A DNA stretch of 64,000 nucleotides, from positions 475,181 through 539,180 of the forward strand of contig CP064958.1 in NCBI GenBank assembly GCA_016699085.1, written 5' to 3'. Numbering within the stretch: position 1 is the stretch's first letter; each line of letters begins with the position of its first letter. The translations under genes and the position numbers were made by a program. Below the pieces are notes generated by a model, which had not been told where the DNA came from, did no database searches, and saw only the letters and a list, made by a program, of their open reading frames with translations. Shown in pieces: positions 1-64,000 of this stretch. Source of the stretch: Candidatus Nomurabacteria bacterium (lineage in GTDB: Bacteria > Patescibacteriota > Minisyncoccia > Phycocordibacterales > UBA9973).

Positions 1-555
1 GCAAAGATACAGCATCTTTCTCCGCCACTGATTCATGTGTGTAGTTCGCGATCAATTTTCTTATATCCAGAGTATCATTTCACGATGGTAAGACCAGGCA
101 TAGCACTCTATGGAATCGAACCTGATTATGATTCTGGTATACTGCCAAAATCAATTCATCCAGTGTTAGAGTTAAAAACAAAAGTCGTATATTTTAAAGT
201 TCGTGAACAAGGGGAATTTATTGGCTATGGGAGATCGTATACAATTACAAATATGTACGAACGTTTAGTGACTATTCCTATTGGGTATGCAGATGGATAT
301 CCGCGACGACTATCAAATAAAGGGAAAGTATTAATCCATGGCAAAAAATATCCTGTAGTTGGTCGTATATGTATGGATCAAACAATGGTCTCGCTTGGTG
401 ATGAAGGAGAGGCATATCTCGAAGATACAGTAACATTGATTGGTCACGAAGGAAATGAAACTATCAAAGTTGAAGATATTGCAAGAATAGTTGATACTAC
501 ACCTCATGAAATTACAACTTGTATTTCAAATCGCGTACCAAGGATTTATACTTAA
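1..555 (+). CDS. alr: Alanine racemase, C-terminal portion. The gene begins upstream of the window.
   Basis: Frame 1 is open from base 1. Motifs VRPGIALYGIEP and GRICMDQTMV are typical of the Alr C-terminal beta-domain. Confidence 0.7.
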   Translation, partial: AKIQHLSPPLIHVCSSRSIFLYPEYHFTMVRPGIALYGIEPDYDSGILPKSIHPVLELKTKVVYFKVREQGEFIGYGRSYTITNMYERLVTIPIGYADGYPRRLSNKGKVLIHGKKYPVVGRICMDQTMVSLGDEGEAYLEDTVTLIGHEGNETIKVEDIARIVDTTPHEITTCISNRVPRIYT

Positions 556-591
556 ATTGCAAGGTAGAACTGTATTAGTATATTTACATAT

Positions 592-1473
592 ATGAATGAA
601 CAGGAAATTGAGCAAAGAATAACTGAAATCGAAACTAGTATGACATCTGGGGATTTTTGGTCTGACAAATCAAAAGCGCAGTTGCTTGTTAGGGAACTTC
701 AGGATCTTAAGAACAAGAAAGATGGCGTAAATGGTTTCGATGCGGGTAATACCATTTTCTCTATAGTTTCAGGCGCAGGAGGTGCTGATGCAGAAGATTT
801 TGGCCGAATGCTATTTCTTATGTATATGAAATATTTCCAAAGAAACGGTTTTGCTGCCAAGGTAATTCATGAGAATGCCAATGATCATGGCGGTTATCGT
901 AACATAACTGTTGAAGTTGTTGGCAAGGGCGCCTATGGATTACTCAAGCATGAAAATGGTGTGCATCGGCTCGTACGACTCTCACCATTTAATTCGAAAG
1001 CTAAACGCAATACTAGCTTTGCGCTCGTTGAGTTCATTCCTCAAATTCCAAAAGCACTTATGCCGGAATTACATGAAGGCGATATAGTAATCGAATTTAC
1101 CAAAGCTGGTGGGCCGGGCGGTCAAAATGTGAACAAACGCGAAACGGCAGTCAGAGTTACTCATGCTCCAACGGGGATTACAGTTCATGTACGTGAAGAA
1201 CGTTCACAAGAACAAAATCGTGAACGAGCGTTGGAAATACTTCGCGGCAAACTATGGAAGAAAGCACAAGACGAACAAAAAACATTAGCAGAGAGTTTAC
1301 AGCTAACAAAGGGTACTGATATCGAGTGGGGGAACCAGATTCGTTCGTATGTATTGCATCCCTATAAAATGGTCAAAGATCACCGAACGGACGTGGAAAC
1401 AAGCAATGTTGACAGTGTCCTTAGTGATGGTGAACTTGATGCTTTCATCGAAGCAGAAAAAAAGTTATACTAG
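592..1473 (+). CDS. prfB: Peptide chain release factor 2. A single continuous ORF with no programmed +1 frameshift, and an N-terminally shortened domain 1.
   Basis: GGQ motif (GGPGGQNVNK). SPF tripeptide (RLSPFNS) specific for RF2. Overall collinearity with RF2. Confidence 0.85.
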   Translation: MNEQEIEQRITEIETSMTSGDFWSDKSKAQLLVRELQDLKNKKDGVNGFDAGNTIFSIVSGAGGADAEDFGRMLFLMYMKYFQRNGFAAKVIHENANDHGGYRNITVEVVGKGAYGLLKHENGVHRLVRLSPFNSKAKRNTSFALVEFIPQIPKALMPELHEGDIVIEFTKAGGPGGQNVNKRETAVRVTHAPTGITVHVREERSQEQNRERALEILRGKLWKKAQDEQKTLAESLQLTKGTDIEWGNQIRSYVLHPYKMVKDHRTDVETSNVDSVLSDGELDAFIEAEKKLY

Positions 1474-1482
1474 GGATATTGC

Positions 1483-2166
1483 ATGATTAACTTCAATAGT
1501 GTTACTAAGCTATATCCCGGTGCCAAAGAGCCATCACTTGCTAATATTGATTTGGCTATTGCTGAAGGTGAATTTGTCTCGATTGTAGGGCATTCGGGTG
1601 CTGGGAAAACGACCCTTACAAAGCTCATACTAGCTGAAGAGCGTCCGACTGAGGGGTCAGTTTTTTTTGAATCAAAAAATATTCACGAGCTTAAAAGTCG
1701 TGCGATTACGGGTTTGCGTCGCCAAATCGGCGTTGTGTTTCAGGATTTTCGCCTGTTGCCCAATAAGACTGCATATGAAAACATCGCTTTTGCCATGGAG
1801 GCAGCTGGTAAAACAGACGAAGATATAGCTTCAGATGTGCCACATGTGCTTGAGCTTGTTGATCTTGGAAATAAAATATTTAGTTTTCCACACCAACTCT
1901 CGGGTGGTGAGAAACAGCGACTTGCTATTGCTCGAGCTATTATTAATCAGCCAGATGTTATCATTGCAGATGAACCGACTGGAAATTTGGACCCGATTAA
2001 TACATACGAAGTGGTACAGATTTTAAAAAAGATTAACGATCTTGGCACCACAGTACTTTTGACGACTCACAATCGTGGTGTTATTGAATCAATCGGTAGA
2101 CGTGTAGTTACACTTGAGAAAGGCCGGATTGTTAGAGATGACAAAGATGGGAGATATAGCATGTAA
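1483..2166 (+). CDS. ftsE: Cell division ABC transporter ATP-binding protein FtsE
   Basis: Walker A GHSGAGKTT, signature LSGGEKQR, Walker B IIADEP. Size of 227 aa and position upstream of ftsX. Confidence 0.85.
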   Translation: MINFNSVTKLYPGAKEPSLANIDLAIAEGEFVSIVGHSGAGKTTLTKLILAEERPTEGSVFFESKNIHELKSRAITGLRRQIGVVFQDFRLLPNKTAYENIAFAMEAAGKTDEDIASDVPHVLELVDLGNKIFSFPHQLSGGEKQRLAIARAIINQPDVIIADEPTGNLDPINTYEVVQILKKINDLGTTVLLTTHNRGVIESIGRRVVTLEKGRIVRDDKDGRYSM

Positions 2167-2186
2167 TTTTTATTTTTTTAATATAT

Positions 2187-3107
2187 ATGACACTTCTAGA
2201 TATAAAACGTATTATCCGATCTGGCTTCATAAGCTTTTGGCGAAATGGCATTGTCTCTGTCGCATCGCTCCTGGTGACAACGATTACACTTTCAGTTATT
2301 GCAGGACTTATTCTACTCCAAGCCGTGCTACATATTTCGCTTGAGCAAATTGAGAATAAAGTTGATGTGACCATCTACATGACGACAGGTGCAGCTGAAA
2401 ATAAAATTACCGATATTAAGGCCTCACTTGAACAATTACCTGAAGTCAAAACTGTAACCTATGTTTCAGCAACAGAGGCGCTTGATAATTTTAAAAATCG
2501 TCACCAAGATGATTTCTTGACTTTGCAAGCACTCGAAGAATTGGGGCAAAATCCTCTTGGTGCAACACTCAATGTCAAAGCCAAAGACCCTTCGCAATAT
2601 GAAAGTATAGCCAAGTTTCTAGATACAGAACAAGCTAAGCCAGACGCAGGTGGTGTCATTGATAAAATTAATTATCATCAAAACAAGATTGTTATTGACA
2701 GACTCAATTCGATTATTGCAGGCGCTCGAGAATTGGGCTTACTGCTCACGATCGTTTTTGTAGCCATTTCAATTATCATTACCTTTACGACTATTCGGTT
2801 AACGATATACTTTACGCGTGAAGAAATTGGAGTTATGCGACTTGTCGGTGCAGAAAACAAGTATATTCGTGGTCCATTTATGGTTGAGGGTATTTTATAT
2901 GGCACCATTGCCTCAATTTTGACTATAGTAGCGTTTTTGCCACTGACGTATTGGTTGGGAAGGAATATGACTGAGTTTCTCGGTATGAACTTATTTGATT
3001 ATTTCATCCGTAACCTGCTTCAAGTTTTTGCCATTGTCTTAGTTTCTGGTATACTCTTGGGAGCAATTTCAAGTTTTCTAGCAGTTAGAAAGTATTTAAG
3101 AAAATAA
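2187..3107 (+). CDS. ftsX: Cell division permease FtsX
   Basis: Adjacent to ftsE. N-terminal TM, periplasmic domain, three C-terminal TM helices, 306 aa. Confidence 0.75.
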   Translation: MTLLDIKRIIRSGFISFWRNGIVSVASLLVTTITLSVIAGLILLQAVLHISLEQIENKVDVTIYMTTGAAENKITDIKASLEQLPEVKTVTYVSATEALDNFKNRHQDDFLTLQALEELGQNPLGATLNVKAKDPSQYESIAKFLDTEQAKPDAGGVIDKINYHQNKIVIDRLNSIIAGARELGLLLTIVFVAISIIITFTTIRLTIYFTREEIGVMRLVGAENKYIRGPFMVEGILYGTIASILTIVAFLPLTYWLGRNMTEFLGMNLFDYFIRNLLQVFAIVLVSGILLGAISSFLAVRKYLRK

Positions 3108-3119
3108 TCTATTTAGCCT

Positions 3120-4790
3120 ATGCGGAGCAAACAAGCAAAATATATTTTTGTGGTGGGGGGAGTTATATCCGGAGTTGGGAAAGGTGTCACTGCCTCCTCA
3201 ATTGGTAAGATTCTCCAAGACCGCGGGCTTACCGTTACAGCAATAAAGATTGATCCTTACGTTAATGTCGACGCTGGGACTATGAATCCCACCGAGCATG
3301 GTGAGGTTTTTGTTTTACATGATGGTGATGAGACTGATCAAGATATGGGCAACTATGAGCGATTTCTGAATACGACACTTTCGCGTGTTAATTACATGAC
3401 AACAGGGCGAGTATATCAAAGCGTTATTGCACGAGAGCGAAATCTTGAGTATGGAGGCAAATGTGTAGAAGTTGTGCCACATGTGCCAATGGAGATCATT
3501 GCTCGTATTACCGAAGCTTCAAAACAAGCGGATGCTGATGTCACAATCGTAGAAGTAGGCGGCACTGTTGGTGAATATCAAAATGTGCTTTTTCTAGAAG
3601 CAGCACGCATGATGAAAATCAAATACCCAAAAGATGTTGCATTTGTCATGGTCTCGTATTTACCTATACCGTCAAAAGTTGGTGAAATGAAGACAAAACC
3701 GACACAGTATGCGATTAGGACGTTGAATGCTTCTGGAATTTTGCCTGATGTTATTGTTGCGCGTGCAGAAAAACCACTTGATGCAAAACGCAAAGAGAAA
3801 TTGGCATTCTCATGCAATGTGCCTACCGATCATATTATTTCAGCACCTGATGTTGACTCAATATATGATGTGCCGATTAATTTTGAGAAAGAAGGTTTAA
3901 GTACACTCTTTTGCGATATGCTTGATATTGTTTGTCGTAAGCCTGCAATTGATACTGTTAAAAAGTGGAAGAAAATTGTCCAGACTATTCATCATACTAA
4001 AGACGAAGTACACATTGCTATGATTGGGAAATATTTTGATACAGGTGATTTTACACTTTCTGATTCGTATCTTTCCGTAATAGAAGCGATTAAATTTTCT
4101 GCATATGCGGTGGGTAAAAAACCAATTTTAAGCTGGATCAATGCGTTAGATTTTGAAGGTCCAGGTGGCAAAGCCAAGCTCAAGAATCTCAAACATTATG
4201 ATGGGATTATTGTGCCGGGCGGTTTTGGTGCGAGAGGAATCGAAGGGATACTGGCAGCTATTACATTTGCACGTCTAAATGCTATCCCATATTTTGGGCT
4301 TTGTTATGGCATGCAGCTTATGGTTATCGAATATGCACGTAACGTACTAAAGCTAAAAGATGCAACCTCACGGGAAATTAATCCATCAAGCAGACATTTA
4401 GTCATAGACATAATGCCTGAACAAATTGAGAAACTCGCTAAGAAACAGTTTGGCAATACTATGCGGCTTGGAGACTATGATGCTTTACTTGCAAAGGGAA
4501 CGATTGCGCACAAAGCGTATGGTACAGAAAAAATTACTGAACGTCATAGACATCGTTATGAAGTTAGTAGGGAATATATCAATGCTCTTGAAACTGCTGG
4601 TCTTGTATTTTCTGGCACATCACCTGACGGTAAGCTTATGGAGATTGCGGAGCTAAGTACGAAATCACATCCGTTTTTCTTAGGTACACAGTTCCACCCA
4701 GAGTTTCTTGCTCGTCCGCTCTATCCGCATAAACTATTTACTGCATTTATTAAGGCGGCGTATAGTCGTCGGCAGCAAAATAGAAAGTAG
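3120..4790 (+). CDS. pyrG: CTP synthase
   Basis: N-terminal synthetase domain (KYIFVVGGVISGVGKG). C-terminal class I glutamine amidotransferase (GLCYGMQL, HPEF). Confidence 0.95.
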   Translation: MRSKQAKYIFVVGGVISGVGKGVTASSIGKILQDRGLTVTAIKIDPYVNVDAGTMNPTEHGEVFVLHDGDETDQDMGNYERFLNTTLSRVNYMTTGRVYQSVIARERNLEYGGKCVEVVPHVPMEIIARITEASKQADADVTIVEVGGTVGEYQNVLFLEAARMMKIKYPKDVAFVMVSYLPIPSKVGEMKTKPTQYAIRTLNASGILPDVIVARAEKPLDAKRKEKLAFSCNVPTDHIISAPDVDSIYDVPINFEKEGLSTLFCDMLDIVCRKPAIDTVKKWKKIVQTIHHTKDEVHIAMIGKYFDTGDFTLSDSYLSVIEAIKFSAYAVGKKPILSWINALDFEGPGGKAKLKNLKHYDGIIVPGGFGARGIEGILAAITFARLNAIPYFGLCYGMQLMVIEYARNVLKLKDATSREINPSSRHLVIDIMPEQIEKLAKKQFGNTMRLGDYDALLAKGTIAHKAYGTEKITERHRHRYEVSREYINALETAGLVFSGTSPDGKLMEIAELSTKSHPFFLGTQFHPEFLARPLYPHKLFTAFIKAAYSRRQQNRK

Positions 4791-4817
4791 TAGAGTATCG
4801 TAATTTAAGTTTAATTC

Positions 4818-5381
4818 TTATCTAAGGATATAGTATTTTTCCTTGATCCATACAGCAATAAAAGTGCCAATCAATACACTGATCCAAACAAGGAGAATTT
4901 GCTGTAACGCTTCTGCCTCTCGATTCTCTGTTTCTGCTAATGATCGCCCCGCAAGTACATAGCCTGATACTTTCTCAGCAGTAAAAGGTAATACAATAAT
5001 CGCTTCGCGAATACCCACTGTTGGTTCCCAGGTGATACGGTTTTCTCCATGTGTCTTAGTGTATTCAAAGATATCAGAAGGGGGAATCGGCAGTACACCT
5101 TTAATATTCCCTGATCCAACAATTGGTTTGCCTTTGTCATCATAGACAATGACAAACGGTGCAATGCTTGTCTCAAGTGGTATGCTTGTTCCTGCCACAA
5201 ATACATCTGGTTTCGCTCCGTGTTCAAGTGCAAAGACTGTATCTTTTGCGATCTGTATTTGAGGGTCATTAGCACTTTGTCTTAATTGCTGTTGAATAAC
5301 GATATATATACCAGCTAGTATGAGGGTTATACATACAGCAAACGGTAGCCATGAAAGTAGTGTCCTTTTTATTGGTTTCAT
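4818..5381 (-). CDS. Hypothetical membrane-anchored protein
   Basis: 187-aa ORF with an N-terminal TM segment. No recognisable family. Confidence 0.45.
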   Translation of the reverse strand: MKPIKRTLLSWLPFAVCITLILAGIYIVIQQQLRQSANDPQIQIAKDTVFALEHGAKPDVFVAGTSIPLETSIAPFVIVYDDKGKPIVGSGNIKGVLPIPPSDIFEYTKTHGENRITWEPTVGIREAIIVLPFTAEKVSGYVLAGRSLAETENREAEALQQILLVWISVLIGTFIAVWIKEKYYILR

Positions 5382-5405
5382 AAGTACATACTAACGTACT
5401 ATATG

Positions 5406-5459
5406 CATATAGCAAACAAAAATACACCAGTTAACTGGCGTATTTTTGTTTGCTATATG
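5406..5459. repeat. Perfect-arm 27+27-nt palindrome with zero loop and a single A/C mismatch
   Basis: Sequence catatagcaaacaaaaatacaccagtt / aactggcgtatttttgtttgctatatg. It lies between the stop of the small lmo0937-like gene and the start of the 4818..5381 gene. Confidence 0.8.
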
Positions 5460-5469
5460 GAGGGAACAA

Positions 5470-5622
5470 TTATTTTATTGGATTCTCGCCTCGAATGACA
5501 CGAACTAAAAATATGATAACTGCAGCAATTAAAAGGATGTGAATATACCAACCAATGGTGTAGAGACCCACAATACCTAGTAGCCATAAGATTAAAAGAA
5601 TGACCCCGATTGTTATAAGCAT
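5470..5622 (-). CDS. Small membrane protein of the Lmo0937 family (50 aa). Not in the ORF track because it is below 60 aa.
   Basis: Translation MLITIGVILLILWLLGIVGLYTIGWYIHILLIAAVIIFLVRVIRGENPIK. Pattern matches Lmo0937-family peptides. Confidence 0.45.
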   Translation of the reverse strand: MLITIGVILLILWLLGIVGLYTIGWYIHILLIAAVIIFLVRVIRGENPIK

Positions 5623-5654
5623 AATATTATATTTAATTATTTTTTTTAATAAAG

Positions 5655-6047
5655 TTATTTCTTGCTTGATTTCTTTTTCGCCGAACTTGTTGCTTTTACA
5701 CTTTTCTTCACTTTCTTTGCTGATTTGGCAATATGCTGCCAGTCTTCTTTAAGATTTTTGACGTAGGCTGCAAGTTCGCTCTTATCAACAGACTGCGCAG
5801 TTGCGTATGCTTTTGCAGCACCGTCAATTATTTTTTGATAGATTGGTTCACTTACTTCCTGTAAATTTTCTAATTTTTCACCAATTTCGCCTTTCATTTT
5901 GACCATCCAGCTTTTTATCTTCTTTTGGTTTGTCTTGCCACTTGGCCCTAAGAGAAAATAACTTGCAACAGCTAAAGCTGCAACTCCTGCGCCCATAGCG
6001 ATCATCTTACCTCCATTCCCACTAGAAACTTTTGATACTTTTTTCAT
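5655..6047 (-). CDS. YtxH-like general stress protein with a Lys-rich C-terminus
   Basis: N-terminal TM and coiled-coil. Resembles the YtxH family. Adjacent to a DUF948-like gene, as in the ytxG/ytxH arrangement. Confidence 0.5.
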   Translation of the reverse strand: MKKVSKVSSGNGGKMIAMGAGVAALAVASYFLLGPSGKTNQKKIKSWMVKMKGEIGEKLENLQEVSEPIYQKIIDGAAKAYATAQSVDKSELAAYVKNLKEDWQHIAKSAKKVKKSVKATSSAKKKSSKK

Positions 6048-6092
6048 AATAAGCTGTGTTTGTTAAATTGATAATTCAATAAATACTAACGT

Positions 6093-6362
6093 TTAACTTT
6101 CTGTTCCGTGACGTTTCTGTGAAGCCTTCTTACTTCTGTGGAAAAATAATGTGAATACTTTACTCATTCGTATGTCAGTTAGCATGTCTTGTATGTAGGC
6201 ATTAGTTCCGGTTACTTCTTTGGTTAGCATATCGAGTAGCTTGTTTGCTTTCGATACAGTGGCCAATACGTATATGATGCCTATTAAAATAAAAATAGTC
6301 AGTAAAATAACCGAAATTGTGGTTATAAAGAAAAATATATCTGCTTTTACAATTGTTTCCAT
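6093..6362 (-). CDS. DUF948/YtxG-like small membrane protein
   Basis: 89 aa with an N-terminal TM and a helical C-terminus. Synteny with the YtxH-like gene. Confidence 0.4.
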   Translation of the reverse strand: METIVKADIFFFITTISVILLTIFILIGIIYVLATVSKANKLLDMLTKEVTGTNAYIQDMLTDIRMSKVFTLFFHRSKKASQKRHGTES

Positions 6363-6556
6363 GATAAGTATTTTACGGCGAATCTTTACTTCTGTGTCAT
6401 CTTGACTACTCTTTAGTGTACCATGTTTATCTATATGTATAGTTACCGAAAGACTATTTTATATTACGATTCAAAATCAATATTGTGAGTATGAAGACTA
6501 AAATACAATATTGACATATTAAAATATATAGCATAGTCTGAAAGAAAAAACTGAAT

Positions 6557-7438
6557 ATGAAAGCGATATTTTTGTTTGTAGCATCTGTACTCCCTAGGAT
6601 CATCTTTGGGCAAACAGTTGTAGACTTTACTGCTTACTATCCGAGCGCTCATGATGCGTATCGTGGTAATGATAAATTTGTCAAAGCCTCGCTAAGTTCT
6701 TTTATTGACGCAAAAGAATTGGATGAATTGGTAGCTAGAAGAAATACATTTAGTGAAAAAGATTTTTATATTGAATGTATTAAAGCGTATAGCAACCATA
6801 CATTTACCAATAACTTTAGAATTTTACACTATCAAACATTTAAAGATAGTGTACTAAAGTATGCTGCAGTATTAGGATATAGCGAGACAAGTATCAAGAA
6901 ATTATCTATCCATGATCTTGTACTATTATCCGGACTCATTACTTCATCGCGTCTATACTATGATGATCACTATGATCCATCTGTAAGCTTTGAATATTAT
7001 AATAAGTTTTACCCAGATGAACTATTACAGAAGAAGACTGTTGTATGTACTCAGTTTGCATTTTTGAACCTATCGATTTTCTATGTACTCAAAAATCACA
7101 ATGACAATGCAAATGGTACCTATATGTCTGCGTATAGTATTGATTCACATGTGTTTAATAAAGTGATTTCGCTTGATGGAGATGGATTCATTATTTCGTA
7201 TGTTGATCCAGCGCAGTTATATATGTATGAAGTTTCACTACAGACATATCTAAACCCGACTAAAGAAAAAGCGCTACTGGCTACTGCAGGAAATATAGGA
7301 ACAAAAGAAGAGCGAGAGTATGCAGAAAAAGTTAAAATTGAGCGTGAAAAAGCTTACTCAACGCGTACACAAATTGACCACAATCCAAATCTTATGCATA
7401 TGCTTAAAAGTCATACAGCAATAATATTTAAAAAATAA
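6557..7438 (+). CDS. Secreted hypothetical protein, possibly a transglutaminase-like cysteine hydrolase fold
   Basis: Signal peptide. Candidate Cys (VVCTQFAF), His and Asp (DSHVFNKVISLDGDGFIISYVDP) spaced as in the transglutaminase-like core. Confidence 0.4.
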   Translation: MKAIFLFVASVLPRIIFGQTVVDFTAYYPSAHDAYRGNDKFVKASLSSFIDAKELDELVARRNTFSEKDFYIECIKAYSNHTFTNNFRILHYQTFKDSVLKYAAVLGYSETSIKKLSIHDLVLLSGLITSSRLYYDDHYDPSVSFEYYNKFYPDELLQKKTVVCTQFAFLNLSIFYVLKNHNDNANGTYMSAYSIDSHVFNKVISLDGDGFIISYVDPAQLYMYEVSLQTYLNPTKEKALLATAGNIGTKEEREYAEKVKIEREKAYSTRTQIDHNPNLMHMLKSHTAIIFKK

Positions 7439-7560
7439 CAAAAACAAACCCAAGGAAGCTTGGGTTTTATTACTAAATACCAATACACACGGATACTTTG
7501 CACCGCTGCCTGTACAGCGCTCTAGTGTGGTATAATTCATTTGTAGATACTACAGCTATT

Positions 7561-8148
7561 ATGTACACACCTTTTGCTGAGAGAACTCATGAAGAAATGA
7601 AAGATGTGCTTATGTATCCTGAGGCAATAGGGCCTCAGGTTCATTACTATATGATTCGTGGTGGTACTGACAAGACAAATGTTACTATTTTGGAGAATGG
7701 TACCGTTGGTGGTGAATATATTAAAGCCTATGGTCACTACCATGCATATCCATTTATAGAGACCTATACCATAGTCAGCGGTGAGGGTATTTTACTCCTT
7801 CAAACGAGGAAAAAAGATGCACAGGGTAAATTCATCGATGATAGCATTGAATCAATTTCTGCGACATTCGTGGCGGCCGGCGATACGATTAAAATACCAG
7901 AGGACTGTGGGCACTTATTAGTAAATATCGGCTCACACTGGCTTGTTACTATCGATGATAGTCCAGTTAATCTTACAGAGACAAATGCCGTTAAAGCTCC
8001 GAGTCATGCTGATTATGAGCCAATGCGCAGGCTCCGTGGATTTGCTTATTACGTCATTGAAGAAAATGGCAAGCCAATTTTTGTTAAAAACCCAATGTAT
8101 ACAGAGGTACCGCCGATTACTATTTTTTCGAGAAAAGAAACTCATTAA
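7561..8148 (+). CDS. Cupin-type (archaeal-type) glucose-6-phosphate isomerase
   Basis: GHYHAYPFIETYTIVSGEGILLLQT and YVIEENGKPIFVKNPMY align closely with the Pyrococcus/Thermococcus cPGI signatures TKGHFHA..AEVY..GGMLLQT and IVIEENGEVKVVDNPRW. Confidence 0.75.
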   Translation: MYTPFAERTHEEMKDVLMYPEAIGPQVHYYMIRGGTDKTNVTILENGTVGGEYIKAYGHYHAYPFIETYTIVSGEGILLLQTRKKDAQGKFIDDSIESISATFVAAGDTIKIPEDCGHLLVNIGSHWLVTIDDSPVNLTETNAVKAPSHADYEPMRRLRGFAYYVIEENGKPIFVKNPMYTEVPPITIFSRKETH

Positions 8149-8151
8149 TCT

Positions 8152-9636
8152 ATGTTTACAACTACTAAAAAGAAAAAATTGAATATTCTCTTTGTTGGGT
8201 CAGAGGCTGTGCCATTCGTCAAAGTTGGTGGCTTAGCAGAAATATTATCGACATTACCGCTTGCACTTCGTGACTTGGATTATGATGTGCGAGTTATGAT
8301 ACCGAAATATGCAATCATTGATGAAAAAGAGTTTCCAATGGAAACGATTGTTAGTCAGCTAGAAGTACCGAACAAGACAGATGAAGCCATCATCTGCAAT
8401 ATCAAGGAATATGTCAGTGACAATGGCATGGTCAATTACTTTCTTGAGAATCAAGAATTTTTTGAAAAACGTGGCAGTGTGTATGGGTATGATGATGATC
8501 CTTCTAGGTGGGCATTGTTAGCTCGCGGCGCAATAGAATTTGTTCGTACCTATGAGAAGTGGCGCCCAAGCATTATTGTTGCCAATGATTGGCAAGGCGG
8601 ACTCATTCCTAATTATATGCAAGCCGAATATAAAGATGATCCGGTTATGCGAGAAATCGCATCAGTCTTTGTTATTCATAATATTTATTATCAAGGGATA
8701 CTCAACCACAAGCATATTAGCGAATTAGAATATGATGATGGGCAAACAATAATCCCAGCAATTTCTGATCCAGCAATTTGTAAACTTAATTTTATGCGAC
8801 GTGGGATTCGCTATGCGGATGTGATTAATACTGTCTCACCAACCTATGCTCGAGAAATTACAACACCAGAGTATGGGGAACTCCTAGACCCGTTACTCCA
8901 AGAGAGGCGTTCTCGATTGTTCGGTATTTTAAACGGGCTTAATTATGATATTTATAATCCAGAAACGAATCCCTATGTGGAATATCCTTACACTGAGAAA
9001 AATTTATCTGAACGTAAAAAGAATAAGAAAATATTACAACAAAAGTTTAATCTTGATGGTCGTCCTGATGTGTTTGTAGTCGCAATCGTCTCGCGATTGA
9101 CGAAGCAGAAGGGACTTGATCTTGTCCTTGAAACTATTGAGCCGCTTTTAGATAATTACGACTTTCAATTCATTGTGCTTGGTTCTGGTGATTCAAAGTA
9201 CATGTCATTCTTTGAAGAGCTCGATAAGAAATATCCACAAGTTGCAACACATCTCTCTTTTGATACTATTTTGCCCCACAGCATTTATGCAGGAGCAGAT
9301 GCAATTCTAATACCGTCCAAGTTTGAGCCATCTGGATTAACCCAAATGGAAGCGATGCGATATGGTGCAATACCGATTGCAAGAAAAATTGGTGGATTAG
9401 CTGATAGTATTGAAGACTATGATCCAGTAGCAAAATCTGGTACTGGATTCCTATTTGACAAGTATGATCCGTATGCATTTTTTGGTGCATTTATACGAGC
9501 CCACGAGACACACAAACACAAAAATCATTGGCAAGATATTCAGCATCATGCAATGCAAGCGAACTTTTCTTGGGAAAAGTCAGCTCAAGAATATGCCAAG
9601 CTTTTTGAGCGAGCGCGTAATCAATTTAATCAATAA
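8152..9636 (+). CDS. glgA: Glycogen synthase (GT5)
   Basis: N-terminal KVGGLAEI motif (K-x-GGL). 494 aa. Collinear with the GlgA family. Confidence 0.9.
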   Translation: MFTTTKKKKLNILFVGSEAVPFVKVGGLAEILSTLPLALRDLDYDVRVMIPKYAIIDEKEFPMETIVSQLEVPNKTDEAIICNIKEYVSDNGMVNYFLENQEFFEKRGSVYGYDDDPSRWALLARGAIEFVRTYEKWRPSIIVANDWQGGLIPNYMQAEYKDDPVMREIASVFVIHNIYYQGILNHKHISELEYDDGQTIIPAISDPAICKLNFMRRGIRYADVINTVSPTYAREITTPEYGELLDPLLQERRSRLFGILNGLNYDIYNPETNPYVEYPYTEKNLSERKKNKKILQQKFNLDGRPDVFVVAIVSRLTKQKGLDLVLETIEPLLDNYDFQFIVLGSGDSKYMSFFEELDKKYPQVATHLSFDTILPHSIYAGADAILIPSKFEPSGLTQMEAMRYGAIPIARKIGGLADSIEDYDPVAKSGTGFLFDKYDPYAFFGAFIRAHETHKHKNHWQDIQHHAMQANFSWEKSAQEYAKLFERARNQFNQ

Positions 9637-9641
9637 CTACG

Positions 9642-11108
9642 ATGCGCTGGGTAAATTTTCTCCACATTTATCAGCCTGCAAACCAAGCGGCTGATATAGT
9701 GACGCGGGTAGCAAATGAGAGTTATCGTCCTCTTTTAAAAACGCTCAAAGAAAATCCTAATACAAAAATTACGCTTAATATCAATGCTGCACTTTCTGAA
9801 CAGTTTGTCTCTTTGGGATTCCAAGATTTAATTAATGATATTATTTTTGTTGCCACGAGTGGTCAAATCGAATTCACCGGTAGTGCTAAATATCATGCAC
9901 TCTTACCATTTCTGTCAGAGGATGAAATAATTCGCCAAATTACTCTTAATTTTCAAACTAATCAGAAAATTTTCGGTGACGTATACAACCCTAAAGGCTT
10001 TTTTCCTCCAGAAATGGCGTATGCCCCCCTGATTGCTCCAATTGTTGAGAAATTAGGATATACATGGATTCTGATTGATGAGGTCGGCTTCAACGGGCGG
10101 GTTGCTGGAGTTGATACAAACGTTGTCTATACGATTGAGAATACTAAGCTTTCAGTTTTTTTCCGTGAAAGAACATACTCAAATTTAATTATGAGTGCAT
10201 TGGTCCGCCGAGAAGAAGATTTCAAAGACATGGAAGATTTCAAGTCAAAAAACTACTTAGTTACTGGTATGGATGGGGAAACGTTTGGCCATCATCGCCC
10301 AGGGTTACAAAAGCTTTTGACAGGACTTCTGACAACACCGGATTTTGAGCATGTTTTTATAGAAGATCTAATGAGAGACATACCAGCGAGAAAAGTTATC
10401 CAGCCTGTTATTTCCACTTGGGCATCCACTGAAAAAGATATTGAAGAAGGTAATCAATTTTTAACGTGGGATGATCCAAATAACACTATTCATCGAATGC
10501 AGTGGGAACTGCAGCAATTGGCAATTGAAACTGTCAAAAATGAAAATATTGAGGATTCTATGGCCCGTCATTTACTTGATGAAGCTTTAGCCTCGGATCA
10601 TTTTTTCTGGGCATCGGCGAGACCATGGTGGTCACTTGAAGTGATAGAATCAGGAGCCTGGCTATTGCTCGACACGATTAAAAAAACTCAAAATGTAGAA
10701 CGTACGATAAATGCTAAAGCGCTTGAGTTGTACTACGCGATCATAGCTTCGGCATTCAGTTGGCAACGCACAGGACATATTAAGGAAATTTATAAAGAGT
10801 ACCGCGAAATTCCACGAATCCCATTTAAAGATAAAACGGCAGGTGAACCCTGGGTATATGCTGCATTTATTGAGCTTATGAAAATAAAGATCAAAGAAGC
10901 AGTAGTAAAAGAAAATTTTGAGGAAGCAATACTGTGGCGTGATGCGATTTGGAAACTTGAGACAAAGAATGATTTATATGATTCACTGCATGCGGTTGAT
11001 TTACTGCGACAGAAAATTACTAATGGTGATGTGCTTGATATGATTGATAAATATAAACTCGAGTATCAGAGACTCGCGTCCGGGCAGCCTGAGCAGCGAG
11101 GGATTTAA
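9642..11108 (+). CDS. GH57-family glycoside hydrolase, possibly a GH57 glycogen branching enzyme or 4-alpha-glucanotransferase
   Basis: GH57 regions HIYQP (region I), PEMAYAP (region III nucleophile Glu), MDGETFGHH (region IV) and FFWASARPWW (region V). Confidence 0.75.
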   Translation: MRWVNFLHIYQPANQAADIVTRVANESYRPLLKTLKENPNTKITLNINAALSEQFVSLGFQDLINDIIFVATSGQIEFTGSAKYHALLPFLSEDEIIRQITLNFQTNQKIFGDVYNPKGFFPPEMAYAPLIAPIVEKLGYTWILIDEVGFNGRVAGVDTNVVYTIENTKLSVFFRERTYSNLIMSALVRREEDFKDMEDFKSKNYLVTGMDGETFGHHRPGLQKLLTGLLTTPDFEHVFIEDLMRDIPARKVIQPVISTWASTEKDIEEGNQFLTWDDPNNTIHRMQWELQQLAIETVKNENIEDSMARHLLDEALASDHFFWASARPWWSLEVIESGAWLLLDTIKKTQNVERTINAKALELYYAIIASAFSWQRTGHIKEIYKEYREIPRIPFKDKTAGEPWVYAAFIELMKIKIKEAVVKENFEEAILWRDAIWKLETKNDLYDSLHAVDLLRQKITNGDVLDMIDKYKLEYQRLASGQPEQRGI

Positions 11109-11118
11109 ATATATACAT

Positions 11119-12789
11119 ATGAATATCGAAGATTGGTTCGCAAATGTAAAAAATACTGAAGATTACAAAGCATTGGAGAGAAATCCAATTGCATATTTCT
11201 CTGCTGAGTATGCGCTTGATTCTGCGTTGCCCACGTATGCGGGTGGCTTAGGAGTTTTGGCAGGGGATTATATCCACGAAACTGTCTCTCATACTTTCCC
11301 ACTCATTGCCATCGGACTTCGTTACCATAATGCCCAGCATTCAGTTATATCTATGGGTGCTGAAATAGAAGAACATATTGCAGAAGCAAAACTTGTGCCG
11401 CTTATAGATGCCCAAGGAGTGCCAGTAGTTATATCGCTTCCAATTGGAGATCGAATTGTTCATGCAAAAGCTTTTATTTGGAATAACTTCCCACTATATT
11501 TTTTGGATACAAACATAGAAGCAAATCATCCAGATGACCGAAGTATTACACAGGTGCTCTATGTAGAAGATCGTACGCTTCGATTAAAGCAAGAAATTCT
11601 TTTGGGTATAGGTGGCTTTAGATTGTTAAAGCGACTTGGGCATCATCCGTCGGTATATCATCTCAATGAAGGTCACTCAGCGTTTCTTGGACTTGAGCTT
11701 GCCCATCACGAGATGGAGCATCGCCATGTTGATTTTAAAACTGCTTGTGACTATGCCAAAAAACATGTGCTTTTTACCAACCATACGCTTGTGCCTGCTG
11801 GTCAAGAGCAGTTTTCACTCGAGACGGTTACGAGTCTTATGAAAAACTATGCGGAAGAAATCGGCGTGGCGACATATGATATTGCGGAACTTGGTAAAAA
11901 TGGAGATGCGTTCTCAATGACGACTCTTGCGTTTCGACTTTCGAGTAAAGCCAATGCTGTTAGCGTACTCCATGGGCAAAAGGCAAAAATACTCTGGCCT
12001 GAGCACCCTATGGAGGCAATCACCAATGGTATTTATCTTCCACGCTGGGATAAGATAGGGGCAGTTAGTGCAGAAGATATTTTTAAGATTCACCAAACAA
12101 ATAAAACCAAGCTGTTAAAATATATTTTTGATATTACTGGTGAAACCTGGCATGAAGACGAGCTTTTGATTGGCTGGGCGAGACGAACAGTTGATTACAA
12201 ACAGCCACTCGCCTTTTTCTCGGATATCGCGAGACTACAAGAAATTATATCGAAATCTCACAGGTCAGTTAGAATTGTGTTTTCTGGCCCAACTGAAAAT
12301 GGCAATGAAAATGCAAATACATTAGTCGCTATGCTGCGTGCACTCTTTGCCGCTGACCTTAAAGGCATTGCAGTCTTTCTTCCAAATTATAATTTAGACA
12401 TAGCCTCACTGATGACCTCAGGTACGGATATATGGCTCAATACCCCTATGATCGGCTCTGAGGCTTGTGGTACGAGTGGTATGAAGGCACTTTTGAATGG
12501 ATCATTGCCATTATCTACTCGGGATGGCTGGATAGCAGAGGTAGCTATGGAAAATATTGGCTGGATTATAGATGAACCAAATATTGGCAGTAAATTGCTT
12601 GATGTTGTGGAGCAAGAAATTATACCTACCTATTACGCGCATATAAAAAATCAAAATGAGAGTGATTGGATCAAGAGAATGAAAGCCGGCCGAGAATTAA
12701 TACTTGAGAAATTTTCTGCATCCCGGATGCTTAGGGCATATATAGAAGAAGGATACATACCCCTCTTGCATCAGCATCATAAAGAATAA
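11119..12789 (+). CDS. glgP: Alpha-glucan (glycogen/maltodextrin) phosphorylase, GT35
   Basis: FSAEYALDSALPTYAGGLGVLAGDY N-terminal signature and conserved C-terminal PLP-domain layout. The start is placed at MNIEDWF, not at the upstream overlapping Met. Confidence 0.9.
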   Translation: MNIEDWFANVKNTEDYKALERNPIAYFSAEYALDSALPTYAGGLGVLAGDYIHETVSHTFPLIAIGLRYHNAQHSVISMGAEIEEHIAEAKLVPLIDAQGVPVVISLPIGDRIVHAKAFIWNNFPLYFLDTNIEANHPDDRSITQVLYVEDRTLRLKQEILLGIGGFRLLKRLGHHPSVYHLNEGHSAFLGLELAHHEMEHRHVDFKTACDYAKKHVLFTNHTLVPAGQEQFSLETVTSLMKNYAEEIGVATYDIAELGKNGDAFSMTTLAFRLSSKANAVSVLHGQKAKILWPEHPMEAITNGIYLPRWDKIGAVSAEDIFKIHQTNKTKLLKYIFDITGETWHEDELLIGWARRTVDYKQPLAFFSDIARLQEIISKSHRSVRIVFSGPTENGNENANTLVAMLRALFAADLKGIAVFLPNYNLDIASLMTSGTDIWLNTPMIGSEACGTSGMKALLNGSLPLSTRDGWIAEVAMENIGWIIDEPNIGSKLLDVVEQEIIPTYYAHIKNQNESDWIKRMKAGRELILEKFSASRMLRAYIEEGYIPLLHQHHKE

Positions 12790-12790
12790 T

Positions 12791-13540
12791 TTACCCTGTA
12801 AGTATGGACTCAATATAAGCTGCTGTTTCTTCTGGCCCACTGACGGTAACGATTGTTATGCCAAGAGGGATAACAACCGCATCATTACCACCTTCAAAAA
12901 GTGCATCCCCCACATACACAGCTTCTTTAAGGGGTATGTTGGTATATGCAAGAAGCTGCTTGATGCCGTAGGCTTTATCAATACCAGCTTTGGTGACATC
13001 AATCGACGTTGTGCCAGCAACGCTTATTGCATAGTTTGGCAGAAGCTTGGTTAATACTGTAATTATTTGTTTACGCTTGGTATGGTCGGGATCCCACGCT
13101 CTTTTTTGTTCCAGTGCTGCATCAATACCAAGTGCTGAGAAGGTAATTTGTGATCTGCGATCATCAAATAAATTACCTGCAGGGTTGTTTGATTTTCCAA
13201 TGCCGGTTTCTGCAAATGCTTGCTCAAATGCTGTAATAATTTTCTTTTTTTCTATCTCACTTAAAATTTCTTTGTATATTTCTTCCCAGGCCTCCTTATA
13301 GACATAGAAACTACCCCCATCGGTAGGAAGTAAATAAAGATTCGCTAGCTGTTCGTCTGTGCATGATACATGCGTGAGTAATTGTTTTTCAAACTGAACA
13401 AATGATGCACCAGAGGTAACAGCTACTTTCTTTTGTTGTAATAAGCTCGAGAGCAGATGGGCCATGGTTTGACTGATTGGAGTTTTGCTCTTAGAGAGTG
13501 TGTCGTCGAGGTCAAAAATAATAAGTTTTGGCAATGTCAT
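12791..13540 (-). CDS. HAD-superfamily hydrolase (sugar phosphatase-like)
   Basis: N-terminal IIFDLDDTL motif I, 249 aa. Confidence 0.6.
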   Translation of the reverse strand: MTLPKLIIFDLDDTLSKSKTPISQTMAHLLSSLLQQKKVAVTSGASFVQFEKQLLTHVSCTDEQLANLYLLPTDGGSFYVYKEAWEEIYKEILSEIEKKKIITAFEQAFAETGIGKSNNPAGNLFDDRRSQITFSALGIDAALEQKRAWDPDHTKRKQIITVLTKLLPNYAISVAGTTSIDVTKAGIDKAYGIKQLLAYTNIPLKEAVYVGDALFEGGNDAVVIPLGITIVTVSGPEETAAYIESILTG

Positions 13541-13662
13541 ACCACCTAGTATACACAGTTTTGTTGTTTTTTCATTGGCTATAGTAGTTTTCCACTAGTG
13601 TCAAAAGGCAATTAAGGATACAATAAAAGCAAGGAAAGTATTATTACTAATAGTTTTTTATT

Positions 13663-13911
13663 ATGAAATCATTGCATACGGTTACATTTATTCTCCTTAT
13701 TATTGGAGGTCTTAACTGGCTTCTTGTTGGTGTTATTGGTTGGGACGTTGGCCAAGTCTTTGGCGGTCAAGCAGCAATCATCTCACGCATAATTTATATT
13801 CTTGTTGGTCTCTCAGCTGTCTATGAGATCGTGAGTCACAAGAAAAATTGCAAAGAATGTATCGCAAAAGGTCCGGTGGCTCCTAGCGCAATGCCTCCAC
13901 AGAATATGTAA
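13663..13911 (+). CDS. DUF378 family small membrane protein
   Basis: GGLNWLLVGVIGWDVGQVFGG and IIYILVGLSAVYE are hallmarks of DUF378. Confidence 0.6.
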   Translation: MKSLHTVTFILLIIGGLNWLLVGVIGWDVGQVFGGQAAIISRIIYILVGLSAVYEIVSHKKNCKECIAKGPVAPSAMPPQNM

Positions 13912-13953
13912 AAGGTGTTCAATAAAAAATATCCCGCTTACTCGGGATATTTT

Positions 13954-15186
13954 TTATATTTGCTTACCAGCAACATACCCAGTTGTCCAGCATAATTGCA
14001 ACGAATAGCCGCCAGAGGGGCGGTTGATGTGGAGTAGGTCTCCGGTAACATATAGATTTTCAATAATGAGCGACTTCATATGTTTTGTGTCTATCTCAGT
14101 TAGGGGGACACCACCATCAGAGACAACGGCTCGGTCATATCCCATGAGTCCGCTTATAGAAAGTGGTAATGTTTTCAAAAGTTGCACGATATGTTTACGC
14201 ATTGGAACGGTAATACTGTGGACTTTTGTATTCGGATCAATCATCTCTGGTAGAAGCGATAGTATGGCTTCACTCATGCCCTCTGGTGCAATATTTTTGA
14301 AAATATTTTTAAACATTTTGTTTTTATTCGCATCGAACACGGCGATTATTCTAGAGTCAAGTGCGCCATGATCAGTATCGGGGAAGCAATCGATGGTCGC
14401 AGTGACCTTCCCGCCCTCGAGAAAGCCTGAAACTTCACTTGCAGCGTTTAGTATAAGTGGACCAGACAAGCCGAAGTGAGTAAAGAGCACTTTGCCTTTT
14501 TTTGTTAGGATACGCTTGTCGTCAACAAAAAAAGTAATTTTCATAAAATCAATTGACACTCCGGCAAGGGAATGAATCCATTTGTCAGGAACTTTAAGCG
14601 GTACAATAGTAGGTGTTGGTTTGATAATCGTATGGCCAAGTTTTTTCAGAAAACCAAATCCATCACCAGTGGAGCCTGTTTCAGGATGGGATATACCGCC
14701 CGTAGCCAAGATATACTTTGCTGCTTTATACTCTTTACTTTTGACAAAAACACTAGTGATTTGATTGTCCTTGTGTGAAATCCTTGTAATAGGAGAGTTA
14801 GTTAAAATAGTGATATTATTCTTCTTGAGTATTTTTTCGAGCGTGAGATACACATCGAGTGCCCGTTCAGTATGAGGGAATGCACGATTACGAGCTTGAA
14901 CAACAAGTGGCAAACCGTGAGATTCAAAAAATCTAAACGTATCTTTAACACCAAATTGCGAATATGGTGAATAGAGAAATGGCGCTGCTTTGCCATAGTG
15001 AGAGAGAAATTTGTGCACATCATACTCTGCATTAGTGATATTACATCTGCCACCGCCCGAGATTTTCAATTTCTCGCCGAGATTTTTATTCTTTTCAATC
15101 AAGAGTACTCGCTTACCAGATTCTCCAGCTACAGCTGCTGCCATCATGCCCGATGCTCCGCCGCCAACAATAATGACATCGTACAT
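13954..15186 (-). CDS. HI0933/BaiN-like NAD(P)/FAD-dependent flavoprotein
   Basis: MYDVIIVGGGASGMMAA dinucleotide-binding motif. 410 aa. Family-typical GGGRCNITN. Confidence 0.8.
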   Translation of the reverse strand: MYDVIIVGGGASGMMAAAVAGESGKRVLLIEKNKNLGEKLKISGGGRCNITNAEYDVHKFLSHYGKAAPFLYSPYSQFGVKDTFRFFESHGLPLVVQARNRAFPHTERALDVYLTLEKILKKNNITILTNSPITRISHKDNQITSVFVKSKEYKAAKYILATGGISHPETGSTGDGFGFLKKLGHTIIKPTPTIVPLKVPDKWIHSLAGVSIDFMKITFFVDDKRILTKKGKVLFTHFGLSGPLILNAASEVSGFLEGGKVTATIDCFPDTDHGALDSRIIAVFDANKNKMFKNIFKNIAPEGMSEAILSLLPEMIDPNTKVHSITVPMRKHIVQLLKTLPLSISGLMGYDRAVVSDGGVPLTEIDTKHMKSLIIENLYVTGDLLHINRPSGGYSLQLCWTTGYVAGKQI

Positions 15187-15187
15187 A

Positions 15188-15601
15188 TTATTGGATGAGA
15201 GTTAAATCACCATGCACAATAATTGGCTTCATCGCTTCAATTTCAGTTTTATAGAATGCAATATCAGGAATAGGGTTTAAGAGAAATATTTTCTGATTAA
15301 GCACATGGGCAAAGCCGATTTCCATAAGCGTATTGCCACCGATGTAGTTTGCAATGTTGTTTTTATCATAATTAGCTACAAGAACCGCATCCGCTCCTTG
15401 CATTTCACGCCAAAAAACTCTAATAGCATCTTTATTGTTTTTCTGGTCTATTTTGATAACCTCTATCTCTTGGTCAGTTTTACCAATAAAAGGTTGGTGT
15501 AGTTCAGTTATAAAGGCAGTATGGCCAAGTTTAATCAGCTTATCTCTAAGTTCAAGCATTTTCTCTGTATATTGCATGCTGCCAATAATGCCGATTTTCA
15601 T
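15188..15601 (-). CDS. Nucleoside 2-deoxyribosyltransferase-like protein
   Basis: MKIGIIGS N-terminus and GNTLMEIGFAHVLNQKIFLL, resembling the NDT catalytic Glu region. Confidence 0.45.
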   Translation of the reverse strand: MKIGIIGSMQYTEKMLELRDKLIKLGHTAFITELHQPFIGKTDQEIEVIKIDQKNNKDAIRVFWREMQGADAVLVANYDKNNIANYIGGNTLMEIGFAHVLNQKIFLLNPIPDIAFYKTEIEAMKPIIVHGDLTLIQ

Positions 15602-15694
15602 ATAATCTGGATTGTAGCAGAATATTTCGCTTCGCGCTTATATTTTGACAGAATAATTTTTTTGTAGTAAGGTGAAGTAAAATCTTACAAAAAA

Positions 15695-16318
15695 ATGGGA
15701 AAACCAGTTATATTTCTTGATTTTGATGGATTCAAATTCGATACATTAGATGCTCATGTTGAATATCAGAATTACCGGTACGGTATAAATTCTACACGAG
15801 CTGATTATGTCAAAAATCCTTCTCTTGACACAGTTATCAACAAATATTTGTCTCAGGAAAAGCAAGTGACTTCAAGAGATGTGTACGTTGATAGTGTTGA
15901 GAATTTCCTAACATCACTCGACTGGCACAAGAATGTCAAGCCTGTCGATGGAATGTGTGAAGTGATGTCAAAACTTACTCTGAAATACAAACTTGTTACG
16001 GTCACTGCTCGAGAGAAAAATGGGCTAGCAGTTATACAGCACTTTCTCGACACATATATTCCAAACTGTGTGAGTGAGATTCATTGTGTTTGGGAACACG
16101 CTGGAAATGGAATTTTTAATGCACATTCAAAAAGAGATTTTATTAAAAATTACTCTGGCAAGAAAGTCGCTTTCTTGGATGATTCTGATTATGAAATCTT
16201 AGAGTTACAAGATATTATTTTGTCGTACCTTTTTGATCCATTGGGTACACACGACGATAATAAAAAGATATTGCATCGAGTAAGAAGTTGGGAAGAGATC
16301 GGAAAATTGTTCCTTTGA
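15695..16318 (+). CDS. HAD-like 5'(3')-deoxyribonucleotidase (NT5C-like)
   Basis: VIFLDFDGFKFD (DxDGxxxD) at the N-terminus. Size 207 aa. Confidence 0.4.
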   Translation: MGKPVIFLDFDGFKFDTLDAHVEYQNYRYGINSTRADYVKNPSLDTVINKYLSQEKQVTSRDVYVDSVENFLTSLDWHKNVKPVDGMCEVMSKLTLKYKLVTVTAREKNGLAVIQHFLDTYIPNCVSEIHCVWEHAGNGIFNAHSKRDFIKNYSGKKVAFLDDSDYEILELQDIILSYLFDPLGTHDDNKKILHRVRSWEEIGKLFL

Positions 16319-16547
16319 TATAATAGACAGCACTATGTGCTGTTTTTTTATTTGTATTGCATGCAAATACACACTGTGGTATATATAAAGTATGCATTTA
16401 ACGTTTACACAATTTGTTTGGTATCGATGTCTACCCGGAACATGGCTCGGAGTGGATTGTTGTTAATTGTGTAATCTAAATCTATTTACACTAACCCCCT
16501 CCAAGTCATGGAGGGGGTTTTGTTTTGTGTCCCATACATACAACATC

Positions 16548-17597
16548 ATGTTCTTTAAAAAAATAGCTATGCAACAAACAACTAGCAGACCATCATTTCT
16601 TCCGGAAATTGTTAAAACATTCACCGTAGGCAATTGGAAGATACGAACTTTGCCAATAGAAGTACCTATTTATGCATCAGAAAAAAGCCAATTGGAGTCA
16701 CTTGCTAATCAGTGGCCAGCATGCTTTAACTCGAAGCATGCAAATTGGATGACTGACGTATTTGGGGTGCCAAGTGTCGTTATTCGGATTGATTATACGG
16801 TTAGCTTTGAGGGTAAGGTTAATGTATACGAAATCGAAGACAGACCGGCAGGATTTGAAATCGATGCACTAGCATCAGCTAAGGCCTTCCAAGCTTTTGT
16901 GGAAACACTAAAGAATATATGCGAATATACTAATAAGCCACTCGGTATCTGTGTTTCTCGAGGTCGTATGTTTAATTCTGATGATTTCTACTGGGCACAG
17001 AGACTCAAGGATTTTGGTGGTATACGAATGGTTTTTGGGGAAGTCCCAACAAATCCAGAAGATGCAATTTGGTTTGTACGGACACTTCGAGATGAAAAAG
17101 AGTACTATGCATTGTCTCCGTATTCACTTACAACTATCAAGTATGAGGGTGATAAATCATATGGTATTGCTTTAAAGTTATGGAAACCTCTAAAATATAT
17201 AGTTGGTGGCATGGATTCTTTTGAGGGGATATATGAATTCAAAAGAACTATAGAAATTCCTTGGAGTAAACCTTTTGTGGTTAAACCTGGATTTGGCTGC
17301 CGTTGTGAAAATGTACACCTGTATCATCCCAAGAGACCAAGTAACGGATTCTCGACGAAGACAAAAATTGAGAAGGCTATAGCAAACAATGAAGTTCATT
17401 ATATTCAGGAGTACTACGAACCAGAGTCGCCGGCATTTCTACCAACTGAATACGCTATGATTCGTAGATGTTACTTAGTGTTTGACATAGCGAGTAAAGC
17501 ATACAAAGTGATTGGTGGCCAATGGGAAGCAAGACCCAACTGCCATAAAATTCATGGTGCCTCTGATGCTGTTTGTGGGCCACTTGTTGTTACATAG
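16548..17597 (+). CDS. ATP-grasp-like ligase, uncharacterised
   Basis: VVKPGFGCRCENVHLY and HYIQEYYEPES resemble ATP-grasp nucleotide-binding motifs. The ORF-track start at 16467 would place a terminator hairpin (16493..16527) inside the coding region, so the start is moved to MFFKK. Confidence 0.4.
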   Translation: MFFKKIAMQQTTSRPSFLPEIVKTFTVGNWKIRTLPIEVPIYASEKSQLESLANQWPACFNSKHANWMTDVFGVPSVVIRIDYTVSFEGKVNVYEIEDRPAGFEIDALASAKAFQAFVETLKNICEYTNKPLGICVSRGRMFNSDDFYWAQRLKDFGGIRMVFGEVPTNPEDAIWFVRTLRDEKEYYALSPYSLTTIKYEGDKSYGIALKLWKPLKYIVGGMDSFEGIYEFKRTIEIPWSKPFVVKPGFGCRCENVHLYHPKRPSNGFSTKTKIEKAIANNEVHYIQEYYEPESPAFLPTEYAMIRRCYLVFDIASKAYKVIGGQWEARPNCHKIHGASDAVCGPLVVT

Positions 17598-17648
17598 AAT
17601 TTAAAAGCACGGATTTCATATCCGTGCTTTTTTGCTATACTCAAATCT

Positions 17649-18401
17649 ATGTGTAGATTATTTGCTTTTAGTGGAAATACTGGTAGCCCGGAGTACCGAG
17701 ATGCGCTCATGGCTTTTGCTGTATTGGCAGATAAAGGCTGTGTGCCGTGCGGTATTGAGCCTGGGCACCAAGACGGCTGGGGTATACATAGCTCAAACAA
17801 AGCACATGAAGTATATATCCGCTCAGTCGAACCTATTGATGGAGACAGTGTTATTTCATCAACTGAATCTGTTTCAGGTGATGGTCAGGTAATCGCTCAT
17901 TTGCGCAAGGCAACTGTTGGAACAAAAGCTATTTGTAATACCCATCCTTTTCTACGTTCAGGTATATGTTTTTGCCATAATGGCTCGATACATGCTTTTG
18001 AAAGCACGGTTTTTACTAACGATAGGCACTTGCGTGAAGGCCATACGGATTCTGAAACTTTCTTTTTACGCATTCTTGATCGCATAGACGGGCAATTAGG
18101 TGATGGTAGCCTCTCTATGTTTGAAAAGGCGATTAAGGACGAAGTTATAGAAATTCAAAAGATTAGTGAATGGACATCATTGACATGTCTACTCAAAACT
18201 AAAGAGGGGATTATACTTCACTATTTATGGAATGAAAAAGATCCCGAACGTGAGACGCTCAAATTAGATGAGTACTATACTTTTTACAAAGGCACAAAAG
18301 ATGGTATGACGATTCTATGTTCTGAGACGCTAGATATACAGGGTTTTACTTGGGAAAAACTAGACAATGGGACAATACTTACATTGCCAAATAATCATTA
18401 A
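17649..18401 (+). CDS. Class II (Ntn-type) glutamine amidotransferase, YafJ/EgtC-like
   Basis: MCRLFAFSG with the nucleophilic Cys2 directly after the Met. 250 aa. Confidence 0.7.
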   Translation: MCRLFAFSGNTGSPEYRDALMAFAVLADKGCVPCGIEPGHQDGWGIHSSNKAHEVYIRSVEPIDGDSVISSTESVSGDGQVIAHLRKATVGTKAICNTHPFLRSGICFCHNGSIHAFESTVFTNDRHLREGHTDSETFFLRILDRIDGQLGDGSLSMFEKAIKDEVIEIQKISEWTSLTCLLKTKEGIILHYLWNEKDPERETLKLDEYYTFYKGTKDGMTILCSETLDIQGFTWEKLDNGTILTLPNNH

Positions 18402-18789
18402 ATCTTGTTTTTAATGCAGGAATAACATCTTGTTTTGCGAAAAATGTTTCTTGATCGAAGAGATCCCATTTTTGACCCTCAGTTAATTTAATTTTATCTG
18501 TTTCTTCAGCAGAGATACTAGCTACCATGAAAACTGCTTTTTGGTTTGGATCTTTTTGAGCTGGGTATACTTTTTCCCAAAGAAAAGATTGAGGTGATAG
18601 GACTATGCCAAGTTCTTCCTCTACTTCACGTATAGCGCATTCTTGCGAACTCTCTGTACCTTCTCTCCCTCCACCTACAAAATCCCACATGTTGGCATTA
18701 AACAATCCGGGCTTGTTATCTCTGAGATGCATTAAAATTTTGTCACCAACGAGTAGTGCGATCTTTACCCCATGAAAATCGTTTTCCAT
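18379..18789 (-). CDS. NUDIX hydrolase
   Basis: Nudix box GGGREGTESSQECAIREVEEELGI. Confidence 0.75.
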   Translation of the reverse strand: MENDFHGVKIALLVGDKILMHLRDNKPGLFNANMWDFVGGGREGTESSQECAIREVEEELGIVLSPQSFLWEKVYPAQKDPNQKAVFMVASISAEETDKIKLTEGQKWDLFDQETFFAKQDVIPALKTRFNDYLAM

Positions 18790-18809
18790 ACAGTTTAAAA
18801 TTTGAGCTC

Positions 18810-19244
18810 TTATTTCTTGCGTTTAGCTGCAAGTTTGATAATTTTTTCAAGTTCTTTTGTATTAATATCAGAAAGTTTGTTGATGTAGAGACATGAGCCT
18901 CCTTCTTTGTACTTGCCTAATTTTAAAAGGAAATCGTTTTCACCTTTCTTTTCTTTTAAACCACCATGCGTCATCGTAAAAACCTTTAAACCATAGAGAG
19001 CAGTATTTTGTTTGCGTGGAGAAAAACCTATGAGCATCCATTCTGCTTCTTTGCCATTTGCATAGGTATACTTCCTGCGGCCAAAGCCAACGATCGATGC
19101 ACCCCACATTTCAGGCTTTGCTTTAGTTACTTTCTCCATCATCAAAGATATAGCGAAGCAATCCTTACGCTTCTCTTCGTCTTTGATTGTACTCAAAAAT
19201 TTCTTTACGCTCGCTTTATTAACTTTTGTTTTTATTTCTGGCAT
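18810..19244 (-). CDS. DUF1801 (YdhG-like) domain protein
   Basis: IVGFGRRKYTYANGKEAEWMLIGFSPRK pattern. Confidence 0.6.
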   Translation of the reverse strand: MPEIKTKVNKASVKKFLSTIKDEEKRKDCFAISLMMEKVTKAKPEMWGASIVGFGRRKYTYANGKEAEWMLIGFSPRKQNTALYGLKVFTMTHGGLKEKKGENDFLLKLGKYKEGGSCLYINKLSDINTKELEKIIKLAAKRKK

Positions 19245-19312
19245 AAATAATGTTTATTGTTGTAATGATTGGTCTACTATCACCACGGGCGAGGTATCAT
19301 AAGCTCAAAAGT

Positions 19313-19984
19313 CTACTTCCGAATTATTCGGTACATTCTCCATCTATAGCCCATATCCTCAATTTCTATGTATCTTTCTGGCTTAAAATTATAAAAAGAT
19401 AACATTTCTTCGAACTCTTTGAAGTCTTCGTTACCTTTAAAATCAATGTGGGTCATGATTATTGCGCCACTATTTTGAAGATAACTGGTAGCTTCTTTTA
19501 AAAAGCGTTTGTGGATTTTATATTCAGGATCATAAAGAGCCGACTCGACTAGTCCATTAAGCGGAAAATCAGTAATTGGTAGATTCGCAATTATAATGTC
19601 AAACTTATTTCCATTTTCAATCTTGATAAACAGATCACTTTCAAATGCAGTGATTTTATCTGAAACACCATTCAATTTAAAATTCTCTTCTGCACAAGAA
19701 ATGGCAGCTGGATTTATATCCACAACTACAACACTTTTTGCGCCATCCTTAATAGCTTGTATCGCCTGGATTCCTGTACCTGTGCCCATGTCAAGAATAT
19801 TTAGACCAGTTAAATCACCGAAAATGGTATGAAGCTTTTCTGAAGTATGTGAAAAATTGCTTCTCGGCGGGAATACGCCCCTGCAAGTTTTAATCTTTAC
19901 ACCCTCAATATCGATAATTTCAGGGATTTGATTTTTTATTTGCTCAAGAAATTTTTGGCTAATTTGGGGATTTATCTTATCCAT
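19313..19984 (-). CDS. HemK/PrmC-like class I SAM-dependent methyltransferase with variant motif IV (NLPI instead of NPPY)
   Basis: GVFPPRSNFSHTSEKL (compare PrmC VLIPRPETE). SAM motif LDMGTGTG. Motif IV IIANLPI. Confidence 0.65.
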   Translation of the reverse strand: MDKINPQISQKFLEQIKNQIPEIIDIEGVKIKTCRGVFPPRSNFSHTSEKLHTIFGDLTGLNILDMGTGTGIQAIQAIKDGAKSVVVVDINPAAISCAEENFKLNGVSDKITAFESDLFIKIENGNKFDIIIANLPITDFPLNGLVESALYDPEYKIHKRFLKEATSYLQNSGAIIMTHIDFKGNEDFKEFEEMLSFYNFKPERYIEIEDMGYRWRMYRIIRK

Positions 19985-20092
19985 ATATAAGTAGTATTTT
20001 AGTAATTTTTTTGTAGCTTAGCTTCCTTCTTTAGATTTGCCTAGTCGAGTTGCGCCCTTATTTTTAGATGAGCCAAATCAGAGACTTGTTGC

Positions 20093-20170
20093 TGCGGGAC
20101 TTGCACTCGAACCCCGCCCGAACGATTTCTATCATTCAGTCGGGCGGGCAAGATACACGGTTCCAGAAAC
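20093..20170 (-). other. Partial tRNA-Gln copy running from the anticodon stem to the acceptor 3' strand. It has a 36-nt hairpin inserted between the T-stem 5' strand and the T-loop.
   Basis: Shares 23 nt (GGTTTCTGGAACCGTGTATCTTG) with the complete tRNA, then carries the insert ccccgcccgaacgatttctatcattcagtcgggcgg (a 9-bp perfect stem), then GTTCGAGTGCAAGTCCCGCA. The T-stem is CTTGC/GCAAG versus CTTGG/CCAAG in the full gene, a compensatory change. No 5' acceptor strand or D-arm is present. Confidence 0.6.
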
Positions 20171-20193
20171 CTCTATTGCTTTTATATTCAGGG

Positions 20194-20264
20194 CTGCGGG
20201 ACTTGGACTCGAACCAAGATACACGGTTCCAGAAACCGTAGTCCTACCATTAGACGATCCCGCA
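20194..20264 (-). tRNA. tRNA-Gln (anticodon CUG)
   Basis: Manual fold. Acceptor UGCGGGA/UCCCGCA (U1-A72, G73 discriminator, as for Gln identity). D-loop AAUGGUA, anticodon stem ACGGU/ACCGU, anticodon loop UUCUGGA, T-loop UUCGAGU. 71 nt with no encoded CCA. Confidence 0.85.
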
Positions 20265-20356
20265 ATAGGTCAACCATACAGGAAAAGAGGCTTTTTTTCA
20301 AGAAAATAAAAAGCCCACATAATAATGGGCTGGTAAATTTGTCTCTACTTGTAATG

Positions 20357-20740
20357 TCATTTGCTTCTTACTTTACTAATAATCATATCGAATATTTTCT
20401 TGGTACGGTATTGTGGTGGGTTGCATTGATATGACAACTCATGTGTTGTATTCCAAAGCAATACAATTTTCTGTGAAGACGGGTATTCACTCAATAAGTT
20501 CGCGAATCTCTGATTTGCTTCGGTATCTTCAGGTAATGATAGTATGTGCCTGATCTCTTTTGTAAAATAATCATTTGCCTGAGTATCGTTTAAGAAAAAT
20601 GTTGCCATTATTTTTTCAGTCATTGTACTACTTGGTGCCATAAATTCAAAGTATGTCGTAAAAAACCGCCCCGGAATTTTTATCGGGACGGCCTCGGCAA
20701 GGTTGACAAATCCACCGCGATGGACGGTCGCACTAACCAA
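20357..20740 (-). CDS. Hypothetical protein
   Basis: 127-aa ORF followed by a hairpin terminator at 20311..20336. No confident family. Contains a CNPPQY segment. Confidence 0.35.
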   Translation of the reverse strand: MVSATVHRGGFVNLAEAVPIKIPGRFFTTYFEFMAPSSTMTEKIMATFFLNDTQANDYFTKEIRHILSLPEDTEANQRFANLLSEYPSSQKIVLLWNTTHELSYQCNPPQYRTKKIFDMIISKVRSK

Positions 20741-20848
20741 TGGCTGCCTACTTAATTTCGAACAGCAAGAAAAATTATATCAAAATATACATTAATTCCA
20801 AAATAAATTTTAGAAATTTTGCCTTATTTTTTATGCTACACTCCTCGT

Positions 20849-21655
20849 ATGAAGATGAAAATATTTCAGAAAACTATTTTAGATTATTACAGGACTCATG
20901 GACGGAAGTTTCCTTGGCGTCAAACACACAATCCATATAAAATCTTGGTATCTGAAGTCATGTTGCAACAAACACAAGCAGATCGTGTCGTCCCGAAATT
21001 CAATGCCTTTATCAAAAAGTTCCGAACTGTGGAAGCCTTAGCACATGCATCACAAAAAGATGTCCTCGTGCTTTGGAGTGGTCTCGGGTATAATCGCCGC
21101 GCACTCAATCTACACAGAGCAGCGAAAGCAATAGTCTTAGATCATGCTGGTAAAGTGCCCAAAGCAAAAGAAGCTCTGGTTGCACTTCCAGCTATTGGTC
21201 CCTATACCGCAGGTGCGATACGAGCATTTGCTTTTAATGAGCCTGATAACTTCATCGAGACAAATATCCGCTCAGTATATATTCACTTTTTCTTTGCTGA
21301 TCGCAAAACAAAAATAACTGACAAGGAACTTCTCGCTGTAGGGGAGAATGTTATGTATTTGGAAAATCCGTGCGAATGGTACCAGGCACTCATGGACTAT
21401 GGTGCAATGCTCAAACGAGAAGGGAAAGGATATCTCAATAAAACCAGAAACTATACTAAACAATCAAAATTCCAAGGGTCTGATAGGAAAATCCGCGGAG
21501 CCATACTTAAACTCCTGCTTCAGAAATCTGAAACATTAGAGGGTCTCGTTACTCAAATAAATGAAAATAAAGCACGGATTACAAAAATCATCACTGGTCT
21601 TAGCAGAGATGGCTTCATTAAAATCAAATCGAACCGTTTCTTCATGAAGTCTTAA
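20849..21655 (+). CDS. mutY: MutY-like HhH-GPD adenine DNA glycosylase lacking the [4Fe-4S] cysteine motif, with a winged-helix-like C-terminus
   Basis: Aligns with the E. coli MutY N-terminus (YRTHGRKFPWRQTHNPYKILVSEVMLQQTQADRVVPKF, LWSGLGYNRRALNLHRAAK, LPAIGPYTAGAI). No Cys-x6-Cys-x2-Cys-x5-Cys segment. Confidence 0.8.
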   Translation: MKMKIFQKTILDYYRTHGRKFPWRQTHNPYKILVSEVMLQQTQADRVVPKFNAFIKKFRTVEALAHASQKDVLVLWSGLGYNRRALNLHRAAKAIVLDHAGKVPKAKEALVALPAIGPYTAGAIRAFAFNEPDNFIETNIRSVYIHFFFADRKTKITDKELLAVGENVMYLENPCEWYQALMDYGAMLKREGKGYLNKTRNYTKQSKFQGSDRKIRGAILKLLLQKSETLEGLVTQINENKARITKIITGLSRDGFIKIKSNRFFMKS

Positions 21656-21708
21656 TTTTCTCTCATTAGAATTGACAGATTATAAGCCTCAATTAAAATA
21701 TAGAATAT

Positions 21709-23004
21709 ATGTCTACGAATCTACGAGAATTTAAAATAAAACCATTACAAAAAAAATACATCGAAATGGGACTTGTTGCTCTCGTGACGACACTTGTCGT
21801 GATGGTGATTGCCGGCAGTCTACTTTGGGGTAATCGCACAAAAATCATTAGTTTGCTCGCTGGGAGCTACATGGCTCAAACAAGTGAAAATCCTTTAGCT
21901 GGAAGCTCACCTGTGCCGTTTACTGAGGAATCATTCGTCGTCAATGCTGTTAAACGTGCCAATCCTGCCGTGGTATCTATTAGTATTACCAAAGACGTAC
22001 CAACCTACGAAACATACTACTCACCATCACCGACTAATCCTTTTGGTGATATGTTTGGAGGCAATGATTTCTTCAATCAATTCTTCCAACAGCAAGTCCC
22101 GCAGCAAAAGCAAAATGGTACCGAGAAGCAAGAAGTTGGCGGTGGATCAGGATTTATTATTACCGATGATGGGCTGATAGTGACCAATCGCCACGTTGTT
22201 GCAGATGAAGATGCGGACTATACCGTCTATACCAATGATGGCAAAAAATATACTGCTAAAGTTTTAGCTCGCGATCAGATACTCGATATTGCAGTTATTA
22301 AAATTGATGCGCCGATAGGTGGTTTGCCGTACCTTGAGCTTGGCGATTCTGATTCGCTCGAACTCGGGCAGTCAGTGGTCGCTATAGGAAATGCGTTGGC
22401 AGAATTTAAAAATTCTGTATCAGTTGGGGTGGTGTCAGGATTGTCGCGTTCGATTGTAGCAGGTGATGCATTCGCAGGAACGAGTGAACAACTCGATCGT
22501 GTAATACAGACTGATGCAGCTATTAATCCGGGTAACTCTGGTGGCCCCCTCCTTAATCTTCGCGGGCAAGTAATCGGCATTAATGTCGCTGTCGTACAAG
22601 GCTCATCTAACATCGGCTTTGCATTACCTATCAATAGCGTCAAATCAGTTATTAGTTCAGTCAAAGAAACTGGCAAAATCATAAGGCCCTACCTTGGTAT
22701 CCGTTATACAGAGATTACGCCTGAACTCAAAGATGCCAATAAACTTGCTGTTGACTACGGAGTACTCATCCAGCGCGGGGAAGATAAAAATGATTTGGCA
22801 GTGATACCCGGCTCGCCAGCGGATAAAGTAGGCATCGTCGAGAACGATATAATCCTTGAGCTCGATGGCGTTAAACTTGATGAAGATCATAGTCTGGCGC
22901 TCATGATACGTGATAAAAAAGTGGGGGATACAGTGACGCTCAAAGTCTTATCAAAAGGTGTAGAGAAGACTGTGCAGGTTAAACTCGAAGCTGCACCGGA
23001 ATAA
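21709..23004 (+). CDS. htrA: HtrA/DegP-family serine protease with a PDZ domain
   Basis: Trypsin-like catalytic motifs (TNRHVV, DIAVIKID, GNSGGPL), one C-terminal PDZ, N-terminal TM. Confidence 0.9.
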   Translation: MSTNLREFKIKPLQKKYIEMGLVALVTTLVVMVIAGSLLWGNRTKIISLLAGSYMAQTSENPLAGSSPVPFTEESFVVNAVKRANPAVVSISITKDVPTYETYYSPSPTNPFGDMFGGNDFFNQFFQQQVPQQKQNGTEKQEVGGGSGFIITDDGLIVTNRHVVADEDADYTVYTNDGKKYTAKVLARDQILDIAVIKIDAPIGGLPYLELGDSDSLELGQSVVAIGNALAEFKNSVSVGVVSGLSRSIVAGDAFAGTSEQLDRVIQTDAAINPGNSGGPLLNLRGQVIGINVAVVQGSSNIGFALPINSVKSVISSVKETGKIIRPYLGIRYTEITPELKDANKLAVDYGVLIQRGEDKNDLAVIPGSPADKVGIVENDIILELDGVKLDEDHSLALMIRDKKVGDTVTLKVLSKGVEKTVQVKLEAAPE

Positions 23005-23054
23005 AAAGAAAATCCCCTTTGTGTGGGGATTTCAAGAATTTATTATATATATAT

Positions 23055-23543
23055 TTATATATCCGTAGGGAATACCTGTGTACCCAATGGACTGCAACTA
23101 GGTGGGCCGCCACCTCTTCCTATAGATCCGACAATGGACACGATTGCAAAAAAATTTGCAAGTGTGAAGAATAAAAGATTCGATGTCATCATAAGCAAAA
23201 TTGTAGATGACTTAAAGATGTAGTACTTCGTAGCATCCTCGCCTGTAAAGTACAGATGCATTTCAATCTGACTCCAGGCATTCTTCTCGAATTTTATAGA
23301 CCAAGGATAGAGGTCAGATATACGATATTTTTTTTGTGCGTAGTTTTGAACAAAGTCCCGCATATTTTTTATAGGGATATTGTTTTTCAAAATTACACTT
23401 CTCAATTCCAATTGTGCTTTTCTTGCACCTATATACATTGGATAGTTTACTCCTATGTAAATGAAAAGAATTGTTATTACCATAAAGAACGTCTTCATTT
23501 TTTTAAATTGATTAGTGATCTTAAACGCCAGATCTAAGATCAC
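23055..23543 (-). CDS. Hypothetical membrane protein
   Basis: 162-aa ORF with hydrophobic segments. A 14-bp inverted repeat (23509..23550) overlaps the annotated N-terminus, so the true start may be MKTFFMV. Confidence 0.4.
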   Translation of the reverse strand: MILDLAFKITNQFKKMKTFFMVITILFIYIGVNYPMYIGARKAQLELRSVILKNNIPIKNMRDFVQNYAQKKYRISDLYPWSIKFEKNAWSQIEMHLYFTGEDATKYYIFKSSTILLMMTSNLLFFTLANFFAIVSIVGSIGRGGGPPSCSPLGTQVFPTDI

Positions 23544-23654
23544 TAATCAACCGTGCTTGATAGTATTATATCATTATATTTCAATAAAGTCAATAGTATA
23601 ATAACCTTGTGGATTAAGGTTATTTAGAGTGTTTTAACATGATATACTTTAGAT

Positions 23655-24290
23655 ATGTTAATCAAGAAATTAGGCCACTGCTGTCTCCACATTAAGCTTC
23701 CAAACCTTACTATTCTTACTGATCCTGGGAGTTATAGTACGCTGCAAAATGAAGTGAAGGGGATTGATCTTATACTCATTACTCATGAGCATGGGGATCA
23801 TTTTCATATTGAGTCGCTAAAGAAAGTGCTCATGAATAATCCTGATGCTAAAATTATTACTAACGTCTCAGTTGGTAAACTTCTCGATGTAGAAAATATA
23901 CCGTATAGCATTATTTCAGACGGGCAATCAACGACGATCGAAAATATTTTAATCGAAGGCTTTGGTACATTGCACGAAGAAATTTATGATGGCTGGGGTA
24001 GAGTAGAGAATACGGGCTACTTTATTGATAACAAACTCTTTTACCCAGGGGACGCGTTTACTGATCCTAAAAAACCAGTTGATATCCTAGCCTTGCCAGT
24101 TTCCGGACCATGGATGAAGATCCATGAAGCCATTGATTATGCACTACTACTAAAGCCACGAGTCGTATTTCCAGTCCATGACGCTATTTTGAAAAATCCT
24201 GGACTTGGGCATGCAGTTCCAAGTAAGTTTCTCCTAGAAAGTAATATCGAATTTGTTGTTATGAACGAAGACGACGAACACGAATTTTAA
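23655..24290 (+). CDS. MBL-fold metallo-hydrolase
   Basis: ILITHEHGDHF (HxHxDH) motif, 211 aa. Confidence 0.8.
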   Translation: MLIKKLGHCCLHIKLPNLTILTDPGSYSTLQNEVKGIDLILITHEHGDHFHIESLKKVLMNNPDAKIITNVSVGKLLDVENIPYSIISDGQSTTIENILIEGFGTLHEEIYDGWGRVENTGYFIDNKLFYPGDAFTDPKKPVDILALPVSGPWMKIHEAIDYALLLKPRVVFPVHDAILKNPGLGHAVPSKFLLESNIEFVVMNEDDEHEF

Positions 24291-24425
24291 AAAGAAAACA
24301 GCACCGAGAGGTGCTGTTTTTGTAAATACATTACTTATGCATGGATTCTAGTTGTTCCCGCAAAATTTTCCATACCGCCTTTGTCATTTAAGGATACCTG
24401 TGTAGTATAGGCGAAACCCTTCTTT

Positions 24426-25220
24426 ATGACGCAACATCTACATCCCGTGATTTCTGTTTTGAAAAACAGAGCAAATAAAGCATTTCCATTTGACGATGGG
24501 AGGAAGGTAATTCTTATTCTCCCTGGTGGACTTATGACGAGTATCAACGGCGCAGGTGCGCTTGTGGCACTTGAGATGCTTGGGTTGTACCGTGCATTTG
24601 ATTCTATATACACCGGCTCGGCTGGATTCTTGAATGCATGCTACTTTCTCACCAAGAAAACACAAAGAGGAGCAACGATTTACTGGGATGATCTTGTCGC
24701 CAATAAATTCATTCAGCTTACCCGTTTCTGGGATCCCATTAGACCGAGTGTAGTAGTGGAAGCAATCAAAAAGTCCAAGCCATTTCCATATCAGGAATTA
24801 TGGAATACTACCACAGAGCTCCATGTACAGATGCGAGATATGCGTGTAGGAAAATCGTGTGACCTTACCCTGAATGATTACACGCCACAAGAATTTTTTG
24901 AAATTGCCGAATCGTCTATCTCGTTTCCATATCTATGGAATGGTGTTCCGCATCATTTGAGGTACAGTGACGGACAGACGACAGGAGAGGCAACGAGGAA
25001 ACTTTTTTGTTCCGGAATACACTCAGATGCGACTGATGTTGTGATTATTTACAACAATTTGAATCAGGTATTCCTCAATCAACACCTCGGAAACGAACGA
25101 GTGTGTGAGATACTTCCGCCTCGCGATTCACACATTAGTCCAATCGAAATGAGACCAGATATACTGATAAAAGCATGCACTGCTATGTACAAAAAAGTCT
25201 TCTCGGAATTCAATGAATAG
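24426..25220 (+). CDS. Patatin-like phospholipase-related protein with a degenerate nucleophile motif
   Basis: ILPGGLMTSINGAGALVALE resembles the patatin Gly-rich oxyanion region. YTGSAGF lies where GTSTG would be. YSDGQTTG is a possible DGG Asp motif. Confidence 0.35.
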   Translation: MTQHLHPVISVLKNRANKAFPFDDGRKVILILPGGLMTSINGAGALVALEMLGLYRAFDSIYTGSAGFLNACYFLTKKTQRGATIYWDDLVANKFIQLTRFWDPIRPSVVVEAIKKSKPFPYQELWNTTTELHVQMRDMRVGKSCDLTLNDYTPQEFFEIAESSISFPYLWNGVPHHLRYSDGQTTGEATRKLFCSGIHSDATDVVIIYNNLNQVFLNQHLGNERVCEILPPRDSHISPIEMRPDILIKACTAMYKKVFSEFNE

Positions 25221-25304
25221 CACAGGCATAGCCGAATAGAAAAACCTTACATCAAAACGATGTAAGGTTTTTATTTTTACATATGACAACAAGCGGGTTT
25301 TTTG

Positions 25305-25574
25305 CTAGTACCGATTTTTATCGCGTACTTTGTCTTTCCCAATAGCTTTACTGAGAGCCTCGTCCATAGAAATATTGTTTTTATTGCAAAAGCATGCAAT
25401 AGCAAAAAGTAAATCACCCATTTCCATCTCCAGTTTTTCTACGTCACCTGAGATCACTTCAGCTTTCATCTCTCCTAATTCTTCATCAATTTTGGAAATT
25501 ATTTTTTCAGTGGAGAAATAACTCCAACCCATTTCCTTCATAAAATCACTTACTCTAGTCTGTAATGTGTTCAT
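25305..25574 (-). CDS. MazG-like nucleotide pyrophosphohydrolase (small, single domain)
   Basis: EELGEMKAEV and GDLLFAIACF helices match the MazG EExxE/D motifs. Confidence 0.65.
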   Translation of the reverse strand: MNTLQTRVSDFMKEMGWSYFSTEKIISKIDEELGEMKAEVISGDVEKLEMEMGDLLFAIACFCNKNNISMDEALSKAIGKDKVRDKNRY

Positions 25575-25619
25575 AAGAAAGTTTTTAGTATTCTATATCT
25601 TACAACTGGCATGTCAAAT

Positions 25620-26327
25620 TTATGCCGTAGGTATGCCGAGAGACTCTAGGAATCCTGTCAACTGTTTGCCCTCGAGTTTCTTCTGATCGCCTGGTTTCAT
25701 GTTGCCTAGTTTGATATCCATAATGCGGAATCGTAAGAGTGATTTGACTTCGAAACCAAGTGCCTTGCACATTCGTCTAATCTGGCGGTTCTTGCCTTCG
25801 GTTAGGATAATATCAAACGTTTCTTCGTCTACTTTGCGAGTTTTGGCAGGCCTGGTAAAATCACCGGCACCGATACGCATGCCTTCTTTGAGTCCTCGTA
25901 GGAGGGAGTTGGTGATTTTCCTATTGACGACCACACGATACTCTTTCTCATGTTTTTTCTTTGGATTTAGGAGTGCGTCAGTGATTCGTCCATCATCAGA
26001 GAGAATGATAAGTCCCTCTGAATCTTTATCGAGTCTGCCGACAGGGGAAACACCTTTGGGAAATTTACTGAGATCGATAACACGCTCACCCGGCTGAGGT
26101 GCGACAGTAACGAGCCCAAGTGGTTTGTAGTAGGCGATGTAGCTATAGTTTTGTTTGACTGCCTTGTCCCATGATACTTTGTCTTTTTCTTGTACCATTT
26201 GGCCAATCTTGGCGCGTTTGCCATTGATGAAAATTTTCCCTTCATCAATTAAAACATCGGCATTACGCCGTGTTGTGACTTGTTTTTCTGCCAGGTAATG
26301 GTTGATGCGAATAGGGTAGGTAATCAT
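25620..26327 (-). CDS. rRNA pseudouridine synthase of the RsuA/RluB family (S4 domain plus catalytic domain)
   Basis: S4-like N-terminus, catalytic GRLDKDSEGLIILSDDG with Asp, and KEYRVVV. The start is placed at MITYP, giving a 4-nt overlap with the upstream MFS gene. Confidence 0.8.
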   Translation of the reverse strand: MITYPIRINHYLAEKQVTTRRNADVLIDEGKIFINGKRAKIGQMVQEKDKVSWDKAVKQNYSYIAYYKPLGLVTVAPQPGERVIDLSKFPKGVSPVGRLDKDSEGLIILSDDGRITDALLNPKKKHEKEYRVVVNRKITNSLLRGLKEGMRIGAGDFTRPAKTRKVDEETFDIILTEGKNRQIRRMCKALGFEVKSLLRFRIMDIKLGNMKPGDQKKLEGKQLTGFLESLGIPTA

Positions 26328-27478
26328 ATGCTTGTATCTCGGAGCGAAAACCCATAGTAGAGTGATGACAGAACAATAATACCCAAGATAATATAAAGAG
26401 TTGAAAATGTACCGAATGAAAGTATGCATATGCCAGCAAGCGGCGCAATGATGTAGGCAAGCGGCGACATGTCTCGGAATATGCTGATATAGTTGCTCTC
26501 AGCATCATTTACTTTCTTGAAGAAATAGACCTCGGTCATAACTTCTGTTACCGCAGCGCCAACGCGTGTCATAAAGAGTACAATTGCCCATGTCCAAATG
26601 TTTGGTTCTATAAAAGCGAGAAGAAAGGTGCTTGCACCTAAGATAACTAAGCCTACCAATAAAAATGATCGTTCGCCAACTTTATCAGCATAGCGTCCGA
26701 GTGGATATTGGATAAACACAAACGGCAACAGCATGATCGTAAAAATAAAGCCGATCGTCGTCCAAGAAAAGCCTAAATAATTATGCATATACAGTGGTGT
26801 GTAGATAACCATTGTGGCGTAAAAGAATTGCAAGACAAAGTTGATAACGGTGATATTTCTCAAATCAGGATTCTTGCCAATATTGATAAGGGTTTGCAAA
26901 AATGAAAAGCGTTTATATGGCGCGTCGTGATAGTTGGTGAGCTTGGTAAGCGTCAAATAAAAGACTATGAAGATAAATGCCATACTGATGCTGTAGAGCA
27001 AATGGTACCCACCAGTAGTCAGTAGCATGCCGGCCAATAGTGGTGCAAATATCCACGCACAGTTGATAACAGTAAGATAAATGCCACGCATGACACCGGT
27101 ATTTTTATTTTTTGAGAAATGCTCAACAAAAATATCAAATGTAAAGACGATCAAATTGTTGCTGATAAGGTAAAACAAAATACCACCGACTTGTCCAGCT
27201 TGATTGCCGTGGGTCACCATGAATAGTGCAGTAAAGTTTACTATGAGCAATCCCAAGAGCAGTCGTCTATTGCCGAATGCTCGTAATAATGTAGGCATTT
27301 CTGACAGTGCGATCAGTGTCAGCATGGCACTGCCTGCGAAAACATAGCCTAGTATTTTTTCTGAAACAATTCCAGAGAGAAATGTTGAATTTATATATGA
27401 TGCGAGTGCAACCTGCAGGGCAAAGAAAAAGGTTGTCGTATAAATACTTCTGATCGTGAAGGAGTGTAAATGCTTCAT
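26324..27478 (-). CDS. MFS transporter
   Basis: 384 aa with about 12 predicted TM helices in a 6+6 layout. Confidence 0.7.
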   Translation of the reverse strand: MKHLHSFTIRSIYTTTFFFALQVALASYINSTFLSGIVSEKILGYVFAGSAMLTLIALSEMPTLLRAFGNRRLLLGLLIVNFTALFMVTHGNQAGQVGGILFYLISNNLIVFTFDIFVEHFSKNKNTGVMRGIYLTVINCAWIFAPLLAGMLLTTGGYHLLYSISMAFIFIVFYLTLTKLTNYHDAPYKRFSFLQTLINIGKNPDLRNITVINFVLQFFYATMVIYTPLYMHNYLGFSWTTIGFIFTIMLLPFVFIQYPLGRYADKVGERSFLLVGLVILGASTFLLAFIEPNIWTWAIVLFMTRVGAAVTEVMTEVYFFKKVNDAESNYISIFRDMSPLAYIIAPLAGICILSFGTFSTLYIILGIIVLSSLYYGFSLRDTSI

Positions 27479-27496
27479 GCAGTAAAGTATAACATT

Positions 27497-29467
27497 TTAA
27501 ATACCTAAAATAACAGGGATAACTAATGGACGCTTCGCAGTTTTCTGGTACAAGAACTTGGCAACAGTATCAGTAAGATTGTTTTTTACGAAATCAAAGT
27601 TAATCGGGTTCATGCCAGCTGTTTCGTCTTCGACAGTTTTACGTATCAAGTTTCTCGCTTCGTGTAGGAGTTCTTGATTTTCTTTAAGGTAGACGAATCC
27701 TCGTGATATGAGGTCAGGGGATTTTTTGAGTTTACCAGTCGCAGCGTTCACCATGACCATAACGATGAACATGCCATCTGCTGCTAGCATTCGTCTATCG
27801 CGTATAACAACATCTTGTTCGTCGCCAACTGAGAAACCATCAACCATCATGTTTCCAGATGGCGCTTTCTCTTTGCAGAGAACCATTTTGGTACCATTAT
27901 CAACTATCTCTATAATCGAGCCGTTATCTGGAACGATTATATGGTTATCTGGCATACCTAGTGATAGCGCCAGCTCTTTGTGTAGCTTAAGCATGTAGTG
28001 ATTTCCGTGGATAGGAATGAAAAACTTTGGATGAGTTTTAGTGTGAAGCCATTTGATTTCTGGAATATTACCGTGACCTGTTGAATGGATTGAAACTTCA
28101 CTCGTGCGATAGTGAATAATGCGTACACCTTGTCGAGCGAGGTTATCTTTTAATTTCTGCACTGCGAGCTCGTTGCCTGGAACGATTGAAGCTGATAAGA
28201 CGATTGTGTCTCCTTTGCCGAGCTTGAAGTTCTTGTGGGTCTTATTTGATGCACGCATGAGTGCTGAAAATTCCTCACCTTGGCCACCGGTTGATAGTAT
28301 GATAATTCGATCTGGTGGGTAGTTGTCGACTTGCTCGATCGTAATGATCGTGCCTTTTTTAGGGTTCAATAATCCAGCTTGGATTGAGACTTCCATATTT
28401 GTTTTCATACTGCGTCCTTCCAAGACAATGTGTTTATTGAGGACTTCTGCAATCTCGACAATTTTTATTAATCGTTCGATATGTGATGCAAAAGCGGCAA
28501 TAATGAGACGCCCTTTGACGCTCCGGATAATACTCTCGAGTCCTTTGTGAACTTCAGTTTCAGGGATTGCCCAGTCAGGATTTTCAATGTTCGTCGAGTC
28601 AGTCATCAAAAGTAGTACTTTAGCTTTATCAAAAATACTGTACTCTTTCTCTTCCCGATCTGATGGAATACCGTTTTGATGTTCAAGTTTGTAATCTCCA
28701 GGAGTTACTATCCAACCATGTGGAGTTTCGACAATGATTCCCATTGAATCTGGGACCGTATGAGTAACACCAAAGAAGCGAATTTTTATATTGCCAACAG
28801 TAATAACACTATCGTTTTCTACGATATGAGCATCAAGCGGTTTGAAATGTGGGAATTCTGACTGACGCTTTTTGATGAGAAGGATTGATAGATTTCGAGA
28901 ATATATTGGGGGGTTGCCAATACGATCCATAACAATCGGCACTCCGCCGATGTGATCTAGGTGGCCGTGCGTGATTATCATGGCTCTAATTTTATCTTTT
29001 CTCTCTTCGAGATAGGTCGTATTTGGAATAATATAGTCAATACCGGGAGTATCTTCAGTTTTAAATTGCATACCTGCATCAATAACGATAATATCGTTAC
29101 CAATTTCGATTGCTGTCATGTTCTTGCCGATTTCTTCCACACCTCCAAGTGGCACAATACGAATATTGCCAGGTGCAAGTGGAGGAACTTTTACGGCTGG
29201 ACGTTTAGAAACACTTGCCTTCGATGGTGGTGGTGTGCCACGTCGTTTTGGTGGGAATTTCGAATAGCGAAATTTCTGTCCACTCGCTGCAGGTCTCGCT
29301 GTTCGAAGTGGGTGCGGTGTACTTTTTGTTGGTGCAGTCCGTGCTGGTACTGGCGTATCATTTCTCACCACTTGTGTACGTGGATGATTGCGAAATGCTG
29401 GTCTGTCTGGTCGTTGTGGTTTGTCGTTCATAGTTTTTGTATTTATTAATGGGTGAATAGTTTCCAA
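27497..29467 (-). CDS. rnj: Ribonuclease J (MBL/beta-CASP), with a roughly 100-aa Pro/Arg/Thr-rich N-terminal extension
   Basis: ITHGHLDHIGG, beta-CASP region, and the C-terminal domain of the RNase J family. Confidence 0.9.
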   Translation of the reverse strand: METIHPLINTKTMNDKPQRPDRPAFRNHPRTQVVRNDTPVPARTAPTKSTPHPLRTARPAASGQKFRYSKFPPKRRGTPPPSKASVSKRPAVKVPPLAPGNIRIVPLGGVEEIGKNMTAIEIGNDIIVIDAGMQFKTEDTPGIDYIIPNTTYLEERKDKIRAMIITHGHLDHIGGVPIVMDRIGNPPIYSRNLSILLIKKRQSEFPHFKPLDAHIVENDSVITVGNIKIRFFGVTHTVPDSMGIIVETPHGWIVTPGDYKLEHQNGIPSDREEKEYSIFDKAKVLLLMTDSTNIENPDWAIPETEVHKGLESIIRSVKGRLIIAAFASHIERLIKIVEIAEVLNKHIVLEGRSMKTNMEVSIQAGLLNPKKGTIITIEQVDNYPPDRIIILSTGGQGEEFSALMRASNKTHKNFKLGKGDTIVLSASIVPGNELAVQKLKDNLARQGVRIIHYRTSEVSIHSTGHGNIPEIKWLHTKTHPKFFIPIHGNHYMLKLHKELALSLGMPDNHIIVPDNGSIIEIVDNGTKMVLCKEKAPSGNMMVDGFSVGDEQDVVIRDRRMLAADGMFIVMVMVNAATGKLKKSPDLISRGFVYLKENQELLHEARNLIRKTVEDETAGMNPINFDFVKNNLTDTVAKFLYQKTAKRPLVIPVILGI

Positions 29468-31176
29468 ACTGAATCAGTTGCGAGGTACCACTGGTATACA
29501 TCTCGAAACCGGTCGCTTGATTCAACTATATGTGCTAATGAGAATCCATTTATTTTTTTATCAACAATGTAAATATATTGTGGTGAATACAAGAAGATTG
29601 CGGGTTTATCATTTTTGATTTCAATCTTAAATTTTTCATATAGCTCCTCTCGGGCAGAAGCTTCCAGAGTGCCTTGGGCTTTTTCAAGTGCAGTATCGGT
29701 TTTTGTATTTGCATACATAGCAACATTGAGTCCTGGATCATTGCGCTGCGATGAGTGCCAAAATGCAAAAAGGTCACTTTCCGTACTAACAATTTGACCA
29801 AAGAGTAACACATCATACTTTCTTGGTCGGATAATTGTTTGATTAAGTGTTCCAATATCAAATATTTTTATTTCAGCACGTGCTCCGATCCGTTCGAAAT
29901 CTGCTTTAATCATGGCAGCAGTTGCTTTAAGTTCAGGTGCATCACCAGTTGCGATTGAGAAGGAAAGTGGTGTTGTGCCGGTAGTGCTTTTCTTTGATCG
30001 ATAGCCGTCGTCACCCAAGAGCCAGCCATCTTTTTGTAGAGAAGCAGCTATCGCTTCACTATCAACAGTATGCAGAGGTGGTATTTGCGATGAAAGGGTA
30101 ATTGGAATAGGACTGTCGATTGCTTGTCCAAATCCTGATAGCACAGTGTCAATTATTGCCTGTTTGTCGATACTATCGTTAAGTGCAGTTACGAGTGTCT
30201 TGTCGCTAAAAAGTGGAGCTTGTGCTTGATTAAAAAATAGTCCAAAAATGCGAGGTAAGATGCTTGTTTCGATTCTTCCGCCGTTTTGCATTATCGCTTG
30301 CGCTTCAGATGGAGATACAGCTCCAAGTGATGTAATCGTCTTTTCAGCATAGGCGTCTAAGAGCTCACCTTCATTTGGATAGAAATATATTTTTATAGTT
30401 GGAATGTAGGGCTTACCAAGTGCAAATTTTTCAAACGATTTGAGTGTTGTTGCTGTTAGGGTGCCATCAGAAGTTACTGATTTTTTTTGAAACATGTACG
30501 GACCTGAACCGATCGGAGCAGTATTGTATTTACTAAATATCCAATCAGTAGCCTCGATGCTTTGCCAAATATGCATTGGCAAAATACCTACAGTTGTATT
30601 TTCTAAGAAAGAAACAAACGGTTGTTTCAATGTAAATGAAATAGTAGCCTCATCAATCTTCTCGGGTGTTACGCCTTGCCATTCAATTGCATGCTGGCTT
30701 TTGATTGATGAGTCTTTTATTTTGTTGATTGTATAAAGTACATCATCGACAGTGACTGTAGTATTGTCGTGGAAAAAGATATCTTTTTTTAATATAAAGG
30801 TATACGTTAATCCGTCTGCAGATATGGTGTAGCTCTCAGCAAGGTCAGGGATAAAGGTGCCATCGGCTGATTTTCTCATGAGACCTGAATAGATGAGGGT
30901 CGTCATATCTTTATCAGCATCAGAAACTGCGAGTACTGGGTTGATAAATCTAGGCGCTCCAATAATGCCTTCATGTATTGTGCCACCGATTGTTGGTATC
31001 TGTACCATGAATTTTTGATTAATTCGGTAAAGAATTGCAATAGTTGCTGTTGCAAGAATAACAATGAGCACTGCAAAAATAGTCCACTCGCGACGGGTCA
31101 AATAATATGGTATTTTTTTTAATTCTTGGTTAGTTGGCAAACGAAGCTGTCGTAACGTAGAAAATAATGAAGACAT
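29446..31176 (-). CDS. ABC transporter substrate-binding protein, family 5 (Opp/Dpp-like), membrane-anchored
   Basis: N-terminal TM followed by SBP_bac_5-like architecture. 576 aa. Confidence 0.75.
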   Translation of the reverse strand: MSSLFSTLRQLRLPTNQELKKIPYYLTRREWTIFAVLIVILATATIAILYRINQKFMVQIPTIGGTIHEGIIGAPRFINPVLAVSDADKDMTTLIYSGLMRKSADGTFIPDLAESYTISADGLTYTFILKKDIFFHDNTTVTVDDVLYTINKIKDSSIKSQHAIEWQGVTPEKIDEATISFTLKQPFVSFLENTTVGILPMHIWQSIEATDWIFSKYNTAPIGSGPYMFQKKSVTSDGTLTATTLKSFEKFALGKPYIPTIKIYFYPNEGELLDAYAEKTITSLGAVSPSEAQAIMQNGGRIETSILPRIFGLFFNQAQAPLFSDKTLVTALNDSIDKQAIIDTVLSGFGQAIDSPIPITLSSQIPPLHTVDSEAIAASLQKDGWLLGDDGYRSKKSTTGTTPLSFSIATGDAPELKATAAMIKADFERIGARAEIKIFDIGTLNQTIIRPRKYDVLLFGQIVSTESDLFAFWHSSQRNDPGLNVAMYANTKTDTALEKAQGTLEASAREELYEKFKIEIKNDKPAIFLYSPQYIYIVDKKINGFSLAHIVESSDRFRDVYQWYLATDSVWKLFTH

Positions 31177-31230
31177 AAAATCAATACTAATAGTATAGTT
31201 TCGAGGTTAATATATTGGAAATTAATTCCG

Positions 31231-31458
31231 TTAGAGTATGATTGCAAGCAGTGACGCAAGTGCAAAAAGTATTGCAGAAACAATACTAGTTATGAAGAGC
31301 ACTTTTTCTGCGCCTCGTTTTGTATGAAACGTAGCAAAATTATCTGATCCTCCAAGAGCACCAATACCAGCACCTGATTGCTGGAGTAGTATTGAACCGA
31401 TAAGGATTATTGAGAGAATAATTTGTAGATACGGGAGAAACGTTAGTACCATACTCAT
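31231..31458 (-). CDS. secG: Preprotein translocase subunit SecG
   Basis: 75 aa with two TM helices. ILLQQSGAG motif typical of SecG. Confidence 0.7.
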   Translation of the reverse strand: MSMVLTFLPYLQIILSIILIGSILLQQSGAGIGALGGSDNFATFHTKRGAEKVLFITSIVSAILFALASLLAIIL

Positions 31459-31566
31459 GCAAAAGAGTATAGCATAGAATAAATAATAGGCAAGCTACAG
31501 TTGCATTAGTGTGATGCCTTGTATAAAATATGACCGCATTATCAGTAATTCACTTAAAGTACATTT

Positions 31567-31866
31567 ATGGCAAAAAAAATTATTCCTTTGGGTGACCGCG
31601 TACTCGTCAAGCCATTACGCGATAGTAAAACTAAAACCAAGTCAGGTATTTATCTACCAGAAGCAAATGAAAAAGAACGTCCGGAACAAGGAGAAGTAAT
31701 TGCTGTAGGGGAAGGAAAAATAAGTGATACTGGTACTCGTATCCCACTTGAGGTCAAAAAAGGTGATACAGTGTTCTTTTCTAAGTATGGTCCAGAAGAA
31801 ATCAAGGTCGACGACAACGAATATCTTCTCATCAAAGAAGATCAGATTTTAGCAATCATTAAATAA
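31567..31866 (+). CDS. groES: Co-chaperonin GroES
   Basis: IIPLGDRVLVK and 99 aa, immediately upstream of groEL. Confidence 0.95.
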   Translation: MAKKIIPLGDRVLVKPLRDSKTKTKSGIYLPEANEKERPEQGEVIAVGEGKISDTGTRIPLEVKKGDTVFFSKYGPEEIKVDDNEYLLIKEDQILAIIK

Positions 31867-31960
31867 ATTTTTAGAAACTATTTTTATCAAGGCCCTCGGA
31901 TTTCCTCGTAAAACTCGGCCAGACCTTTCAAAAAACAGTTTCTAAAGATTTCTCACAACT

Positions 31961-33616
31961 ATGTCCAAACAAATTTTATTTAGCGCAGATGCAAAGATCG
32001 CTTTAAAGCGAGGTATTGATATAGTCGCAGACGCAGTCAAAATAACACTAGGGCCAAGGGGTCGTAATGTTGTCTTCGACAAAGGCTATGGTGCGCCGAC
32101 AATCACGAATGATGGCGTCTCGATCGCCAAAGAAATCACCCTCGCAGATAAATTCGAAAACATGGGCGCGGAAATTATCAAAGAAGTAGCAAGCAAGACC
32201 AATGACATGGCAGGTGATGGCACGACAACATCGGTTATTTTAACTGCTGCGATTATCACGGCAGGGCTCAAACAGACAACTATGGGTGCCAATGGCATGC
32301 TGGTGCGTCGCGGTATTGAATCTGCGAGAGAAGAAGTAGTGAAAGCATTACGTCAAATGGCGCATCCCATTAAAAGCGATGCGGAAATTAGACAAGTAGC
32401 TACTATTTCAGCTGAATCAGAGGAGCTTGGCAATATTATCGCTGACACGATAAAAAAAGTTGGCAAAGATGGTGTTGTCACTGTTGAAGAATCACAATCC
32501 TTTACGGTTGAATCTGAAGTCGTCGAAGGACTCCAATTCGACAAAGGCTATGTGTCGCCGTATATGATCACTGATACTGAACGCATGGAATCAGTTTTCA
32601 AAGATGCACTCGTACTCGTCACTGACAAGAAAATTTCTTCAGTCAAAGAAATTTTGCCACTTCTTGAGAAAGTTGCTCAAACAGGCAAGAAAGAACTTGT
32701 TATCATTGCTGAAGATGTTGATGGGGAAGCACTCACGACGTTTGTCCTCAATAAACTCCGTGGTGGATTTAATGTCTTGGCTGTCAAAGCACCTGGCTAC
32801 AGTGATAAAAAGAAAGATATACTCGAAGATATTGCAATCATAACTGGTGCGAAAGTTATCTCTGATGATGTGGGACTTAAACTTGATACAATCGAACTTA
32901 ACGCACTTGGTCGTGCTAACAAAATTATTGCAACCAAAGATAAGACTATTATCGTCGGTGGTAAAGGTAAAAAGTCAGACCTACAGAAACGAATCGAATC
33001 ACTGAAAGGGCAAATAAATGCTCTCGATGGTAAATTTTCAAAATATGATCGTGAGAAATTAGAAGAGCGTGTTGCAAAACTTTCTGGTGGTGTGGCAGTG
33101 GTGCGTGTTGGAGCAGCCACAGAAACTGAAATGAAATATCTGAAATTAAAGATTGAGGATGCAGTGAACGCTACGAAGGCAGCAATCGAGGAAGGTATTG
33201 TGCCAGGTGGAGGTGTTGCACTCGTCAAAGCTTACGAGAAAGTGAATCGTGATCACATTGCATCAAAACAAAAATATACGAGTGAATTTGAAGTCGGTTT
33301 CCAAATCGTACTTGACGCATTGATGGCACCGCTCAAACAAATCGCTATTAATGCCGGCAAAGAAGATGGTTCGGTTATCGTTGAGAAAGTTAAAAACGGT
33401 AAAGGCAATATGGGATATGATGCCCTCCTCGATGTTATGATTCCCGATATGCTCGCTGCCGGTATCGTTGATCCTGTGAAAGTCACCCGTAGTGGCGTCG
33501 AGCATGCAACAAGCGCAGCTGCAATATTTCTCACGACTGATGTAGCAATTGCAGATCTGCCAGAAAAAGAAAAACCGCAGGCTGGCGGCATGCCGGGGAT
33601 GGGAATGGACTATTGA
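31961..33616 (+). CDS. groEL: Chaperonin GroEL
   Basis: Canonical GroEL sequence (AGDGTTTS, GGVAVVRVGAATETE, C-terminal GGM repeats). Confidence 0.97.
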   Translation: MSKQILFSADAKIALKRGIDIVADAVKITLGPRGRNVVFDKGYGAPTITNDGVSIAKEITLADKFENMGAEIIKEVASKTNDMAGDGTTTSVILTAAIITAGLKQTTMGANGMLVRRGIESAREEVVKALRQMAHPIKSDAEIRQVATISAESEELGNIIADTIKKVGKDGVVTVEESQSFTVESEVVEGLQFDKGYVSPYMITDTERMESVFKDALVLVTDKKISSVKEILPLLEKVAQTGKKELVIIAEDVDGEALTTFVLNKLRGGFNVLAVKAPGYSDKKKDILEDIAIITGAKVISDDVGLKLDTIELNALGRANKIIATKDKTIIVGGKGKKSDLQKRIESLKGQINALDGKFSKYDREKLEERVAKLSGGVAVVRVGAATETEMKYLKLKIEDAVNATKAAIEEGIVPGGGVALVKAYEKVNRDHIASKQKYTSEFEVGFQIVLDALMAPLKQIAINAGKEDGSVIVEKVKNGKGNMGYDALLDVMIPDMLAAGIVDPVKVTRSGVEHATSAAAIFLTTDVAIADLPEKEKPQAGGMPGMGMDY

Positions 33617-33677
33617 TTAAAAAACACGGGTTATTGACTAAAATCACTCATTTATAGATCAAAAAGTATTAACAAGA

Positions 33678-33716
33678 AACCGCCTTGGAATCCATAGATT
33701 TCAAGGCGGTTTCATA
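33678..33716 (+). terminator. Intrinsic terminator after groEL
   Basis: ccgccttg ... caaggcgg stem followed by tttcatat. Confidence 0.55.
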
Positions 33717-33719
33717 TGC

Positions 33720-33748
33720 TTGACATTGCATTTCGTCTCGTCTATACT
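33720..33748 (+). promoter_or_regulatory. Consensus sigma70-type promoter (TTGACA-17-TATACT), probably the rRNA promoter
   Basis: ttgaca at 33720..33725, 17-nt spacer, tatact at 33743..33748, about 215 nt upstream of the 16S 5' end. Confidence 0.7.
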
Positions 33749-33964
33749 ATCTCCACTCTTCAGTAAGAAGGGTATCTAACAGATTATGCCTATGAAAAAC
33801 TAAACTTTTTATTTTGTAAACAAGTAAAGTTCATATATGCGCCTGTTAGACGCTTTTTTCTTTGAAAATTTAAACATCAATGTAATGTGAATTAAAGTCA
33901 GTAAGTAAAGTAATCTGAGTCAAGAAAATGTATTTTTTCTTTTGTTTCGTTCTATTTTTTAAGT

Positions 33965-35608
33965 AGAGTTTGATCCTAGCTCAGGATGAACGCTGGCGGC
34001 GTGGATAAGGCATGCAAGTCGAACGAATTTTAATTGTTGAAGTTGAAATGAAGTAGCAATATGGAATTTTGATAGATATTTTTAAAATTAGTGGCGAACG
34101 AGGTAGTAACACGTGGGTACTTCCCCCTAAGTCGCGAATAATCCATCGAAAGGTGGACTAATACGCGATATACTTCAGAGTGAAAGATTTTTCGCTTAGG
34201 GAAAGGCCTGCGGGATATCAGCTAGTTGGTAGTGTAATAGACTACCAAGGCTATGACGTCTAGGGGAGCTGAGAGGCTGACCCCCACCGATGGGACTGAG
34301 ACACGGCCCATACACCTACGGGTGGCTGCAGTCAAGAACCTTCCACAATGGACGAAAGTCTGATGGAGCGACGCCGCGTGATTGATGAAGTCCTTCGGGA
34401 CGTAAAGATCTTTTATGAGGGAAGAAGTTTATTGACGGTACCTCATGAATAAGGGGCTCCTAATCTCGTGCCAGCAGGAGCGGTAATACGAGAGCCCCGA
34501 GCGTTATCCGGAATTATTGGGCGTAAAGGGTGCGTCGGTTGTTATATTAGCCTCACTTTAAATCTTCATGCTCAACATGAAGCATGGGCGGGGAACGGTA
34601 TGACTAGAGGTTGTGAGAGGTGTGCGGAACTCAAGGTGTAGGGGTGAAATCCGTTGATATCTTGGGGAACACCAAATGCGAAGGCAGCACACTGGCACAT
34701 ATCTGACACTCAAGCACGAAAGCGTGGGTAGCGAATGGGATTAGATACCCCAGTAGTCCACGCCCTAAACGATGATCTCTCGGTTTTCGGAGTATCGACC
34801 CTCTGAGAGCCTAAGCTAACGCGTTAAGAGATCCGCCTGGGAAATACGGCCGCAAGGCTAAAACTCAAAGGAATAGACGGGGACTCGCACAAGCAGTGGA
34901 TTATGTGGTTTAATTCGATGGTAAACGAAGAACCTCACCAGGGTTTGACACCTACGTGAAAGCTCTAAGAAACTAGAGCCCTCGCAAGACTAGTAGGCAG
35001 GTGTTGCATGGCCGTCGTCAGTTCGTGGTTTGAATTGTTCCCTTAAGTGGGGTAACGAACGCAACCCTCGTCGTGTGTTATATTTGTCACACGAGACCGC
35101 CCAGAACAAAGCGCGTGAATGCGCTTCTAGTAGAAAGTGTAAAGTTGAAAGTCAAAAGTGAATTCAGAAATGCATTTACTTTAAACTTTCTACATTCAAC
35201 TTTTGACTTGAAGTGTACATCGTACGTTTCGTTCTGGGAGGAAGGAGAGGATGACGCCAGGTCAGCATGACCCTTTGATATCCTGGGCTACACACATAAT
35301 ACAATGACGGCTACAACGCGTTGCGACGAGGTAACTCTGAGCTAATCGTTATAAAAGCCGCCTCAGTTCGGATTGAGGTCTGCAACTCGACCTCATGAAG
35401 TTGGAATTGCTAGTAATCGCAGGTCAGACATACTGCGGTGAATACGTTCTCGAGTCTTGTACTCACCGCCCGTCAAGTCAAGGGAGCTGGGAATACCCGA
35501 AATTTCTACATTAGTAGGACCTAAGGTAAGCTCAGTGACAGGGACTAAGTCGTAACAAGGCACGGGTAGCGGAAGCTGCTCGTGGAATAATTCAATTTGA
35601 AACCTTTC
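33965..35608 (+). rRNA. 16S ribosomal RNA with lineage-specific insertions (expanded V1 and a roughly 120-nt insert in the helix-40 loop). The 3' tail is atypical and lacks CCUCC.
   Basis: AGAGTTTGATCCTAGCTCAGGATGAACGCTGGCGGCGTG at the 5' end. Universal blocks GTGCCAGCAGGAGCGGTAATAC, GGATTAGATACCC, GCATGGCCGTCGTCAGTTCGTG, TACACACATAATACAATG, GTCGTAACAAGG. The 3' boundary is approximate. Confidence 0.9.
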
Positions 35609-35774
35609 ATTCGTAAGAATGAGATTAAGGTGTCGGTGTTCTGTGCCTCAATTGAGCACAGAATGGTCTATAAGCTTTATGACCTAAAAAAGTTTTGACA
35701 TAAGGGGAAAGACCCTAATAGGACGAAACAAAAGAGGACATACTAAGACTTTCACATACTAAGATGAATAAATA

Positions 35775-35812
35775 ACAGAAAAACCACAATAATTATTGTG
35801 GTTTTTCTGTGT
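35775..35812 (+). terminator. Strong hairpin terminator about 170 nt after the 16S 3' end
   Basis: acagaaaaaccacaataa / ttattgtggtttttctgt, an 18-bp perfect inverted repeat. No 23S gene follows. Confidence 0.6.
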
Positions 35813-35869
35813 CTGCATAAAATTGACATTATATTTATTTATGATATTATGAAGAAAAACTAAACGTAC

Positions 35870-36493
35870 ATGAAAAACAAACAAATAGTGCTTTCAATTT
35901 TTACTTTTGGCCTCATTTTATGTCTGTCAGCATGCGGTATCTTTAACAAAAAGGATGACCCACAGCCGAACATGCCAGTGGTAGAAACACCAGTTGATAT
36001 TTTTTCAAAATTTCATAGTACATGGAATTCCGAAGAAGAAAACTATCAAAGTACTTACCTGCAGCTTCCAGATGGTAACGACAGTTTGATACGGGTTATT
36101 GCTATTACAAATACCGACAATGGATTGGGTGAAAACTTGATTACTATCGATGATGATTTTTTGAATAAGATTGGTCAAGGTATATCAAAAGATTCGGCAT
36201 TTCCTAAGCCACTACCGGATCCGATCTTCGCCGATCTACAAAACCAATTTCAAAATGTGATGCAAACTTTTCTGGATGATTTTTCCAGCGAAAACATAAC
36301 TCGAGATAGTGCTCAGAAAAAGCAAATAGCTACGAGTATATCGCAGGCAAACCCAGCAATGGAGGCGCAGTTTGATGCCTGGATTGAGACAAATTTCAAG
36401 GTTGGTAATCCAAATCAGCCTCGGTATGAGCTCTATATAGGCAGCGATCCTGTTATTTTGCAGCAAATTGCCATATTGCAAAGAGGCAAATGA
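35870..36493 (+). CDS. Hypothetical lipoprotein
   Basis: Signal peptide with a lipobox-like LSACG. 207 aa. Confidence 0.5.
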   Translation: MKNKQIVLSIFTFGLILCLSACGIFNKKDDPQPNMPVVETPVDIFSKFHSTWNSEEENYQSTYLQLPDGNDSLIRVIAITNTDNGLGENLITIDDDFLNKIGQGISKDSAFPKPLPDPIFADLQNQFQNVMQTFLDDFSSENITRDSAQKKQIATSISQANPAMEAQFDAWIETNFKVGNPNQPRYELYIGSDPVILQQIAILQRGK

Positions 36494-36656
36494 GTAAGAA
36501 TAACGTCATTAAATCCCACCAGAGAAATTCTGGATGGGATTTTTATTTTTTATTATGAAATATTTTTTCCGACACTAAAAGGTGCATCACTGTAAGGCTT
36601 ATTCAGAACCCTGCTTTACAAAATATTTTTTCATTTTGAAGGGCTAAAATTGCAAG

Positions 36657-36665
36657 TTATCCACA
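36657..36665 (+). promoter_or_regulatory. Perfect DnaA box (TTATCCACA) about 70 nt upstream of nrdJ
   Basis: Exact 9-mer match to the consensus DnaA box. Confidence 0.4.
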
Positions 36666-36735
36666 CAGCGCCAAAAATTTTTTTTATGTACAATGAGTAT
36701 CCAAGGATACATTTTTAGCAGCTAATTTTATAAGT

Positions 36736-39057
36736 ATGGGCAATAAAAAACGACGCATTTCAATACCTTCTGCTGATTTCAAGAAAATCAAAGAGATCCG
36801 TAACCGTGAGCATGATGTTATACCATTTGATATAGCTAAAATCCAGGAAGCGCTCCTCAAAGCGTTTACAGTCACCGGTGAGGGAACTGCGTCTGATGCT
36901 GAGTATATTGCTAGACTTGTCTTCAAAGAACTTCTTGCTCTTCGAAAAGCTTCAAAAGATAAACATTTTGTCCCAACTGTTGAACTCATCCAAGACCTTG
37001 TTGAAGGAGAGCTTATCCGTGAGCAATTTGTTCATACTGCTAAAGCCTATATTCTCTACCGCAATAAACGTGCAGTTCTTCGTCGTGAAGTTGGTCCTGT
37101 CCCTGAGAAAGTAAAACAGCTAACCGAAGAATCTAAGAAATACTTTAGAAATCCGCTTGCCGAATTCGTCTATTATCGATCATATGCGAAGTGGATTGAG
37201 GCCGAAGGCCGTCGTGAGACTTGGATTGAGACCGTTGATCGCTATATGAATTTTATGCGCGAACACATAGGCACCAAGCTTAAAGAATCTGAATACAATG
37301 AAGTCCGAGAAGCAATTTTGAGCCATGATGCGATGCCATCAATGCGCCTCATGCAATTTGCTGATCATGCAGCGAGAAAGACTAATGTCTGCGCTTACAA
37401 CTGTTCATATATTGCGCCGACATGTTTCCAAGACTTTGGTGAAATTATTTATATATCTATGTGTGGCACTGGTGTTGGATTTTCTGTTGAAAGTAAAAAT
37501 ATTCAAGCGTTACCGCAAATCAAACCCCAATCTGGCAAAAAGCCAAGTAAGTATGTTGTTCCTGATAGTAAAGAAGGCTGGGCAGATGCATTTGTGCTTG
37601 GTATGAAGACGTGGTTTGGTGGGGAAGACGTTGAATTTGATTTCTCATTGCTTCGTGGTGCAGGTGCACGACTTCGCACGATGGGTGGCAAGAGTTCTGG
37701 TCCAAAGCCACTCCAAGACCTGTTGCAGTTTACTCGTGAACGTATTCTTCGTCGCCAAGGACGTCATCTGACGAACCTCGATGCTCACGATATTATTTGT
37801 AAGATTGGTGAGTGTGTCGTTGCTGGGGGCGTACGCCGAAGTGCGCTCATCTCGCTCTCTGATCTCGATGATGAAGCGATTCGTGATGCCAAGAAAGGCC
37901 AGTTCTATATCAATGAGCCACAACGCATGCTTGCGAACAATTCTGCCGTCTACGAATCAAAGCCTACAGCAGTCGAATTCATGGATGAATGGATTGCCCT
38001 TATGAAAAGTGGCTCTGGCGAGCGAGGATTGTTTAACCGCGGAGCATTACCAAAGCAGATACCTGAACGTCGCATTAAATTCTGGAAAAAGTCTGGCTAC
38101 ATCAATGCTGATGGACGTGTTGTTGGACTCGTGGGAACCAACCCATGTGGAGAAATTATTTTGAAATCAAAACAGTTTTGTAATCTATCAGAAGTTGTTT
38201 GCCGGGCGGAAGATACAGAAGAATCTCTCATGAGAAAAGTCCGTGTGGCAACAATTTTAGGTACCTACCAATCAACACTTACGTATTTCCCATACCTATC
38301 CAAAGAGTGGAAGAAAAATTGTGAAGATGAAAGACTCTTAGGGGTGTCACTCACAGGTCAATGGGATTCAAAATTTGCTCGTGATCCAAAAATACTTGAA
38401 AAGCTCAAAGCTGAAAGTGTGAAGATCAATAAATTATTTGCTAAACGTTTCGACGTCAATGAATCAACCTGCATTACCTGCGTGAAGCCTTCTGGTACGG
38501 TGTCCCAGGTCGTTGACTGCGCTTCAGGTATGCATCCACGTCATAGCCCATACTACATCCGCCGAGTTCGCATATCTGCAACCGATGCACTTTTCCAAAT
38601 GTTGAAAGACCAAGGTGTGCCATATTATCCAGAAGTGGGACAGAGTGTTGAAAATGCGACGACCTATGTTCTCGAATTCCCTGTAAAAGCTCCAGAAGGT
38701 GCAATTTGTAAAGACGATATCACCGCGCTCGATCAGCTCGCGCATTGGAAAGTTATCAAGGAGCACTTTACTGAGCACAATCCATCAGTGACGATCTCAG
38801 TCGGCGAAGACGAGTGGATCGCTGTTGCACATTGGCTCTATGGCAACTGGGATATGTTAGGAGGGCTTTCATTCTTGCCTCGCTCAAACCACGTTTACCA
38901 GCTCGCCCCTTATGAACCAATTAGCAAAGAGAAATACGAAGAACTTAAGCATACCGTTGAAAACATTGATTTCTCAAAAATTGTTACCTACGAACTCGAT
39001 GATGAGACTGAGGTGAAGAAAGAACTTGCTTGTGTCTCTGGGGTTTGTGAAGTGTAA
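36736..39057 (+). CDS. nrdJ: Class II (adenosylcobalamin-dependent) ribonucleotide reductase with an N-terminal ATP-cone
   Basis: ATP-cone in the first roughly 90 aa. Catalytic core collinear with NrdJ. C-terminal redox Cys pair CVSGVCEV. Confidence 0.9.
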   Translation: MGNKKRRISIPSADFKKIKEIRNREHDVIPFDIAKIQEALLKAFTVTGEGTASDAEYIARLVFKELLALRKASKDKHFVPTVELIQDLVEGELIREQFVHTAKAYILYRNKRAVLRREVGPVPEKVKQLTEESKKYFRNPLAEFVYYRSYAKWIEAEGRRETWIETVDRYMNFMREHIGTKLKESEYNEVREAILSHDAMPSMRLMQFADHAARKTNVCAYNCSYIAPTCFQDFGEIIYISMCGTGVGFSVESKNIQALPQIKPQSGKKPSKYVVPDSKEGWADAFVLGMKTWFGGEDVEFDFSLLRGAGARLRTMGGKSSGPKPLQDLLQFTRERILRRQGRHLTNLDAHDIICKIGECVVAGGVRRSALISLSDLDDEAIRDAKKGQFYINEPQRMLANNSAVYESKPTAVEFMDEWIALMKSGSGERGLFNRGALPKQIPERRIKFWKKSGYINADGRVVGLVGTNPCGEIILKSKQFCNLSEVVCRAEDTEESLMRKVRVATILGTYQSTLTYFPYLSKEWKKNCEDERLLGVSLTGQWDSKFARDPKILEKLKAESVKINKLFAKRFDVNESTCITCVKPSGTVSQVVDCASGMHPRHSPYYIRRVRISATDALFQMLKDQGVPYYPEVGQSVENATTYVLEFPVKAPEGAICKDDITALDQLAHWKVIKEHFTEHNPSVTISVGEDEWIAVAHWLYGNWDMLGGLSFLPRSNHVYQLAPYEPISKEKYEELKHTVENIDFSKIVTYELDDETEVKKELACVSGVCEV

Positions 39058-39134
39058 AGTAAGTAAATAGTAATTAGTAAACAGTAAATAGAAAAAACCG
39101 CTGCTCAGATTTGATCGGCGGTTTTTTAAATTTT

Positions 39135-39455
39135 CTACAATACCCAGGTACCGTTGCCAATTTTTTTTGTTTTCGCAATGTCGAGAATGATATCGTGATA
39201 TATTGTCTCTTCAGGGAAATATTCTTTGATGAAATTAAAAATCATTCTCCATGCATCACGATCCCCAGCTGCAACATCCTCAATAATTTTTTTTGTTTCC
39301 TCTATCCATTCTTCCTGTGCGTCTGGATTACCTCCTATTAGAAAGTTCTCAAGTGCGGTATGAAGGCGAACCTTGTTTATATCATTTGTTTCTGTCAGGT
39401 AGGCAATCCATGCATCGATGAATTCTTGCCACGACTTACTAAGTTTTTTCGCCAT
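39135..39455 (-). CDS. Hypothetical protein
   Basis: ORF with probable start MAKKLSKSWQEF. All-helical. No family recognised. Confidence 0.35.
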   Translation of the reverse strand: MAKKLSKSWQEFIDAWIAYLTETNDINKVRLHTALENFLIGGNPDAQEEWIEETKKIIEDVAAGDRDAWRMIFNFIKEYFPEETIYHDIILDIAKTKKIGNGTWVL

Positions 39456-39533
39456 ACATATTGAATTTTTACTCACTCTAATCTCAATTTGGATACTTGT
39501 CAAATAAAAAACCACCTCCAAATTAGAAGCGGT

Positions 39534-39791
39534 TTATAGTGAGTTTGCTTGAATACCTTTTTCCCTTAATTCGTTTAGTAATGCAGTCAAACCTGGCTTA
39601 TTCGTACCACCTAATTTTAGAAGGTCACTGAAGGATAAATCCAGAAACTCCTGTTTAGTTTTTACATGAGGAATCAAATTTCGGGCATAGTTATTTGCTC
39701 GAATTCCTAAGTTTAGACTATCAAGGAAAGTTGTAAAATCTTCTTGGCTGCTTTCTTGGTCGCTATGTATGTTCATTTTTTCTGTCATGGT
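39534..39791 (-). CDS. Hypothetical protein with a C-terminal helix-hairpin-helix-like segment
   Basis: LSFSDLLKLGGTNKPGLTALLNELREKGI. Probable start MTEKMNIH. Confidence 0.35.
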   Translation of the reverse strand, partial: TMTEKMNIHSDQESSQEDFTTFLDSLNLGIRANNYARNLIPHVKTKQEFLDLSFSDLLKLGGTNKPGLTALLNELREKGIQANSL

Positions 39792-39846
39792 TTTAGTATA
39801 GTATGAGCTTAATTGAAATACTATTGCAGGAGAGTTTTGACAAATG

Positions 39847-40092
39847 TTAAAGATAGACAGACCAAATGAAGAGAAAGGCAACATACATGAGAAACCAGAA
39901 TCCTACATGTATCGTTACTTTAATAACTTGTAAAAATCTATCATCATTTCTCGACAGGAATATCAACGTTACGATTCCAAAAATGAAGCATTTATTAGCA
40001 ATGAAATACATGAGACCGTAGATCAAAAGTTCTTGTGTAAGAGCCTCGGCCATAGCAGAAATAGTAAGGAATAAGTATGCAATTTTTGCCAT
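39847..40092 (-). CDS. Hypothetical small membrane protein
   Basis: 81 aa with two to three hydrophobic helices. Confidence 0.3.
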   Translation of the reverse strand: MAKIAYLFLTISAMAEALTQELLIYGLMYFIANKCFIFGIVTLIFLSRNDDRFLQVIKVTIHVGFWFLMYVAFLFIWSVYL

Positions 40093-40181
40093 TGGTAACT
40101 TTTCTGTTATTATCGTTTTTTAGTACATTTTGTCAAATAGAAAACCGTCACTTGGAAGTGAACGGCTTTGATTTTTTTTAT

Positions 40182-40532
40182 TTAACTATTATATAAGAGA
40201 AAGTCAGATAATTTAGAAGGAAAATATTGGTATCTAAGTCTCAAGGTGCCCTGTCTTTGTATGTTGGGTCTAAGGGATACGCCTTTGATGTCAAATAAAA
40301 ATCCATCATTTAGCGGATAATAATTCGTTTTCAATATCCCAGTTGCTCCCCTGTGAAATTCATCAACAACTGGTGCTAGAATAGTTATTTTTTGTCCAGC
40401 TTCTATTTCTACAGAGAAGTTTTCAGTAACATTACGATCACCCTCCTGTGAAATATCAATTATTATTATGTTGGCAATAATTGACTGTTTTAGTGTGATT
40501 TCTCTTCCGAAATACTTGTTATCTATCATGGT
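40182..40532 (-). CDS. Hypothetical protein
   Basis: ORF with probable start MIDNKYFG. Contains a DISQEG (DxSxxG-like) segment, but a PilZ assignment is not supportable. Confidence 0.3.
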   Translation of the reverse strand, partial: TMIDNKYFGREITLKQSIIANIIIIDISQEGDRNVTENFSVEIEAGQKITILAPVVDEFHRGATGILKTNYYPLNDGFLFDIKGVSLRPNIQRQGTLRLRYQYFPSKLSDFLLYNS

Positions 40533-40634
40533 TCGTGCTTTTATATAAAATATCATAATATATACGCTTGTCAAGTATTATAAAATCGTGTATACTGTTT
40601 CCGTTGTACTGGATAATCGCCACGTGAGATATAT

Positions 40635-40880
40635 ATGTATTATGTTTACATATTAAAAGGCCCCAAGCAGTTGTATATAGGATCAACCAATGATTTAAAG
40701 CGACGATTTACTGAGCATCAGAATAATGAATCGTTAGCTACAAGAAATCGAGGTCCTTGGACAATTGTGTATTACGAAGCTTCTCGATCTAAAACTGATG
40801 CTTTAATAAGAGAGAAGTATTTAAAAACTGCTTGGGGCCGAAGGTATGTTAAAGGTCGTTTAAAGAACGATAAAGTGTAG
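40635..40880 (+). CDS. GIY-YIG nuclease-domain protein (small, stand-alone)
   Basis: YYVYILKG...LYIGSTNDLKRRFTEHQ is the GIY-YIG signature with the Arg and Glu spacing. Confidence 0.75.
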   Translation: MYYVYILKGPKQLYIGSTNDLKRRFTEHQNNESLATRNRGPWTIVYYEASRSKTDALIREKYLKTAWGRRYVKGRLKNDKV

Positions 40881-41380
40881 TACCTATCTATCTCACGTGG
40901 AGGAAAGTCCGAACACAGCCCCGTGAGATAAGAGTATCTAAATAATTTCTATACTTTCTGAAGCATTAGATAAATAAAAATGGAAATAGTTTGGAGGTTG
41001 TTATCTCACGGGGAGCATAGTAGCGGGTAACGCCCGTCTGGAGTAATCCACGAGGTGCGAGCAGTGACGTCCAATCCGAAAGGAAAGGATATCCCGAGAG
41101 TAATCGAGGGATAAATCTTCGTATAAGTTTAGGGCTTGCCCTCTACGAAGTCGAAGGGTGAAACGGCTAAATCCTTACTTCTGTGCAAGGCCGTGCTATG
41201 GGTAGGTTACAGGTTGTAGGTTAGAGGGAATAGTAATTCGTGAAATGTATTTACTATAACCTATTCACTATCACCTATAACCTGCCCGTGGAGTGCCGCT
41301 TGAGATTGTTGGCAACAACAATCCTAGATAAATGATTATCGCCCCGCACTTGCGGGGTACAGAATTCGGCTTATAGGTAC
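40881..41380 (+). ncRNA. rnpB: RNase P RNA (bacterial type A) with expansion insertions, about 500 nt
   Basis: GGAGGAAAGTCCGAAC (P4 5' strand region), AAGGGTGAAACGGCT, ACAGAATTCGGCTTATAGGTA (P4 3' strand and P1 closing with TACCTAT at the 5' end). Starts at the base after the GIY-YIG stop codon. Confidence 0.85.
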
Positions 41381-41394
41381 AATACAAAATGAAA

Positions 41395-41420
41395 AAGCTT
41401 CCCGAAAGGGAAGTTTTTTC
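41395..41420 (+). terminator. Intrinsic terminator after rnpB
   Basis: cttccc gaaa gggaag followed by tttttt. Confidence 0.8.
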
Positions 41421-41501
41421 TGTTATACTTATACTATGTTTATCAACAATTCTCCCTGGCTCAAACAGCTCGCTCGAACTCGACCAGTTGCGAAAGGAAA
41501 A

Positions 41502-42806
41502 ATGACTGAACAAACTGATATTGCAATTATTGGAGGAGGAATTGCTGGAGTTACTACTGCTTACTTCACGCTGCTCTTTACAGATAAAAAGGTGACTCTT
41601 ATTGAAGCAGATAAAATTGCCCATGGGGCAACAGGGCATAATGCCGGCCAGGTAACTAGTTATTTCGAGGCGCCTTTCCAGGACTTTGTAAAAAAATACG
41701 GACTTGAATTAGCTGCTCATGCACAGCGTGCCATTGAGTTTGATGCTAGAATTTTGCTCAATGAGATTATCCGCGATGCACAATTACTTACACCAAAGTC
41801 AGAATTTGAAGGATATAACGGTCTCGAAACTAAAGAACAAATTCTCATCTCGCTCGAAGATCTTTTTCAAAGAGGTGAAGCAGTAATTGCAACTCGCGCT
41901 CTCTTGATTTCAAAAGAGTGGCACGAGCATATCCACTTACCAGAAAAATATAAACCGTACTACAGTATTGTCGATAAAGAAAATATACTCTCGTTACTTG
42001 AGACAATTGATGATCGTTATATTGCCTGTTTACCTTTTCTTTCAGGATGCATGAATAGTGCGCTTTTTACTGAAGAGTTGGTAGGTTTTCTCATGAGTAC
42101 ATACAAAGAACGTTTTACCTTACTTGAAGAAACTTTGGTAGAGGATTGCATACTCTCTCAAAACGAGGCGCGACTTAAAAGTGGAACCAATGAAATACAT
42201 GCTTCACGAGTAGTGCTATGTACTAATGGTTTTGAAAAAATTACGCTTAAAAATCAATCTGGTTCTGACATTGATACTAAATTTCATCATAGTGTCACTG
42301 GACTTATAGGTTACATGGCAGGATTCTTAGATGTTCCTGACCAGAAACCTGCTGCGAGTATTTATTCAAAGACTGATTCTGATACTGGGGAAGCATATTA
42401 TTATGCGACAAGACGTCCCTATGAGCATTTGGGTGGTAAGTATAATATTCTTTCGGTAGGCGGTCCTGAAGAAATGGTTGAAGATACACGAACCTATGAT
42501 CCAAAAATGCCATATCCAGAAAAGCATCTTGAGTTCATATTTAGTTTTATAAAAAAAACATTTAGTAGAACATACGAACGAAGTGCGTTTTATTTTGCAT
42601 GGCATGGCCTTATGGGATATACGCCCAACGGTGTACGACTTATTGGCAGTGAGCCATGTAACCCTATTTTAATGTACAACTTAGGTTGTAATGGTGTAGG
42701 AATACTCCCATCTATTTATGGGGGTCATAGAATTGCGCGGATTTTGCGTGGTGATACTATCGAACCATCTATTTTTGACCCCCAGGATCAACGATGTCCC
42801 ACCTAG
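41502..42806 (+). CDS. FAD-dependent oxidoreductase (DAO family)
   Basis: DIAIIGGGIAGVTTAYF dinucleotide-binding motif. About 435 aa. The start is placed at MTEQTD, clear of rnpB. Confidence 0.75.
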   Translation: MTEQTDIAIIGGGIAGVTTAYFTLLFTDKKVTLIEADKIAHGATGHNAGQVTSYFEAPFQDFVKKYGLELAAHAQRAIEFDARILLNEIIRDAQLLTPKSEFEGYNGLETKEQILISLEDLFQRGEAVIATRALLISKEWHEHIHLPEKYKPYYSIVDKENILSLLETIDDRYIACLPFLSGCMNSALFTEELVGFLMSTYKERFTLLEETLVEDCILSQNEARLKSGTNEIHASRVVLCTNGFEKITLKNQSGSDIDTKFHHSVTGLIGYMAGFLDVPDQKPAASIYSKTDSDTGEAYYYATRRPYEHLGGKYNILSVGGPEEMVEDTRTYDPKMPYPEKHLEFIFSFIKKTFSRTYERSAFYFAWHGLMGYTPNGVRLIGSEPCNPILMYNLGCNGVGILPSIYGGHRIARILRGDTIEPSIFDPQDQRCPT

Positions 42807-42915
42807 TTGACTTTTTTAACATAGTTTGCTATACTATCCCTGTGAGTGAATAGCTCCGTCTCAATTTTTAGAGACACAAGTGCATCACAAATCCGCCTTC
42901 GGGCGGATTTTGTGT
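42807..42915 (+). ncRNA. Candidate small RNA 1, comprising a consensus promoter, a roughly 75-nt transcript and an intrinsic terminator
   Basis: TTGACT at 42807..42812, 17-nt spacer, TATACT at 42830..42835. Internal hairpin gtctc/gagac. Terminator atccgcc-ttcg-ggcggat followed by a U-tract. No ORF. Confidence 0.4.
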
Positions 42916-42956
42916 TGCTAAACATGCATATTTTGTCATTTTACCTATGGCTAGTA

Positions 42957-43125
42957 TTTGCTATTACTTCAGAATACAGTATACTTTTTATGCAGTCGTT
43001 GTCTGTGTTTACAGCGAGCGGCTGCACTCACATATGCACTTGTGTTGGAGTTAGCACCCGCTCGCTCTAAGCACAGAAAATAAAACACCCCGCACGTGCG
43101 GGGTGTTTTATTTTCTGTTACGTAC
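42957..43125 (+). ncRNA. Candidate small RNA 2, comprising a promoter-like TTGCTA-16-TATACT, a roughly 135-nt structured transcript and a terminator
   Basis: Long imperfect hairpin acagcgagcgg...ccgctcgct. Terminator aaaacaccccgcacgtgcggggtgtttt. No ORF of plausible length. Confidence 0.35.
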
Positions 43126-43248
43126 AGATATTAATGTGCTACATTTTTTTTAAAATAAAGAAATTCTAAAAAAATAATTTTATTTTTTTAGATACATTTT
43201 ACTTTTTAAATTAAAACAATTATTTTTTTATTTTTATTTACAAAAAAG

Positions 43249-43257
43249 TTATCCACA
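43249..43257 (+). promoter_or_regulatory. Perfect DnaA box (TTATCCACA) within a more than 80 percent AT tract (43130..43345). A weaker TTATTTACA lies 6 nt upstream.
   Basis: Exact 9-mer. The surrounding 200 nt are extremely AT-rich. Confidence 0.35.
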
Positions 43258-43395
43258 TATTTGCATGAAAAAATATTGTCAGGAAATTTATTCTGTACGA
43301 TAATAGTAGTAGTAATGCATGGTTGATACAACAAATATTTTTTTGTTGTGGTCGCAATCATCGCAGAAAACTTTACAAGCTTAATTCCACAACTA

Positions 43396-43467
43396 TGGCA
43401 ACAAAAAAGAAAGCAAAGAAAGCAGCACCAAAGAAAAAGGCTGCAGCTAAAAAGAAGAAGAAATAGT
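43396..43467 (+). CDS. Micro-ORF encoding a 23-aa Lys/Ala-rich peptide (MATKKKAKKAAPKKKAAAKKKKK), followed by a terminator at 43488..43518
   Basis: ATG-initiated ORF ending in TAG. A hairpin cccct-atcc-agggg with a U-tract lies downstream. Confidence 0.25.
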
Positions 43468-43557
43468 TTTCTTCAAAGTTACAAAACAAAAATCCCCCTA
43501 TCCAGGGGTTTTTGTTTTGTAATGCTAAATTGCTACTTTTGTGCTATATTCTAAGCC

Positions 43558-46080
43558 ATGACATTCATAAAATCATTATTTGGTAACGCCGATAGCAGAT
43601 TTTCCAAAAGCGTTGCGCCGACACTCACAAAAATAAATGCTCTAGAAAAAGATATACAGAGCCTCTCTGATGCGGATTTCCCACGCAAGACCAATGAGTT
43701 CAAGGAACGTATTCAAAATGGCGAGACATTAGATCATGTGTTGCCTGAGGCGTTCGCCTTAGTACGTGAAGCTGCGAAGCGTTCGCTTGGTCAGCGACAC
43801 TACGATGTGCAGCTCGAAGGTGGCATTGCGCTTCACCAAGGCAAAATTGCCGAAATGAAAACTGGTGAAGGTAAAACACTTGTTGCAACACTTGCAACCT
43901 ATTTAAATGCCCTCGAAGGTCGCGGTGTGCACGTCGTCACTGTCAATGACTATCTCGCGCGCCGTGATGCACAGTGGATGGGGCAGATATATTCTTTTTT
44001 AGGCATGTCAGTTGGTATTATCAATAGCCAACAAGTATCATATCTCTACGACAGTACTCATACCGCAGATGACAAAGAGCATGATGAGACGAGCTCTTTT
44101 AAGGTCATGTATGAATTCCTAAAGCCAGCACCGCGCAAGGCTGCATACCTCGCTGATATTACGTATGGCACGAACAATGAGTTTGGATTTGATTATCTGC
44201 GCGACAATTTGGTTGTTTCTAAAGATCAGCTCACCCAGCGTGAACATTATTACGCAATAGTTGATGAAATCGATTCGATTTTGATTGATGAGGCACGAAC
44301 GCCGCTTATTATTTCTGCTCCTTCAGGAGATTCTGAAAAGCTCTATAGTACATTTGCCGATATTGCAACCAAGCTCTCCGTTGGAGAAGATTACACGGTT
44401 GATGAGAAGCACCATTCGATTGCACTAACTGATGCTGGTATTACGAAAGCAGAAAAATTGCTCGGCATAGATAATATTTATACAGAAAAAGGCATTAAAT
44501 ATGTCCATCACCTTGAGACTGCTGTTCGTGCGCGGGCATTGTATATCAAAGACAAGGAATATGTTGTCAAAGATGGTGAAGTTATTATCGTCGATCAATT
44601 TACTGGGCGATTGCAACCTGGGCGTAGGTATAGTGAAGGCATCCACCAAGCTGTGGAAGCTAAAGAGGGGGTTACGATCCAGCAAGAAACCAAAGCAGCT
44701 GCATCTATAACCTACCAAAATTACTTCCGTCTGTATAAAAAATTATCAGGCATGACTGGTACGGCTAAAACTTCAAGTGAAGAATTCTTCAAGGTGTACG
44801 GTCTTGAAGTCATGACTATTCCGACTCATCGGCCGAACAAGCGTATCGATACGCCGGACTTGGTGTATCAAAGTGAAATCGGTAAGTGGCAAGCAATTGC
44901 TAAAAAAGTTAAAGAGCTTAACAAAAAAGGGCAGCCAGTACTTATTGGTACGATTTCAATCGAGAAAAATGAAATGCTTTCAGCATATCTTGCCAAAGAA
45001 GGTGTGCCGCATACCATACTTAATGCCAAAAACCACGAACGTGAAGGTGAAATCATTTCTCAAGCAGGACGCAAAGGCTCTGTGGTGATCGCTACCAACA
45101 TGGCTGGTCGTGGGGTTGATATTGCACTCGGTGGTAAGCCTTCAACACCAGAAGAAAATGAAGAAGTAAAAAATCTCGGTGGACTTTTTGTCTTGGGTAC
45201 GGAACGTCATGAAGCTCGCCGTATTGATAATCAGCTGCGTGGCCGTTCAGGTCGTCAAGGTGACCCAGGTGAAACTGTTTTCTTTGTATCGCTCGAAGAT
45301 GATCTCATGCGAGTATTTGGCGCAGATAATATCAAGCGCATGATGGGCAAATTTGGTATTCCTGAAGACCAGCCAATACAAAATAAACTCATTTCTCGCG
45401 CACTTGAAAGCGCGCAGGCTAAGATCGAAGGATTTCACTTTGATGCCCGCAAGTATACGCTCGAATATGACAACGTTATGAACCATCAGCGTCATGTGAT
45501 TTATGATCGTCGCCGGGTATTACTGGTTGGTACTTTAGAAGAAATTAAAACCTATATTGATGGATTTATAGCTCAACACGTAGAGCTTGCGGCATTGGCC
45601 GAAGAGAAAAAAGTATTACTCTCTGAAGAGACGTATTATGAAACACTTCGCCGGATTATTCTCTATGTTACTGATGCGCTCTGGTCAGAGCATTTGGAAA
45701 CTATGGAATATACTCGCTCATCGGTAAATTTGCGTGCATATGGTCAGCGTGAACCGCTCATTGAGTATAAAAAAGAAGGCTTGAGGCTTTTCAAGGAACT
45801 CGAACAATCATTACTCGAGCAAGTTTATGAACTAACTAAAACGATTGATACTGGGACAACTGTTGCTCCAGAGAATCCTACACCAGCACCGCAATTTACT
45901 GTTACAAGCAATCCCGCACAAAATCTTGAGCCGCAAAATGTAGCGAGTAATGTTTCAGAAGGTGGATCAAAAATTGGCCGCAATGATTCTTGTCCATGCG
46001 GTAGTGGTAAAAAATGGAAAAAATGTGGCATGCTCAACACTACTGAGCATCAAAAATTACTGGCAGAAAAAAGTAAGTAA
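43558..46080 (+). CDS. secA: Preprotein translocase ATPase SecA with a C-terminal zinc-binding tail
   Basis: Canonical SecA motifs (MKTGEGKT, DEVDSILIDEARTPLIIS) and C-terminal CPCGSGKKWKKCG. Confidence 0.97.
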   Translation: MTFIKSLFGNADSRFSKSVAPTLTKINALEKDIQSLSDADFPRKTNEFKERIQNGETLDHVLPEAFALVREAAKRSLGQRHYDVQLEGGIALHQGKIAEMKTGEGKTLVATLATYLNALEGRGVHVVTVNDYLARRDAQWMGQIYSFLGMSVGIINSQQVSYLYDSTHTADDKEHDETSSFKVMYEFLKPAPRKAAYLADITYGTNNEFGFDYLRDNLVVSKDQLTQREHYYAIVDEIDSILIDEARTPLIISAPSGDSEKLYSTFADIATKLSVGEDYTVDEKHHSIALTDAGITKAEKLLGIDNIYTEKGIKYVHHLETAVRARALYIKDKEYVVKDGEVIIVDQFTGRLQPGRRYSEGIHQAVEAKEGVTIQQETKAAASITYQNYFRLYKKLSGMTGTAKTSSEEFFKVYGLEVMTIPTHRPNKRIDTPDLVYQSEIGKWQAIAKKVKELNKKGQPVLIGTISIEKNEMLSAYLAKEGVPHTILNAKNHEREGEIISQAGRKGSVVIATNMAGRGVDIALGGKPSTPEENEEVKNLGGLFVLGTERHEARRIDNQLRGRSGRQGDPGETVFFVSLEDDLMRVFGADNIKRMMGKFGIPEDQPIQNKLISRALESAQAKIEGFHFDARKYTLEYDNVMNHQRHVIYDRRRVLLVGTLEEIKTYIDGFIAQHVELAALAEEKKVLLSEETYYETLRRIILYVTDALWSEHLETMEYTRSSVNLRAYGQREPLIEYKKEGLRLFKELEQSLLEQVYELTKTIDTGTTVAPENPTPAPQFTVTSNPAQNLEPQNVASNVSEGGSKIGRNDSCPCGSGKKWKKCGMLNTTEHQKLLAEKSK

Positions 46081-46138
46081 TAGTATTTCGTACATAAAAA
46101 ACCGCCCCTGGTATTTGGGGCGGTTTTTGCAAGATATC

Positions 46139-48322
46139 TTATTGTTTTTCAATCTTGCATTCTTTCGTTTTTGTTTTAATTATATACAGCCCGTTTGGCT
46201 GATTTGATAAATCGATATCTCCAGCATAAATTCCTTTCATTAGGAGTTTATTATTGGCTGAGTAGACTCGTATTTCCTCCTCTGCATTTCCTGTCACATT
46301 AATTCTCCCGGTGGTTGGATTTGGATACGCATGCAGTTGATTGTCTCCTTCTTCCAGATCAATAGTCCCGACTCTTGGTGTATTTACCACCAAAGAACAA
46401 GGCAATATCGTCTCAACAGCTAGATCATTGGCAGCAATTTTTGCAGCCGACAAACGATCTCTGTAAGACTGAATGGTTGAACTGAACGCAGGATTATTTA
46501 TCTGATTGGTCAGTTCTAACGGATCATTGACCAAATCGAAAAATTCTTCTGTCGTACTACTACAGCCCGAATACAAGTATTTATACTGCAAATCCCATAG
46601 TCCATGAATGTAAGGTAGATCCTGGTACTGATTCTCCGTTGTGTAGAACGAATGGTAATAAATTTCATTCACCGTAGCAGTATGATTTGCTAGATTTCTC
46701 AGTGAATATCCATCCATACCAAACGTATTCGGTATACCAACAGCATCGAGAATTGTTGTTGGGATATCGATATTTCTTACCAAATCTGTAACGATTGTCC
46801 CAGGTGCAAACCAAGCAGGGTAGCGTACAAACAATGGCAGTTTTACCGATGGCTCATAAGCGATACGCTTCATATTGTAGTGATGCTCACCATACATGTA
46901 GCCATTATCTGAGCTGAAAATGATTATAGTATTGTCGAGTTTGCCTGTAGCGGTAAGCTCATCTAGTATCCTGCCAATATTGTAATCAAGTTCGGCGATC
47001 ACAGCATAGGTATCGTAGTACTGCTCCTGTAGTTCACTTCCCACAGCATAGTTTTTGCCTGGTGGCAAAAGGTATGACCAAGACGCGTAATTTTGCGTAT
47101 ACTTTGCCGTGTCCGGCTTTAATTGCAATGGGAAACTGCGGTATATATCGTATATCGATGTATAGGCAAAAGGGGTATGGGGTGCCTTGTAGGGAAGGTA
47201 TAGATAGAATTGACTGTTCACGTTATGGATGCGATCAATCGCGGCGTCGGTTATGAAATTACTGCTCAGTCCTGTCACTTTTATGCTTGGTCCATCTGAA
47301 TTAATATTCACATTCTTCTTTGTGGCTTCGTCGTTCGACAACACTTCATACCAATAGTCCCAATCTCCGTCTGCATACGCCTGAATTTCGTGGTTTTTCC
47401 CGATCAATCCTGTGTAAATTCCACTTTCACGAAGGATTTTGGGCACTCTTGGTAGGGTTTTATCAAACTGAGCTTGTTTTGAGTTATCAGTGACATGATG
47501 AACGTTCGCACGCCGTCCTGTTAACAAGGTTGCTCGCGTGGGAGCACATAGCGAATATTGGCTATAGCAGTTAGTAAATTTCGCTCCCTCATTTGCTATT
47601 CGATCAATATTGGGAGTTTGAAAGAAGGATGCAGCACCATTACAACTGAACCAATCATACCTGGAATCATCCAAAAGGATAAATATAACGTTTGGATGGG
47701 GAATGCCACCAGTGGTGGTAAATGTAGTAATCGATGTCCAATTAGCTTCAATAGCTGTATCACAGCTATTTATTCTGACCTGGTACATCGTGCCTACTAC
47801 TAATCCTGTTAGGTTTATGCTTGTGCCTCCAGATAGTATGGTCCATGGAGTTGTTCCAATTGGTCTATATTCCACAAATGCATTTGGGTTACATGCAGCT
47901 GACCATGCAACTGTTGCAGACGTGTTGGTAATATTACTTACCTGCACATTTGAAGGCAGACTGCAGGCAAGCGTTGTGGTATTCTTGCCGTTTTGTGTAG
48001 CCCCAGGGGTACTGTCGGCGCAAAATCCTTGCAATTTGAACGCATACTGGGTGTCTCCGATAAGTCCTGTCACTATATACGTGGTTACATTACCTACGTT
48101 TACAATTGTCCAATTTCCATTGGGATTAATTTTTCGATAACTTAATTCATAATAAGTGGCATTTGCCACCGTGTTCCAGTTAACCGTAACTGAACATTCA
48201 GTTACATTGGTCAGTGTTTTAACTGCAACGGGTCCTGGCGGTGTGCATACTGCCATTGAAAAGTTAAAGGGGATAGTGACTGAAATCACTATCGCCAAGA
48301 AGAAGGTGAGGATCTTTTTCAT
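46139..48322 (-). CDS. Secreted sulfatase (formylglycine-dependent) with two N-terminal FN3-like domains and a C-terminal T9SS type-A (Por) sorting domain
   Basis: Signal peptide. Sulfatase signature CAPTRATLLTGRR (C-x-P-x-R) after FILLDDSRYDWF. C-terminus AYPNPTTGRINV...NGLYIIKTKTKECKIEKQ matches the T9SS CTD pattern. Confidence 0.8.
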   Translation of the reverse strand: MKKILTFFLAIVISVTIPFNFSMAVCTPPGPVAVKTLTNVTECSVTVNWNTVANATYYELSYRKINPNGNWTIVNVGNVTTYIVTGLIGDTQYAFKLQGFCADSTPGATQNGKNTTTLACSLPSNVQVSNITNTSATVAWSAACNPNAFVEYRPIGTTPWTILSGGTSINLTGLVVGTMYQVRINSCDTAIEANWTSITTFTTTGGIPHPNVIFILLDDSRYDWFSCNGAASFFQTPNIDRIANEGAKFTNCYSQYSLCAPTRATLLTGRRANVHHVTDNSKQAQFDKTLPRVPKILRESGIYTGLIGKNHEIQAYADGDWDYWYEVLSNDEATKKNVNINSDGPSIKVTGLSSNFITDAAIDRIHNVNSQFYLYLPYKAPHTPFAYTSIYDIYRSFPLQLKPDTAKYTQNYASWSYLLPPGKNYAVGSELQEQYYDTYAVIAELDYNIGRILDELTATGKLDNTIIIFSSDNGYMYGEHHYNMKRIAYEPSVKLPLFVRYPAWFAPGTIVTDLVRNIDIPTTILDAVGIPNTFGMDGYSLRNLANHTATVNEIYYHSFYTTENQYQDLPYIHGLWDLQYKYLYSGCSSTTEEFFDLVNDPLELTNQINNPAFSSTIQSYRDRLSAAKIAANDLAVETILPCSLVVNTPRVGTIDLEEGDNQLHAYPNPTTGRINVTGNAEEEIRVYSANNKLLMKGIYAGDIDLSNQPNGLYIIKTKTKECKIEKQ

Positions 48323-48709
48323 AGGTGTAGGTTTTTGGTTTTTTATTCGTTTTTTAAAAAATGCCTTGGATCTATTTAAGCATTTATTGTATTTTTTTAC
48401 AATTATGGATTTCTATTGTTTAGTTTTTTAGGTAAAAATTGATATGTTTTACTCGTTTTGTATCTATTTTTCGATTAAAGTAAAGAATTTTATAAAGTCT
48501 GCTAAAACTACACATATTTACTGTATATTTGTCAATGTTTAATCTCTAAAATATCCTTATAAAATAAGGATATTTTTCATTTGACACACTACAAAAATGT
48601 TGTCTAACTATTGACTTCTTGTGTCAAACATGCTAGTATATGGGCATCTCCAAAAGTCTATTGTCTTATGGAGTTTTTTAATTAGAGGCCGAAGTTCGGC
48701 TATACCGAT

Positions 48710-49330
48710 ATGACGTTTGATGGAGCAAAACCATCAGTTATGGGTAAAAACATACTTATACGCTCTCTACAGTCATTTGTCGTTATTCCTATTTTGGCGA
48801 CAAACTTTGCCACTTTCCCACTAGTTAGTACAAAGCTTCCTACTGTAGCAGTATCAATGTCCGAAGAAATTAGGCTCCTTGATGAAAAGTCCACTGATAA
48901 CAAACAGGAGGAACGTATCATTAAGGCCAAACAGATTGACAATTATTTTCTCGATAACGGCATGAAGCCACTAGTTGGCTATGGTATGAAGATGGTTCTT
49001 GCTGCTGAAGCAAACGACATTGATTCATATCTATTGCCTGCGATTGCAGTTCGTGAATCTACGGGCGGTATACATGCTTGTAAAAGCGTGCCGAACAATG
49101 CCTGGGGATGGCATTCCTGTAAGCGTGGTTTCAAATCTTATAATGAAGCAATCGATACGATTGCCAAGCATTTGGGTGGAAACATGACGACAACAGCAAA
49201 GTACTACGAAAATAAAACAACTATTCAAATTCTCGAAAGTTATAATCCTCGTTCAATCGTACCTCGGTACCCTGAACAAGTGATGAATATTATGAAGAAT
49301 ATTGAAACACATACAACTCAAGAAGCCTAA
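48710..49330 (+). CDS. Hypothetical membrane-anchored protein, possibly with a lysozyme-like or transglycosylase-like domain
   Basis: The LLPAIAVRESTGG segment weakly resembles the SLT E-S motif. Otherwise unassigned. Confidence 0.35.
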   Translation: MTFDGAKPSVMGKNILIRSLQSFVVIPILATNFATFPLVSTKLPTVAVSMSEEIRLLDEKSTDNKQEERIIKAKQIDNYFLDNGMKPLVGYGMKMVLAAEANDIDSYLLPAIAVRESTGGIHACKSVPNNAWGWHSCKRGFKSYNEAIDTIAKHLGGNMTTTAKYYENKTTIQILESYNPRSIVPRYPEQVMNIMKNIETHTTQEA

Positions 49331-49376
49331 TAAAAGGGAAAAGCGCAATCAGTGATTGCGCTTTTTTCTTTTGTTG

Positions 49377-49964
49377 CTATCGCCATTGGCCACTAGCATG
49401 ACTCGGTGTGAAGAGTTCGCCTTGGTTGACTCGTTCAATACCTCCGGAAGTCTTGATGAGCTCTTTTTCATGGAGGCAGCCCCCAATAAATTTCTCAAGC
49501 ATGTCCCTATTTTCTGTAGGATGGTCGTTTAAGAATTGCTCCTGCAAATGCTTGTATTCAGGGATCGCATTAAATACAACCTCTACTTCCTTTGCCCAGG
49601 ATAGATGAATAATTGTATTAGTTTGCTTCTTCCTTCTGCTGATGAGGCTCATGAAGTCTCGAACCGTATAAGATGAGCGAGCTTCACTATTCCAGACCAA
49701 GAATGCTGCAAGGGGGTAAAAAATACGCATAGGATTTGTCAAATCTTTTATGTATCTTGCAAAATTCAATTGGAACTGTCCAATGCTTTCATTTGCAGAA
49801 GAAATCTGCAAATGGTTTCTGCTTTCGCTTTTGCATATTGCCGTTATTATCTTTTTTACGGCTTCATCAGGGGGAACCCCCTTAACTTTTTCAGCAAACT
49901 CGGACTTTAGTACAAAGTACAAGGTGCCGACAATGCTATGCCAAGAACTTAACGTTTGTTTCAT
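49377..49964 (-). CDS. Hypothetical protein
   Basis: 195-aa ORF. No family recognised. Confidence 0.4.
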   Translation of the reverse strand: MKQTLSSWHSIVGTLYFVLKSEFAEKVKGVPPDEAVKKIITAICKSESRNHLQISSANESIGQFQLNFARYIKDLTNPMRIFYPLAAFLVWNSEARSSYTVRDFMSLISRRKKQTNTIIHLSWAKEVEVVFNAIPEYKHLQEQFLNDHPTENRDMLEKFIGGCLHEKELIKTSGGIERVNQGELFTPSHASGQWR

Positions 49965-50136
49965 AACAAAGTGCTTTAGTTTGTCTAATTATACAAAGTT
50001 TATACCCTTTGTCAAAAAAGCTTATACTGTAAGGTTATTTTCTATGCTTACTCTATTGACTTATTGATATGTATTTGGTATAATGATACCAAATATAAAA
50101 CTCTTTTTAAATTCATAAAAACAAAAACATAACAGA

Positions 50137-51126
50137 ATGAAAACAAGAATTCTCTTTATTTTTGCTATCGCTAGTATCCTTTTCAGTTCATGTGGGCTTT
50201 TCAAAAAAGCTGACAAAACTCCTGAAGAAAAAAAACAGGATACACTGACCGTTAAGATGGTCAGCAATGAACCAGGGGGGCTGAATTTAATCCCTCAAAG
50301 AATCAAAGATTCAACTCAGTTTTATTTAAGCTCTAGCATTGAATTATTTGCAGTTGACACCGGTTATGATGTAAAGGTTGAGGGAGTTATCAATGTCTAT
50401 GCTCGTCCAGAAATGTATCGGAATTTTAAAGCCGGTAAACCAGGGCTGGCAAAAGACCTGAGTGGAACACAGCCTGATTATATTTTGGATGTTTTATTTG
50501 ATACTCTAAAATCTGATCATGATAAGTTTTTAAACTTTGAAAGTGATGATAAGGGGTATCGATTTATTGATGACTATGGAGATGCTTCTGATAGTATTAT
50601 CTATTATGATGGTCGTGAGTTTCGTTACAGATTCGATACACTACCATATTTGATAGTTAAGCCAAACTTTCATTCCGCACCGGTAGACAGAAAGGAAGCA
50701 TCTGGTGTTTTGTTTGGACAATCTACAGAACCTTCAGCATCCGCACCGTTAGCATCTCCTAATACTACTGTGAAAAAAGATTCAGTTACAAAAACGAATC
50801 CAACAGTTTCTGGAAAAGGAGGATTGCCAAGTAGAAATGGAAGCGTTTCCACAGATACAGTCGCATTAAATATCACTTTCACCCCAGGTAAATTAAATGC
50901 TCAAGGAGGAAGGGAGGGGATTGTAAGCTGGGATAAAAAATTGATTGGTGCAACATATAAACTTATAGTTTATTATGAGCAAGAAAATTTGTCACAAGCT
51001 GATAATATTACCGGCTCCGCATCGCCAATTATATTAACTCCAGGGTTTACTTATACTCTGAAAGTTATAGGAAAAGATGCAACGGGCAAAATTATTGCAC
51101 AAGGTAAAAAAATTATAACCTTGTGA
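50137..51126 (+). CDS. Hypothetical lipoprotein
   Basis: Signal peptide plus lipobox FSSCG. 329 aa. Ser/Thr/Pro-rich linker. Confidence 0.45.
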   Translation: MKTRILFIFAIASILFSSCGLFKKADKTPEEKKQDTLTVKMVSNEPGGLNLIPQRIKDSTQFYLSSSIELFAVDTGYDVKVEGVINVYARPEMYRNFKAGKPGLAKDLSGTQPDYILDVLFDTLKSDHDKFLNFESDDKGYRFIDDYGDASDSIIYYDGREFRYRFDTLPYLIVKPNFHSAPVDRKEASGVLFGQSTEPSASAPLASPNTTVKKDSVTKTNPTVSGKGGLPSRNGSVSTDTVALNITFTPGKLNAQGGREGIVSWDKKLIGATYKLIVYYEQENLSQADNITGSASPIILTPGFTYTLKVIGKDATGKIIAQGKKIITL

Positions 51127-51176
51127 TTAATTGAAGTGTTCAAAACCGCGACATATGTTGCGGTTTTTTTTATTTT

Positions 51177-51938
51177 CTATACGAGAAAAAGTAGTATAAG
51201 AATACCTACAATAATTCGATAGATCCCGAAACCTATGAACGTGTGATTTTTGATGAAGTTCAAGAATACTTTGATGGCGATAAGTGCTGTGACAAATGAC
51301 GTTATAAAGCCTACAGAGAGTAGTAGGTATTCATTGGTTGTAAAAGCAAACCCAGTCTTCATCAGGTCAAACCCTGTCGCTGCGGCCATAGTAGGTATGG
51401 CGAGTAGGAATGAAAATTCTACTATCGTTTCTCGTGGAATGCCGAGAATAAGTCCACCAATAATTGTTGCGCCTGACCGTGATACGCCAGGAATGACAGC
51501 GAGGGTTTGGAAAATTCCTACGAGTCCAGCGCGCTTATACGTAATAGCATTTTCGAGTCTCATGCTGTTTCGCCAATATAGCTCGAGAGCTATCATGATG
51601 ATGCCGCCGACAAGGAGTGCAGTAGCGACAATCATGATGTTTCCAAGAAGAAAACTTTTGATAAAAGGGTAGAGGACAAAGCCGATGATTGCAGTAGGGA
51701 TAAATGCAAATGCGACTTTTTTGAATGTTGGCACATTTGCCAATATTTTCTTGAGATAAAGTACAACAACAGCCAGAATTGCGCCGAGCTGAATAATAAT
51801 ATCGAAACTTTTGACGAACTCGGTTTCAGGAATGTTCAGAATATGATTGGCAATAATGAGATGACCAGTGGATGATATTGGGAGAAATTCTGTTATTCCT
51901 TCGATGATGCCTAGAATAAATGCTTGAAATACGTGCAT
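51177..51938 (-). CDS. uppP: Undecaprenyl-diphosphatase (BacA/UppP)
   Basis: ILGIIEGITEFLPISSTGHL N-terminal signature, with GVSRSGATI, 253 aa. Confidence 0.9.
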   Translation of the reverse strand: MHVFQAFILGIIEGITEFLPISSTGHLIIANHILNIPETEFVKSFDIIIQLGAILAVVVLYLKKILANVPTFKKVAFAFIPTAIIGFVLYPFIKSFLLGNIMIVATALLVGGIIMIALELYWRNSMRLENAITYKRAGLVGIFQTLAVIPGVSRSGATIIGGLILGIPRETIVEFSFLLAIPTMAAATGFDLMKTGFAFTTNEYLLLSVGFITSFVTALIAIKVFLNFIKNHTFIGFGIYRIIVGILILLFLV

Positions 51939-51943
51939 GTGAG

Positions 51944-52468
51944 TTAATTCGCGAACATGCTATAGATAAATTTTACGACTGGATCAATATCAGGTCCGTA
52001 GACAATAGCGGCGCCTAATGAGCCAGTGATCGTGATAAGTGCAAGGCCTATAATAGCAAGTGGTACAAGAAAAAATCTTTTCCAGAAATAATTTTTGATT
52101 TTTAGCACTCTATTCCAAATAGAAATGAGTCGAGGAGATTTGTCACCTAGTGGTGCATATCGTTCTATGAGGGTTATGAGGTACAGGAGTGCGATGAAGC
52201 CGTAGATATAGGATGCAGCATTAGCAAAGGTCGAATGTGTCTCGACGAGATTGTGAATACTTGAACTATTGCCAAGTGCTTCTTCTGCCATTTCGCCGGT
52301 TTTAAGTGTCACCAGTGAGGAGAGGCTACCAATGATGATAAATGTTGCTTTAATCGCAAATGCAGGCCGTGACCGCTGAAATCGTCTCCATGGCAGAATT
52401 TCGAGTAGGGTAAAGATGGTAAATAAGGCTATAGGGAAGTGCACAAAAAGGGGGTGTATGTTTGACAT
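51944..52468 (-). CDS. Hypothetical integral membrane protein
   Basis: 174 aa with four to five TM helices. Confidence 0.45.
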   Translation of the reverse strand: MSNIHPLFVHFPIALFTIFTLLEILPWRRFQRSRPAFAIKATFIIIGSLSSLVTLKTGEMAEEALGNSSSIHNLVETHSTFANAASYIYGFIALLYLITLIERYAPLGDKSPRLISIWNRVLKIKNYFWKRFFLVPLAIIGLALITITGSLGAAIVYGPDIDPVVKFIYSMFAN

Positions 52469-52592
52469 AGGTCAATTATACCATGTAAAGTAAAGGTTTT
52501 TAAGTTATATATGGCACTCTAAACAGTTGACTTTTTCATATATATGTGATATGATACAAGTCTAAGTTCTTCTCACAAAAAAATAATCTACT

Positions 52593-53321
52593 ATGAAAAA
52601 ATACTTCAGTCAGTTTCTCACCTTATCTTTTTTCGGATTTTTACTGCTTACTACTGCATGTCACAAACCAGTGCCTTCGAGCATATCAAATCCACTTAAT
52701 TGGCAATTTCGCATTTTTGATGCCAGGCCTGTACAATTTATTAACTCCACAGATCAGGGAGTAAATATGTACATGAGCTTTTTCCAAGCTCAGCCACCAT
52801 TAAATATGAATTTTGAGTTCATTAATTCAGGCGGGGGGATTGCAGCAAATGAGCAACCTTATCTTGGAAATGAATTGATCCCAGGATCATATGGATATCA
52901 CCGTAAAGTTACCACATTGCAATTTGCAAACAGTGATACACTTCGTATCACCGAGCAACGCAAGTTTGCTCTTGATGTGTACAATGGCGACTATGATCTT
53001 CTTGATGGAAGAACATATATGCCATCCTGGGAAAAAAGAGCTGCTTTTGTTTTACAGAGTGCATTTGATAATGGGATTTATTTTGTAATCGTCAAAGAAG
53101 AAAAAACGGCATTTTTCCGTACAACAAGCGGTGACTTAATTCATCCAGTTGTATATGATTTACAAAATCCTCCTGATATCGCTGTAGATTCAAATGGTAA
53201 TGCAGAGGAGCTTGATTCACTTGGTAATCCAGTGATCCTTTATCATGAAAGAATTACTGTTGAAATGATTGATAGCATCGCTGCCATTCAGGAGAAGCAG
53301 CAAAATATTGTCTTAGACTAA
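52593..53321 (+). CDS. Hypothetical secreted or lipoprotein
   Basis: Signal peptide plus LLTTACH. 242 aa. Confidence 0.45.
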   Translation: MKKYFSQFLTLSFFGFLLLTTACHKPVPSSISNPLNWQFRIFDARPVQFINSTDQGVNMYMSFFQAQPPLNMNFEFINSGGGIAANEQPYLGNELIPGSYGYHRKVTTLQFANSDTLRITEQRKFALDVYNGDYDLLDGRTYMPSWEKRAAFVLQSAFDNGIYFVIVKEEKTAFFRTTSGDLIHPVVYDLQNPPDIAVDSNGNAEELDSLGNPVILYHERITVEMIDSIAAIQEKQQNIVLD

Positions 53322-53370
53322 GCCATAGTTAAAAGACAAATATCGCACCCAATTTATTAGGGTGCGATTT

Positions 53371-53973
53371 TTATTTTCTCCATTCTGTTATAGCACTTGC
53401 TTGTTGTTCAAATTGAGTTGCTTTTGCAAATTGTTGGATTTGGGAATTGGTAAAAAGTGTAGTGTGTGGTGATTCATCGAGTGCTGTACCGATATCCCAC
53501 AGGTCTTCGTCGCTTGTGACCCACGATGGATCAAGTTTTGATACATCAAAAGGTTTCGAGTAACTCCGCAGTGTTTTACTACCTGTTGCGTCTGTGTACT
53601 CGTGAAAGTACGACATGACGAGTTCACGGATAGTTGTGTACACCGCTTCGCGAAATCTGAGTACAGGATAGTTGGTTTTACTAATTGCTCCCCAGCATGT
53701 CCCAGCTTTAAAGAGTGCAACAACATGATCTACATCTTTGCGGCTAGCTTTAAGATCAAGTATGAGTGGTTTATGTCCATGGTAAGCAAGTGCAAGTGCG
53801 GCAAATAGTGCACCTTCAATACAGTGGGCTTTTTTATTTTTCATTACTAAACGAGGGGAATATAGTGTCTCATCAAAATTTTGTGGAATAGTATTGAGCC
53901 AGTTTTGAATTTTCTTGGGTGTATTGAGCTCTTTAAGAAGGGCAAGCTCAGTCTTGGTGAGGTCTTTAAACAT
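53371..53973 (-). CDS. Hypothetical protein, possibly a transglutaminase-like (Cys-His-Asp) fold
   Basis: KKAHCIEGALFAALAL (Cys), DHVVALF (His) and a downstream Asp spaced as in transglutaminase-like cores. Confidence 0.35.
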   Translation of the reverse strand: MFKDLTKTELALLKELNTPKKIQNWLNTIPQNFDETLYSPRLVMKNKKAHCIEGALFAALALAYHGHKPLILDLKASRKDVDHVVALFKAGTCWGAISKTNYPVLRFREAVYTTIRELVMSYFHEYTDATGSKTLRSYSKPFDVSKLDPSWVTSDEDLWDIGTALDESPHTTLFTNSQIQQFAKATQFEQQASAITEWRK

Positions 53974-53984
53974 AGTGCCAGTAT

Positions 53985-54428
53985 ATGCTAGTATGGTTTT
54001 TTATGGAATATATAAAAACTAAGTATCCGAATGTTAAAGTAAAACGATCCGGTCACGGCGGGCTCGGGCTTTTTGCCGAGGAGTTGATTGAGAAAAATAG
54101 GGACATCATAGAATACGTAGGGGAGATTATTACCGCCAAAGAAGCTGATGAAAGTAAGGGTAAATACTTGTTTGAACTCAATAGTAAGTTTACACTCGAT
54201 GGCAAATCACGCACTAATATTGCTCGCTACATTAATCATTCATGTCTGCCGAATGCCGAAGCTGATGTCATAAAGATGAAGATTATAATTTCAGCCAAGC
54301 GAACAATACTTTCTAGTGAAGAAATCACCTATGATTATGGCAAGGAATATTTTGATGAATTTATTAAGCCACATGGATGTAAGTGTGGTTTCTGCGATGG
54401 TCAGGGCAAGATACGTAGTAAAAAGTAG
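53985..54428 (+). CDS. SET-domain protein (lysine methyltransferase fold) with a post-SET Cys cluster
   Basis: RYINHSCLPNAEAD (NHSCxPN), EEITYDYG (ELxFDY) and CKCGFCDG. Confidence 0.8.
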   Translation: MLVWFFMEYIKTKYPNVKVKRSGHGGLGLFAEELIEKNRDIIEYVGEIITAKEADESKGKYLFELNSKFTLDGKSRTNIARYINHSCLPNAEADVIKMKIIISAKRTILSSEEITYDYGKEYFDEFIKPHGCKCGFCDGQGKIRSKK

Positions 54429-54489
54429 AAAGATATAGCAGGTGCTATATCTTTCTCTGGTTTTTTTCATGACCTCTGTATGACAGTTT

Positions 54490-54654
54490 TTACTTCGCGT
54501 CCCTGGTTGCTTCAGCAAGCTTTTTGGCCGCATTAGCTTCTTCTTGTTTTTGCTTGGCTAATAGCTCTTGAGCTTTAATTTCAGCCTGACGAGCGTCTTC
54601 TGTTTTTTCACGTGCTTGGTCAACGTCTTTTTGTGCTTGTGTTGTATCTGTCAT
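54490..54654 (-). CDS. Possible small coiled-coil protein (54 aa), below the ORF-track cutoff
   Basis: ATG..TAA ORF translating to MTDTTQAQKDVDQAREKTEDARQAEIKAQELLAKQKQEEANAAKKLAEATRDAK. Confidence 0.2.
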   Translation of the reverse strand: MTDTTQAQKDVDQAREKTEDARQAEIKAQELLAKQKQEEANAAKKLAEATRDAK

Positions 54655-54726
54655 AAATGTATATATTACGCTAATAAATCGCCCTGTGACATATACAATT
54701 GACGAATATTAGTCTCATTCGTGACA

Positions 54727-55611
54727 CTAGCGAGTAGTCATGTATTTATCGAGTACATACGTACATGAAGCGCCAATGAAAAATATTTGAGCAGAATAAA
54801 ATAACCAAAGGAGCAGTGCAATAAACGATCCAACGACGCCATACAGAGAAATATTGGCAAAGTGAGCAATAAAAAAACTAATCAATAATTCGCCAAAAAT
54901 AAAAAGTATGGCTGTGACTACAGAGCCACGTAGTATGGCTCCCCATGAGAATTTTTCTTTTGGCACAATGCGATAAATAGCTGCAAAGAAACATGCTAAT
55001 AATAATATTGATAGGATATAGCCAGCGACTTGGTAAGCGGTTAGTGAAATAGCCCCCACAACGACAATTTTACCAAGTATTGAAAAGAAAATGTTTGCTA
55101 GTATTGCTGCAGTAACAAATAAGCCAAGCAGTGGCAATAGTGCAAGTACGAGAAAATGATTTTTTAATTCTTTGAATATGTTTCTTTTGTTATGAGTTTT
55201 TGTAATGACGGTTTTGGTATCCCAAAGTATATCAAGCGACGTATAAAGCGAATTTAAAAGTGCTGTGACACCAAGGATGATAGATACAAAACTAATTGCT
55301 ATACCAACAAATGTTGTATTTGAAGTTGCGGCTGTCATTACACTCGAAATGAATGTGGCTGTTTTTTCTCCAACTGCATGCGTGAGATAGCTAAGGAGAC
55401 TGGCTTCAACGATGGCTTGGTTAAAAAAGAAGCTTGCAAATGAAAGTATGACGATAAAAAGCGGCACTATAGAAAATGCGGCATAGTAGGAAAGTGCTGC
55501 AGACATCCGTCCAGGTTTGTGGCTTGACCAGTGTACGAGAGTTTTTTTTACCAGTTGTTTGTAGTTAAACACTTTTTTATTTGGCGGAGTAATAGTGGTT
55601 ATTGGTTCCAT
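54727..55611 (-). CDS. YihY/BrkB-family membrane protein
   Basis: MSAALSYYAAFSIVPLFIVIL motif region, six TM helices, 294 aa. Confidence 0.75.
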   Translation of the reverse strand: MEPITTITPPNKKVFNYKQLVKKTLVHWSSHKPGRMSAALSYYAAFSIVPLFIVILSFASFFFNQAIVEASLLSYLTHAVGEKTATFISSVMTAATSNTTFVGIAISFVSIILGVTALLNSLYTSLDILWDTKTVITKTHNKRNIFKELKNHFLVLALLPLLGLFVTAAILANIFFSILGKIVVVGAISLTAYQVAGYILSILLLACFFAAIYRIVPKEKFSWGAILRGSVVTAILFIFGELLISFFIAHFANISLYGVVGSFIALLLWLFYSAQIFFIGASCTYVLDKYMTTR

Positions 55612-55655
55612 GTACCAAGGATACGCTATATTATCTTTGTAGACAATATGATTTC

Positions 55656-56402
55656 ATGAGTGCTACACTAAACCCTATGGTTATATTTATTGGCTTTCTG
55701 GCATTTTTGGCGACATACCTTGGCGGGGTATTTGCACTAAAGTTCAAGGATAAATTACATCTTATTTTAGGATTTAGTGCTGGGGCAGTAATAGCGGTTG
55801 CTTTTTTTGATCTGATACCTGAGGCTGTAGAACTGGGGGAGGCATTCTATAGTATCCCAACAATGCTATCGATAACTGCGGTTGGATTTTTTGGGTTTAT
55901 GATTCTTGACCGATTCGTTATATTTCACAGTCATGATGAACATGTACACGAACATGCTGGTTCAACAAAACGTGGACTCTTGGGCGCGGGTAGTCTTTCC
56001 ATTCACAGTTTTCTTGATGGACTTCTTGTCGGTCTCGCTTTTCAAGTTTCAAGTGCGGTGGGGCTCGTTGTTACGAGTGCTGTCTTGGTGCATGATTTCT
56101 CAGATGGTATTAATACAGTTAATCTTATTTTAAAAAACAATGGCAATGTCCAAGAAGCAAAAAAATGGCTCATGATAGATGCACTCGCACCTATTGCTGG
56201 AGTTGTAGCGACACTTTTCTTTACACTTCCGCAAAATATTTTAGGGATTATCTTGGCAGTATTCTCGGGTTTCTTTCTCTATATCGGAGCAAGTGATTTA
56301 TTGCCAGAAAGTCATCACAATCATCCAACAATCTGGACAACGATTGCAACACTTGTTGGTGCTGGGGTACTTTTCAGTGCAATACAAGTGGCAGGCATCT
56401 AA
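55656..56402 (+). CDS. ZIP-family metal (zinc) transporter, ZupT-like
   Basis: His-rich loop HSHDEHVHEHAGS. Conserved HSFLDGL and HDFSDG motifs in the TM helices. Confidence 0.8.
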   Translation: MSATLNPMVIFIGFLAFLATYLGGVFALKFKDKLHLILGFSAGAVIAVAFFDLIPEAVELGEAFYSIPTMLSITAVGFFGFMILDRFVIFHSHDEHVHEHAGSTKRGLLGAGSLSIHSFLDGLLVGLAFQVSSAVGLVVTSAVLVHDFSDGINTVNLILKNNGNVQEAKKWLMIDALAPIAGVVATLFFTLPQNILGIILAVFSGFFLYIGASDLLPESHHNHPTIWTTIATLVGAGVLFSAIQVAGI

Positions 56403-56454
56403 GTGTGAATTTAATAGCTAGAAAATCCTTAGGTAGCTATGCTATGCTCTTTGT

Positions 56455-57408
56455 ATGCAGGAATCAATTATTACAATTAAAAACCTTACGAAATCATTCA
56501 AAGATGTCAATGTACTAACAGGAATTGATCTAGAAGTCGCTTCTGGAACGATGCTGGCCCTTCTTGGGCCTAACGGTGCTGGTAAAACAACCATAGTACG
56601 GATTTTAAGTACGCTTCTCACCCCAGATTCAGGACAAGTACGTATTGCAGGATTTGATGTAGTTGCCGAACCTGACCAGGTTCGCTCCTCAATTGGTCTT
56701 ACGGGTCAGTATGCAGCTGTTGATGAATTTCTAAGTGGGGAAGAGAATTTGATTATGATGGGACGTCTCTACCATCTCTCAAAAGTAGATGCCAAGAAAC
56801 GCGCAGCAGAGTTACTGGCTGAATTTGATCTCGTTGAGGCCAAAGATCGCAGTGCCAAGACATATTCAGGCGGCATGCGACGACGACTTGACCTCGCATT
56901 GTCACTCATCGCGACACCTCCTATCCTTTTTCTTGATGAACCAACGACTGGACTTGATCCACGTAGTCGAATTAAAATTTGGGAAATTATCAAAAAGCTT
57001 TTAGCACAGGGGACAACGATACTTTTGACGACGCAATACCTAGAGGAAGCAGACAAACTGGCGGACAAGATTGCTGTGCTTGATCATGGCAAAATCATAG
57101 CCTACGGCACAGCAGATGAACTCAAGCAGAAGGCTGGCAAAGAGAGACTAGAGATAGTTATAGAAAAAGAAAGTAATTTCAAAGAAGCACTACGGACAGT
57201 TGAAGGTAGTGGTAAGCAGACTAATGAAGATGAACGTCGCATTAGTATTGAAACTGACGGAACAGTTGCGAGTGTTAAAAAAGTACTCGACATACTCGAG
57301 CAATCACATATAGAAGTTGAAACACTGTCATTACACAAACCAACGCTTGATGATGTGTTTTTGAAATTAACTGGTCATGCTGCCGATGTACCTCAAGCAG
57401 AAAAATAA
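56455..57408 (+). CDS. ABC transporter ATP-binding protein (ABC-2/DrrA-like exporter)
   Basis: Walker A GPNGAGKTT, signature YSGGMRRRL, Walker B LFLDEPTTGLD. Confidence 0.85.
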   Translation: MQESIITIKNLTKSFKDVNVLTGIDLEVASGTMLALLGPNGAGKTTIVRILSTLLTPDSGQVRIAGFDVVAEPDQVRSSIGLTGQYAAVDEFLSGEENLIMMGRLYHLSKVDAKKRAAELLAEFDLVEAKDRSAKTYSGGMRRRLDLALSLIATPPILFLDEPTTGLDPRSRIKIWEIIKKLLAQGTTILLTTQYLEEADKLADKIAVLDHGKIIAYGTADELKQKAGKERLEIVIEKESNFKEALRTVEGSGKQTNEDERRISIETDGTVASVKKVLDILEQSHIEVETLSLHKPTLDDVFLKLTGHAADVPQAEK

Positions 57409-57409
57409 T

Positions 57410-58222
57410 ATGTCTACTACAATGATACAAACAAATAAAAAATCTGGTTCTAAGCTATATTTCGCTTTCTCTGATACGAGAGTTTTGGTTGGACGAAGTC
57501 TCAAACATATTTTCAAAAATCTTGATCAATTGCTCTCGATTATTATTTCGCCGATTATGTTCATGCTCTTGTTCCGGTATGTTTTCGGTGGAGCTATTGC
57601 CACAGGGGAGACTACGTACGTAAACTATTTAGTTGCGGGTATTTTAGTGCAGACTGCAGCATTCGGTGCGCTCACGACATCGCTCTCTGTCGCCAATGAT
57701 TTAAAGCAAGGCATCATCGAGCGATTGAAAACATTACCGATCGTGAGCTCGGGTGTTCTGATGGGACACGTTATTGCTGACTTGGTGAGGAATATATTGT
57801 CATCGATCGTTATGATAGGGATTGCGCTTGTTGTTGGTTTTCGGCCAAATGCATCATTTGTTGAATGGCTACAGATTCTCGGTATTCTCCTACTCTTTAC
57901 ATTTGCCATCTCATGGCTCTCAGCTATCATGGGGCTTCTTGCAAAGACAGTTGAGGCAGTGCAATGGCTTGGCTTCGTAGCTATATTCCCGCTAACTTTT
58001 GCATCGAGCGCATTTGTACCGACGACTGGCATGCCCAAAGGGCTTAAATTCTTTGCTGAAAATCAACCAATCACCCATGTCATAGAAGCTATACGCTCAC
58101 TCATGATCGGCACGCCGATAGGCAATCATGGCAAACTCGCAATTGCCTGGTGCGTTGGGTTTATCGTCATTGCAGTTCCACTCGCTTCATATCTCTTTAG
58201 AAAGCATAAAGGAAATAGATAG
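57410..58222 (+). CDS. ABC-2 type transporter permease
   Basis: Six TM helices. Immediately follows the ABC ATPase. Confidence 0.7.
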   Translation: MSTTMIQTNKKSGSKLYFAFSDTRVLVGRSLKHIFKNLDQLLSIIISPIMFMLLFRYVFGGAIATGETTYVNYLVAGILVQTAAFGALTTSLSVANDLKQGIIERLKTLPIVSSGVLMGHVIADLVRNILSSIVMIGIALVVGFRPNASFVEWLQILGILLLFTFAISWLSAIMGLLAKTVEAVQWLGFVAIFPLTFASSAFVPTTGMPKGLKFFAENQPITHVIEAIRSLMIGTPIGNHGKLAIAWCVGFIVIAVPLASYLFRKHKGNR

Positions 58223-58226
58223 TTTT

Positions 58227-59084
58227 TTATATAGCTTCAAATGTATTGCAATCCGATAGACTGCCATTGGTAAAGCCTTTGGTAAACCAAGCAACACGAT
58301 CGAGAGAAGATCCATGTGTCCACGTTTCTGGCCTCACTGCACCAGATTTGCTTTGGATGTTGTCATCTCCAACAGCTGCTGCTGCATCCAAAGCTTCTGT
58401 TATTTCTCCAGGTAAAAATACTCCAGCATCTTTGATTGAATATGCCCATAGGCCTGCAAAACAATCTGCCTGCAGTTCCAATTTAATTGATTGCATGTTA
58501 GCTTCGTCAGGGTTTATTTGCATTTCTTTGTCCATACTCTCTAGAATGCCTAATTCATTTTGGACGTGATGACCTACTTCATGTGCTATGACGTACGCTT
58601 GGGCTACATCACCCGTGTTAGCTCCATAACGCTTTTGGAGTTCATCAAAAAAAGTTTCATCGAGGTAGATAGTTTCATCGAGATTGCAGTAATGCGGTCC
58701 AATCGCAGTATCTGCACCGCCGCAATCTGAGGTGGTGTAATTTCGAAAGAGGACAAGACGTGGGGGAACGTAGGCTACGTTATTTTTAGCAAGTGTACTA
58801 GTCCACATATCATTAGTAGAACCGAGGACAGTTGAAGTAAAGATTTCATACGAATCCGCGCCTTCAAATTTTGAAGTATCAAGCGCACTCGGATTGACCT
58901 GGACGTTTTGCAATACTGACATGACATCAGATACGTTTATGTCACCACCGCTTAAAAGTTTTATAACAATTAGTGCTCCTATGCCGACAATACCGAGGCC
59001 ACCTCCTCCAAATCGAAGCAGCGATCCACTGCCGCGGCGATCGTCTACGTTTCCTCGCGATAGAATTTTATTCCAGTTTGCCAT
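58227..59084 (-). CDS. YpfJ-family putative neutral zinc metallopeptidase
   Basis: HEVGHHVQ (HExxH) and family-typical N-terminus KILSRGNVDDRRG. Confidence 0.75.
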   Translation of the reverse strand: MANWNKILSRGNVDDRRGSGSLLRFGGGGLGIVGIGALIVIKLLSGGDINVSDVMSVLQNVQVNPSALDTSKFEGADSYEIFTSTVLGSTNDMWTSTLAKNNVAYVPPRLVLFRNYTTSDCGGADTAIGPHYCNLDETIYLDETFFDELQKRYGANTGDVAQAYVIAHEVGHHVQNELGILESMDKEMQINPDEANMQSIKLELQADCFAGLWAYSIKDAGVFLPGEITEALDAAAAVGDDNIQSKSGAVRPETWTHGSSLDRVAWFTKGFTNGSLSDCNTFEAI

Positions 59085-59089
59085 AGATA

Positions 59090-59710
59090 TTATTGATTAA
59101 TAATAAGAGTTCGACGAATCTGATCAAATTCTTGGATTAGTGCATCTTTGTCAAATTCTGTGATCGTGCCTGGTTCATAATTTTCAAATGCACCGTAATG
59201 GATAAAGTATTTAACACCTATGCATGGATTTGTCCCTGGAAGAGCATAAACGGTTAGTTCGTAACGGTTGCCTGCAGCTGCGTCACTTATCGTACCAATA
59301 GAATATGTTATACCACTCTCTGTAGCTGTATATATAGTTGCGCCTTCGTACAGAAATAGTTTTGCAGTGCATTCGTTTGTTTGTGGAATTTGTTCAATGA
59401 TAATGGATGAATCTTGACTTAGGTTCGTACCACTTACGATACTTGTTGGGATCTTGAATTCAGTGCCAAAAATTTTATCACCTGTATCGATCGAATCACT
59501 AGAGTACGAAGCATTAACAGTGTACCCCTCAGGATATCGAATTGAGAATCCTTGTTCGCTGTTCTTGTATATTTGCGAAAGATTGCTATCCGTGATTTCT
59601 GTTAATTCATTATTATTTGCATAAGGCTTAGTAGGGACTTGAGTGGCAATCAAGACTGCAACGATACCAAGGCTTATAAGAATACCCAAAAGCATAATAT
59701 ATTTTTTCAT
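59090..59710 (-). CDS. Hypothetical secreted or membrane-anchored protein
   Basis: 206 aa with an N-terminal TM or signal. Confidence 0.45.
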   Translation of the reverse strand: MKKYIMLLGILISLGIVAVLIATQVPTKPYANNNELTEITDSNLSQIYKNSEQGFSIRYPEGYTVNASYSSDSIDTGDKIFGTEFKIPTSIVSGTNLSQDSSIIIEQIPQTNECTAKLFLYEGATIYTATESGITYSIGTISDAAAGNRYELTVYALPGTNPCIGVKYFIHYGAFENYEPGTITEFDKDALIQEFDQIRRTLIINQ

Positions 59711-59740
59711 ATACGTAGTATAAACAACTTCATCTATAAA

Positions 59741-59770
59741 TAAAATCCCGCATCTAGTGCGGGATTTTAT
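59741..59770. terminator. Bidirectional hairpin terminator
   Basis: aaaatcccgcatctagtgcgggatttta. Confidence 0.6.
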
Positions 59771-59895
59771 TATTTCTTCTTTCGTTTTGCTGCTTTCTTG
59801 GCGAGCATGACTTTCTTGACCGCCAATCGCTTCTTGGTCTTATGAGATCGTCGTGATTTTTTCTTTGGACTTAGTGTTGTTCCTCGTTTTGCCAT
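59770..59895 (-). CDS. rpmF: 50S ribosomal protein bL32 (41 aa), absent from the ORF track
   Basis: MAKRGTTLSPKKKSRRSHKTKKRLAVKKVMLAKKAAKRKKK. The K-x-SRRSH-x-x-x-KRL core matches the bL32 signature (SKxRxRRSHxxL). Confidence 0.5.
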   Translation of the reverse strand: MAKRGTTLSPKKKSRRSHKTKKRLAVKKVMLAKKAAKRKKK

Positions 59896-59955
59896 ATATG
59901 ATGTTTATTTAATAAAAGTACCTACAGTATACTCTAAAACATACTAGGTATCAAT

Positions 59956-60462
59956 TTATTTATTATCGAAAGCTTCTTGGAGTTTTGCTATGTCGATTTT
60001 CTTCATAGCAAGCATTGCCTGCATGGCCCTCCTATTAGCTTCACTGTCAGGACTCGTGAAAAATTGTTCCATTGAAGGGCAGACTTGCCAAGAGAACCCC
60101 CATTTGTCCTTGCACCAGCCACATTGACTCTCTTGTCCTTCTTTGGTAAACGCATTCCAATAGTGATCGATCTCTTCTTGAGTTTTACACTCAATCAAAA
60201 ATGACATTGATTCATTGGGTTTGAAAAGTGATCCACCATCGAGACACATAAATGTCTGTCCCTCGAGCGTAAATACTCCGGTGAGGACTTTGCCATCCAT
60301 GCCTGCCATCGGGCCTTCGGTAATGCCAGGAGGATAGTATTTAATCTTCACAACTTCGGACTCAGATTTTTTGCCAGGTGAAGTATTAAAGGTGGCAACG
60401 TAAAAGTCCATTGCTTCTTTTGCATCTTTGTCGAACCATAAAAACGGTGTGATTTTTTGCAT
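59956..60462 (-). CDS. VOC-superfamily protein of the PhnB / 3-demethylubiquinone-9 3-methyltransferase-domain type
   Basis: MQKITPFLWFDKDAKEAMDFYVATF N-terminus is typical of PF06983. Confidence 0.6.
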   Translation of the reverse strand: MQKITPFLWFDKDAKEAMDFYVATFNTSPGKKSESEVVKIKYYPPGITEGPMAGMDGKVLTGVFTLEGQTFMCLDGGSLFKPNESMSFLIECKTQEEIDHYWNAFTKEGQESQCGWCKDKWGFSWQVCPSMEQFFTSPDSEANRRAMQAMLAMKKIDIAKLQEAFDNK

Positions 60463-60548
60463 ATGCTCAGTATACCAAAAACTTGTACGACAATCGTAAA
60501 GTTGACTATAAAAAAATATAGTGTATAATTTTCTCAAATGTTTTTCAT

Positions 60549-61634
60549 ATGTACATAGAAATTTTTCCGACTAAAGACGCATGTCCAGCTGGATGTGTAC
60601 GATGCCCTCTTTCTCGCCGAGTTGGCGCAGAACGGAGTGATCCAGTTGACTCCAATATCCTCACGTCATTTAAAGCCTTGGAAGAAATTCTTTTAAAAAT
60701 CAATCATCCGTATGCGTTTATCTACGCAGGTCCAAGTGCGTCATTGAGTGAACACATCATTAGTCTGGTTCATGAACCACAATTGATAAAGACGCTACGC
60801 TATGCGTTTGATCCAAAAGATACAACCCCATTCGCGAAATTGCTGCAGGAAATAAAGAGTCAAGATACTCATATTCATGGCGCATTGCCTAACCTCGCAC
60901 TTGAGGAACTCGCAGCGACGATTTATCCGAAAGATCCGTACAAGCTTTCTCTCCATGAAAGACGATTTACAACAAATCTATTTCAAATCATGAAAGAGTT
61001 TCACATCCTAGGGAAGAAACCGACCCTTAAAGTCGAGCTCCATGCCAATATGATTAAATTTCAAGAATTTGTAGATCGAATGCAATACTTTGAACGCAAT
61101 GACTACAAAACATTTGATTCCATCGCTAATACTATAATTGAAAAACGAGGAAGTTTTCCTGATCTGATTCAAAAAAATTATTTAGTTACTTCCTGGCTTG
61201 GTCTTGCGTATGAAAGCTCGTTTGTTATAGCTTCCTTTATAAAAGATTACATGAAGTGGTATGTTGAAAATAGAATTATTGCACCGCAAACATATGGTGA
61301 AGAATGGACAAAGCTTATGATTGCAATTCATCAAGGTCAGCAGATCTTGATGGGGGATACTATCGTAAAGAAACCCGGCATCTCTTTTGCACCAGAAGGA
61401 GTAATGATTCAACATTCATCAATCTATGTCACTAATCCAGTCATCTGGATTTCGCATGAGGAATTTAGAGAACTCCTTTGTAAATATGGAACCAGTATTA
61501 AAGGAATCGGTGAAATGTCGAAGTTCATAATTGAAACTAATCTTGAATTTCTTAAAACCCAGCTCAGTTTGCCAGCATTCAAAACTTCAATACACATGTT
61601 CAGAGCTATGCGGCAAGAAAAGAAAGTCGAGTAA
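60549..61634 (+). CDS. Hypothetical protein with an N-terminal CxxxCxxC motif (radical-SAM-like?)
   Basis: DACPAGCVRCPL near the N-terminus. No other radical SAM features can be confirmed by eye. Confidence 0.3.
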   Translation: MYIEIFPTKDACPAGCVRCPLSRRVGAERSDPVDSNILTSFKALEEILLKINHPYAFIYAGPSASLSEHIISLVHEPQLIKTLRYAFDPKDTTPFAKLLQEIKSQDTHIHGALPNLALEELAATIYPKDPYKLSLHERRFTTNLFQIMKEFHILGKKPTLKVELHANMIKFQEFVDRMQYFERNDYKTFDSIANTIIEKRGSFPDLIQKNYLVTSWLGLAYESSFVIASFIKDYMKWYVENRIIAPQTYGEEWTKLMIAIHQGQQILMGDTIVKKPGISFAPEGVMIQHSSIYVTNPVIWISHEEFRELLCKYGTSIKGIGEMSKFIIETNLEFLKTQLSLPAFKTSIHMFRAMRQEKKVE

Positions 61635-61704
61635 ATGTAAAACCCTCCCCCAAAAAGAGGGTTTTTATTTTGTCGAGAAAAATAAATATAGTAGGTATTA
61701 ATAC

Positions 61705-62124
61705 CTACTTATTCACTTTAAACGACTTTCCACTTGCTTTTAGTGCTGTACGGAGTTTCGGAAGAGAACTTGGGCCCATACCATGCAATGTAAGTAATTT
61801 TTCTTCACTCCATTTTGCCAGTTCTGCAATGGTAGTAATGTGAGCATTTGCAAGTGCACGTTGGGCAGGTGCACTTAACATCTTAAAATCAGTTTTCTTT
61901 TTATCAAATAGATTAATTTTATAACATTTGCCTTTCTTGTCGTAGGTAATCCATTCTCCAACTTGTTTACCCATAACAAAATTTCCGGATCGCATTCTCG
62001 TACCATCCTTACGGAACCATTCCCAATACCCGTCGCTTATACCATCAACCATTTTTCCTTTGGCCCGGATACTGCCATCCCGGTGGTAAATCTTATTTTC
62101 TTTTAGATTTTTCTTTCTCCTCAT
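61705..62124 (-). CDS. MORN-repeat protein with a C-terminal helix-hairpin-helix-like tail
   Basis: YHRDGSIRAKGKMVDGISDGYWEWFRKDGTRMRSGNFVMGKQVGEW repeats. C-terminal LHGMGPSSLPKLRTAL. Confidence 0.45.
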   Translation of the reverse strand: MRRKKNLKENKIYHRDGSIRAKGKMVDGISDGYWEWFRKDGTRMRSGNFVMGKQVGEWITYDKKGKCYKINLFDKKKTDFKMLSAPAQRALANAHITTIAELAKWSEEKLLTLHGMGPSSLPKLRTALKASGKSFKVNK

Positions 62125-62461
62125 TATATTTCATCCGCGCCTTAATTAATTTTTTAATAAGGGTGACGGGCAGTTTTTTATCTAATGGGAATTGAACAGT
62201 AGCTTTTGCTGTCTTGTAATCCTTCAATTCTTTTTTGTTCTCTGCAATGATTGGTGGGGGGATATACAACCCAATATGCTTTTTCGCGAATGCAAAATAG
62301 ACTAACTGCTTTTTATAACTATAGTAGGGCATTCCATAGCTAAGACGTTCTTCAGCGGCGGGTGCTACTGTTGTAATGATTTTTCGCAGTTCTTTTAATT
62401 TTTCTCGCGTTTCTTTCGGGGCTAGCCTTACATAAGAATCAACATTTTTTGCTTGAATCAT
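62093..62461 (-). CDS. DUF1801 (YdhG-like) domain protein
   Basis: LSYGMPYYSYKKQLVYFAFAKKHIGLY pattern. Confidence 0.6.
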   Translation of the reverse strand: MIQAKNVDSYVRLAPKETREKLKELRKIITTVAPAAEERLSYGMPYYSYKKQLVYFAFAKKHIGLYIPPPIIAENKKELKDYKTAKATVQFPLDKKLPVTLIKKLIKARMKYNEEKEKSKRK

Positions 62462-62889
62462 ATCTTTTCGACATACGTTTTAAAATTCCCAAGTATTGCT
62501 TGCCAACCACTACGTTGCATGTCGAGTGGATTTTCATTTTCTGGATCAAATGTTTCAATAATTTTTACCCCGGCTGGAGTTTCAATAAATTCAATTTTCA
62601 CATGTCGAGGTATTTCTTCATTTGGGGCTTTGTCCATATCGTACTCAATAAGTTCGTTAGGCACGACATTGGTGTAAGTGCCCATAAAGTCAAAACTAGC
62701 ACTTCCGTCTTTGGCAGCCATTGTTGTTTTAAATGTGCCGCCAATGTGTAGATTATTTTCTGCGCTTGGTGCTTCCCAGTCCTCTGAAGCAAATGCCCAC
62801 TTCGTGATGTGTTCTGGTACAGTCCAATACTCCCAAACTTTTTCTATAGATGCATTGATAGTTATTTCAACGGTAATTTTATCTGACAT
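62458..62889 (-). CDS. SRPBCC-family (AHSA1-like) protein
   Basis: ITINASIEKVWEYWTVPEHITKW is typical of the Aha1/SRPBCC family. Confidence 0.65.
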   Translation of the reverse strand: MSDKITVEITINASIEKVWEYWTVPEHITKWAFASEDWEAPSAENNLHIGGTFKTTMAAKDGSASFDFMGTYTNVVPNELIEYDMDKAPNEEIPRHVKIEFIETPAGVKIIETFDPENENPLDMQRSGWQAILGNFKTYVEKI

Positions 62890-62894
62890 GTTAG

Positions 62895-63287
62895 TTATGA
62901 AATTTTAGGTAGATCACTTACAAATACTGGGTGAAGTTTGTGGTATGAGATGTACGAGAGTACAAGGACAACAAGTGCAATAACAGGTAAAGCAAGTGCG
63001 CTGGAAAAGCCGCCAACGATCCAAATGCTTATAAATGCACAGAGGAAGTCAATACCAAACCCAGCATATGCCCATTCTTTCACACGAGGAGGGACTTGAG
63101 GAATAATAAGGGCAAGTGAACCGAGGACTTTGAATACAACAATGACTGTCACGAAATATATCGGATAACCCAAACTAGCGATACCCGTGATAGACATTTC
63201 ACTATGTCCGGTAAATGCTGACATGACACCTTCTAATAAAAAGATAAGCCCTGTGGTCACCCAAAAAATGATTTTATATTTTTTCAT
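62895..63287 (-). CDS. DoxX-family membrane protein
   Basis: 130 aa, four TM helices, DoxX-like N-terminus. Confidence 0.5.
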   Translation of the reverse strand: MKKYKIIFWVTTGLIFLLEGVMSAFTGHSEMSITGIASLGYPIYFVTVIVVFKVLGSLALIIPQVPPRVKEWAYAGFGIDFLCAFISIWIVGGFSSALALPVIALVVLVLSYISYHKLHPVFVSDLPKIS

Positions 63288-63387
63288 TTCTCTATAGTAC
63301 CCCAGAATAATCTTTTGACAAACAAATATGAAGTAAGTGGACTCTCAACACTGCACAAGAAAGATTTAGGGAGTATACTTAGAATAT

Positions 63388-63831
63388 ATGAAATTACAAA
63401 AACCAGCATTTTTAATATTGCGATTGGGGATGGCTTTTATTTTTCTCTGGGCCTTTGCTGATAAATTATTTGGTCTTGGATTCGCCACGACCGCTGACCG
63501 GGCATGGCTTCATGGCGGTTCACCAACGACAGGATTTCTCATGAATGCCACCAAAGGTCCTTTTGCCGAGTTATTTCAATCCTTGGCAGGAGTTGGGATT
63601 GTCGACTGGCTGTTCATGCTTGGACTCCTGTTTGTCGGACTGACACTTGCATTAAACAAATTTGTGAAGTGGGGAAGTGTTGTCGGTTCAGTAATGCTCA
63701 TTTTGATGTACCTTTCAGTATTGCCTCCAGAGAACAATCCGCTCATTGACGATCATATTATCTATATTATTATCCTATATCTTCTTGCTACACGAGCGTC
63801 TTTAGAACAAAATGAAAAAAGCTTATCTTGA
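63388..63831 (+). CDS. DoxX-family membrane protein
   Basis: ILRLGMAFIFLWAFADKL N-terminus, four TM helices. Confidence 0.55.
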   Translation: MKLQKPAFLILRLGMAFIFLWAFADKLFGLGFATTADRAWLHGGSPTTGFLMNATKGPFAELFQSLAGVGIVDWLFMLGLLFVGLTLALNKFVKWGSVVGSVMLILMYLSVLPPENNPLIDDHIIYIIILYLLATRASLEQNEKSLS

Positions 63832-64000
63832 AATACTCAGTGCTACTCTTTTTGTCACTGGGACTACTTTCTTTCTCTATACTTAACTTGCAGATGTCAC
63901 ATTATTTTGGGACAGGCAATTTGTCTTGAGTATTGCACTCGTCATTTGTTTGATAGTCGTCTCTGCAGGATATTTTCACCAAGGTTTGATTGTCCGAGCA

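Follow-up and report, generated by a model that had tools for sequence, protein, structure and literature searches.

Bacterial cupin-type phosphoglucose isomerases (cPGIs) were characterised by Hansen et al. 2005 (as cited in PMC7304191), and matches to the Pfam family PF06560 have already been reported in genomes of Patescibacteria (CPR), where passages of Jaffe et al. 2020 (BMC Biol 18:69, PMC7304191) describe the CPR cupins as a sibling clade to the archaeal references. PgmH, the HAD-type alpha-phosphoglucomutase of L. lactis, goes back to Neves et al. 2006 (J Biol Chem 281:36864, as cited in PMC8576529). Here we describe a locus in which homologues of both proteins are encoded beside glycogen genes, within a 64-kb stretch of DNA analysed as a whole (hereafter referred to as the window). 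We consider it probable that the region represents a compact module for alpha-glucan storage and turnover in a Patescibacteria (CPR) bacterium, linking fructose 6-phosphate (F6P), glucose 6-phosphate (G6P), glucose 1-phosphate (G1P) and glucan. In such a module, three of the steps would be carried out by enzymes of non-canonical types, namely a cupin isomerase, a HAD-type phosphoglucomutase and an unclassified GH57 enzyme, and the cluster is compact and widely conserved, in a tiny-genome bacterium.

The open reading frames were found where the initial annotation had placed them: four genes on the plus strand are followed by a HAD-IIB gene on the minus strand (Table 1). The plus-strand genes are separated by 3, 5 and 10 nucleotides, and the convergent stop codons lie 1 nucleotide apart. 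The mechanical ORF of the cupin gene, starting at TTG 7498, is an over-extension. The true start is ATG 7561; an equivalent start was present in 29 of 29 homologues (alignment A1), and a JGI contig of 99% identity carries the same gene call. The gene call on the JGI contig likewise starts the phosphorylase at ATG 11119, not at TTG 11044. The terminator-like hairpin, which sits between an upstream gene (6557..7438) and the glycogen cluster, marks where a new transcription unit begins. The extended -10 element that had been claimed in front of the cupin gene is present; in the 64-kb window, the motif did not occur above chance (6 found versus 5.0 expected), although each of the six copies stands shortly before a same-strand ORF start.

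Table 1. Coordinates of the features in and around the glycogen cluster.
Feature	Position	Strand	Remarks
G+C-rich hairpin with flanking T/A runs, terminator-like	7446..7467	.	9-bp stem AAACCCAAG/CTTGGGTTT
Extended -10 promoter-like element TGGTATAAT	7528..7536	+	24 nt 5' of ATG 7561
Cupin-type phosphoglucose isomerase (cPGI, PF06560), CPR clade	7561..8148	+	195 aa, Pfam 66.1 bits
Glycogen/starch synthase GlgA (GT5, ADP-glucose type)	8152..9636	+	494 aa, TIGR02095, PF08323
GH57 enzyme, unclassified CPR subfamily	9642..11108	+	488 aa
Short alpha-glucan phosphorylase (GT35, TIGR02094 type)	11119..12789	+	556 aa
HAD-IIB PgmH-type alpha-phosphoglucomutase (predicted)	12791..13540	-	249 aa, convergent with operon

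The score of the cupin protein against PF06560 exceeded the gathering cut-off of 20.7 bits more than threefold, and no other Pfam family, that of mannose-6-phosphate isomerase (PMI) included, gave a match at E<0.01; no NCBIfam model matched it. Its sequence matches in the PDB were cPGIs, the best being those of P. furiosus and T. litoralis, and the sole exception was a sub-threshold flagellin (E=0.51). When an AF2 model of the protein (pLDDT 84) was searched with Foldseek, ranks 1-12 were all cPGI-based (E 7e-11 to 2.5e-9, TM 0.56-0.62), 11 of them being P. furiosus/T. litoralis cPGIs, wild-type or mutated, and the twelfth an engineered derivative; the next match was a quercetinase (E 1.8e-5, TM 0.33). 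The claimed signature segments all aligned with the P. furiosus enzyme (PfPGI) in the way that had been proposed (GHYHAY..ETY with GHFHAK..AEVY, ILLLQT with GMLLQT, and YVIEENGKPIFVKNP with IVIEENGEVKVVDNP). Profile alignment, on which the initial annotation had made the assignment depend, pointed neither to PMI nor to another cupin family devoid of the PGI metal-site residues, and the ligands are kept: H59, H61, E67 and H118 correspond in the alignment to PfPGI His88, His90, Glu97 and His136, and this tetrad is invariant in 79 CPR sequences. These results, taken together, show by profile, sequence and fold that the protein is a genuine member of the cPGI family, as had been claimed.

Conservation extends beyond the metal site, with the residues opposite PfPGI T71, H88, H90, E97, Y99, H136 and Y160 all invariant in the 79 CPR sequences. 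Besides the metal ligands, substrate contacts in PfPGI structures are made by Thr71, Thr85, Tyr99, Tyr152, His158 and Tyr160. An invariant histidine (H149) lies at or beside the position of H158, opposite which the alignments put A150; the offset stems from the sequence GH-A-DY in the cupin protein versus GHDY in PfPGI. T85 is replaced with Ala in the window protein and is T, A or S across the CPR clade, and an invariant Ser takes the place of Y152 in that clade.

Pfam and NCBIfam profiles upheld the assignments of GlgA, the GH57 enzyme and the GT35 phosphorylase. GlgA scored 494 bits against TIGR02095 (cut-off 328) and 218 bits against PF08323, and its translation contains the KxGGL motif (VKVGGLAE); it is a standard bacterial GT5 enzyme of the ADP-glucose type. 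The phosphorylase scored 433 bits against TIGR02094 (cut-off 191.7), matched an alpha-glucan family phosphorylase of the PDB with 245 bits and contains the PLP-lysine motif EACGTSGMK, while being shorter, at 556 residues, than its solved relatives (852-872 residues). Against NF041129, the model of Thermococcales maltodextrin phosphorylases, its score of 339 bits was below the cut-off.

The GH57 protein, for which regions I, III, IV and V had been noted, proved to contain all five conserved regions of the family, region II (GQIEFT) included. It has the Glu nucleophile (E124, in CSR-3), the Asp proton donor (D211, in CSR-4) and the (beta/alpha)7 fold of GH57; the two catalytic residues are invariant and separated by 87 residues. 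A conserved UVR-like helical hairpin is present at about residues 410-440, the C-terminus is all-helical, and the C-terminal tail GQPEQR is invariant. Pfam matches to this protein were confined to PF03065 and a weak UVR motif, with no DUF1957 region detected. Its fingerprint (H at position 1, F at 12, T at 23 and FW at 35-36) fits none of the subfamilies under the criteria of Martinovicova & Janecek 2018. We rejected assignment to the GH57 branching enzymes for the following reasons: the protein shows no DUF1957 region among its Pfam matches; it has Thr instead of Leu at position 23, and Phe-Trp instead of Phe and a non-aromatic residue at 35-36; its 87 residues from CSR-3 to CSR-4 leave out the long segment with the beta5-beta6 strands and flexible loop; the profile alignment to structures of branching enzymes (GBEs) spans residues 61-130 only; and the NCBIfam GBE models gave 22-24 bits against cut-offs of 920-1000. 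Neither was the 4-alpha-glucanotransferase subfamily accepted, with Thr instead of Lys at position 23, 488 residues versus about 620-670, and an all-helical C-terminus versus a beta-sandwich; its alignment with 1K1W is confined to the catalytic domain. The T. litoralis 4-alpha-glucanotransferase was nevertheless the best match by profile and by Foldseek, and no other structure aligned without a break between CSR-1 and CSR-4; its Glu-to-Asp spacing is 91 residues versus 87 in the window protein. As far as its sequence tells, the protein is an enzyme with complete catalytic residues that falls outside every established subfamily. Because it is without the architecture of the branching enzymes, a branched product is not assured.

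The convergent gene had been taken to encode a HAD phosphatase. Its product instead matched PDB 4BND, the L. lactis alpha-phosphoglucomutase, with 144 bits (E=5e-41, 34% identity) over residues 3-247 of 249, and its DxD motif FDLDDTL aligns with FDIDNTL of 4BND. The protein also matched the phosphomannomutase (PMM) family PF03332 over its full length (E=4e-9) and human PMM2 (E~1e-10), all PMMs scoring 65 bits or less. In NCBI annotation the family goes simply by "HAD-IIB family hydrolase", and JGI names many of the homologues phosphomannomutase. Among the 26 complete clusters found in the survey of loci described below, the HAD gene is syntenic in 16. A classical alpha-D-phosphohexomutase is encoded directly upstream of the cupin gene in four loci (L007, L021, L027 and L063), all without the HAD gene, and no complete cluster has both genes. 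Members of the PgmH-like family occur in CPR, DPANN archaea, Firmicutes and other groups. From these comparisons, the HAD protein is most likely a PgmH-type alpha-phosphoglucomutase and a member of the cluster.

The family memberships, the conservation of catalytic residues, the operon-like spacing and the recurrent synteny in CPR are observed features of the locus. In the module that we propose, the cupin PGI would interconvert F6P and G6P with the metal held by H59, H61, E67 and H118, and the HAD-IIB protein would interconvert G6P and G1P. GlgA would extend an alpha-1,4-glucan with a sugar nucleotide supplied by an enzyme whose gene lies elsewhere, the GH57 enzyme would remodel this glucan through branching or the transfer of chains, and the phosphorylase would release glucose units as G1P. 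Through these five steps, the module would link glycolysis/gluconeogenesis at F6P to a glucan reserve; what we infer in this scheme is which substrates are used, which way the flux runs, what reaction the GH57 enzyme catalyses and the origin of the sugar nucleotide.

The NTP-transferase, GH13 and conventional PGI and PGM families were represented neither among 36 proteins of the window in Pfam searches nor among the JGI gene calls at 1..18148, so that no conventional pgi was found within the window. The motif GGxGTR[LFM] was absent from every frame of the window and from ORFs lying up to 6 kb from the cupin gene in 80 loci. As these regions yielded no NDP-glucose pyrophosphorylase signature, the synthetic branch is incomplete as locally encoded. 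A classical GlgC-GlgA pathway encoded locally was rejected, there being no glgC or glgB in the window.

The same enzymes might, with a lower but real likelihood, serve a mainly catabolic, Thermococcus-style maltodextrin pathway for scavenged alpha-glucans, in which the role of GlgA would be minor or one of buffering. The GH57 protein would then act as a 4-alpha-glucanotransferase disproportionating maltodextrins, in keeping with its best match by profile and Foldseek, and the phosphorylase as a maltodextrin phosphorylase yielding G1P, with which its 339 bits on the Thermococcales model, albeit below the cut-off, would accord. The HAD mutase would convert G1P to G6P, and the cupin PGI would pass G6P to F6P for glycolysis. 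The lack of linked glgC or glgB also fits this possibility. Since hexokinase is missing in many CPR, according to passages of Jaffe et al. 2020 (PMC7304191), phosphorolysis would provide an ATP-free entry to G6P.

We then consider the distribution of the cupin isomerase, which the initial annotation had called rare in bacteria. It is not: 1881 database proteins match the cupin, and the family occurs in 427 GTDB species genomes, those listed being all Patescibacteria, with named MAGs among them of Microgenomates type (Daviesbacteria) and Parcubacteria type (Paceibacterota, Nomurabacteria, Taylorbacteria). The isomerase is already known, as reported in Jaffe et al. 2020 (PMC7304191), and common in Patescibacteria, where it forms a large and highly conserved clade. 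The CPR cPGIs are monophyletic; their clade is tight and separated from the archaeal enzyme by a long branch, and the subclades follow genomic context and lineage. Relatives from uncultivated organisms fall into tiers of 75-130 bits against the CPR profile, versus 43 bits for PfPGI; the two relatives examined from those tiers come from contigs with many short genes that carry no annotation.

These data bear on the proposal of the initial annotation that the locus is a partly archaeal-derived module. A recent horizontal acquisition of the cupin PGI and GH57 genes from archaea, creating a partly archaeal storage-glucan island, is in our view improbable. Among characterised proteins, the nearest relatives of the cupin do come from Thermococcales, as do, more loosely, those of the GH57 protein and phosphorylase; the CPR cupins are sister to the archaeal references in passages of Jaffe et al. 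2020 (PMC7304191); and the PgmH-like proteins of CPR and DPANN archaea share about 50% identity. However, the tight CPR clade and the only ~24% identity of the cupin to the archaeal cPGIs argue against a recently acquired archaeal module, as do the spread of the gene over Microgenomates- and Parcubacteria-type groups, the uncultivated relatives that outscore PfPGI, the bacterial type of GlgA and the wide occurrence of the PgmH-like family. The GC content of the region (0.34-0.41) is in line with that of the window, and the cluster is flanked by no tRNA gene and by no gene with a Pfam match to an integrase or transposase. The resemblance to Thermococcales reflects which relatives were characterised and is not evidence of origin.

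To describe the genomic context, we surveyed 80 GTDB loci around the cupin gene. Glycogen genes adjoin it in 29 loci, 26 of which have glgA, the GH57 gene and glgP together (16 with the HAD gene as well). In about 20 of the 80, the cupin gene lies beside genes for G6PD, a 6PGD-like protein and a ROK kinase, and in some of these also beside a transaldolase or transketolase gene. No locus shows both contexts, and their distribution follows the clades; as two independent G6P contexts, glycogen and oxidative pentose-phosphate metabolism would lend indirect support to a PGI function. Pairwise identities of the cupin and its neighbours correlated weakly across loci (Spearman 0.08-0.38), a point against the proposed module. 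A small, separate cupin with no family assigned to it is encoded beside the cPGI in 10 loci.

Least probable of all is that the cupin is a PMI or bifunctional PGI/PMI and the HAD protein a phosphomannomutase, feeding GDP-mannose synthesis with incidental glycogen neighbours: the PMM-family matches and JGI names of the HAD protein, and the many sugar-phosphate isomerases among cupins, speak for it, whereas the absence of a PMI profile match, the 5-log gap in the matches before other cupins, the far higher score of the HAD protein with alpha-phosphoglucomutase, the recurrent G6P contexts, the presence of a separate small cupin and the absence of mannose-pathway genes from the 25 largest recurrent neighbour clusters speak against it.

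In comparison with known systems, the window cupin belongs to the CPR cupin PGI group of Jaffe et al. 2020 (PMC7304191), passages of which give no genomic contexts and in the text of which "glycogen" occurs 0 times; the two exclusive contexts and the linkage to a PgmH-type mutase seen here go beyond those passages. With the Thermococcales cPGIs (P. furiosus 1QXR/1X82, T. litoralis 1J3P), it shares PF06560, the cupin fold, the His-His-Glu-His tetrad, the GHxH...ExY core, the LLQT strand and the C-terminal IEENG..V.NP strand. It differs from them in having an N-terminus about 30 residues shorter, insertions of 12 residues after the LLQ strand and 9-10 before the HADY motif, and the Y152 and T85 replacements in the active site; with the identity of only about 24%, these differences weigh against the proposed reading. 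Its host, unlike theirs, is a CPR bacterium of mesophilic type with low GC content, and its gene lies in a glycogen operon. The HAD protein resembles L. lactis PgmH (4BND) in its HAD-IIB fold family, full-length alignment and DxD catalytic motif; unlike PgmH, it is encoded beside glycogen genes and is known here from sequence. The GH57 protein has the (beta/alpha)7 barrel with helical domain, the five regions and the Glu/Asp pair in common with 1K1W (T. litoralis 4-alpha-glucanotransferase), 3N8T, 3P0B and 5WU7 (GH57 branching enzymes), 2B5D (AmyC) and 9JLR (A. aeolicus amylopullulanase), at 14-21% identity, whereas it has a UVR-like C-terminal hairpin unique to it and the invariant GQPEQR tail. 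Finally, the locus resembles the classical glgBXCAP operon (PMC11046441) in encoding a GT5 GlgA and a GT35 phosphorylase together, to build alpha-1,4-glucan and break it down by phosphorolysis; unlike that operon, it has no linked glgC, GH13 glgB or glgX, and in their place stand a cupin PGI, a HAD-type PGM and an unclassified GH57 enzyme.

The sole Pfam family matched by the cupin that heads the glycogen gene cluster was PF06560 (GPI), at 66.1 bits against a threshold of 20.7 bits. When PDB sequences were searched with the single sequence and with a profile, all of the significant matches were the cupin PGIs of P. furiosus (PfPGI) and T. litoralis or an engineered derivative. The same cPGI structures were the 12 best Foldseek matches (E about 1e-10, TM about 0.6, 24% identity) of an AlphaFold2 model of the protein (pLDDT 84, pTM 0.82), and the next cupins followed at an E of about 1e-5 and a TM of 0.33. 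The metal ligands H88, H90, E97 and H136 of PfPGI correspond to H59, H61, E67 and H118 of the window protein. These four residues are invariant among 79 CPR cupin sequences, as are the equivalents of T71, Y99, N140 and Y160 and a His residue at or beside the position of H158; beyond the metal ligands, the substrate contacts of PfPGI include T71, T85, Y99, Y152, H158 and Y160. The CPR cupins differ from the archaeal enzymes in having a shorter N-terminus and two insertions, an invariant Ser instead of Y152, and T, A or S (Ala in the window protein) instead of T85. The Pfam assignment, the fold matches and the retained ligands confirm the central observation of the initial annotation, a cupin PGI embedded in a glycogen gene cluster; the accompanying interpretation is supported in part. 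Mannose-6-phosphate isomerase, or another cupin family lacking the PGI metal site, is rejected as its family, as no such Pfam match was obtained, all the ligands are kept and a gap of five logs separates the cPGI structures from other cupins in Foldseek.

Features of the glycogen gene cluster and its upstream region (window positions)
Feature	Position	Strand	Product	Remark
G+C-rich hairpin, 9-bp	7446..7467			after the upstream gene
Extended -10 motif TGGTATAAT	7528..7536			upstream of ATG 7561
Cupin PGI gene	7561..8148	+	195 aa	
glgA gene	8152..9636	+	494 aa	
GH57 gene	9642..11108	+	488 aa	
Phosphorylase gene	11119..12789	+	556 aa	
HAD-IIB gene	12791..13540	-	249 aa	convergent with the other four genes

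The five genes are separated by only 3, 5, 10 and 1 nt. TTG 7498 and TTG 11044 turned out to be over-extended starts of mechanical ORFs; the homologues and an independent JGI gene call, made on a contig 99% identical to the window, place the true starts at ATG 7561 and ATG 11119. The extended -10 element reported before the cupin gene is indeed present, and TGGTATAAT is a plausible promoter of the cluster, but the motif occurs in the window at chance frequency (6 exact matches to TGNTATAAT versus 5.0 expected), as do sigma-70 promoter-like sites (19 versus 19.9 expected), and only its placement is suggestive. All six copies, at 7528, 16316, 20774(-), 23565(-), 50076 and 52475(-), lie roughly 7-150 nt 5′ of a same-strand ORF start, a placement that points to the use, in the host genome, of extended -10 promoters lacking a -35 box. 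At the other end of the cluster, the stop codons of the phosphorylase and HAD-IIB genes are convergent and 1 nt apart (12789/12791), and the junction showed no terminator-like hairpin. Transcription of either gene would therefore continue into the other one in the antisense direction.

GlgA scored 494 bits with TIGR02095 (cut-off, 328) and contains the KVGGL motif; judged from its family profile, it is an ordinary bacterial GT5 enzyme of the ADP-glucose type. The phosphorylase scored 433 bits with TIGR02094 (cut-off, 192). Its PLP-lysine motif GTSGMK is retained, and at 556 residues it is unusually short compared with its solved relatives (about 850 aa).

The convergent gene had been described as encoding a HAD phosphatase. 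Residues 3-247 of its product aligned with 4BND, the atypical α-phosphoglucomutase of L. lactis (E=5e-41, 34% identity), with FDLDDTL at the position of the catalytic FDIDNTL of 4BND, whereas phosphomannomutases scored 65 bits or less, far below 4BND. The L. lactis α-phosphoglucomutase is PgmH (Neves et al. 2006, as cited in PMC8576529). In four loci of the glycogen context (L007, L021, L027 and L063), the HAD gene is missing and a classical α-D-phosphohexomutase gene lies directly upstream of the cupin gene; no locus contains both. The classical phosphohexomutase gene takes the place of the HAD gene in these loci, which supports a role of its product in interconverting G6P and G1P. Because of this substitution and the full-length match to 4BND, we replace the phosphatase assignment with that of a predicted PgmH-type mutase. 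Members of the family, which is common to CPR, DPANN archaea, Firmicutes and others at about 50% identity, are named "HAD-IIB family hydrolase" at NCBI and "phosphomannomutase" at JGI.

The GH57 protein matched PF03065 at 112 bits. All five conserved regions of the family are present, and the catalytic E124 and D211 are invariant across its relatives. Its AF2 model (pLDDT 86) matched every solved GH57 structure about equally well; fold alone therefore leaves the specificity unfixed. The nucleophile and the acid/base are 87 residues apart, compared with 91 in the 4-α-glucanotransferase and about 170 in branching enzymes of Thermus and Thermococcus. The β5-β6 strands and a flexible loop have been tied to branching (PMC9291813), and a spacing of 87 residues leaves no room for them. 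GBE-specific NCBIfam models gave 22-24 bits only, and a contiguous CSR-1 to CSR-4 profile alignment was obtained only with 1K1W, the T. litoralis 4-α-glucanotransferase. By the criteria of Martinovicova & Janecek (2018), the fingerprint of the protein consists of His, Phe, Thr and Phe-Trp at positions 1, 12, 23 and 35-36, respectively, a combination found in none of the established GH57 subfamilies. The fingerprint, the spacing and the lack of a GBE-specific profile match, taken together, lead us to reject a canonical branching enzyme, and the protein is predicted to be an active member of an unclassified GH57 clade.

The C-terminal part of its relatives is helical and conserved, contains a UVR-like motif and ends in an invariant GQPE[QL]R tail; the relatives are named "UvrB/UvrC motif-containing protein" or "hypothetical" at NCBI. 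In the window protein, this strongly conserved extension corresponds to residues ~395-488 (10824..11108); in the family, it comprises RIPFKD, a UVR-like ENFEEAILWRDAIWKLETKNDIYD hairpin and the terminal GQPE[QL]R, which was modelled at low confidence. The conserved extension may be an interaction motif, and its tail could tether the enzyme to GlgA or the phosphorylase. Amylase-like GH57 proteins have been proposed as the missing branching enzyme of archaea that make glycogen without the classical one (PMC11046441). By analogy, the window enzyme might have a new specificity and be the sole enzyme for branching, or for an equivalent step, in a minimal glycogen system without linked glgB and glgC, conserved in Paceibacteria-type CPR, although we regard this as rather unlikely. 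If a new α-glucan-active specificity is sought, this unclassified clade is a concrete candidate; the interest of the cluster is modest, and would be higher if the GH57 protein proved to form branches as an enzyme of a new kind.

We surveyed the surroundings of the cupin gene, with flanks of up to 10 kb on either side, in 80 GTDB loci by searching with the window proteins and clustering the neighbouring ORFs. Glycogen genes adjoin the cupin gene in 29 of them, 26 of which have glgA, the GH57 gene and the phosphorylase gene together, usually in the order of the window; the HAD-IIB gene is also found in 16 of these 26, either 3′ and convergent as in the window or co-directional just upstream of the cupin gene. 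In L006, the nearest species genome in GTDB, the same five genes are present at 90-99% identity, and for each of the five proteins the closest relatives are encoded in metagenome-assembled genomes (MAGs) of Patescibacteria/CPR; the labels "Saccharibacteria" and "Gammaproteobacteria" that some TPA assemblies carry were not relied on. In about 20 other loci, largely Daviesbacteria-labelled, the cupin gene lies beside genes for G6PD (19 loci), a 6PGD-like protein (20) and a ROK kinase (16), some having transaldolase or transketolase too. No glycogen genes were found near the cupin gene in the Daviesbacteria-type loci (L009, L015, L016, L019, L030-L032, L035, L036, L052, L054, L055, L065, L070, L072, L084 and L085), whose neighbourhood resembles a gene cluster for the oxidative pentose-phosphate pathway. 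None of the 80 loci combines the two contexts, which fall into different clades of the cupin tree. Both are centred on glucose-6-phosphate, which argues against a mannose role and provides the strongest indirect evidence that the cupin has PGI activity. Correlation of pairwise identities between the cupin and its neighbours was weak (rho 0.08-0.38), only that between GlgA and GlgP being strong (0.75); the former values are consistent with saturation in a small, very conserved protein, and are not decisive. In 10 non-glycogen loci, a second small cupin (141 aa) adjoins the cupin PGI, for instance at 5830..6255 of L026.

CPR bacteria have a pared-down, patchy central metabolism, and how carbon enters and leaves their hexose-phosphate pool is a live question. 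The families, the conserved residues and the synteny of the cluster are observed; from them we infer its substrates, the direction of flux and the GH57 reaction. The cupin PGI would interconvert F6P and G6P, and the PgmH-type mutase G6P and G1P; an unlinked enzyme would convert G1P to NDP-glucose, from which GlgA would elongate an α-1,4-glucan. The GH57 enzyme would remodel this glucan, and the phosphorylase would give back G1P from it. Comparison of 36 window proteins with Pfam, and the JGI gene calls over 1..18148, revealed no NDP-sugar pyrophosphorylase, GH13 branching enzyme, conventional PGI or classical PGM, and the GGxGTR[LFM] motif, used to look for a linked glgC, was absent from the window and from ORFs within 6 kb of the cupin gene in the 80 loci. 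A serious alternative, which overlaps with this model, is that the cluster is mainly catabolic and encodes a Thermococcus-like maltodextrin route of GH57 transferase, phosphorylase, mutase and cupin PGI. The 1K1W-like catalytic domain of the GH57 enzyme and the lack of a linked glgC or glgB speak for such a route, but glgA is retained in 28 of the 29 glycogen-context loci, which speaks against it. Within the cluster, PGI, PGM and glucan remodelling would all be provided by non-canonical analogues, which standard annotation names "HAD-IIB hydrolase" or "UvrB/UvrC motif-containing protein". Metabolic reconstructions based on canonical markers would therefore miss PGM and a glucan-remodelling enzyme in such hosts.

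The cluster had also been regarded as a partly archaeal-derived module, a view that the following results do not bear out. In a simple neighbour-joining tree, which has one archaeal fragment as the outgroup and cannot root the family, the CPR cupins were monophyletic on a long branch from PfPGI, and the window protein grouped with those of Paceibacterota- and Nomurabacteria-labelled MAGs. These cupins occur in MAGs labelled as Microgenomates-type as well as Parcubacteria-type, and GlgA is of the bacterial kind. A foreign island or recent transfer is rejected, as the cluster region showed no compositional anomaly (the window has about 39% GC throughout) and no flanking tRNA gene, the sole one in the window being at 20191..20265, far from the cluster. 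No integrase or transposase was found among the Pfam-annotated flanking genes. The pattern fits long residence of the cupin in CPR, and says nothing decisive on a very ancient transfer.

Elsewhere, the window contains many short genes without a Pfam match and a bacterial 16S rRNA gene (33958..35597, +), which has 1640 nt compared with the 1533 positions of the model, with about 100 nt of insertions. It is followed within the window by an ORF (35870..36493) and a ribonucleotide reductase gene, and by no 23S rRNA gene; the rRNA genes are therefore unlinked. By coordinate arithmetic, the near-identical JGI contig appears to end close to the 16S gene. The 773-aa ribonucleotide reductase (36736..39057, +) has clear ATP-cone and α domains, its Pfam matches to the catalytic barrel being weak and fragmentary (26 bits, residues 467-537), and may be divergent or interrupted. 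A 727-aa protein encoded at 46139..48322 (-) combines a sulfatase domain, fibronectin-III repeats and Por_Secre_tail (31 bits). The last is a C-terminal sorting domain of type IX secretion, a tag that is characteristic of Bacteroidota and would not be expected in a Patescibacteria-like genome. Gene transfer or a chimera of assembly or binning could account for it.

A word-indexed search retrieved 1881 relatives of the cupin; the 120 listed were 58-65% identical, save one 99% match. A scan with one genome per GTDB species found relatives in 427 genomes, and the informatively named MAGs among the 80 GTDB matches listed were all Patescibacteria. When a library with clustering at 50% identity was searched, two full-length representatives stood for the whole core clade, followed by tiers of remoter uncultivated relatives scoring 75-130 bits with a CPR profile that gave PfPGI 43 bits. 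The two second-tier relatives that we examined adjoin GH1 genes, on contigs rich in short unannotated genes. In L086-L088, loci of such remoter relatives (about 115-127 bits), the longer contigs have GH1 glycosidase genes a few kb away, and a ROK kinase gene also adjoins the cupin in L087 and L088 (one relative). Such neighbours hint at additional sugar-entry contexts for the family. The cupin PGI is thus a strongly conserved, lineage-wide CPR enzyme with two defined settings, a glucan-reserve operon or oxidative pentose-phosphate genes.

By these numbers, the initial view that cupin PGIs are rare in bacteria does not hold for CPR, and Jaffe et al. 2020 (PMC7304191) already described PF06560 PGIs as scattered across CPR and as a sibling clade to the archaeal references, more than one PGI type being present in about 2% of genomes. 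In CPR, a cupin PGI is in itself known and ordinary, and the window protein is a new member of a reported family. What goes beyond the literature searched is the conserved composition of the five-gene cluster, the predicted mutase, the two mutually exclusive cupin contexts and the putative unclassified GH57 clade.

Follow-up and report, generated by a model that had tools for sequence, protein, structure and literature searches.

Within the window, by which we mean the whole 64,000-nt stretch of DNA analysed, two genes lie in succession on the forward strand, preceded by a structured leader and separated by a hairpin (Table 1). A first-pass annotation of this DNA had described them as an ATP-grasp-like ligase (gene A) beside an Ntn glutamine amidotransferase-like hydrolase (gene B), and both open reading frames were found on the + strand where it had placed them. 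For gene A, the start is probably the ATG at 16569 (MQQTTSRPS, 342 aa) and not that at 16548 (349 aa), because this start is the one used in a relative with 82% identity (L017) and chosen by two of three public gene calls.

Table 1. Features of the leader, the ligase gene and the hydrolase gene, in window coordinates.
Feature	Position	Strand	Details
Sigma-70-like promoter	16357..16385	+	-35 TTGCAT 16357-16362; 17-nt spacer; -10 TATATA 16380-16385
Leader uORF	16392..16466	+	24 codons, MHLTFTQFVWYRCLPGTWLGVDCC then stop; first Trp codon 16419-16421, flanked by Phe/Tyr codons
Long imperfect hairpin, segments 1:2	16407..16472	+	21 pairs; encloses most of the uORF
Antiterminator, segments 2:3	16441..16511	+	3' half of the uORF hairpin, 16441-16467 (ending GGCUCGGAGUGGAUUGUUGUUAA), pairs with 16484-16511
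Intrinsic terminator of the predicted attenuator	16493..16529	+	AACCCCCTCC-aagtc-atGGAGGGGGTT then TTGTTTTGTG; 11 pairs, 7 G-C
Gene A, predicted circularly permuted ATP-grasp carboxylate-amine ligase of an uncatalogued family	16569..17597	+	342 aa
A-B terminator-like hairpin	17603..17633	+	Stem 17603-17631, G+C core 17607-17627, then TTTTTT
-10-like TATACT	17635-17640	+	After the A-B hairpin, 8 nt ahead of the gene B ATG
Gene B, stand-alone Ntn (class II glutamine-amidotransferase-like, EgtC/YafJ-like) amidohydrolase	17649..18401	+	250 aa

The predicted ligase and hydrolase proteins

Both ATP-grasp motifs previously reported for gene A are present, VVKPGFGCRCENVHLY at residues 243-258 and HYIQEYYEPES at residues 284-294, and they align with the Lys-loop and hinge of RimK/MptN (E about 0.01), DcsG and YgiC. 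[quoted passage not shown] The product has the three-domain ATP-grasp fold. The first-pass annotation was mistaken in finding no N-terminal substrate domain, as the N-terminal half carries an R-x-D...E-x-E-D-R-P-x-G metal-site motif; this motif is C-terminal in classical ATP-grasp enzymes, indicating a circular permutation of an otherwise complete fold. The motifs occur in the order 80-102, then 246-292, in gene A and in the reverse order in DcsG (129-183, then 247-271), and 250-284 residues of gene A superpose sequentially on the permuted members 2io7, 3n6x (which we take to be representative of Pfam CP_ATPgrasp_2), 7uka and 5oeu.

The best fold matches of gene A were Gsp synthetase, trypanothione synthetase and (homo)glutathione synthetases, and eukaryotic glutathione synthetase is known to be a circularly permuted ATP-grasp. 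A non-ligase fold, on which the earlier reading had been said to stand or fall, was checked for, and the fold found was the permuted ATP-grasp. All the structural neighbours are acid-amine ligases whose substrates are carboxylates of peptides or acids, and they include Cp1B and YgiC/YjfC (PMC12568646).

At the sequence level, gene A returned nothing significant in Pfam, NCBIfam, PDB phmmer or PDB profile searches, and no Pfam match at E <= 0.1 was found for gene A and 46 relatives. Comparison by hhalign gave probabilities of 3.7% against YgiC and 11.8% against the YgiC-family profile, through short motif matches only. Gene A has the fold in common with GspSA (2io7), the YgiC/YjfC peptide-spermidine ligases (7uka) and PF03738, with no sequence or profile similarity to them, and we therefore did not place it in GSP_synth (PF03738) or YgiC-YjfC. 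The family is without a Pfam or NCBIfam model and comprises ~412 Patescibacteria clusters at 50% identity.

For gene B, the starting residues MCRLFAF had been taken as an Ntn hallmark, and this was corroborated by a match to Pfam GATase_4 (58.3 bits, cut-off 23); the same family (PF13230) was matched by 10/10 close partner proteins. Across 34 homologues, C2 is at least 90% conserved and R86, N111-G112 and D134 are invariant. By analogy with PurF and GlmS, we take these to be the Cys nucleophile after Met, the Arg for the alpha-carboxylate, the Asn-Gly oxyanion hole and the Asp for the alpha-amino group, and the pocket would be shaped to take the amide of a gamma-glutamyl group or of glutamine. 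The structure, predicted from an alignment of database homologues, has the Ntn alpha-beta-beta-alpha fold, with EgtC as its best structural match. EgtC, the characterised stand-alone GATase_4 protein, is a gamma-glutamyl amide hydrolase. When compared with EgtC (4zfj) and YafJ-like proteins (1te5, 3mdn), however, gene B falls far below the EgtC equivalog cut-off (TIGR03442; 50.4 versus 218.65 bits), none of egtA, egtB, egtD and egtE was found within about 6 kb at any locus examined, and its partner is an ATP-grasp protein, not one of the GCS2/EgtA type.

The terminator hairpin previously proposed between the two genes is real (dG -17.6 kcal/mol, z -6.25, with 0/200 shuffles equally stable). 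Of 29 loci checked, nearly all have a strong hairpin at this position, in many cases with a T-run and, ahead of the hydrolase start, a TATAAT-like box, and gene B seems to be transcribed from its own promoter.

Co-occurrence of the two genes and exchange of the hydrolase

An amidohydrolase gene directly adjoins gene A on the same strand in 45 of the 48 informative non-redundant loci, some of these partners having been identified by tblastn, and lies at position +2 from the ligase in 2 further loci. The ligases of the loci that keep this adjacency are just 25-60% identical, and gene order and strand are retained throughout. No neighbour other than the hydrolase recurs across family loci. In every close relative with enough flanking sequence, a GATase_4 gene adjoins gene A and the other neighbours vary, as the proposed pairing had implied. 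The annotations given earlier to the surrounding genes (NDT-like, NT5C/HAD-like, Nudix, DUF1801 and HemK/PrmC-like MTase) were weakly to clearly confirmed, and none of these genes is conserved beside gene A in other loci.

The adjacent partners (n=45) comprise 30 ArgE/DapE-type M20 proteins, 12 GATase_4 proteins and 3 class-I GATase/C26 proteins. Partner type tracks the ligase clades, and C26 was gained twice, indicating non-orthologous displacement of a single role. The M20 partners belong to the ArgE/DapE family (TIGR01910, 3.4e-65), which includes LysK, the enzyme that cleaves a gamma-glutamyl-lysine isopeptide. We additionally identified ~20 clade-specific positions between the GATase_4-clade and M20-clade ligases, including the charge swaps H64/E, E104/G, R181/P, E200/K and E254/R; thus, the clades may use different substrates, with hydrolases of the three types perhaps not strictly equivalent.

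One locus (L012) has a 63-aa ORF lying between its ligase and M20 genes; this was considered as a LysW-like carrier and rejected, being without counterpart elsewhere (gaps of 1-120 nt). Neither gene A nor gene B matched the anti-phage defence profiles of PADLOC. As an interpretation, the ligase/hydrolase pairing of the first-pass annotation held up, and the circular permutation, the M20 and C26 partners and the attenuator had escaped it.

The leader of the ligase gene

The -10 element of the promoter ends 6 nt ahead of the uORF ATG, suggesting that the uORF transcript is leaderless or near-leaderless. Across divergent loci, 24/35 leaders contained a TTGACA-like -35 and a TATAAT-like -10, with 4-12 nt between the end of the latter and the uORF ATG and no Shine-Dalgarno sequence. 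Equivalent uORFs were identified upstream of the ligase gene in ~45 of ~52 non-redundant loci, and the small ORF is occasionally present in two tandem copies. These uORFs have 16-35 codons, with a polar N-terminus followed by an aromatic block that usually contains one Trp, and are enriched in Phe (2.25-fold) and in Trp (3.1-fold, a value that is partly circular since uORFs were selected for aromatic content). In one close relative (L067), the Trp is replaced by Arg. Homologous nucleotides 3' of the aromatic block are framed differently in the window and in L006, indicating that this part is conserved as RNA and not as peptide. We also found TrpRS genes directly downstream of the module in L012 and L026 and upstream in L014, and TyrRS genes directly downstream in L035 and L037.

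Two mutually exclusive sets of helices can be drawn from this leader. In the four close leaders, the 1:2 hairpin has 87.5-100% of cells paired per helix, against 38-57% with slid partners (whole structure), and its outer helix shows compensatory changes across more distant loci. The antiterminator, whose downstream strand consists of the terminator 5' arm plus loop, is the RNAalifold consensus for the same four leaders (29 pairs, 6 with compensatory change); in a count covering 24 pairs, the paired fraction of cells is 90.6%, compared with 37-60% for slid partners, with 5 double-sided changes. When the terminator 3' arm was withheld, at least 60% of the 5' arm paired upstream in 26/35 leaders (median z -3.5). 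The terminator itself is present in all leaders examined, even where the upstream gene lies on the other strand. Under equilibrium folding of the window leader, it is still the most stable structure with a ribosome at the Trp codon, and antitermination here would therefore have to be kinetic.

Alignment of nine divergent leaders by MAFFT and RNAalifold gave no structure, and a covariance model from the four close leaders had strong matches in close relatives only. Searches for a further copy of the leader in the window found none: a covariance-model match at 41386-41532 (-) was discarded as antisense to a gene start, and a uORF-like match at 28031 as internal to a 656-aa gene on the other strand. 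Rfam returned nothing but 16S rRNA and one tRNA over the whole window at gathering score and, over 15500-19000, only Phe_leader (24.8 bits, gathering 55, E 0.45), a weak resemblance attributable to attenuator architecture in common. We rejected a T-box or riboswitch, given the lack of an Rfam match and the conserved leaderless ORF within the element, and a TnaC-like arrest peptide sensing free Trp, as the distance from Trp to stop ranges from 1 to ~20 codons.

From its ORF and mutually exclusive helices, the leader of the ligase gene thus appears to be a leader-peptide transcription attenuator of classic type outside Rfam. It shares with the trp, pheA and his leaders, and with the mycobacterial leaderless Cys-uORF attenuators, the codon-rich ORF, the 1:2/2:3/3:4 helices and the terminator ahead of the gene. 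In contrast to these attenuators, it has mixed Trp, Phe, Tyr (and His) codons instead of a run for a single amino acid. It differs further from the trp, pheA and his leaders in that the uORF is apparently leaderless, the hosts are Patescibacteria and the target is a ligase, not a biosynthetic operon.

Proposed function and alternative explanations

We favour, with moderate confidence, the reading that these loci form a conserved Patescibacteria module of permuted ATP-grasp ligase, amidohydrolase and attenuator, which handles a gamma-glutamyl (N-acyl) amino-acid-type conjugate and is linked to aromatic amino-acid supply. Gene A would be a carboxylate-amine ligase of the glutathionylspermidine-synthetase/eukaryotic-glutathione-synthetase type, which would convert a carboxylate with ATP-Mg to an acyl-phosphate and then couple it to an amine through an amide bond. 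As for the acid and the amine that are joined, the product would most likely be an N-(gamma-glutamyl)/N-acyl amino acid or a dipeptide-like conjugate, and the hydrolase would split its amide to give glutamate and the amine. In sister clades, the EgtC-like Ntn hydrolase would have been swapped for a class-I GATase/C26 gamma-glutamyl hydrolase or, mostly, for an ArgE/DapE/LysK-type M20 deacylase. The predicted attenuator precedes the ligase gene only. If translation of the leaderless uORF stalled at its Trp/Phe/Tyr codons, the antiterminator strand would be freed and the ligase turned on, and a ribosome reaching the uORF stop would let the terminator form; such a switch would tie the module to the supply of aromatic amino acids or aminoacyl-tRNA.

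We considered whether the pair might instead be a two-subunit glutamine-dependent amidotransferase, in which gene B acts as a glutaminase channelling ammonia and gene A amidates an acyl-phosphate, converting a carboxylate to a carboxamide. Amidation of the Asn/Gln type or of cell-wall iso-Gln would be examples. Class-II and class-I GATase-type partners both exist, the pocket residues of gene B are the glutamine-binding ones, and combinations of an ATP-dependent synthetase with a GATase are widespread (CPS, MurT/GatD, AsnB). However, a constant glutaminase-competent subunit is wanting, since two thirds of the partners (30/45) are ArgE/DapE-type M20 metallo-deacylases, incapable of freeing ammonia from glutamine, and the stand-alone EgtC that gene B most resembles in structure hydrolyses gamma-glutamyl amides. 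The hairpin and separate promoter-like box between the genes would be unusual for obligate subunits, and no fusion of gene A to a GATase occurs among the 150 family members listed, all of which makes this explanation improbable. We also think it unlikely that gene A tags the C-terminus of a peptide or protein (RimK/TTL/LysX-LysW-LysK-like or RiPP-like), with the uORF product or another protein as its carboxylate substrate and the hydrolase taking off the residue added. The structural neighbours GspS, YgiC/YjfC and the glutathione synthetases use C-terminal carboxylates of peptides, almost every locus has a small ORF ahead of the ligase gene, and an ArgE/DapE/LysK-type M20 partner beside an ATP-grasp ligase resembles LysX/LysK. 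Yet the uORFs vary in C-terminus and length (1 to ~20 residues past the Trp), their 3' parts are in different frames among close relatives while the RNA pairing persists, they lie within the exclusive terminator and antiterminator helices, and no further modification enzymes are conserved nearby.

A cycle of low-molecular-weight thiol or polyamine conjugates, in which gene A makes and gene B degrades a glutathione-, glutathionylspermidine- or gamma-glutamyl-polyamine-like compound, would accord with the top fold matches, the Gsp, trypanothione and (homo)glutathione synthetases, and with the degradation of gamma-glutamyl compounds by Ntn GATase (Dug3), M20 (Dug1/Dug2) and C26 (PuuD) enzymes alike. 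GspSA, PuuA/PuuD and the yeast DUG pathway would be its models. We regard it as quite improbable, as genes for gamma-glutamylcysteine ligase, polyamines or thiols never recur beside the module, its leader codons are aromatic, its associated genes encode TrpRS and TyrRS, and gene A lacks sequence-level similarity to PF03738. Chance synteny of two unrelated, functionally uncoupled housekeeping genes could account for the hairpin and promoter-like box between them, but can hardly be credited when adjacency, order and strand persist in 45/48 loci between ligases of 25-60% identity while the other neighbours change, and when three unrelated amidohydrolase folds are exchanged at one position.

A ligase and a hydrolase acting on the same bond would form a futile cycle unless separated in time, in space or by an intervening step, and a starvation-induced ligase that uses up the limiting amino acid presents a paradox. 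Building on the ligase-hydrolase-attenuator module that we favour, we tentatively suggest, with low confidence, an ATP-driven trap or buffer, in which the starvation-induced ligase turns an aromatic amino acid into a gamma-glutamyl (N-acyl) conjugate and the constitutive hydrolase (Ntn, C26 or M20) releases it. Patescibacteria cannot make amino acids, and such a trap would help these epibionts to secure aromatic amino acids, when scarce, and to retain them for use by TrpRS and TyrRS.

The closest functional parallels of the pair may be S. aureus LdmS/HmrA and E. coli GspSA, judged by analogy. The hmrA/ldmS operon combines an M20 amidohydrolase with an ATP-grasp L-aspartate-L-methionine ligase, and is derepressed under Met/Cys limitation via an S-box riboswitch, CymR or CodY; LdmS consumes the limiting amino acid, and the paradox was noted there too (PMC9486568). 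The likeness lies in the pairing of an ATP-grasp ligase with an M20 amidohydrolase, in limitation for the cognate amino acid and in this common paradox. In contrast to GspSA, which has a fused CHAP amidase, the hydrolase of the module is a separate gene of Ntn, C26 or M20 fold, gene A (~340 aa) has no extra domain, and regulation and phylogenetic range differ. Unlike LysX/ArgX-LysW-LysK systems, the module contains neither a LysW-like carrier of acidic C-terminus nor LysZ, LysY or LysJ genes, and gene A belongs to a different (permuted) ATP-grasp clade.

Patescibacteria (CPR) account for a large share of bacterial diversity. Their ~1-Mb genomes encode hardly any biosynthesis, and the majority of the conserved 'hypothetical' genes in them still lack an explanation. 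For the gene A family, a fold, a predicted reaction type, a partner and a regulatory signal pointing to aromatic amino acids are now available, and the three alternative hydrolase folds narrow down the bond that is made and broken. To our knowledge, cis-regulation in these bacteria is essentially uncharted, and the attenuator, as a compact leaderless codon-sensing switch, offers a computational handle on co-regulated genes. If the starvation circuit is true, its attenuator would be the first of the leader-peptide kind to be described in Patescibacteria, and if the conjugate is a storage or trapping form of an amino acid, this would help to explain the LdmS/HmrA paradox in Staphylococcus.

Family and fold of the ligase

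We investigated the ligase gene (gene A; the window is from a Patescibacteria genome, with G+C approximately 39%) and its relatives. Its start is likely to be the ATG at 16569, since a syntenic copy (82% identical) in L017, a locus from a MAG labelled 'Candidatus Saccharibacteria', begins at the equivalent MQKTTSRPS, and this position is also the start in two of three public gene calls. Searches with gene A gave no match in Pfam or, by sequence, in the PDB, and in NCBIfam only local RimK/MptN matches (E ~0.01, residues 214-291). A word-indexed search of 5.8 billion proteins recovered only 21 relatives; a profile run exhaustively against 1.84 billion cluster representatives recovered 412, of which 191 were at E < 1e-30. 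These proteins are mostly ~300 aa, and none of 46 sampled members matched Pfam.

Both ATP-grasp-like motifs quoted in the first-pass annotation are present. Across 56 diverse members, the residues that reached at least 93% conservation were W56, P75, S76, R80, D82, E95, E97, R99, P100, A101, G102, R140, D145, D146, R178, G201, K203, Y205, G206, W212, K246, P247, Q287, P292, R307, G323, G324, H336, G337 and G344. In alignments with RimK, DcsG and YgiC, the K246-P...G loop and Q287 of gene A fall on the Lys-loop that binds phosphate and on the hinge, and R80-x-D82...E95-x-E97-D-R-P-x-G corresponds to the 'R-x-D...E-x-N' metal-site block of ATP-grasp C-domains. This block precedes the Lys-loop in gene A, whereas it follows it in the classical enzyme DcsG, indicating circular permutation. 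Gene A is a complete, circularly permuted predicted ATP-grasp ligase of the GspS/eukaryotic-GS structural clade, and the N-terminal substrate domain previously described as missing is in fact the permuted half bearing the metal-site block. It resembles GspS, YgiC and eukaryotic GS in structure. It could not be placed with Pfam GSP_synth by sequence profile (hhalign probabilities 3.7% and 11.8%), and at the sequence level is a family of its own.

A few members carry conserved N-terminal extensions of two types, of ~160-180 aa (P0028, P0059, P0145) and ~110-140 aa (P0075, P0035), each homologous within its own type (E 1e-11 to 1e-30); a Pfam scan of P0028, P0059, P0075 and P0035 gave no match.

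Features of the window and of the collected loci (L-numbers), with window positions unless a locus is named
Feature	Position	Strand	Remarks
Promoter, probably leaderless Trp/Phe/Tyr-rich uORF, antiterminator/terminator	16357-16529	+	conserved, 5' of ligase gene
Gene A ORF (ligase)	16467/16548/16569..17597	+	alternative starts; ORF listing
A-B intergenic hairpin	stem 17603-17631 + T-run	+	dG -17.6 kcal/mol, z -6.25
Gene B ORF (hydrolase)	17649..18401	+	same strand as gene A; ORF listing
tRNA-Gln (anticodon CTG)	20191-20265	-	sole tRNA gene in window
16S rRNA gene	33958-35597	+	1640 nt; full 1533-position bacterial model matched
TrpRS	L012:2495-3523, L026:6120-7112		4-9 nt after ligase-M20 pair
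TrpRS	L014:4639-5649		immediately before leader
TyrRS	L035:2238-3404, L037:2662-3900		after ligase-hydrolase pair

Amidohydrolase partners

The hydrolase gene (gene B), an identical copy of which is named 'class II glutamine amidotransferase' in NCBI, scored 58.3 bits against Pfam GATase_4 (cut-off 23), in agreement with its earlier assignment to the Ntn hydrolases, and 50 bits against the NCBIfam EgtC model, far under the cut-off of 218.65. Its PDB sequence matches were the YafJ-like proteins 1te5 and 3mdn. Gene B is predicted to be a stand-alone amidohydrolase of the Ntn type, catalytically intact and acting on a gamma-glutamyl-type amide; it is EgtC-like in structure yet no EgtC orthologue. 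Its 3' end overlaps that of a convergent Nudix gene (18379-18789, -) by 23 nt (18379-18401).

We examined 70 loci from GTDB genomes and metagenomes, forming 58 clusters at 90% identity. A GATase_4 gene immediately adjoins the ligase gene in all six close relatives with adequate flanks (five downstream, one upstream), while all other neighbours vary; in distant relatives (25-30% identity) its place is taken by an overlapping gene of the class-I GATase/Peptidase_C26 type or by one for an M20 peptidase. When 44 downstream neighbours were typed with Pfam, 25 proved to be M20 proteins that include the M20 dimerisation domain, 10 were GATase_4 and 3 were class-I GATase/C26; ATP-grasp_3 was matched by one of the 44. 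The co-occurrence that the first-pass annotation had proposed as a check held in a tblastn census, in which a same-strand hydrolase gene was directly adjacent in 45 of 48 informative loci (30 M20, 12 GATase_4, 3 C26), with M20 one position further in two and no partner in one. No further gene family recurred in more than five loci of the neighbour survey. By their matches to TIGR01910 (best E-value 3.4e-65), the M20 partners belong to the ArgE/DapE family of deacylases. Partner type tracks clades on the ligase tree: GATase_4 occurs in the clade of the window and on three deep branches, and C26 was gained twice independently. In two loci, an extra gene without NCBIfam match lies between ligase and M20 (L021:6218-7501, L059:4978-5970).

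Elsewhere in the window, the length of the 16S rRNA gene relative to its model indicates ~100 nt extra, and no 23S or 5S rRNA reached gathering score within the 64 kb, so the rRNA genes appear unlinked. The ORF at 20037-20309 (+), overlapping tRNA-Gln, is probably no true gene.

The leader of the ligase gene

We identified a conserved leader unit upstream of the ligase gene across the collected loci (L001-L070), spanning clades only 25-30% identical. All leaders examined are 200-350 nt long and close with an intrinsic terminator immediately ahead of the start codon, even where the upstream gene sits on the opposite strand. Between a sigma-70-like promoter and this terminator lies a uORF of 16-35 codons, found whichever of the three partner types the ligase clade has, whose peptide has a polar N-terminus followed by an aromatic block, nearly always with one Trp (MHLTFTQFVWYRCLPGTWLGVDCC in the window; QFFWHYF, YFFYFFWF, AWFYFYF, NWYFYF and LIWVLFIV elsewhere). 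Phe is enriched 2.25-fold (p 2e-14), and Phe and Tyr together account for 38% of the six residues around the Trp; the Trp enrichment itself is partly circular, since the uORFs were selected for aromatic content. In 24 of 35 leaders the -10 box ends 4-12 nt 5' of the uORF ATG, with no Shine-Dalgarno sequence present, suggesting that the uORF is probably leaderless.

Two tandem uORF and leader units were found in L045 (-420 and -243 relative to the ligase start), L046, L060 and L051, for example MNKQTVVAMYFWMLAILFTKRDRFVCVQN and MNKQIITTSYLWFILMLFFTKRDRFVCVQN, and R1, a covariance model built from four close leaders, matches both units in L045. The L017 locus, the closest relative, lacks the NT5C/HAD-like gene found upstream in the window (15695-16318), and its leader directly follows the divergent NDT-like gene, indicating that the leader moves with the ligase gene rather than with its upstream neighbour.

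A long hairpin encloses the uORF, and its 3' half is complementary to the terminator 5' arm and loop. The RNAalifold consensus of four close leaders is the antiterminator (29 pairs, 6 compensatory); by pair counting it is 90.6% paired and the 'hairpin + terminator' state 92.6%, against 37-60% for slid partners. We folded 35 curated leaders over the stretch that starts 15 nt after the Trp codon and stops at the terminator loop; in 26 of them, 60% or more of the terminator 5' arm paired with upstream sequence, and folding energies lay far under those of shuffles (median z -3.5; in 32 of 35, at most 5 of 100 shuffles were as stable). The terminator forms when a ribosome is made to occupy the uORF stop in the folding. 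For the window leader, equilibrium folding still favours the terminator, and a switch there would therefore need to act during transcription.

The frames 3' of the aromatic block differ between the window and the L006 locus (GGA-GTG-GAT versus G-GAG-CGG-AT), indicating that this part is conserved as RNA and not as peptide, and the Trp-to-stop distance varies from 1 to ~20 codons. A leader encoding a precursor peptide fits poorly with both observations, and a TnaC-like sensor fits poorly with the variable distance. Taken with the uORF and the alternative RNA structures, they fit a trp/phe-type ribosome-mediated attenuator that would be ON at a stall on Trp/Phe/Tyr codons. No Rfam family matched the leader (Phe_leader 24.8 bits, E 0.45), and a full-text literature search found no paper on leader-peptide attenuation in Patescibacteria.

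The strong hairpin previously noted between genes A and B was confirmed, and a strong hairpin, often a terminator with a T-run, parts the ligase and hydrolase genes in nearly all of 29 loci. Often a TATAAT-like box comes next, 6-12 nt 5' of the hydrolase ATG (window 17603-17640 (+)), suggesting that the hydrolase may be transcribed separately, on a possibly leaderless transcript of its own. Control by the attenuator is probably limited to the ligase. TrpRS or TyrRS genes adjoin the module in five loci on different ligase-tree branches, where chance would give less than 1% of loci (a rough estimate, no formal test), which independently ties it to aromatic aminoacyl-tRNA supply. MetRS lies immediately upstream (position -1) in L030, L039 and L050, assigned by NCBIfam in L030, with which the others grouped by BLAST clustering.

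Substrates and related systems

The proposed pairing of a ligase with an amide hydrolase is thus supported, the conjugate itself being hypothetical. Three unrelated amidohydrolase folds share one genomic slot, which argues that the slot serves to cleave an amide connected with the ligase reaction; that the partner is a glutaminase subunit is argued against by the M20 enzyme, which cannot fill such a role. GATase_4 and C26 enzymes work on the gamma-glutamyl side, ArgE/DapE/LysK enzymes work on N-acylated alpha-amino acids, and LysK cuts the gamma-glutamyl-lysine isopeptide. From the sides attacked by these two groups, we infer an N-(gamma-glutamyl) amino acid or similar conjugate as the simplest substrate that they could share. 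Approximately 20 positions, several with charge reversals, differ systematically between GATase_4-clade and M20-clade ligases, suggesting that ligase substrates may not be identical across clades.

The closest documented functional parallel is the hmrA/ldmS operon of S. aureus, which pairs an M20 amidohydrolase with an ATP-grasp L-Asp-L-Met ligase. An S-box riboswitch, CymR or CodY governs this operon, so that it is derepressed on Met/Cys limitation, and its authors remark on the paradox that the ligase uses up the limiting amino acid (PMC9486568). GspSA (synthetase and amidase in one protein) and LysX/LysK (ATP-grasp and ArgE/DapE-type M20 around a gamma-glutamyl amide) have the make-and-break logic in common with the module. 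The module differs from all three in its ligase sequence family, interchangeable hydrolase folds, attenuator and restriction to Patescibacteria, save for one match in a MAG labelled Gammaproteobacteria (L021). A defence-system screen of genes A and B gave no match.

We conclude that the ligase and amidohydrolase genes form a genuine conserved module, in which the ligase belongs to an uncatalogued family and its gene follows an aromatic-codon attenuator not noticed before. What the conjugate is chemically and what it does in the cell are offered as hypotheses; possible roles include tagging, signalling, and the storing, trapping or buffering of aromatic amino acids.

Follow-up and report, generated by a model that had tools for sequence, protein, structure and literature searches.

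A split tRNA-Gln copy in a Patescibacteria genome is probably a composite scar that still serves as an attachment site for large serine recombinase islands

On the minus strand of the window, the whole 64-kb stretch of Candidatus Nomurabacteria DNA analysed here, a promoter-like site, TTGAAA-17-TATGGT (20273..20301), serves an intact tRNA-Gln(CUG) gene at 20194..20264. The gene was called canonical in the initial annotation and is recognised as such by both Rfam (57.6 bits) and ARAGORN (20191-20265). It is nearly leaderless, with only 8 nt between the -10 hexamer and its start, and it has the pair U1-A72, the discriminator G73 and then CCC instead of CCA. Downstream of it, on the same strand, lie a 22-nt spacer, CCCTGAATATAAAAGCAATAGA (20172..20193), and a truncated second copy of the tRNA. 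The gap had previously been put at 24 nt, a figure that has to be corrected when the distance is counted from the discriminator G73 to the first repeated base.

The second copy opens with GGTTTCTGGAACCGTGTATCTTG (20149..20171), an exact 23-nt copy of tRNA positions 29-52, comprising the anticodon loop with some of its stem, the variable region and the T-stem up to its fourth base. A GC-rich insert of 36 nt, CCCGCCCGACTGAATGATAGAAATCGTTCGGGCGGG (20113..20148), follows between tRNA positions 52 and 53, and the copy ends with GTTCGAGTGCAAGTCCCGCAG (20092..20112), which is tRNA positions 53-73 carrying a C-to-G change at position 61 (C61G) in the window allele; the minus strand then continues with CAACAAG.... 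Overall, the second copy consists of tRNA positions 29-73 split by the hairpin, with positions 1-28 absent, so the 5' acceptor strand and the D-arm are missing, as had been noticed from the first. Its link to the anticodon-stem region, also part of that first description, is the exact 23-nt repeat 20149-20171/20215-20237, and a further repeat of 21/23 nt with one mismatch joins 20091-20113 to 20193-20215; shuffled sequences gave no match of either kind by chance.

The insert folds into a perfect 9-bp stem with an 18-nt loop (-20.4 kcal/mol, z = -4.9), as first described. A dispersed palindromic element of the REP or MITE kind would have many copies in the genome; the 64-kb window holds one copy of the insert. 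Neither ARAGORN nor Rfam called a tRNA on the second copy, and no run of T follows the hairpin insert. No terminator was found between the tRNA-Gln gene and the second copy, which is therefore probably co-transcribed with it. The window itself holds no integrase gene, in agreement with the initial annotation, and no element arm.

Elsewhere in the window, the 16S rRNA gene (33958-35597) spans 1,640 nt versus the 1,533-nt model, and Rfam found no 23S rRNA within the 64 kb. The rRNA genes appear to be unlinked and the 16S gene may carry an insertion, and both features are often reported for CPR bacteria. The window also contains two palindromes, at 43073-43118 (23-nt arms, 100% complementary) and 5406-5459 (27-nt arms, 96%), the former with an A/T-rich outer part and a GC core that make it bidirectional-terminator-like.

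Strain alleles of this locus were fetched by look-up of a flanking class I SAM-dependent methyltransferase gene (19313..19984, minus strand), which served as the marker for empty and occupied sites. NCBI annotates this methyltransferase as a Candidatus Nomurabacteria protein, within the Patescibacteria/CPR. Three contigs (L002, L003 and L005) match the window at 100%, and a fourth, L001 (JGI 3300056831), is 99.86% identical in the right flank and 98.06% in the left. L001 shares with the window the spacer, the 23-mer and the 36-nt insert and then has the unchanged GTTCGAGTCCAAG. The second copy had been credited with a double compensatory change in its T-stem (CTTGC/GCAAG), but this pair is the product of an alignment choice, since L001, with the same insert, keeps the normal CCAAG and the window thus differs from it by the single change C61G. 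The "C" of CTTGC belongs to the insert, as its first base, and has the final G of the hairpin as its pairing partner. The alleles of the second copy at hand are either identical or one base apart.

L001 carries another allele of the full tRNA, whose acceptor and anticodon stems differ from those of the window and which sits in a tract of about 370 bp that is about 70% identical to the window. It has a 33-nt leader resembling that of another locus, L057. When 20265-20301 of the window is set against L001 2790-2861, a promoter block of 37 nt proves identical, with diverged sequence to either side. The divergent tRNA tract of L001 would be explained by recombination between this locus and a diverged lineage; paralogy of two 127-aa ORFs was considered as its cause and rejected, the ORFs being unrelated. 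A search for further strain alleles through the HhH-GPD neighbour returned only the same contigs, a search for relatives with the methyltransferase among genome contigs returned none, and the same query against metagenome contigs gave only a 32%-identical locus. In a related genus (L007 3708-5846, also L008 and L009), the methyltransferase orthologue is 67% identical and has directly upstream of it a serine recombinase that is shorter, at 429-432 aa; the motif AAGTTCGGATTTCATTCAGGAGGGACAG, which is P-arm-like, is found 0.8 kb off, and there is no tRNA within 6 kb.

L001 carries an island of 6,859 bp (6.86 kb) that starts exactly after the ...GTCCCGCAG of the second copy and whose right end, ...TTCAGGAGACACAG, is joined to CAACAAGTCTCTG. 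The window, L002 and L003 represent the empty site and L001 the occupied one, and a contig from a second sample, L004, supplies the right junction, opening with the right end of the island joined to the B' flank of the window. This flank, AACAAGTCTCTGATTTGGCTC (20070..20090, minus strand), is the host side of the crossover and runs on directly from the right end of the island in both L001 and L004. In blastn, the left and right alignments between L001 and the window have in common exactly the 4 nt CAGC (20091..20094, minus strand), the only bases common to attB, attP, attL and attR, within which the crossover is placed; L057 narrows this shared core to CAG. Both tRNA copies lie to the left of the island; at its far end, the P arm meets the B' flank, and no tRNA fragment is present there. 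The non-coding arms of the island have 53-56% G+C versus 39-40% in the host.

The occupied allele and the L004 junction support two of the readings offered earlier for this locus, an integration or excision scar and a secondary attachment site. The initial annotation had also allowed that related genomes might never show an element inserted here; we found the opposite, an island at the 3' end of the copy.

The recombinase of this island is a large serine recombinase (LSR) with Resolvase, Recombinase and Zn_ribbon_recom domains (Pfam E-values 4e-22, 4e-14 and 1.4e-08), and its cargo comprises a controller HTH protein (C-protein) and the Mod and Res proteins of a type III restriction-modification system. 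An intact attP (P-core-P') lies at 4598-4910 of L001, just upstream of the recombinase gene; over its 313 bp, it repeats the two island ends (3032-3164 and 9711-9894) perfectly and in inverted orientation. With this inverted attP inside the island, inverted repeats of 129 bp enclose the recombinase segment and others of 184 bp the cargo; the same layout occurs at other loci, with cargo of differing sizes. At two loci, L025 (9716-10010) and L034 (9761-11489), the LSR gene points away from the tRNA, in the order tRNA, core, P' and LSR, and in L034 an inverted attP follows the LSR gene. This layout suggests that the recombinase segment can invert between its repeats, and in one of the two orientations, it would come under tRNA read-through.

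The recombinase frame of L001 (2873-4513, minus strand) crosses attL into the antisense of the hairpin, the spacer and the tRNA, so that its last ~54 residues are host-encoded, and the ~45 residues before this end are encoded within the variable P' arm. The protein has 546 aa versus 512 aa in its commonest relative. The right end of the island is a 690-nt GC-rich non-coding stretch (9203-9890), 91% conserved in L015, which holds a long-range inverted repeat (about 9301-9318 versus 9592-9610) and matches no Rfam family. At a permissive threshold, Rfam returned for L001, L052 and L020 only tRNAs and one rRNA fragment, and no family in the GC-rich arms. Among viral contigs, the pattern AGACACAGCCCTGAAT had 29 matches, all in unrelated phage, the LSR protein query retrieved one distant locus, and islands of the L001 type were absent from the set.

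More than 8,000 homologues of the L001 recombinase were found at E < 1e-20, with at least 547 recombinase loci among GTDB species representatives, and copies 92-99% identical occur across MAGs labelled as different CPR classes. A convergent tRNA lies directly against the 3' end of the LSR gene at 63 of the 66 loci with enough flank (44 Gln with CUG or UUG anticodon, 17 Ser, 1 Asn and 1 Gly), indicating that the natural target of the family is the 3' end of a tRNA gene. Across homologues in more than 60 other genomes, tRNA-Gln is the target of LSRs with 59% or more identity to the query, and tRNA-Ser that of the 53-58% clade. The clade of LSRs at tRNA 3' ends is mostly from Patescibacteria, and its tRNA-Ser branch takes in loci labelled Schleiferia, Thermodesulfovibrio and Nitrospira. 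Close relatives have this junction at a complete tRNA-Gln; at L013, for example, ...GTCCCGCAG of such a gene is joined to CCAAGAAATAG. Position 61 is C in all 63 natural tRNA sites and G in the empty allele of the window.

The junctions of this family have a common anatomy. Every element has a conserved P arm, AAGTTCGGATTTTGTTCAGGAGACACAG, up to the junction, the P' arms are variable and mostly begin with CCA, and the host B' flanks are unrelated to one another. Since most P' arms begin with CCA, integration leaves an encoded CCA after the discriminator. The distance from GTTCG to the end of the core is 26 nt in P and 21 nt in B (tRNA G53 to G73), and this spacing is the same in the Gln and Ser clades. 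A half-site motif shifted by 5 bp between attP and attB is reportedly a signature of serine integrases (Rutherford et al. 2013), and the 5-bp offset of GTTCG appears to match that of the motifs read by their zinc-ribbon domains; this domain would be the one that binds GTTCG. Given that the recombinase abuts tRNA 3' ends family-wide, the 21-mer from T-loop to discriminator (G53-G73) would act as the attB half-site that the integrase reads, and strand exchange would take place within C71-A72-G73. The 36-nt insert of the window begins exactly at the outer edge of this half-site.

At this locus, four features that define an LSR attB were found together: a precise CAGC-bounded insertion with a recombinase gene at one edge, a recombinase with all three domains, no target duplication beyond a shared core of 2-4 nt (CAGC, or CAG as in L057) and a motif whose distance from the crossover is 5 bp shorter in attB than in attP. 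By these four of five defining features, the window site is a putative LSR attB, with catalysis predicted. The integrases of phiC31, Bxb1 and Listeria A118 (LI integrase) are likewise three-domain LSRs with a short, non-duplicated core, an attP unlike the attB and a motif 5 bp nearer the crossover in attB. Unlike in those systems, the target here is the T-loop-to-discriminator end of a tRNA or a pseudo-tRNA copy thereof, only one half-site per att site is conserved, and a second, intact attP lies inverted beside the recombinase gene. As of 2020, serine integrases using tRNA genes were described as "not reported previously" and as still requiring proof, with 14 cases among 297 found computationally (PMC7192596), and our literature searches for tRNA-targeting LSRs in CPR found no description.

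Extra half-sites of this kind are not confined to the window. All loci were scanned for additional copies of the host's own 21-mer. Just three lineages have them, those of the window, L052 and L020, and in each the element lies at the distal copy, a regularity that carries an ascertainment bias, since the loci were found through the recombinase gene. In L052, a full tRNA-Gln(UUG) is followed by a 37-nt spacer and then by a copy that begins in the D-arm. This copy has two GC-rich hairpins, the first within the anticodon loop and the second, CCCCGaagaaagCGGGG, which differs from the hairpin of the window, at position 52/53; the 21-mer and the element come next. In L020, the tRNA is followed by a terminator and an inverted 12-nt copy of its 3' end, and about 95 nt on lie a bare 21-mer and then the element. 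What the three lineages have in common is only the 21-nt half-site, not a fold.

Other kinds of tRNA debris accompany elements of the same family. At an occupied site in L123, a 5' partial tRNA-Gln copy (positions 1-26) with a 66-nt hairpin-rich insert in its D-loop lies upstream of the real gene at the element junction. In L078 (1560-2260), three tRNA-Ser genes stand in a row; a live element lies against the third, and the most upstream one is followed by a relic P' arm, almost complete and running up to the GTTCGAGCC motif, its recombinase gone. Decayed elements thus leave a P' arm behind a tRNA. In shuffle tests, the spacer and inserts of L052, the intervening sequence of L020 and the D-loop insert of L123 showed no significant similarity to element arms.

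The hairpin of the window, in contrast, resembles element sequence. Together with the preceding TTG, it aligns just inside the P end of the elements of L045, L081, L040, L042 and L047, sharing with those P-sides the pieces TTGCCCGCCCGA, AGAAATC and GTTCGG. The local alignment scores 27-29 versus a shuffle mean of 19 (sd 2.1). No shuffle among 500, and none among a further set of 200, attained it; the shuffles were of the mononucleotide type and may understate chance matches between GC-rich tracts. The 12-mer TTGCCCGCCCGA is the right arm of a hairpin module with a 13-bp stem, which many elements from both clades have conserved in their P-side, and the 12-mer is nearly absent outside LSR-element P-sides across 1.15 Mb of CPR loci. 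Since the L001 island lacks this module, the insert points to an earlier element of another subtype, and we infer that the hairpin is a captured P-side fragment of such an element.

The 22-nt spacer offers a fainter lead in the same direction. Its 15-mer CCCGCAGCCCTGAAT is also the attL junction of L015, a likeness that consists of CAG followed by CCCTGAAT, and its similarity to P' arms is not significant, being reached by 27 of 200 shuffles. The spacer may, as a weak lead, be a leftover of the island-side (P') arm of an earlier element.

Together, these comparisons mark 20091-20171 as a probable composite scar, one that lies at a recombination hot spot and is still usable as an attB by LSR islands, a function read here from one occupied allele, one junction contig and the junction sequences of the family. 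The integrase would dock on G53-G73 of the second copy and insert its island within C71-A72-G73. The region 5' of G53 in the second copy would lie outside the half-site and be free to decay, which fits both the 5' truncation and the position of the hairpin exactly at the 52/53 boundary. C61G would be a point mutation of the empty allele and may weaken the site.

Serine integrases are not known to duplicate their target, so the origin of a second half-site calls for an additional mechanism. Two candidates, duplication of the attL junction under a resident element followed by excision and unequal exchange at GTTCGAG between the T-loop and GGTTCGAGCC, account for some features but not for the order of spacer, tRNA(29-52), hairpin and half-site, and no simple model that was tried accounts for the exact 23-nt tRNA(29-52) piece that separates the spacer from the hairpin. 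The GGTTCGAGCC motif at the boundary, T-loop-like and at the 3' end of the recombinase gene, encodes GSN; CTCGAAC is found in two or three places close to the 3' end of the LSR gene, and one occurrence that was examined encodes part of a conserved RWLE motif. The conservation of the T-loop-like motif near the LSR 3' end may therefore lie at the protein level.

A broader reading would make the second copy one instance of a landing pad that LSR islands across Patescibacteria create repeatedly. An integrase family that recognises the tRNA T-loop and discriminator, with islands carrying two inverted attP sites around an invertible recombinase gene, would repeatedly generate 21-nt half-site duplicates downstream of a real tRNA gene, possibly through unequal exchange between the T-loop and the T-loop-like GGTTCGAGCC. 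Later islands would then land on the pad and spare the tRNA gene convergent transcription, and point changes such as C61G would immunise the pad. Taken as a whole, we consider this reading rather unlikely.

tRNA genes are textbook targets of tyrosine integrases, and the initial annotation had pointed to this class of enzyme as the one that duplicates such a segment. Under this alternative, a tyrosine integrase duplicated positions 29-73, its element was deleted down to 22 nt, and an LSR island later reused the leftover. The repeat does span the tRNA from anticodon stem to discriminator (23 + 21 nt), reportedly the classic identity block of tRNA-targeting tyrosine integrases, and CAACA follows the second copy just as it follows the real tRNA-Gln in L010, which suggests that the second copy sits on the native 3' flank. 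However, in none of about 90 related loci does a tyrosine integrase lie beside tRNA-Gln, the occupied sites all have an LSR, and the hairpin matches LSR-element sequence. Moreover, the extra copy in L020 is only 21 nt long and that in L052 starts in the D-arm, and such differing extents are not those of one integrase class. Among three marks of a tyrosine-integrase att site, the identity block is present, but the integrase gene and repeats flanking an island are not; the recombinase at this locus is an LSR, and both copies lie on one side of its island. Known tyrosine-integrase islands (Williams 2002; Islander/TIGER) likewise combine a tRNA landing site, a 3' fragment beside the island and strain-variable occupancy, but they differ in the recombinase family and in the placement of the tRNA copies, which here are on one side. 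In contrast to those islands, restoration of the tRNA gene is not needed here, since the crossover is at C71-G73. A tyrosine-integrase origin of the duplication is thus improbable.

The proposal that the second copy is a tRNA-derived RNA under structural selection, whether as a tRNA-like element, as half of a split or intron-bearing tRNA or as a signal for processing or termination, fares still worse. In its favour are the high stability of the hairpin, the probable co-transcription with tRNA-Gln and the identity of the second copy and spacer in two alleles whose full tRNAs differ. The compensatory pair on which it had leaned is missing in L001, however, the 5' third of the tRNA (positions 1-28) is lacking, the copy matches no covariance model, and the hairpin is not followed by a T run. 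The copies of L052 and L020 share with it only the 21-nt half-site, with differing extents and inserts and no common fold. The related idea of an archaeal-style insertion at position 53/54 meets the same absence of the 5' third, and it would require a bulge-helix-bulge where the predicted fold is one continuous 9-bp helix; as for an intron-bearing, split or permuted tRNA, the copy yields no complete cloverleaf once the insert is removed, and the window has no second copy of it that could supply a 5' half. Archaeal non-canonical tRNA introns and split tRNAs likewise involve insertions outside position 37/38, but here a complete tRNA-Gln lies 22 nt upstream, and the locus is not a member of that group. 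We regard selection on an RNA structure as very unlikely.

An inert local duplication, in which replication slippage copied part of the tRNA and a palindrome arose later at random, has in its favour nearby short exact repeats typical of slippage but is hardly credible, given that an island sits exactly at the end of the copy in a sister strain and that extra copies recur at LSR-occupied sites in two other lineages. In its simplest form, a tandem duplication, it was rejected, since the spacer would be repeated after the second copy and a different sequence is found there.

A composite scar at a serine recombinase hot spot has a counterpart in the SCC elements, whose CcrAB serine recombinases insert at the 3' end of rlmH/orfX and which form composite arrays where remnants accumulate. 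In both cases, a serine recombinase targets the 3' terminus of a conserved housekeeping gene. The islands described here differ in having an RNA gene as target, a host range over many CPR classes and a type III restriction-modification cargo.

For genome annotation, the locus illustrates that what looks like an odd tRNA, partial and with an insertion, can instead be a live attachment site. It also opens onto hundreds of Patescibacteria loci with a serine integrase against the 3' end of a tRNA, in which the recognition logic is readable, with the T-loop as the offset half-site motif. The near-identity of LSRs across differently labelled CPR classes suggests a broad-host-range vehicle for defence genes. 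The mobile elements of CPR organisms are poorly known, and these islands are also a possible source of integrases for a near-universal sequence.
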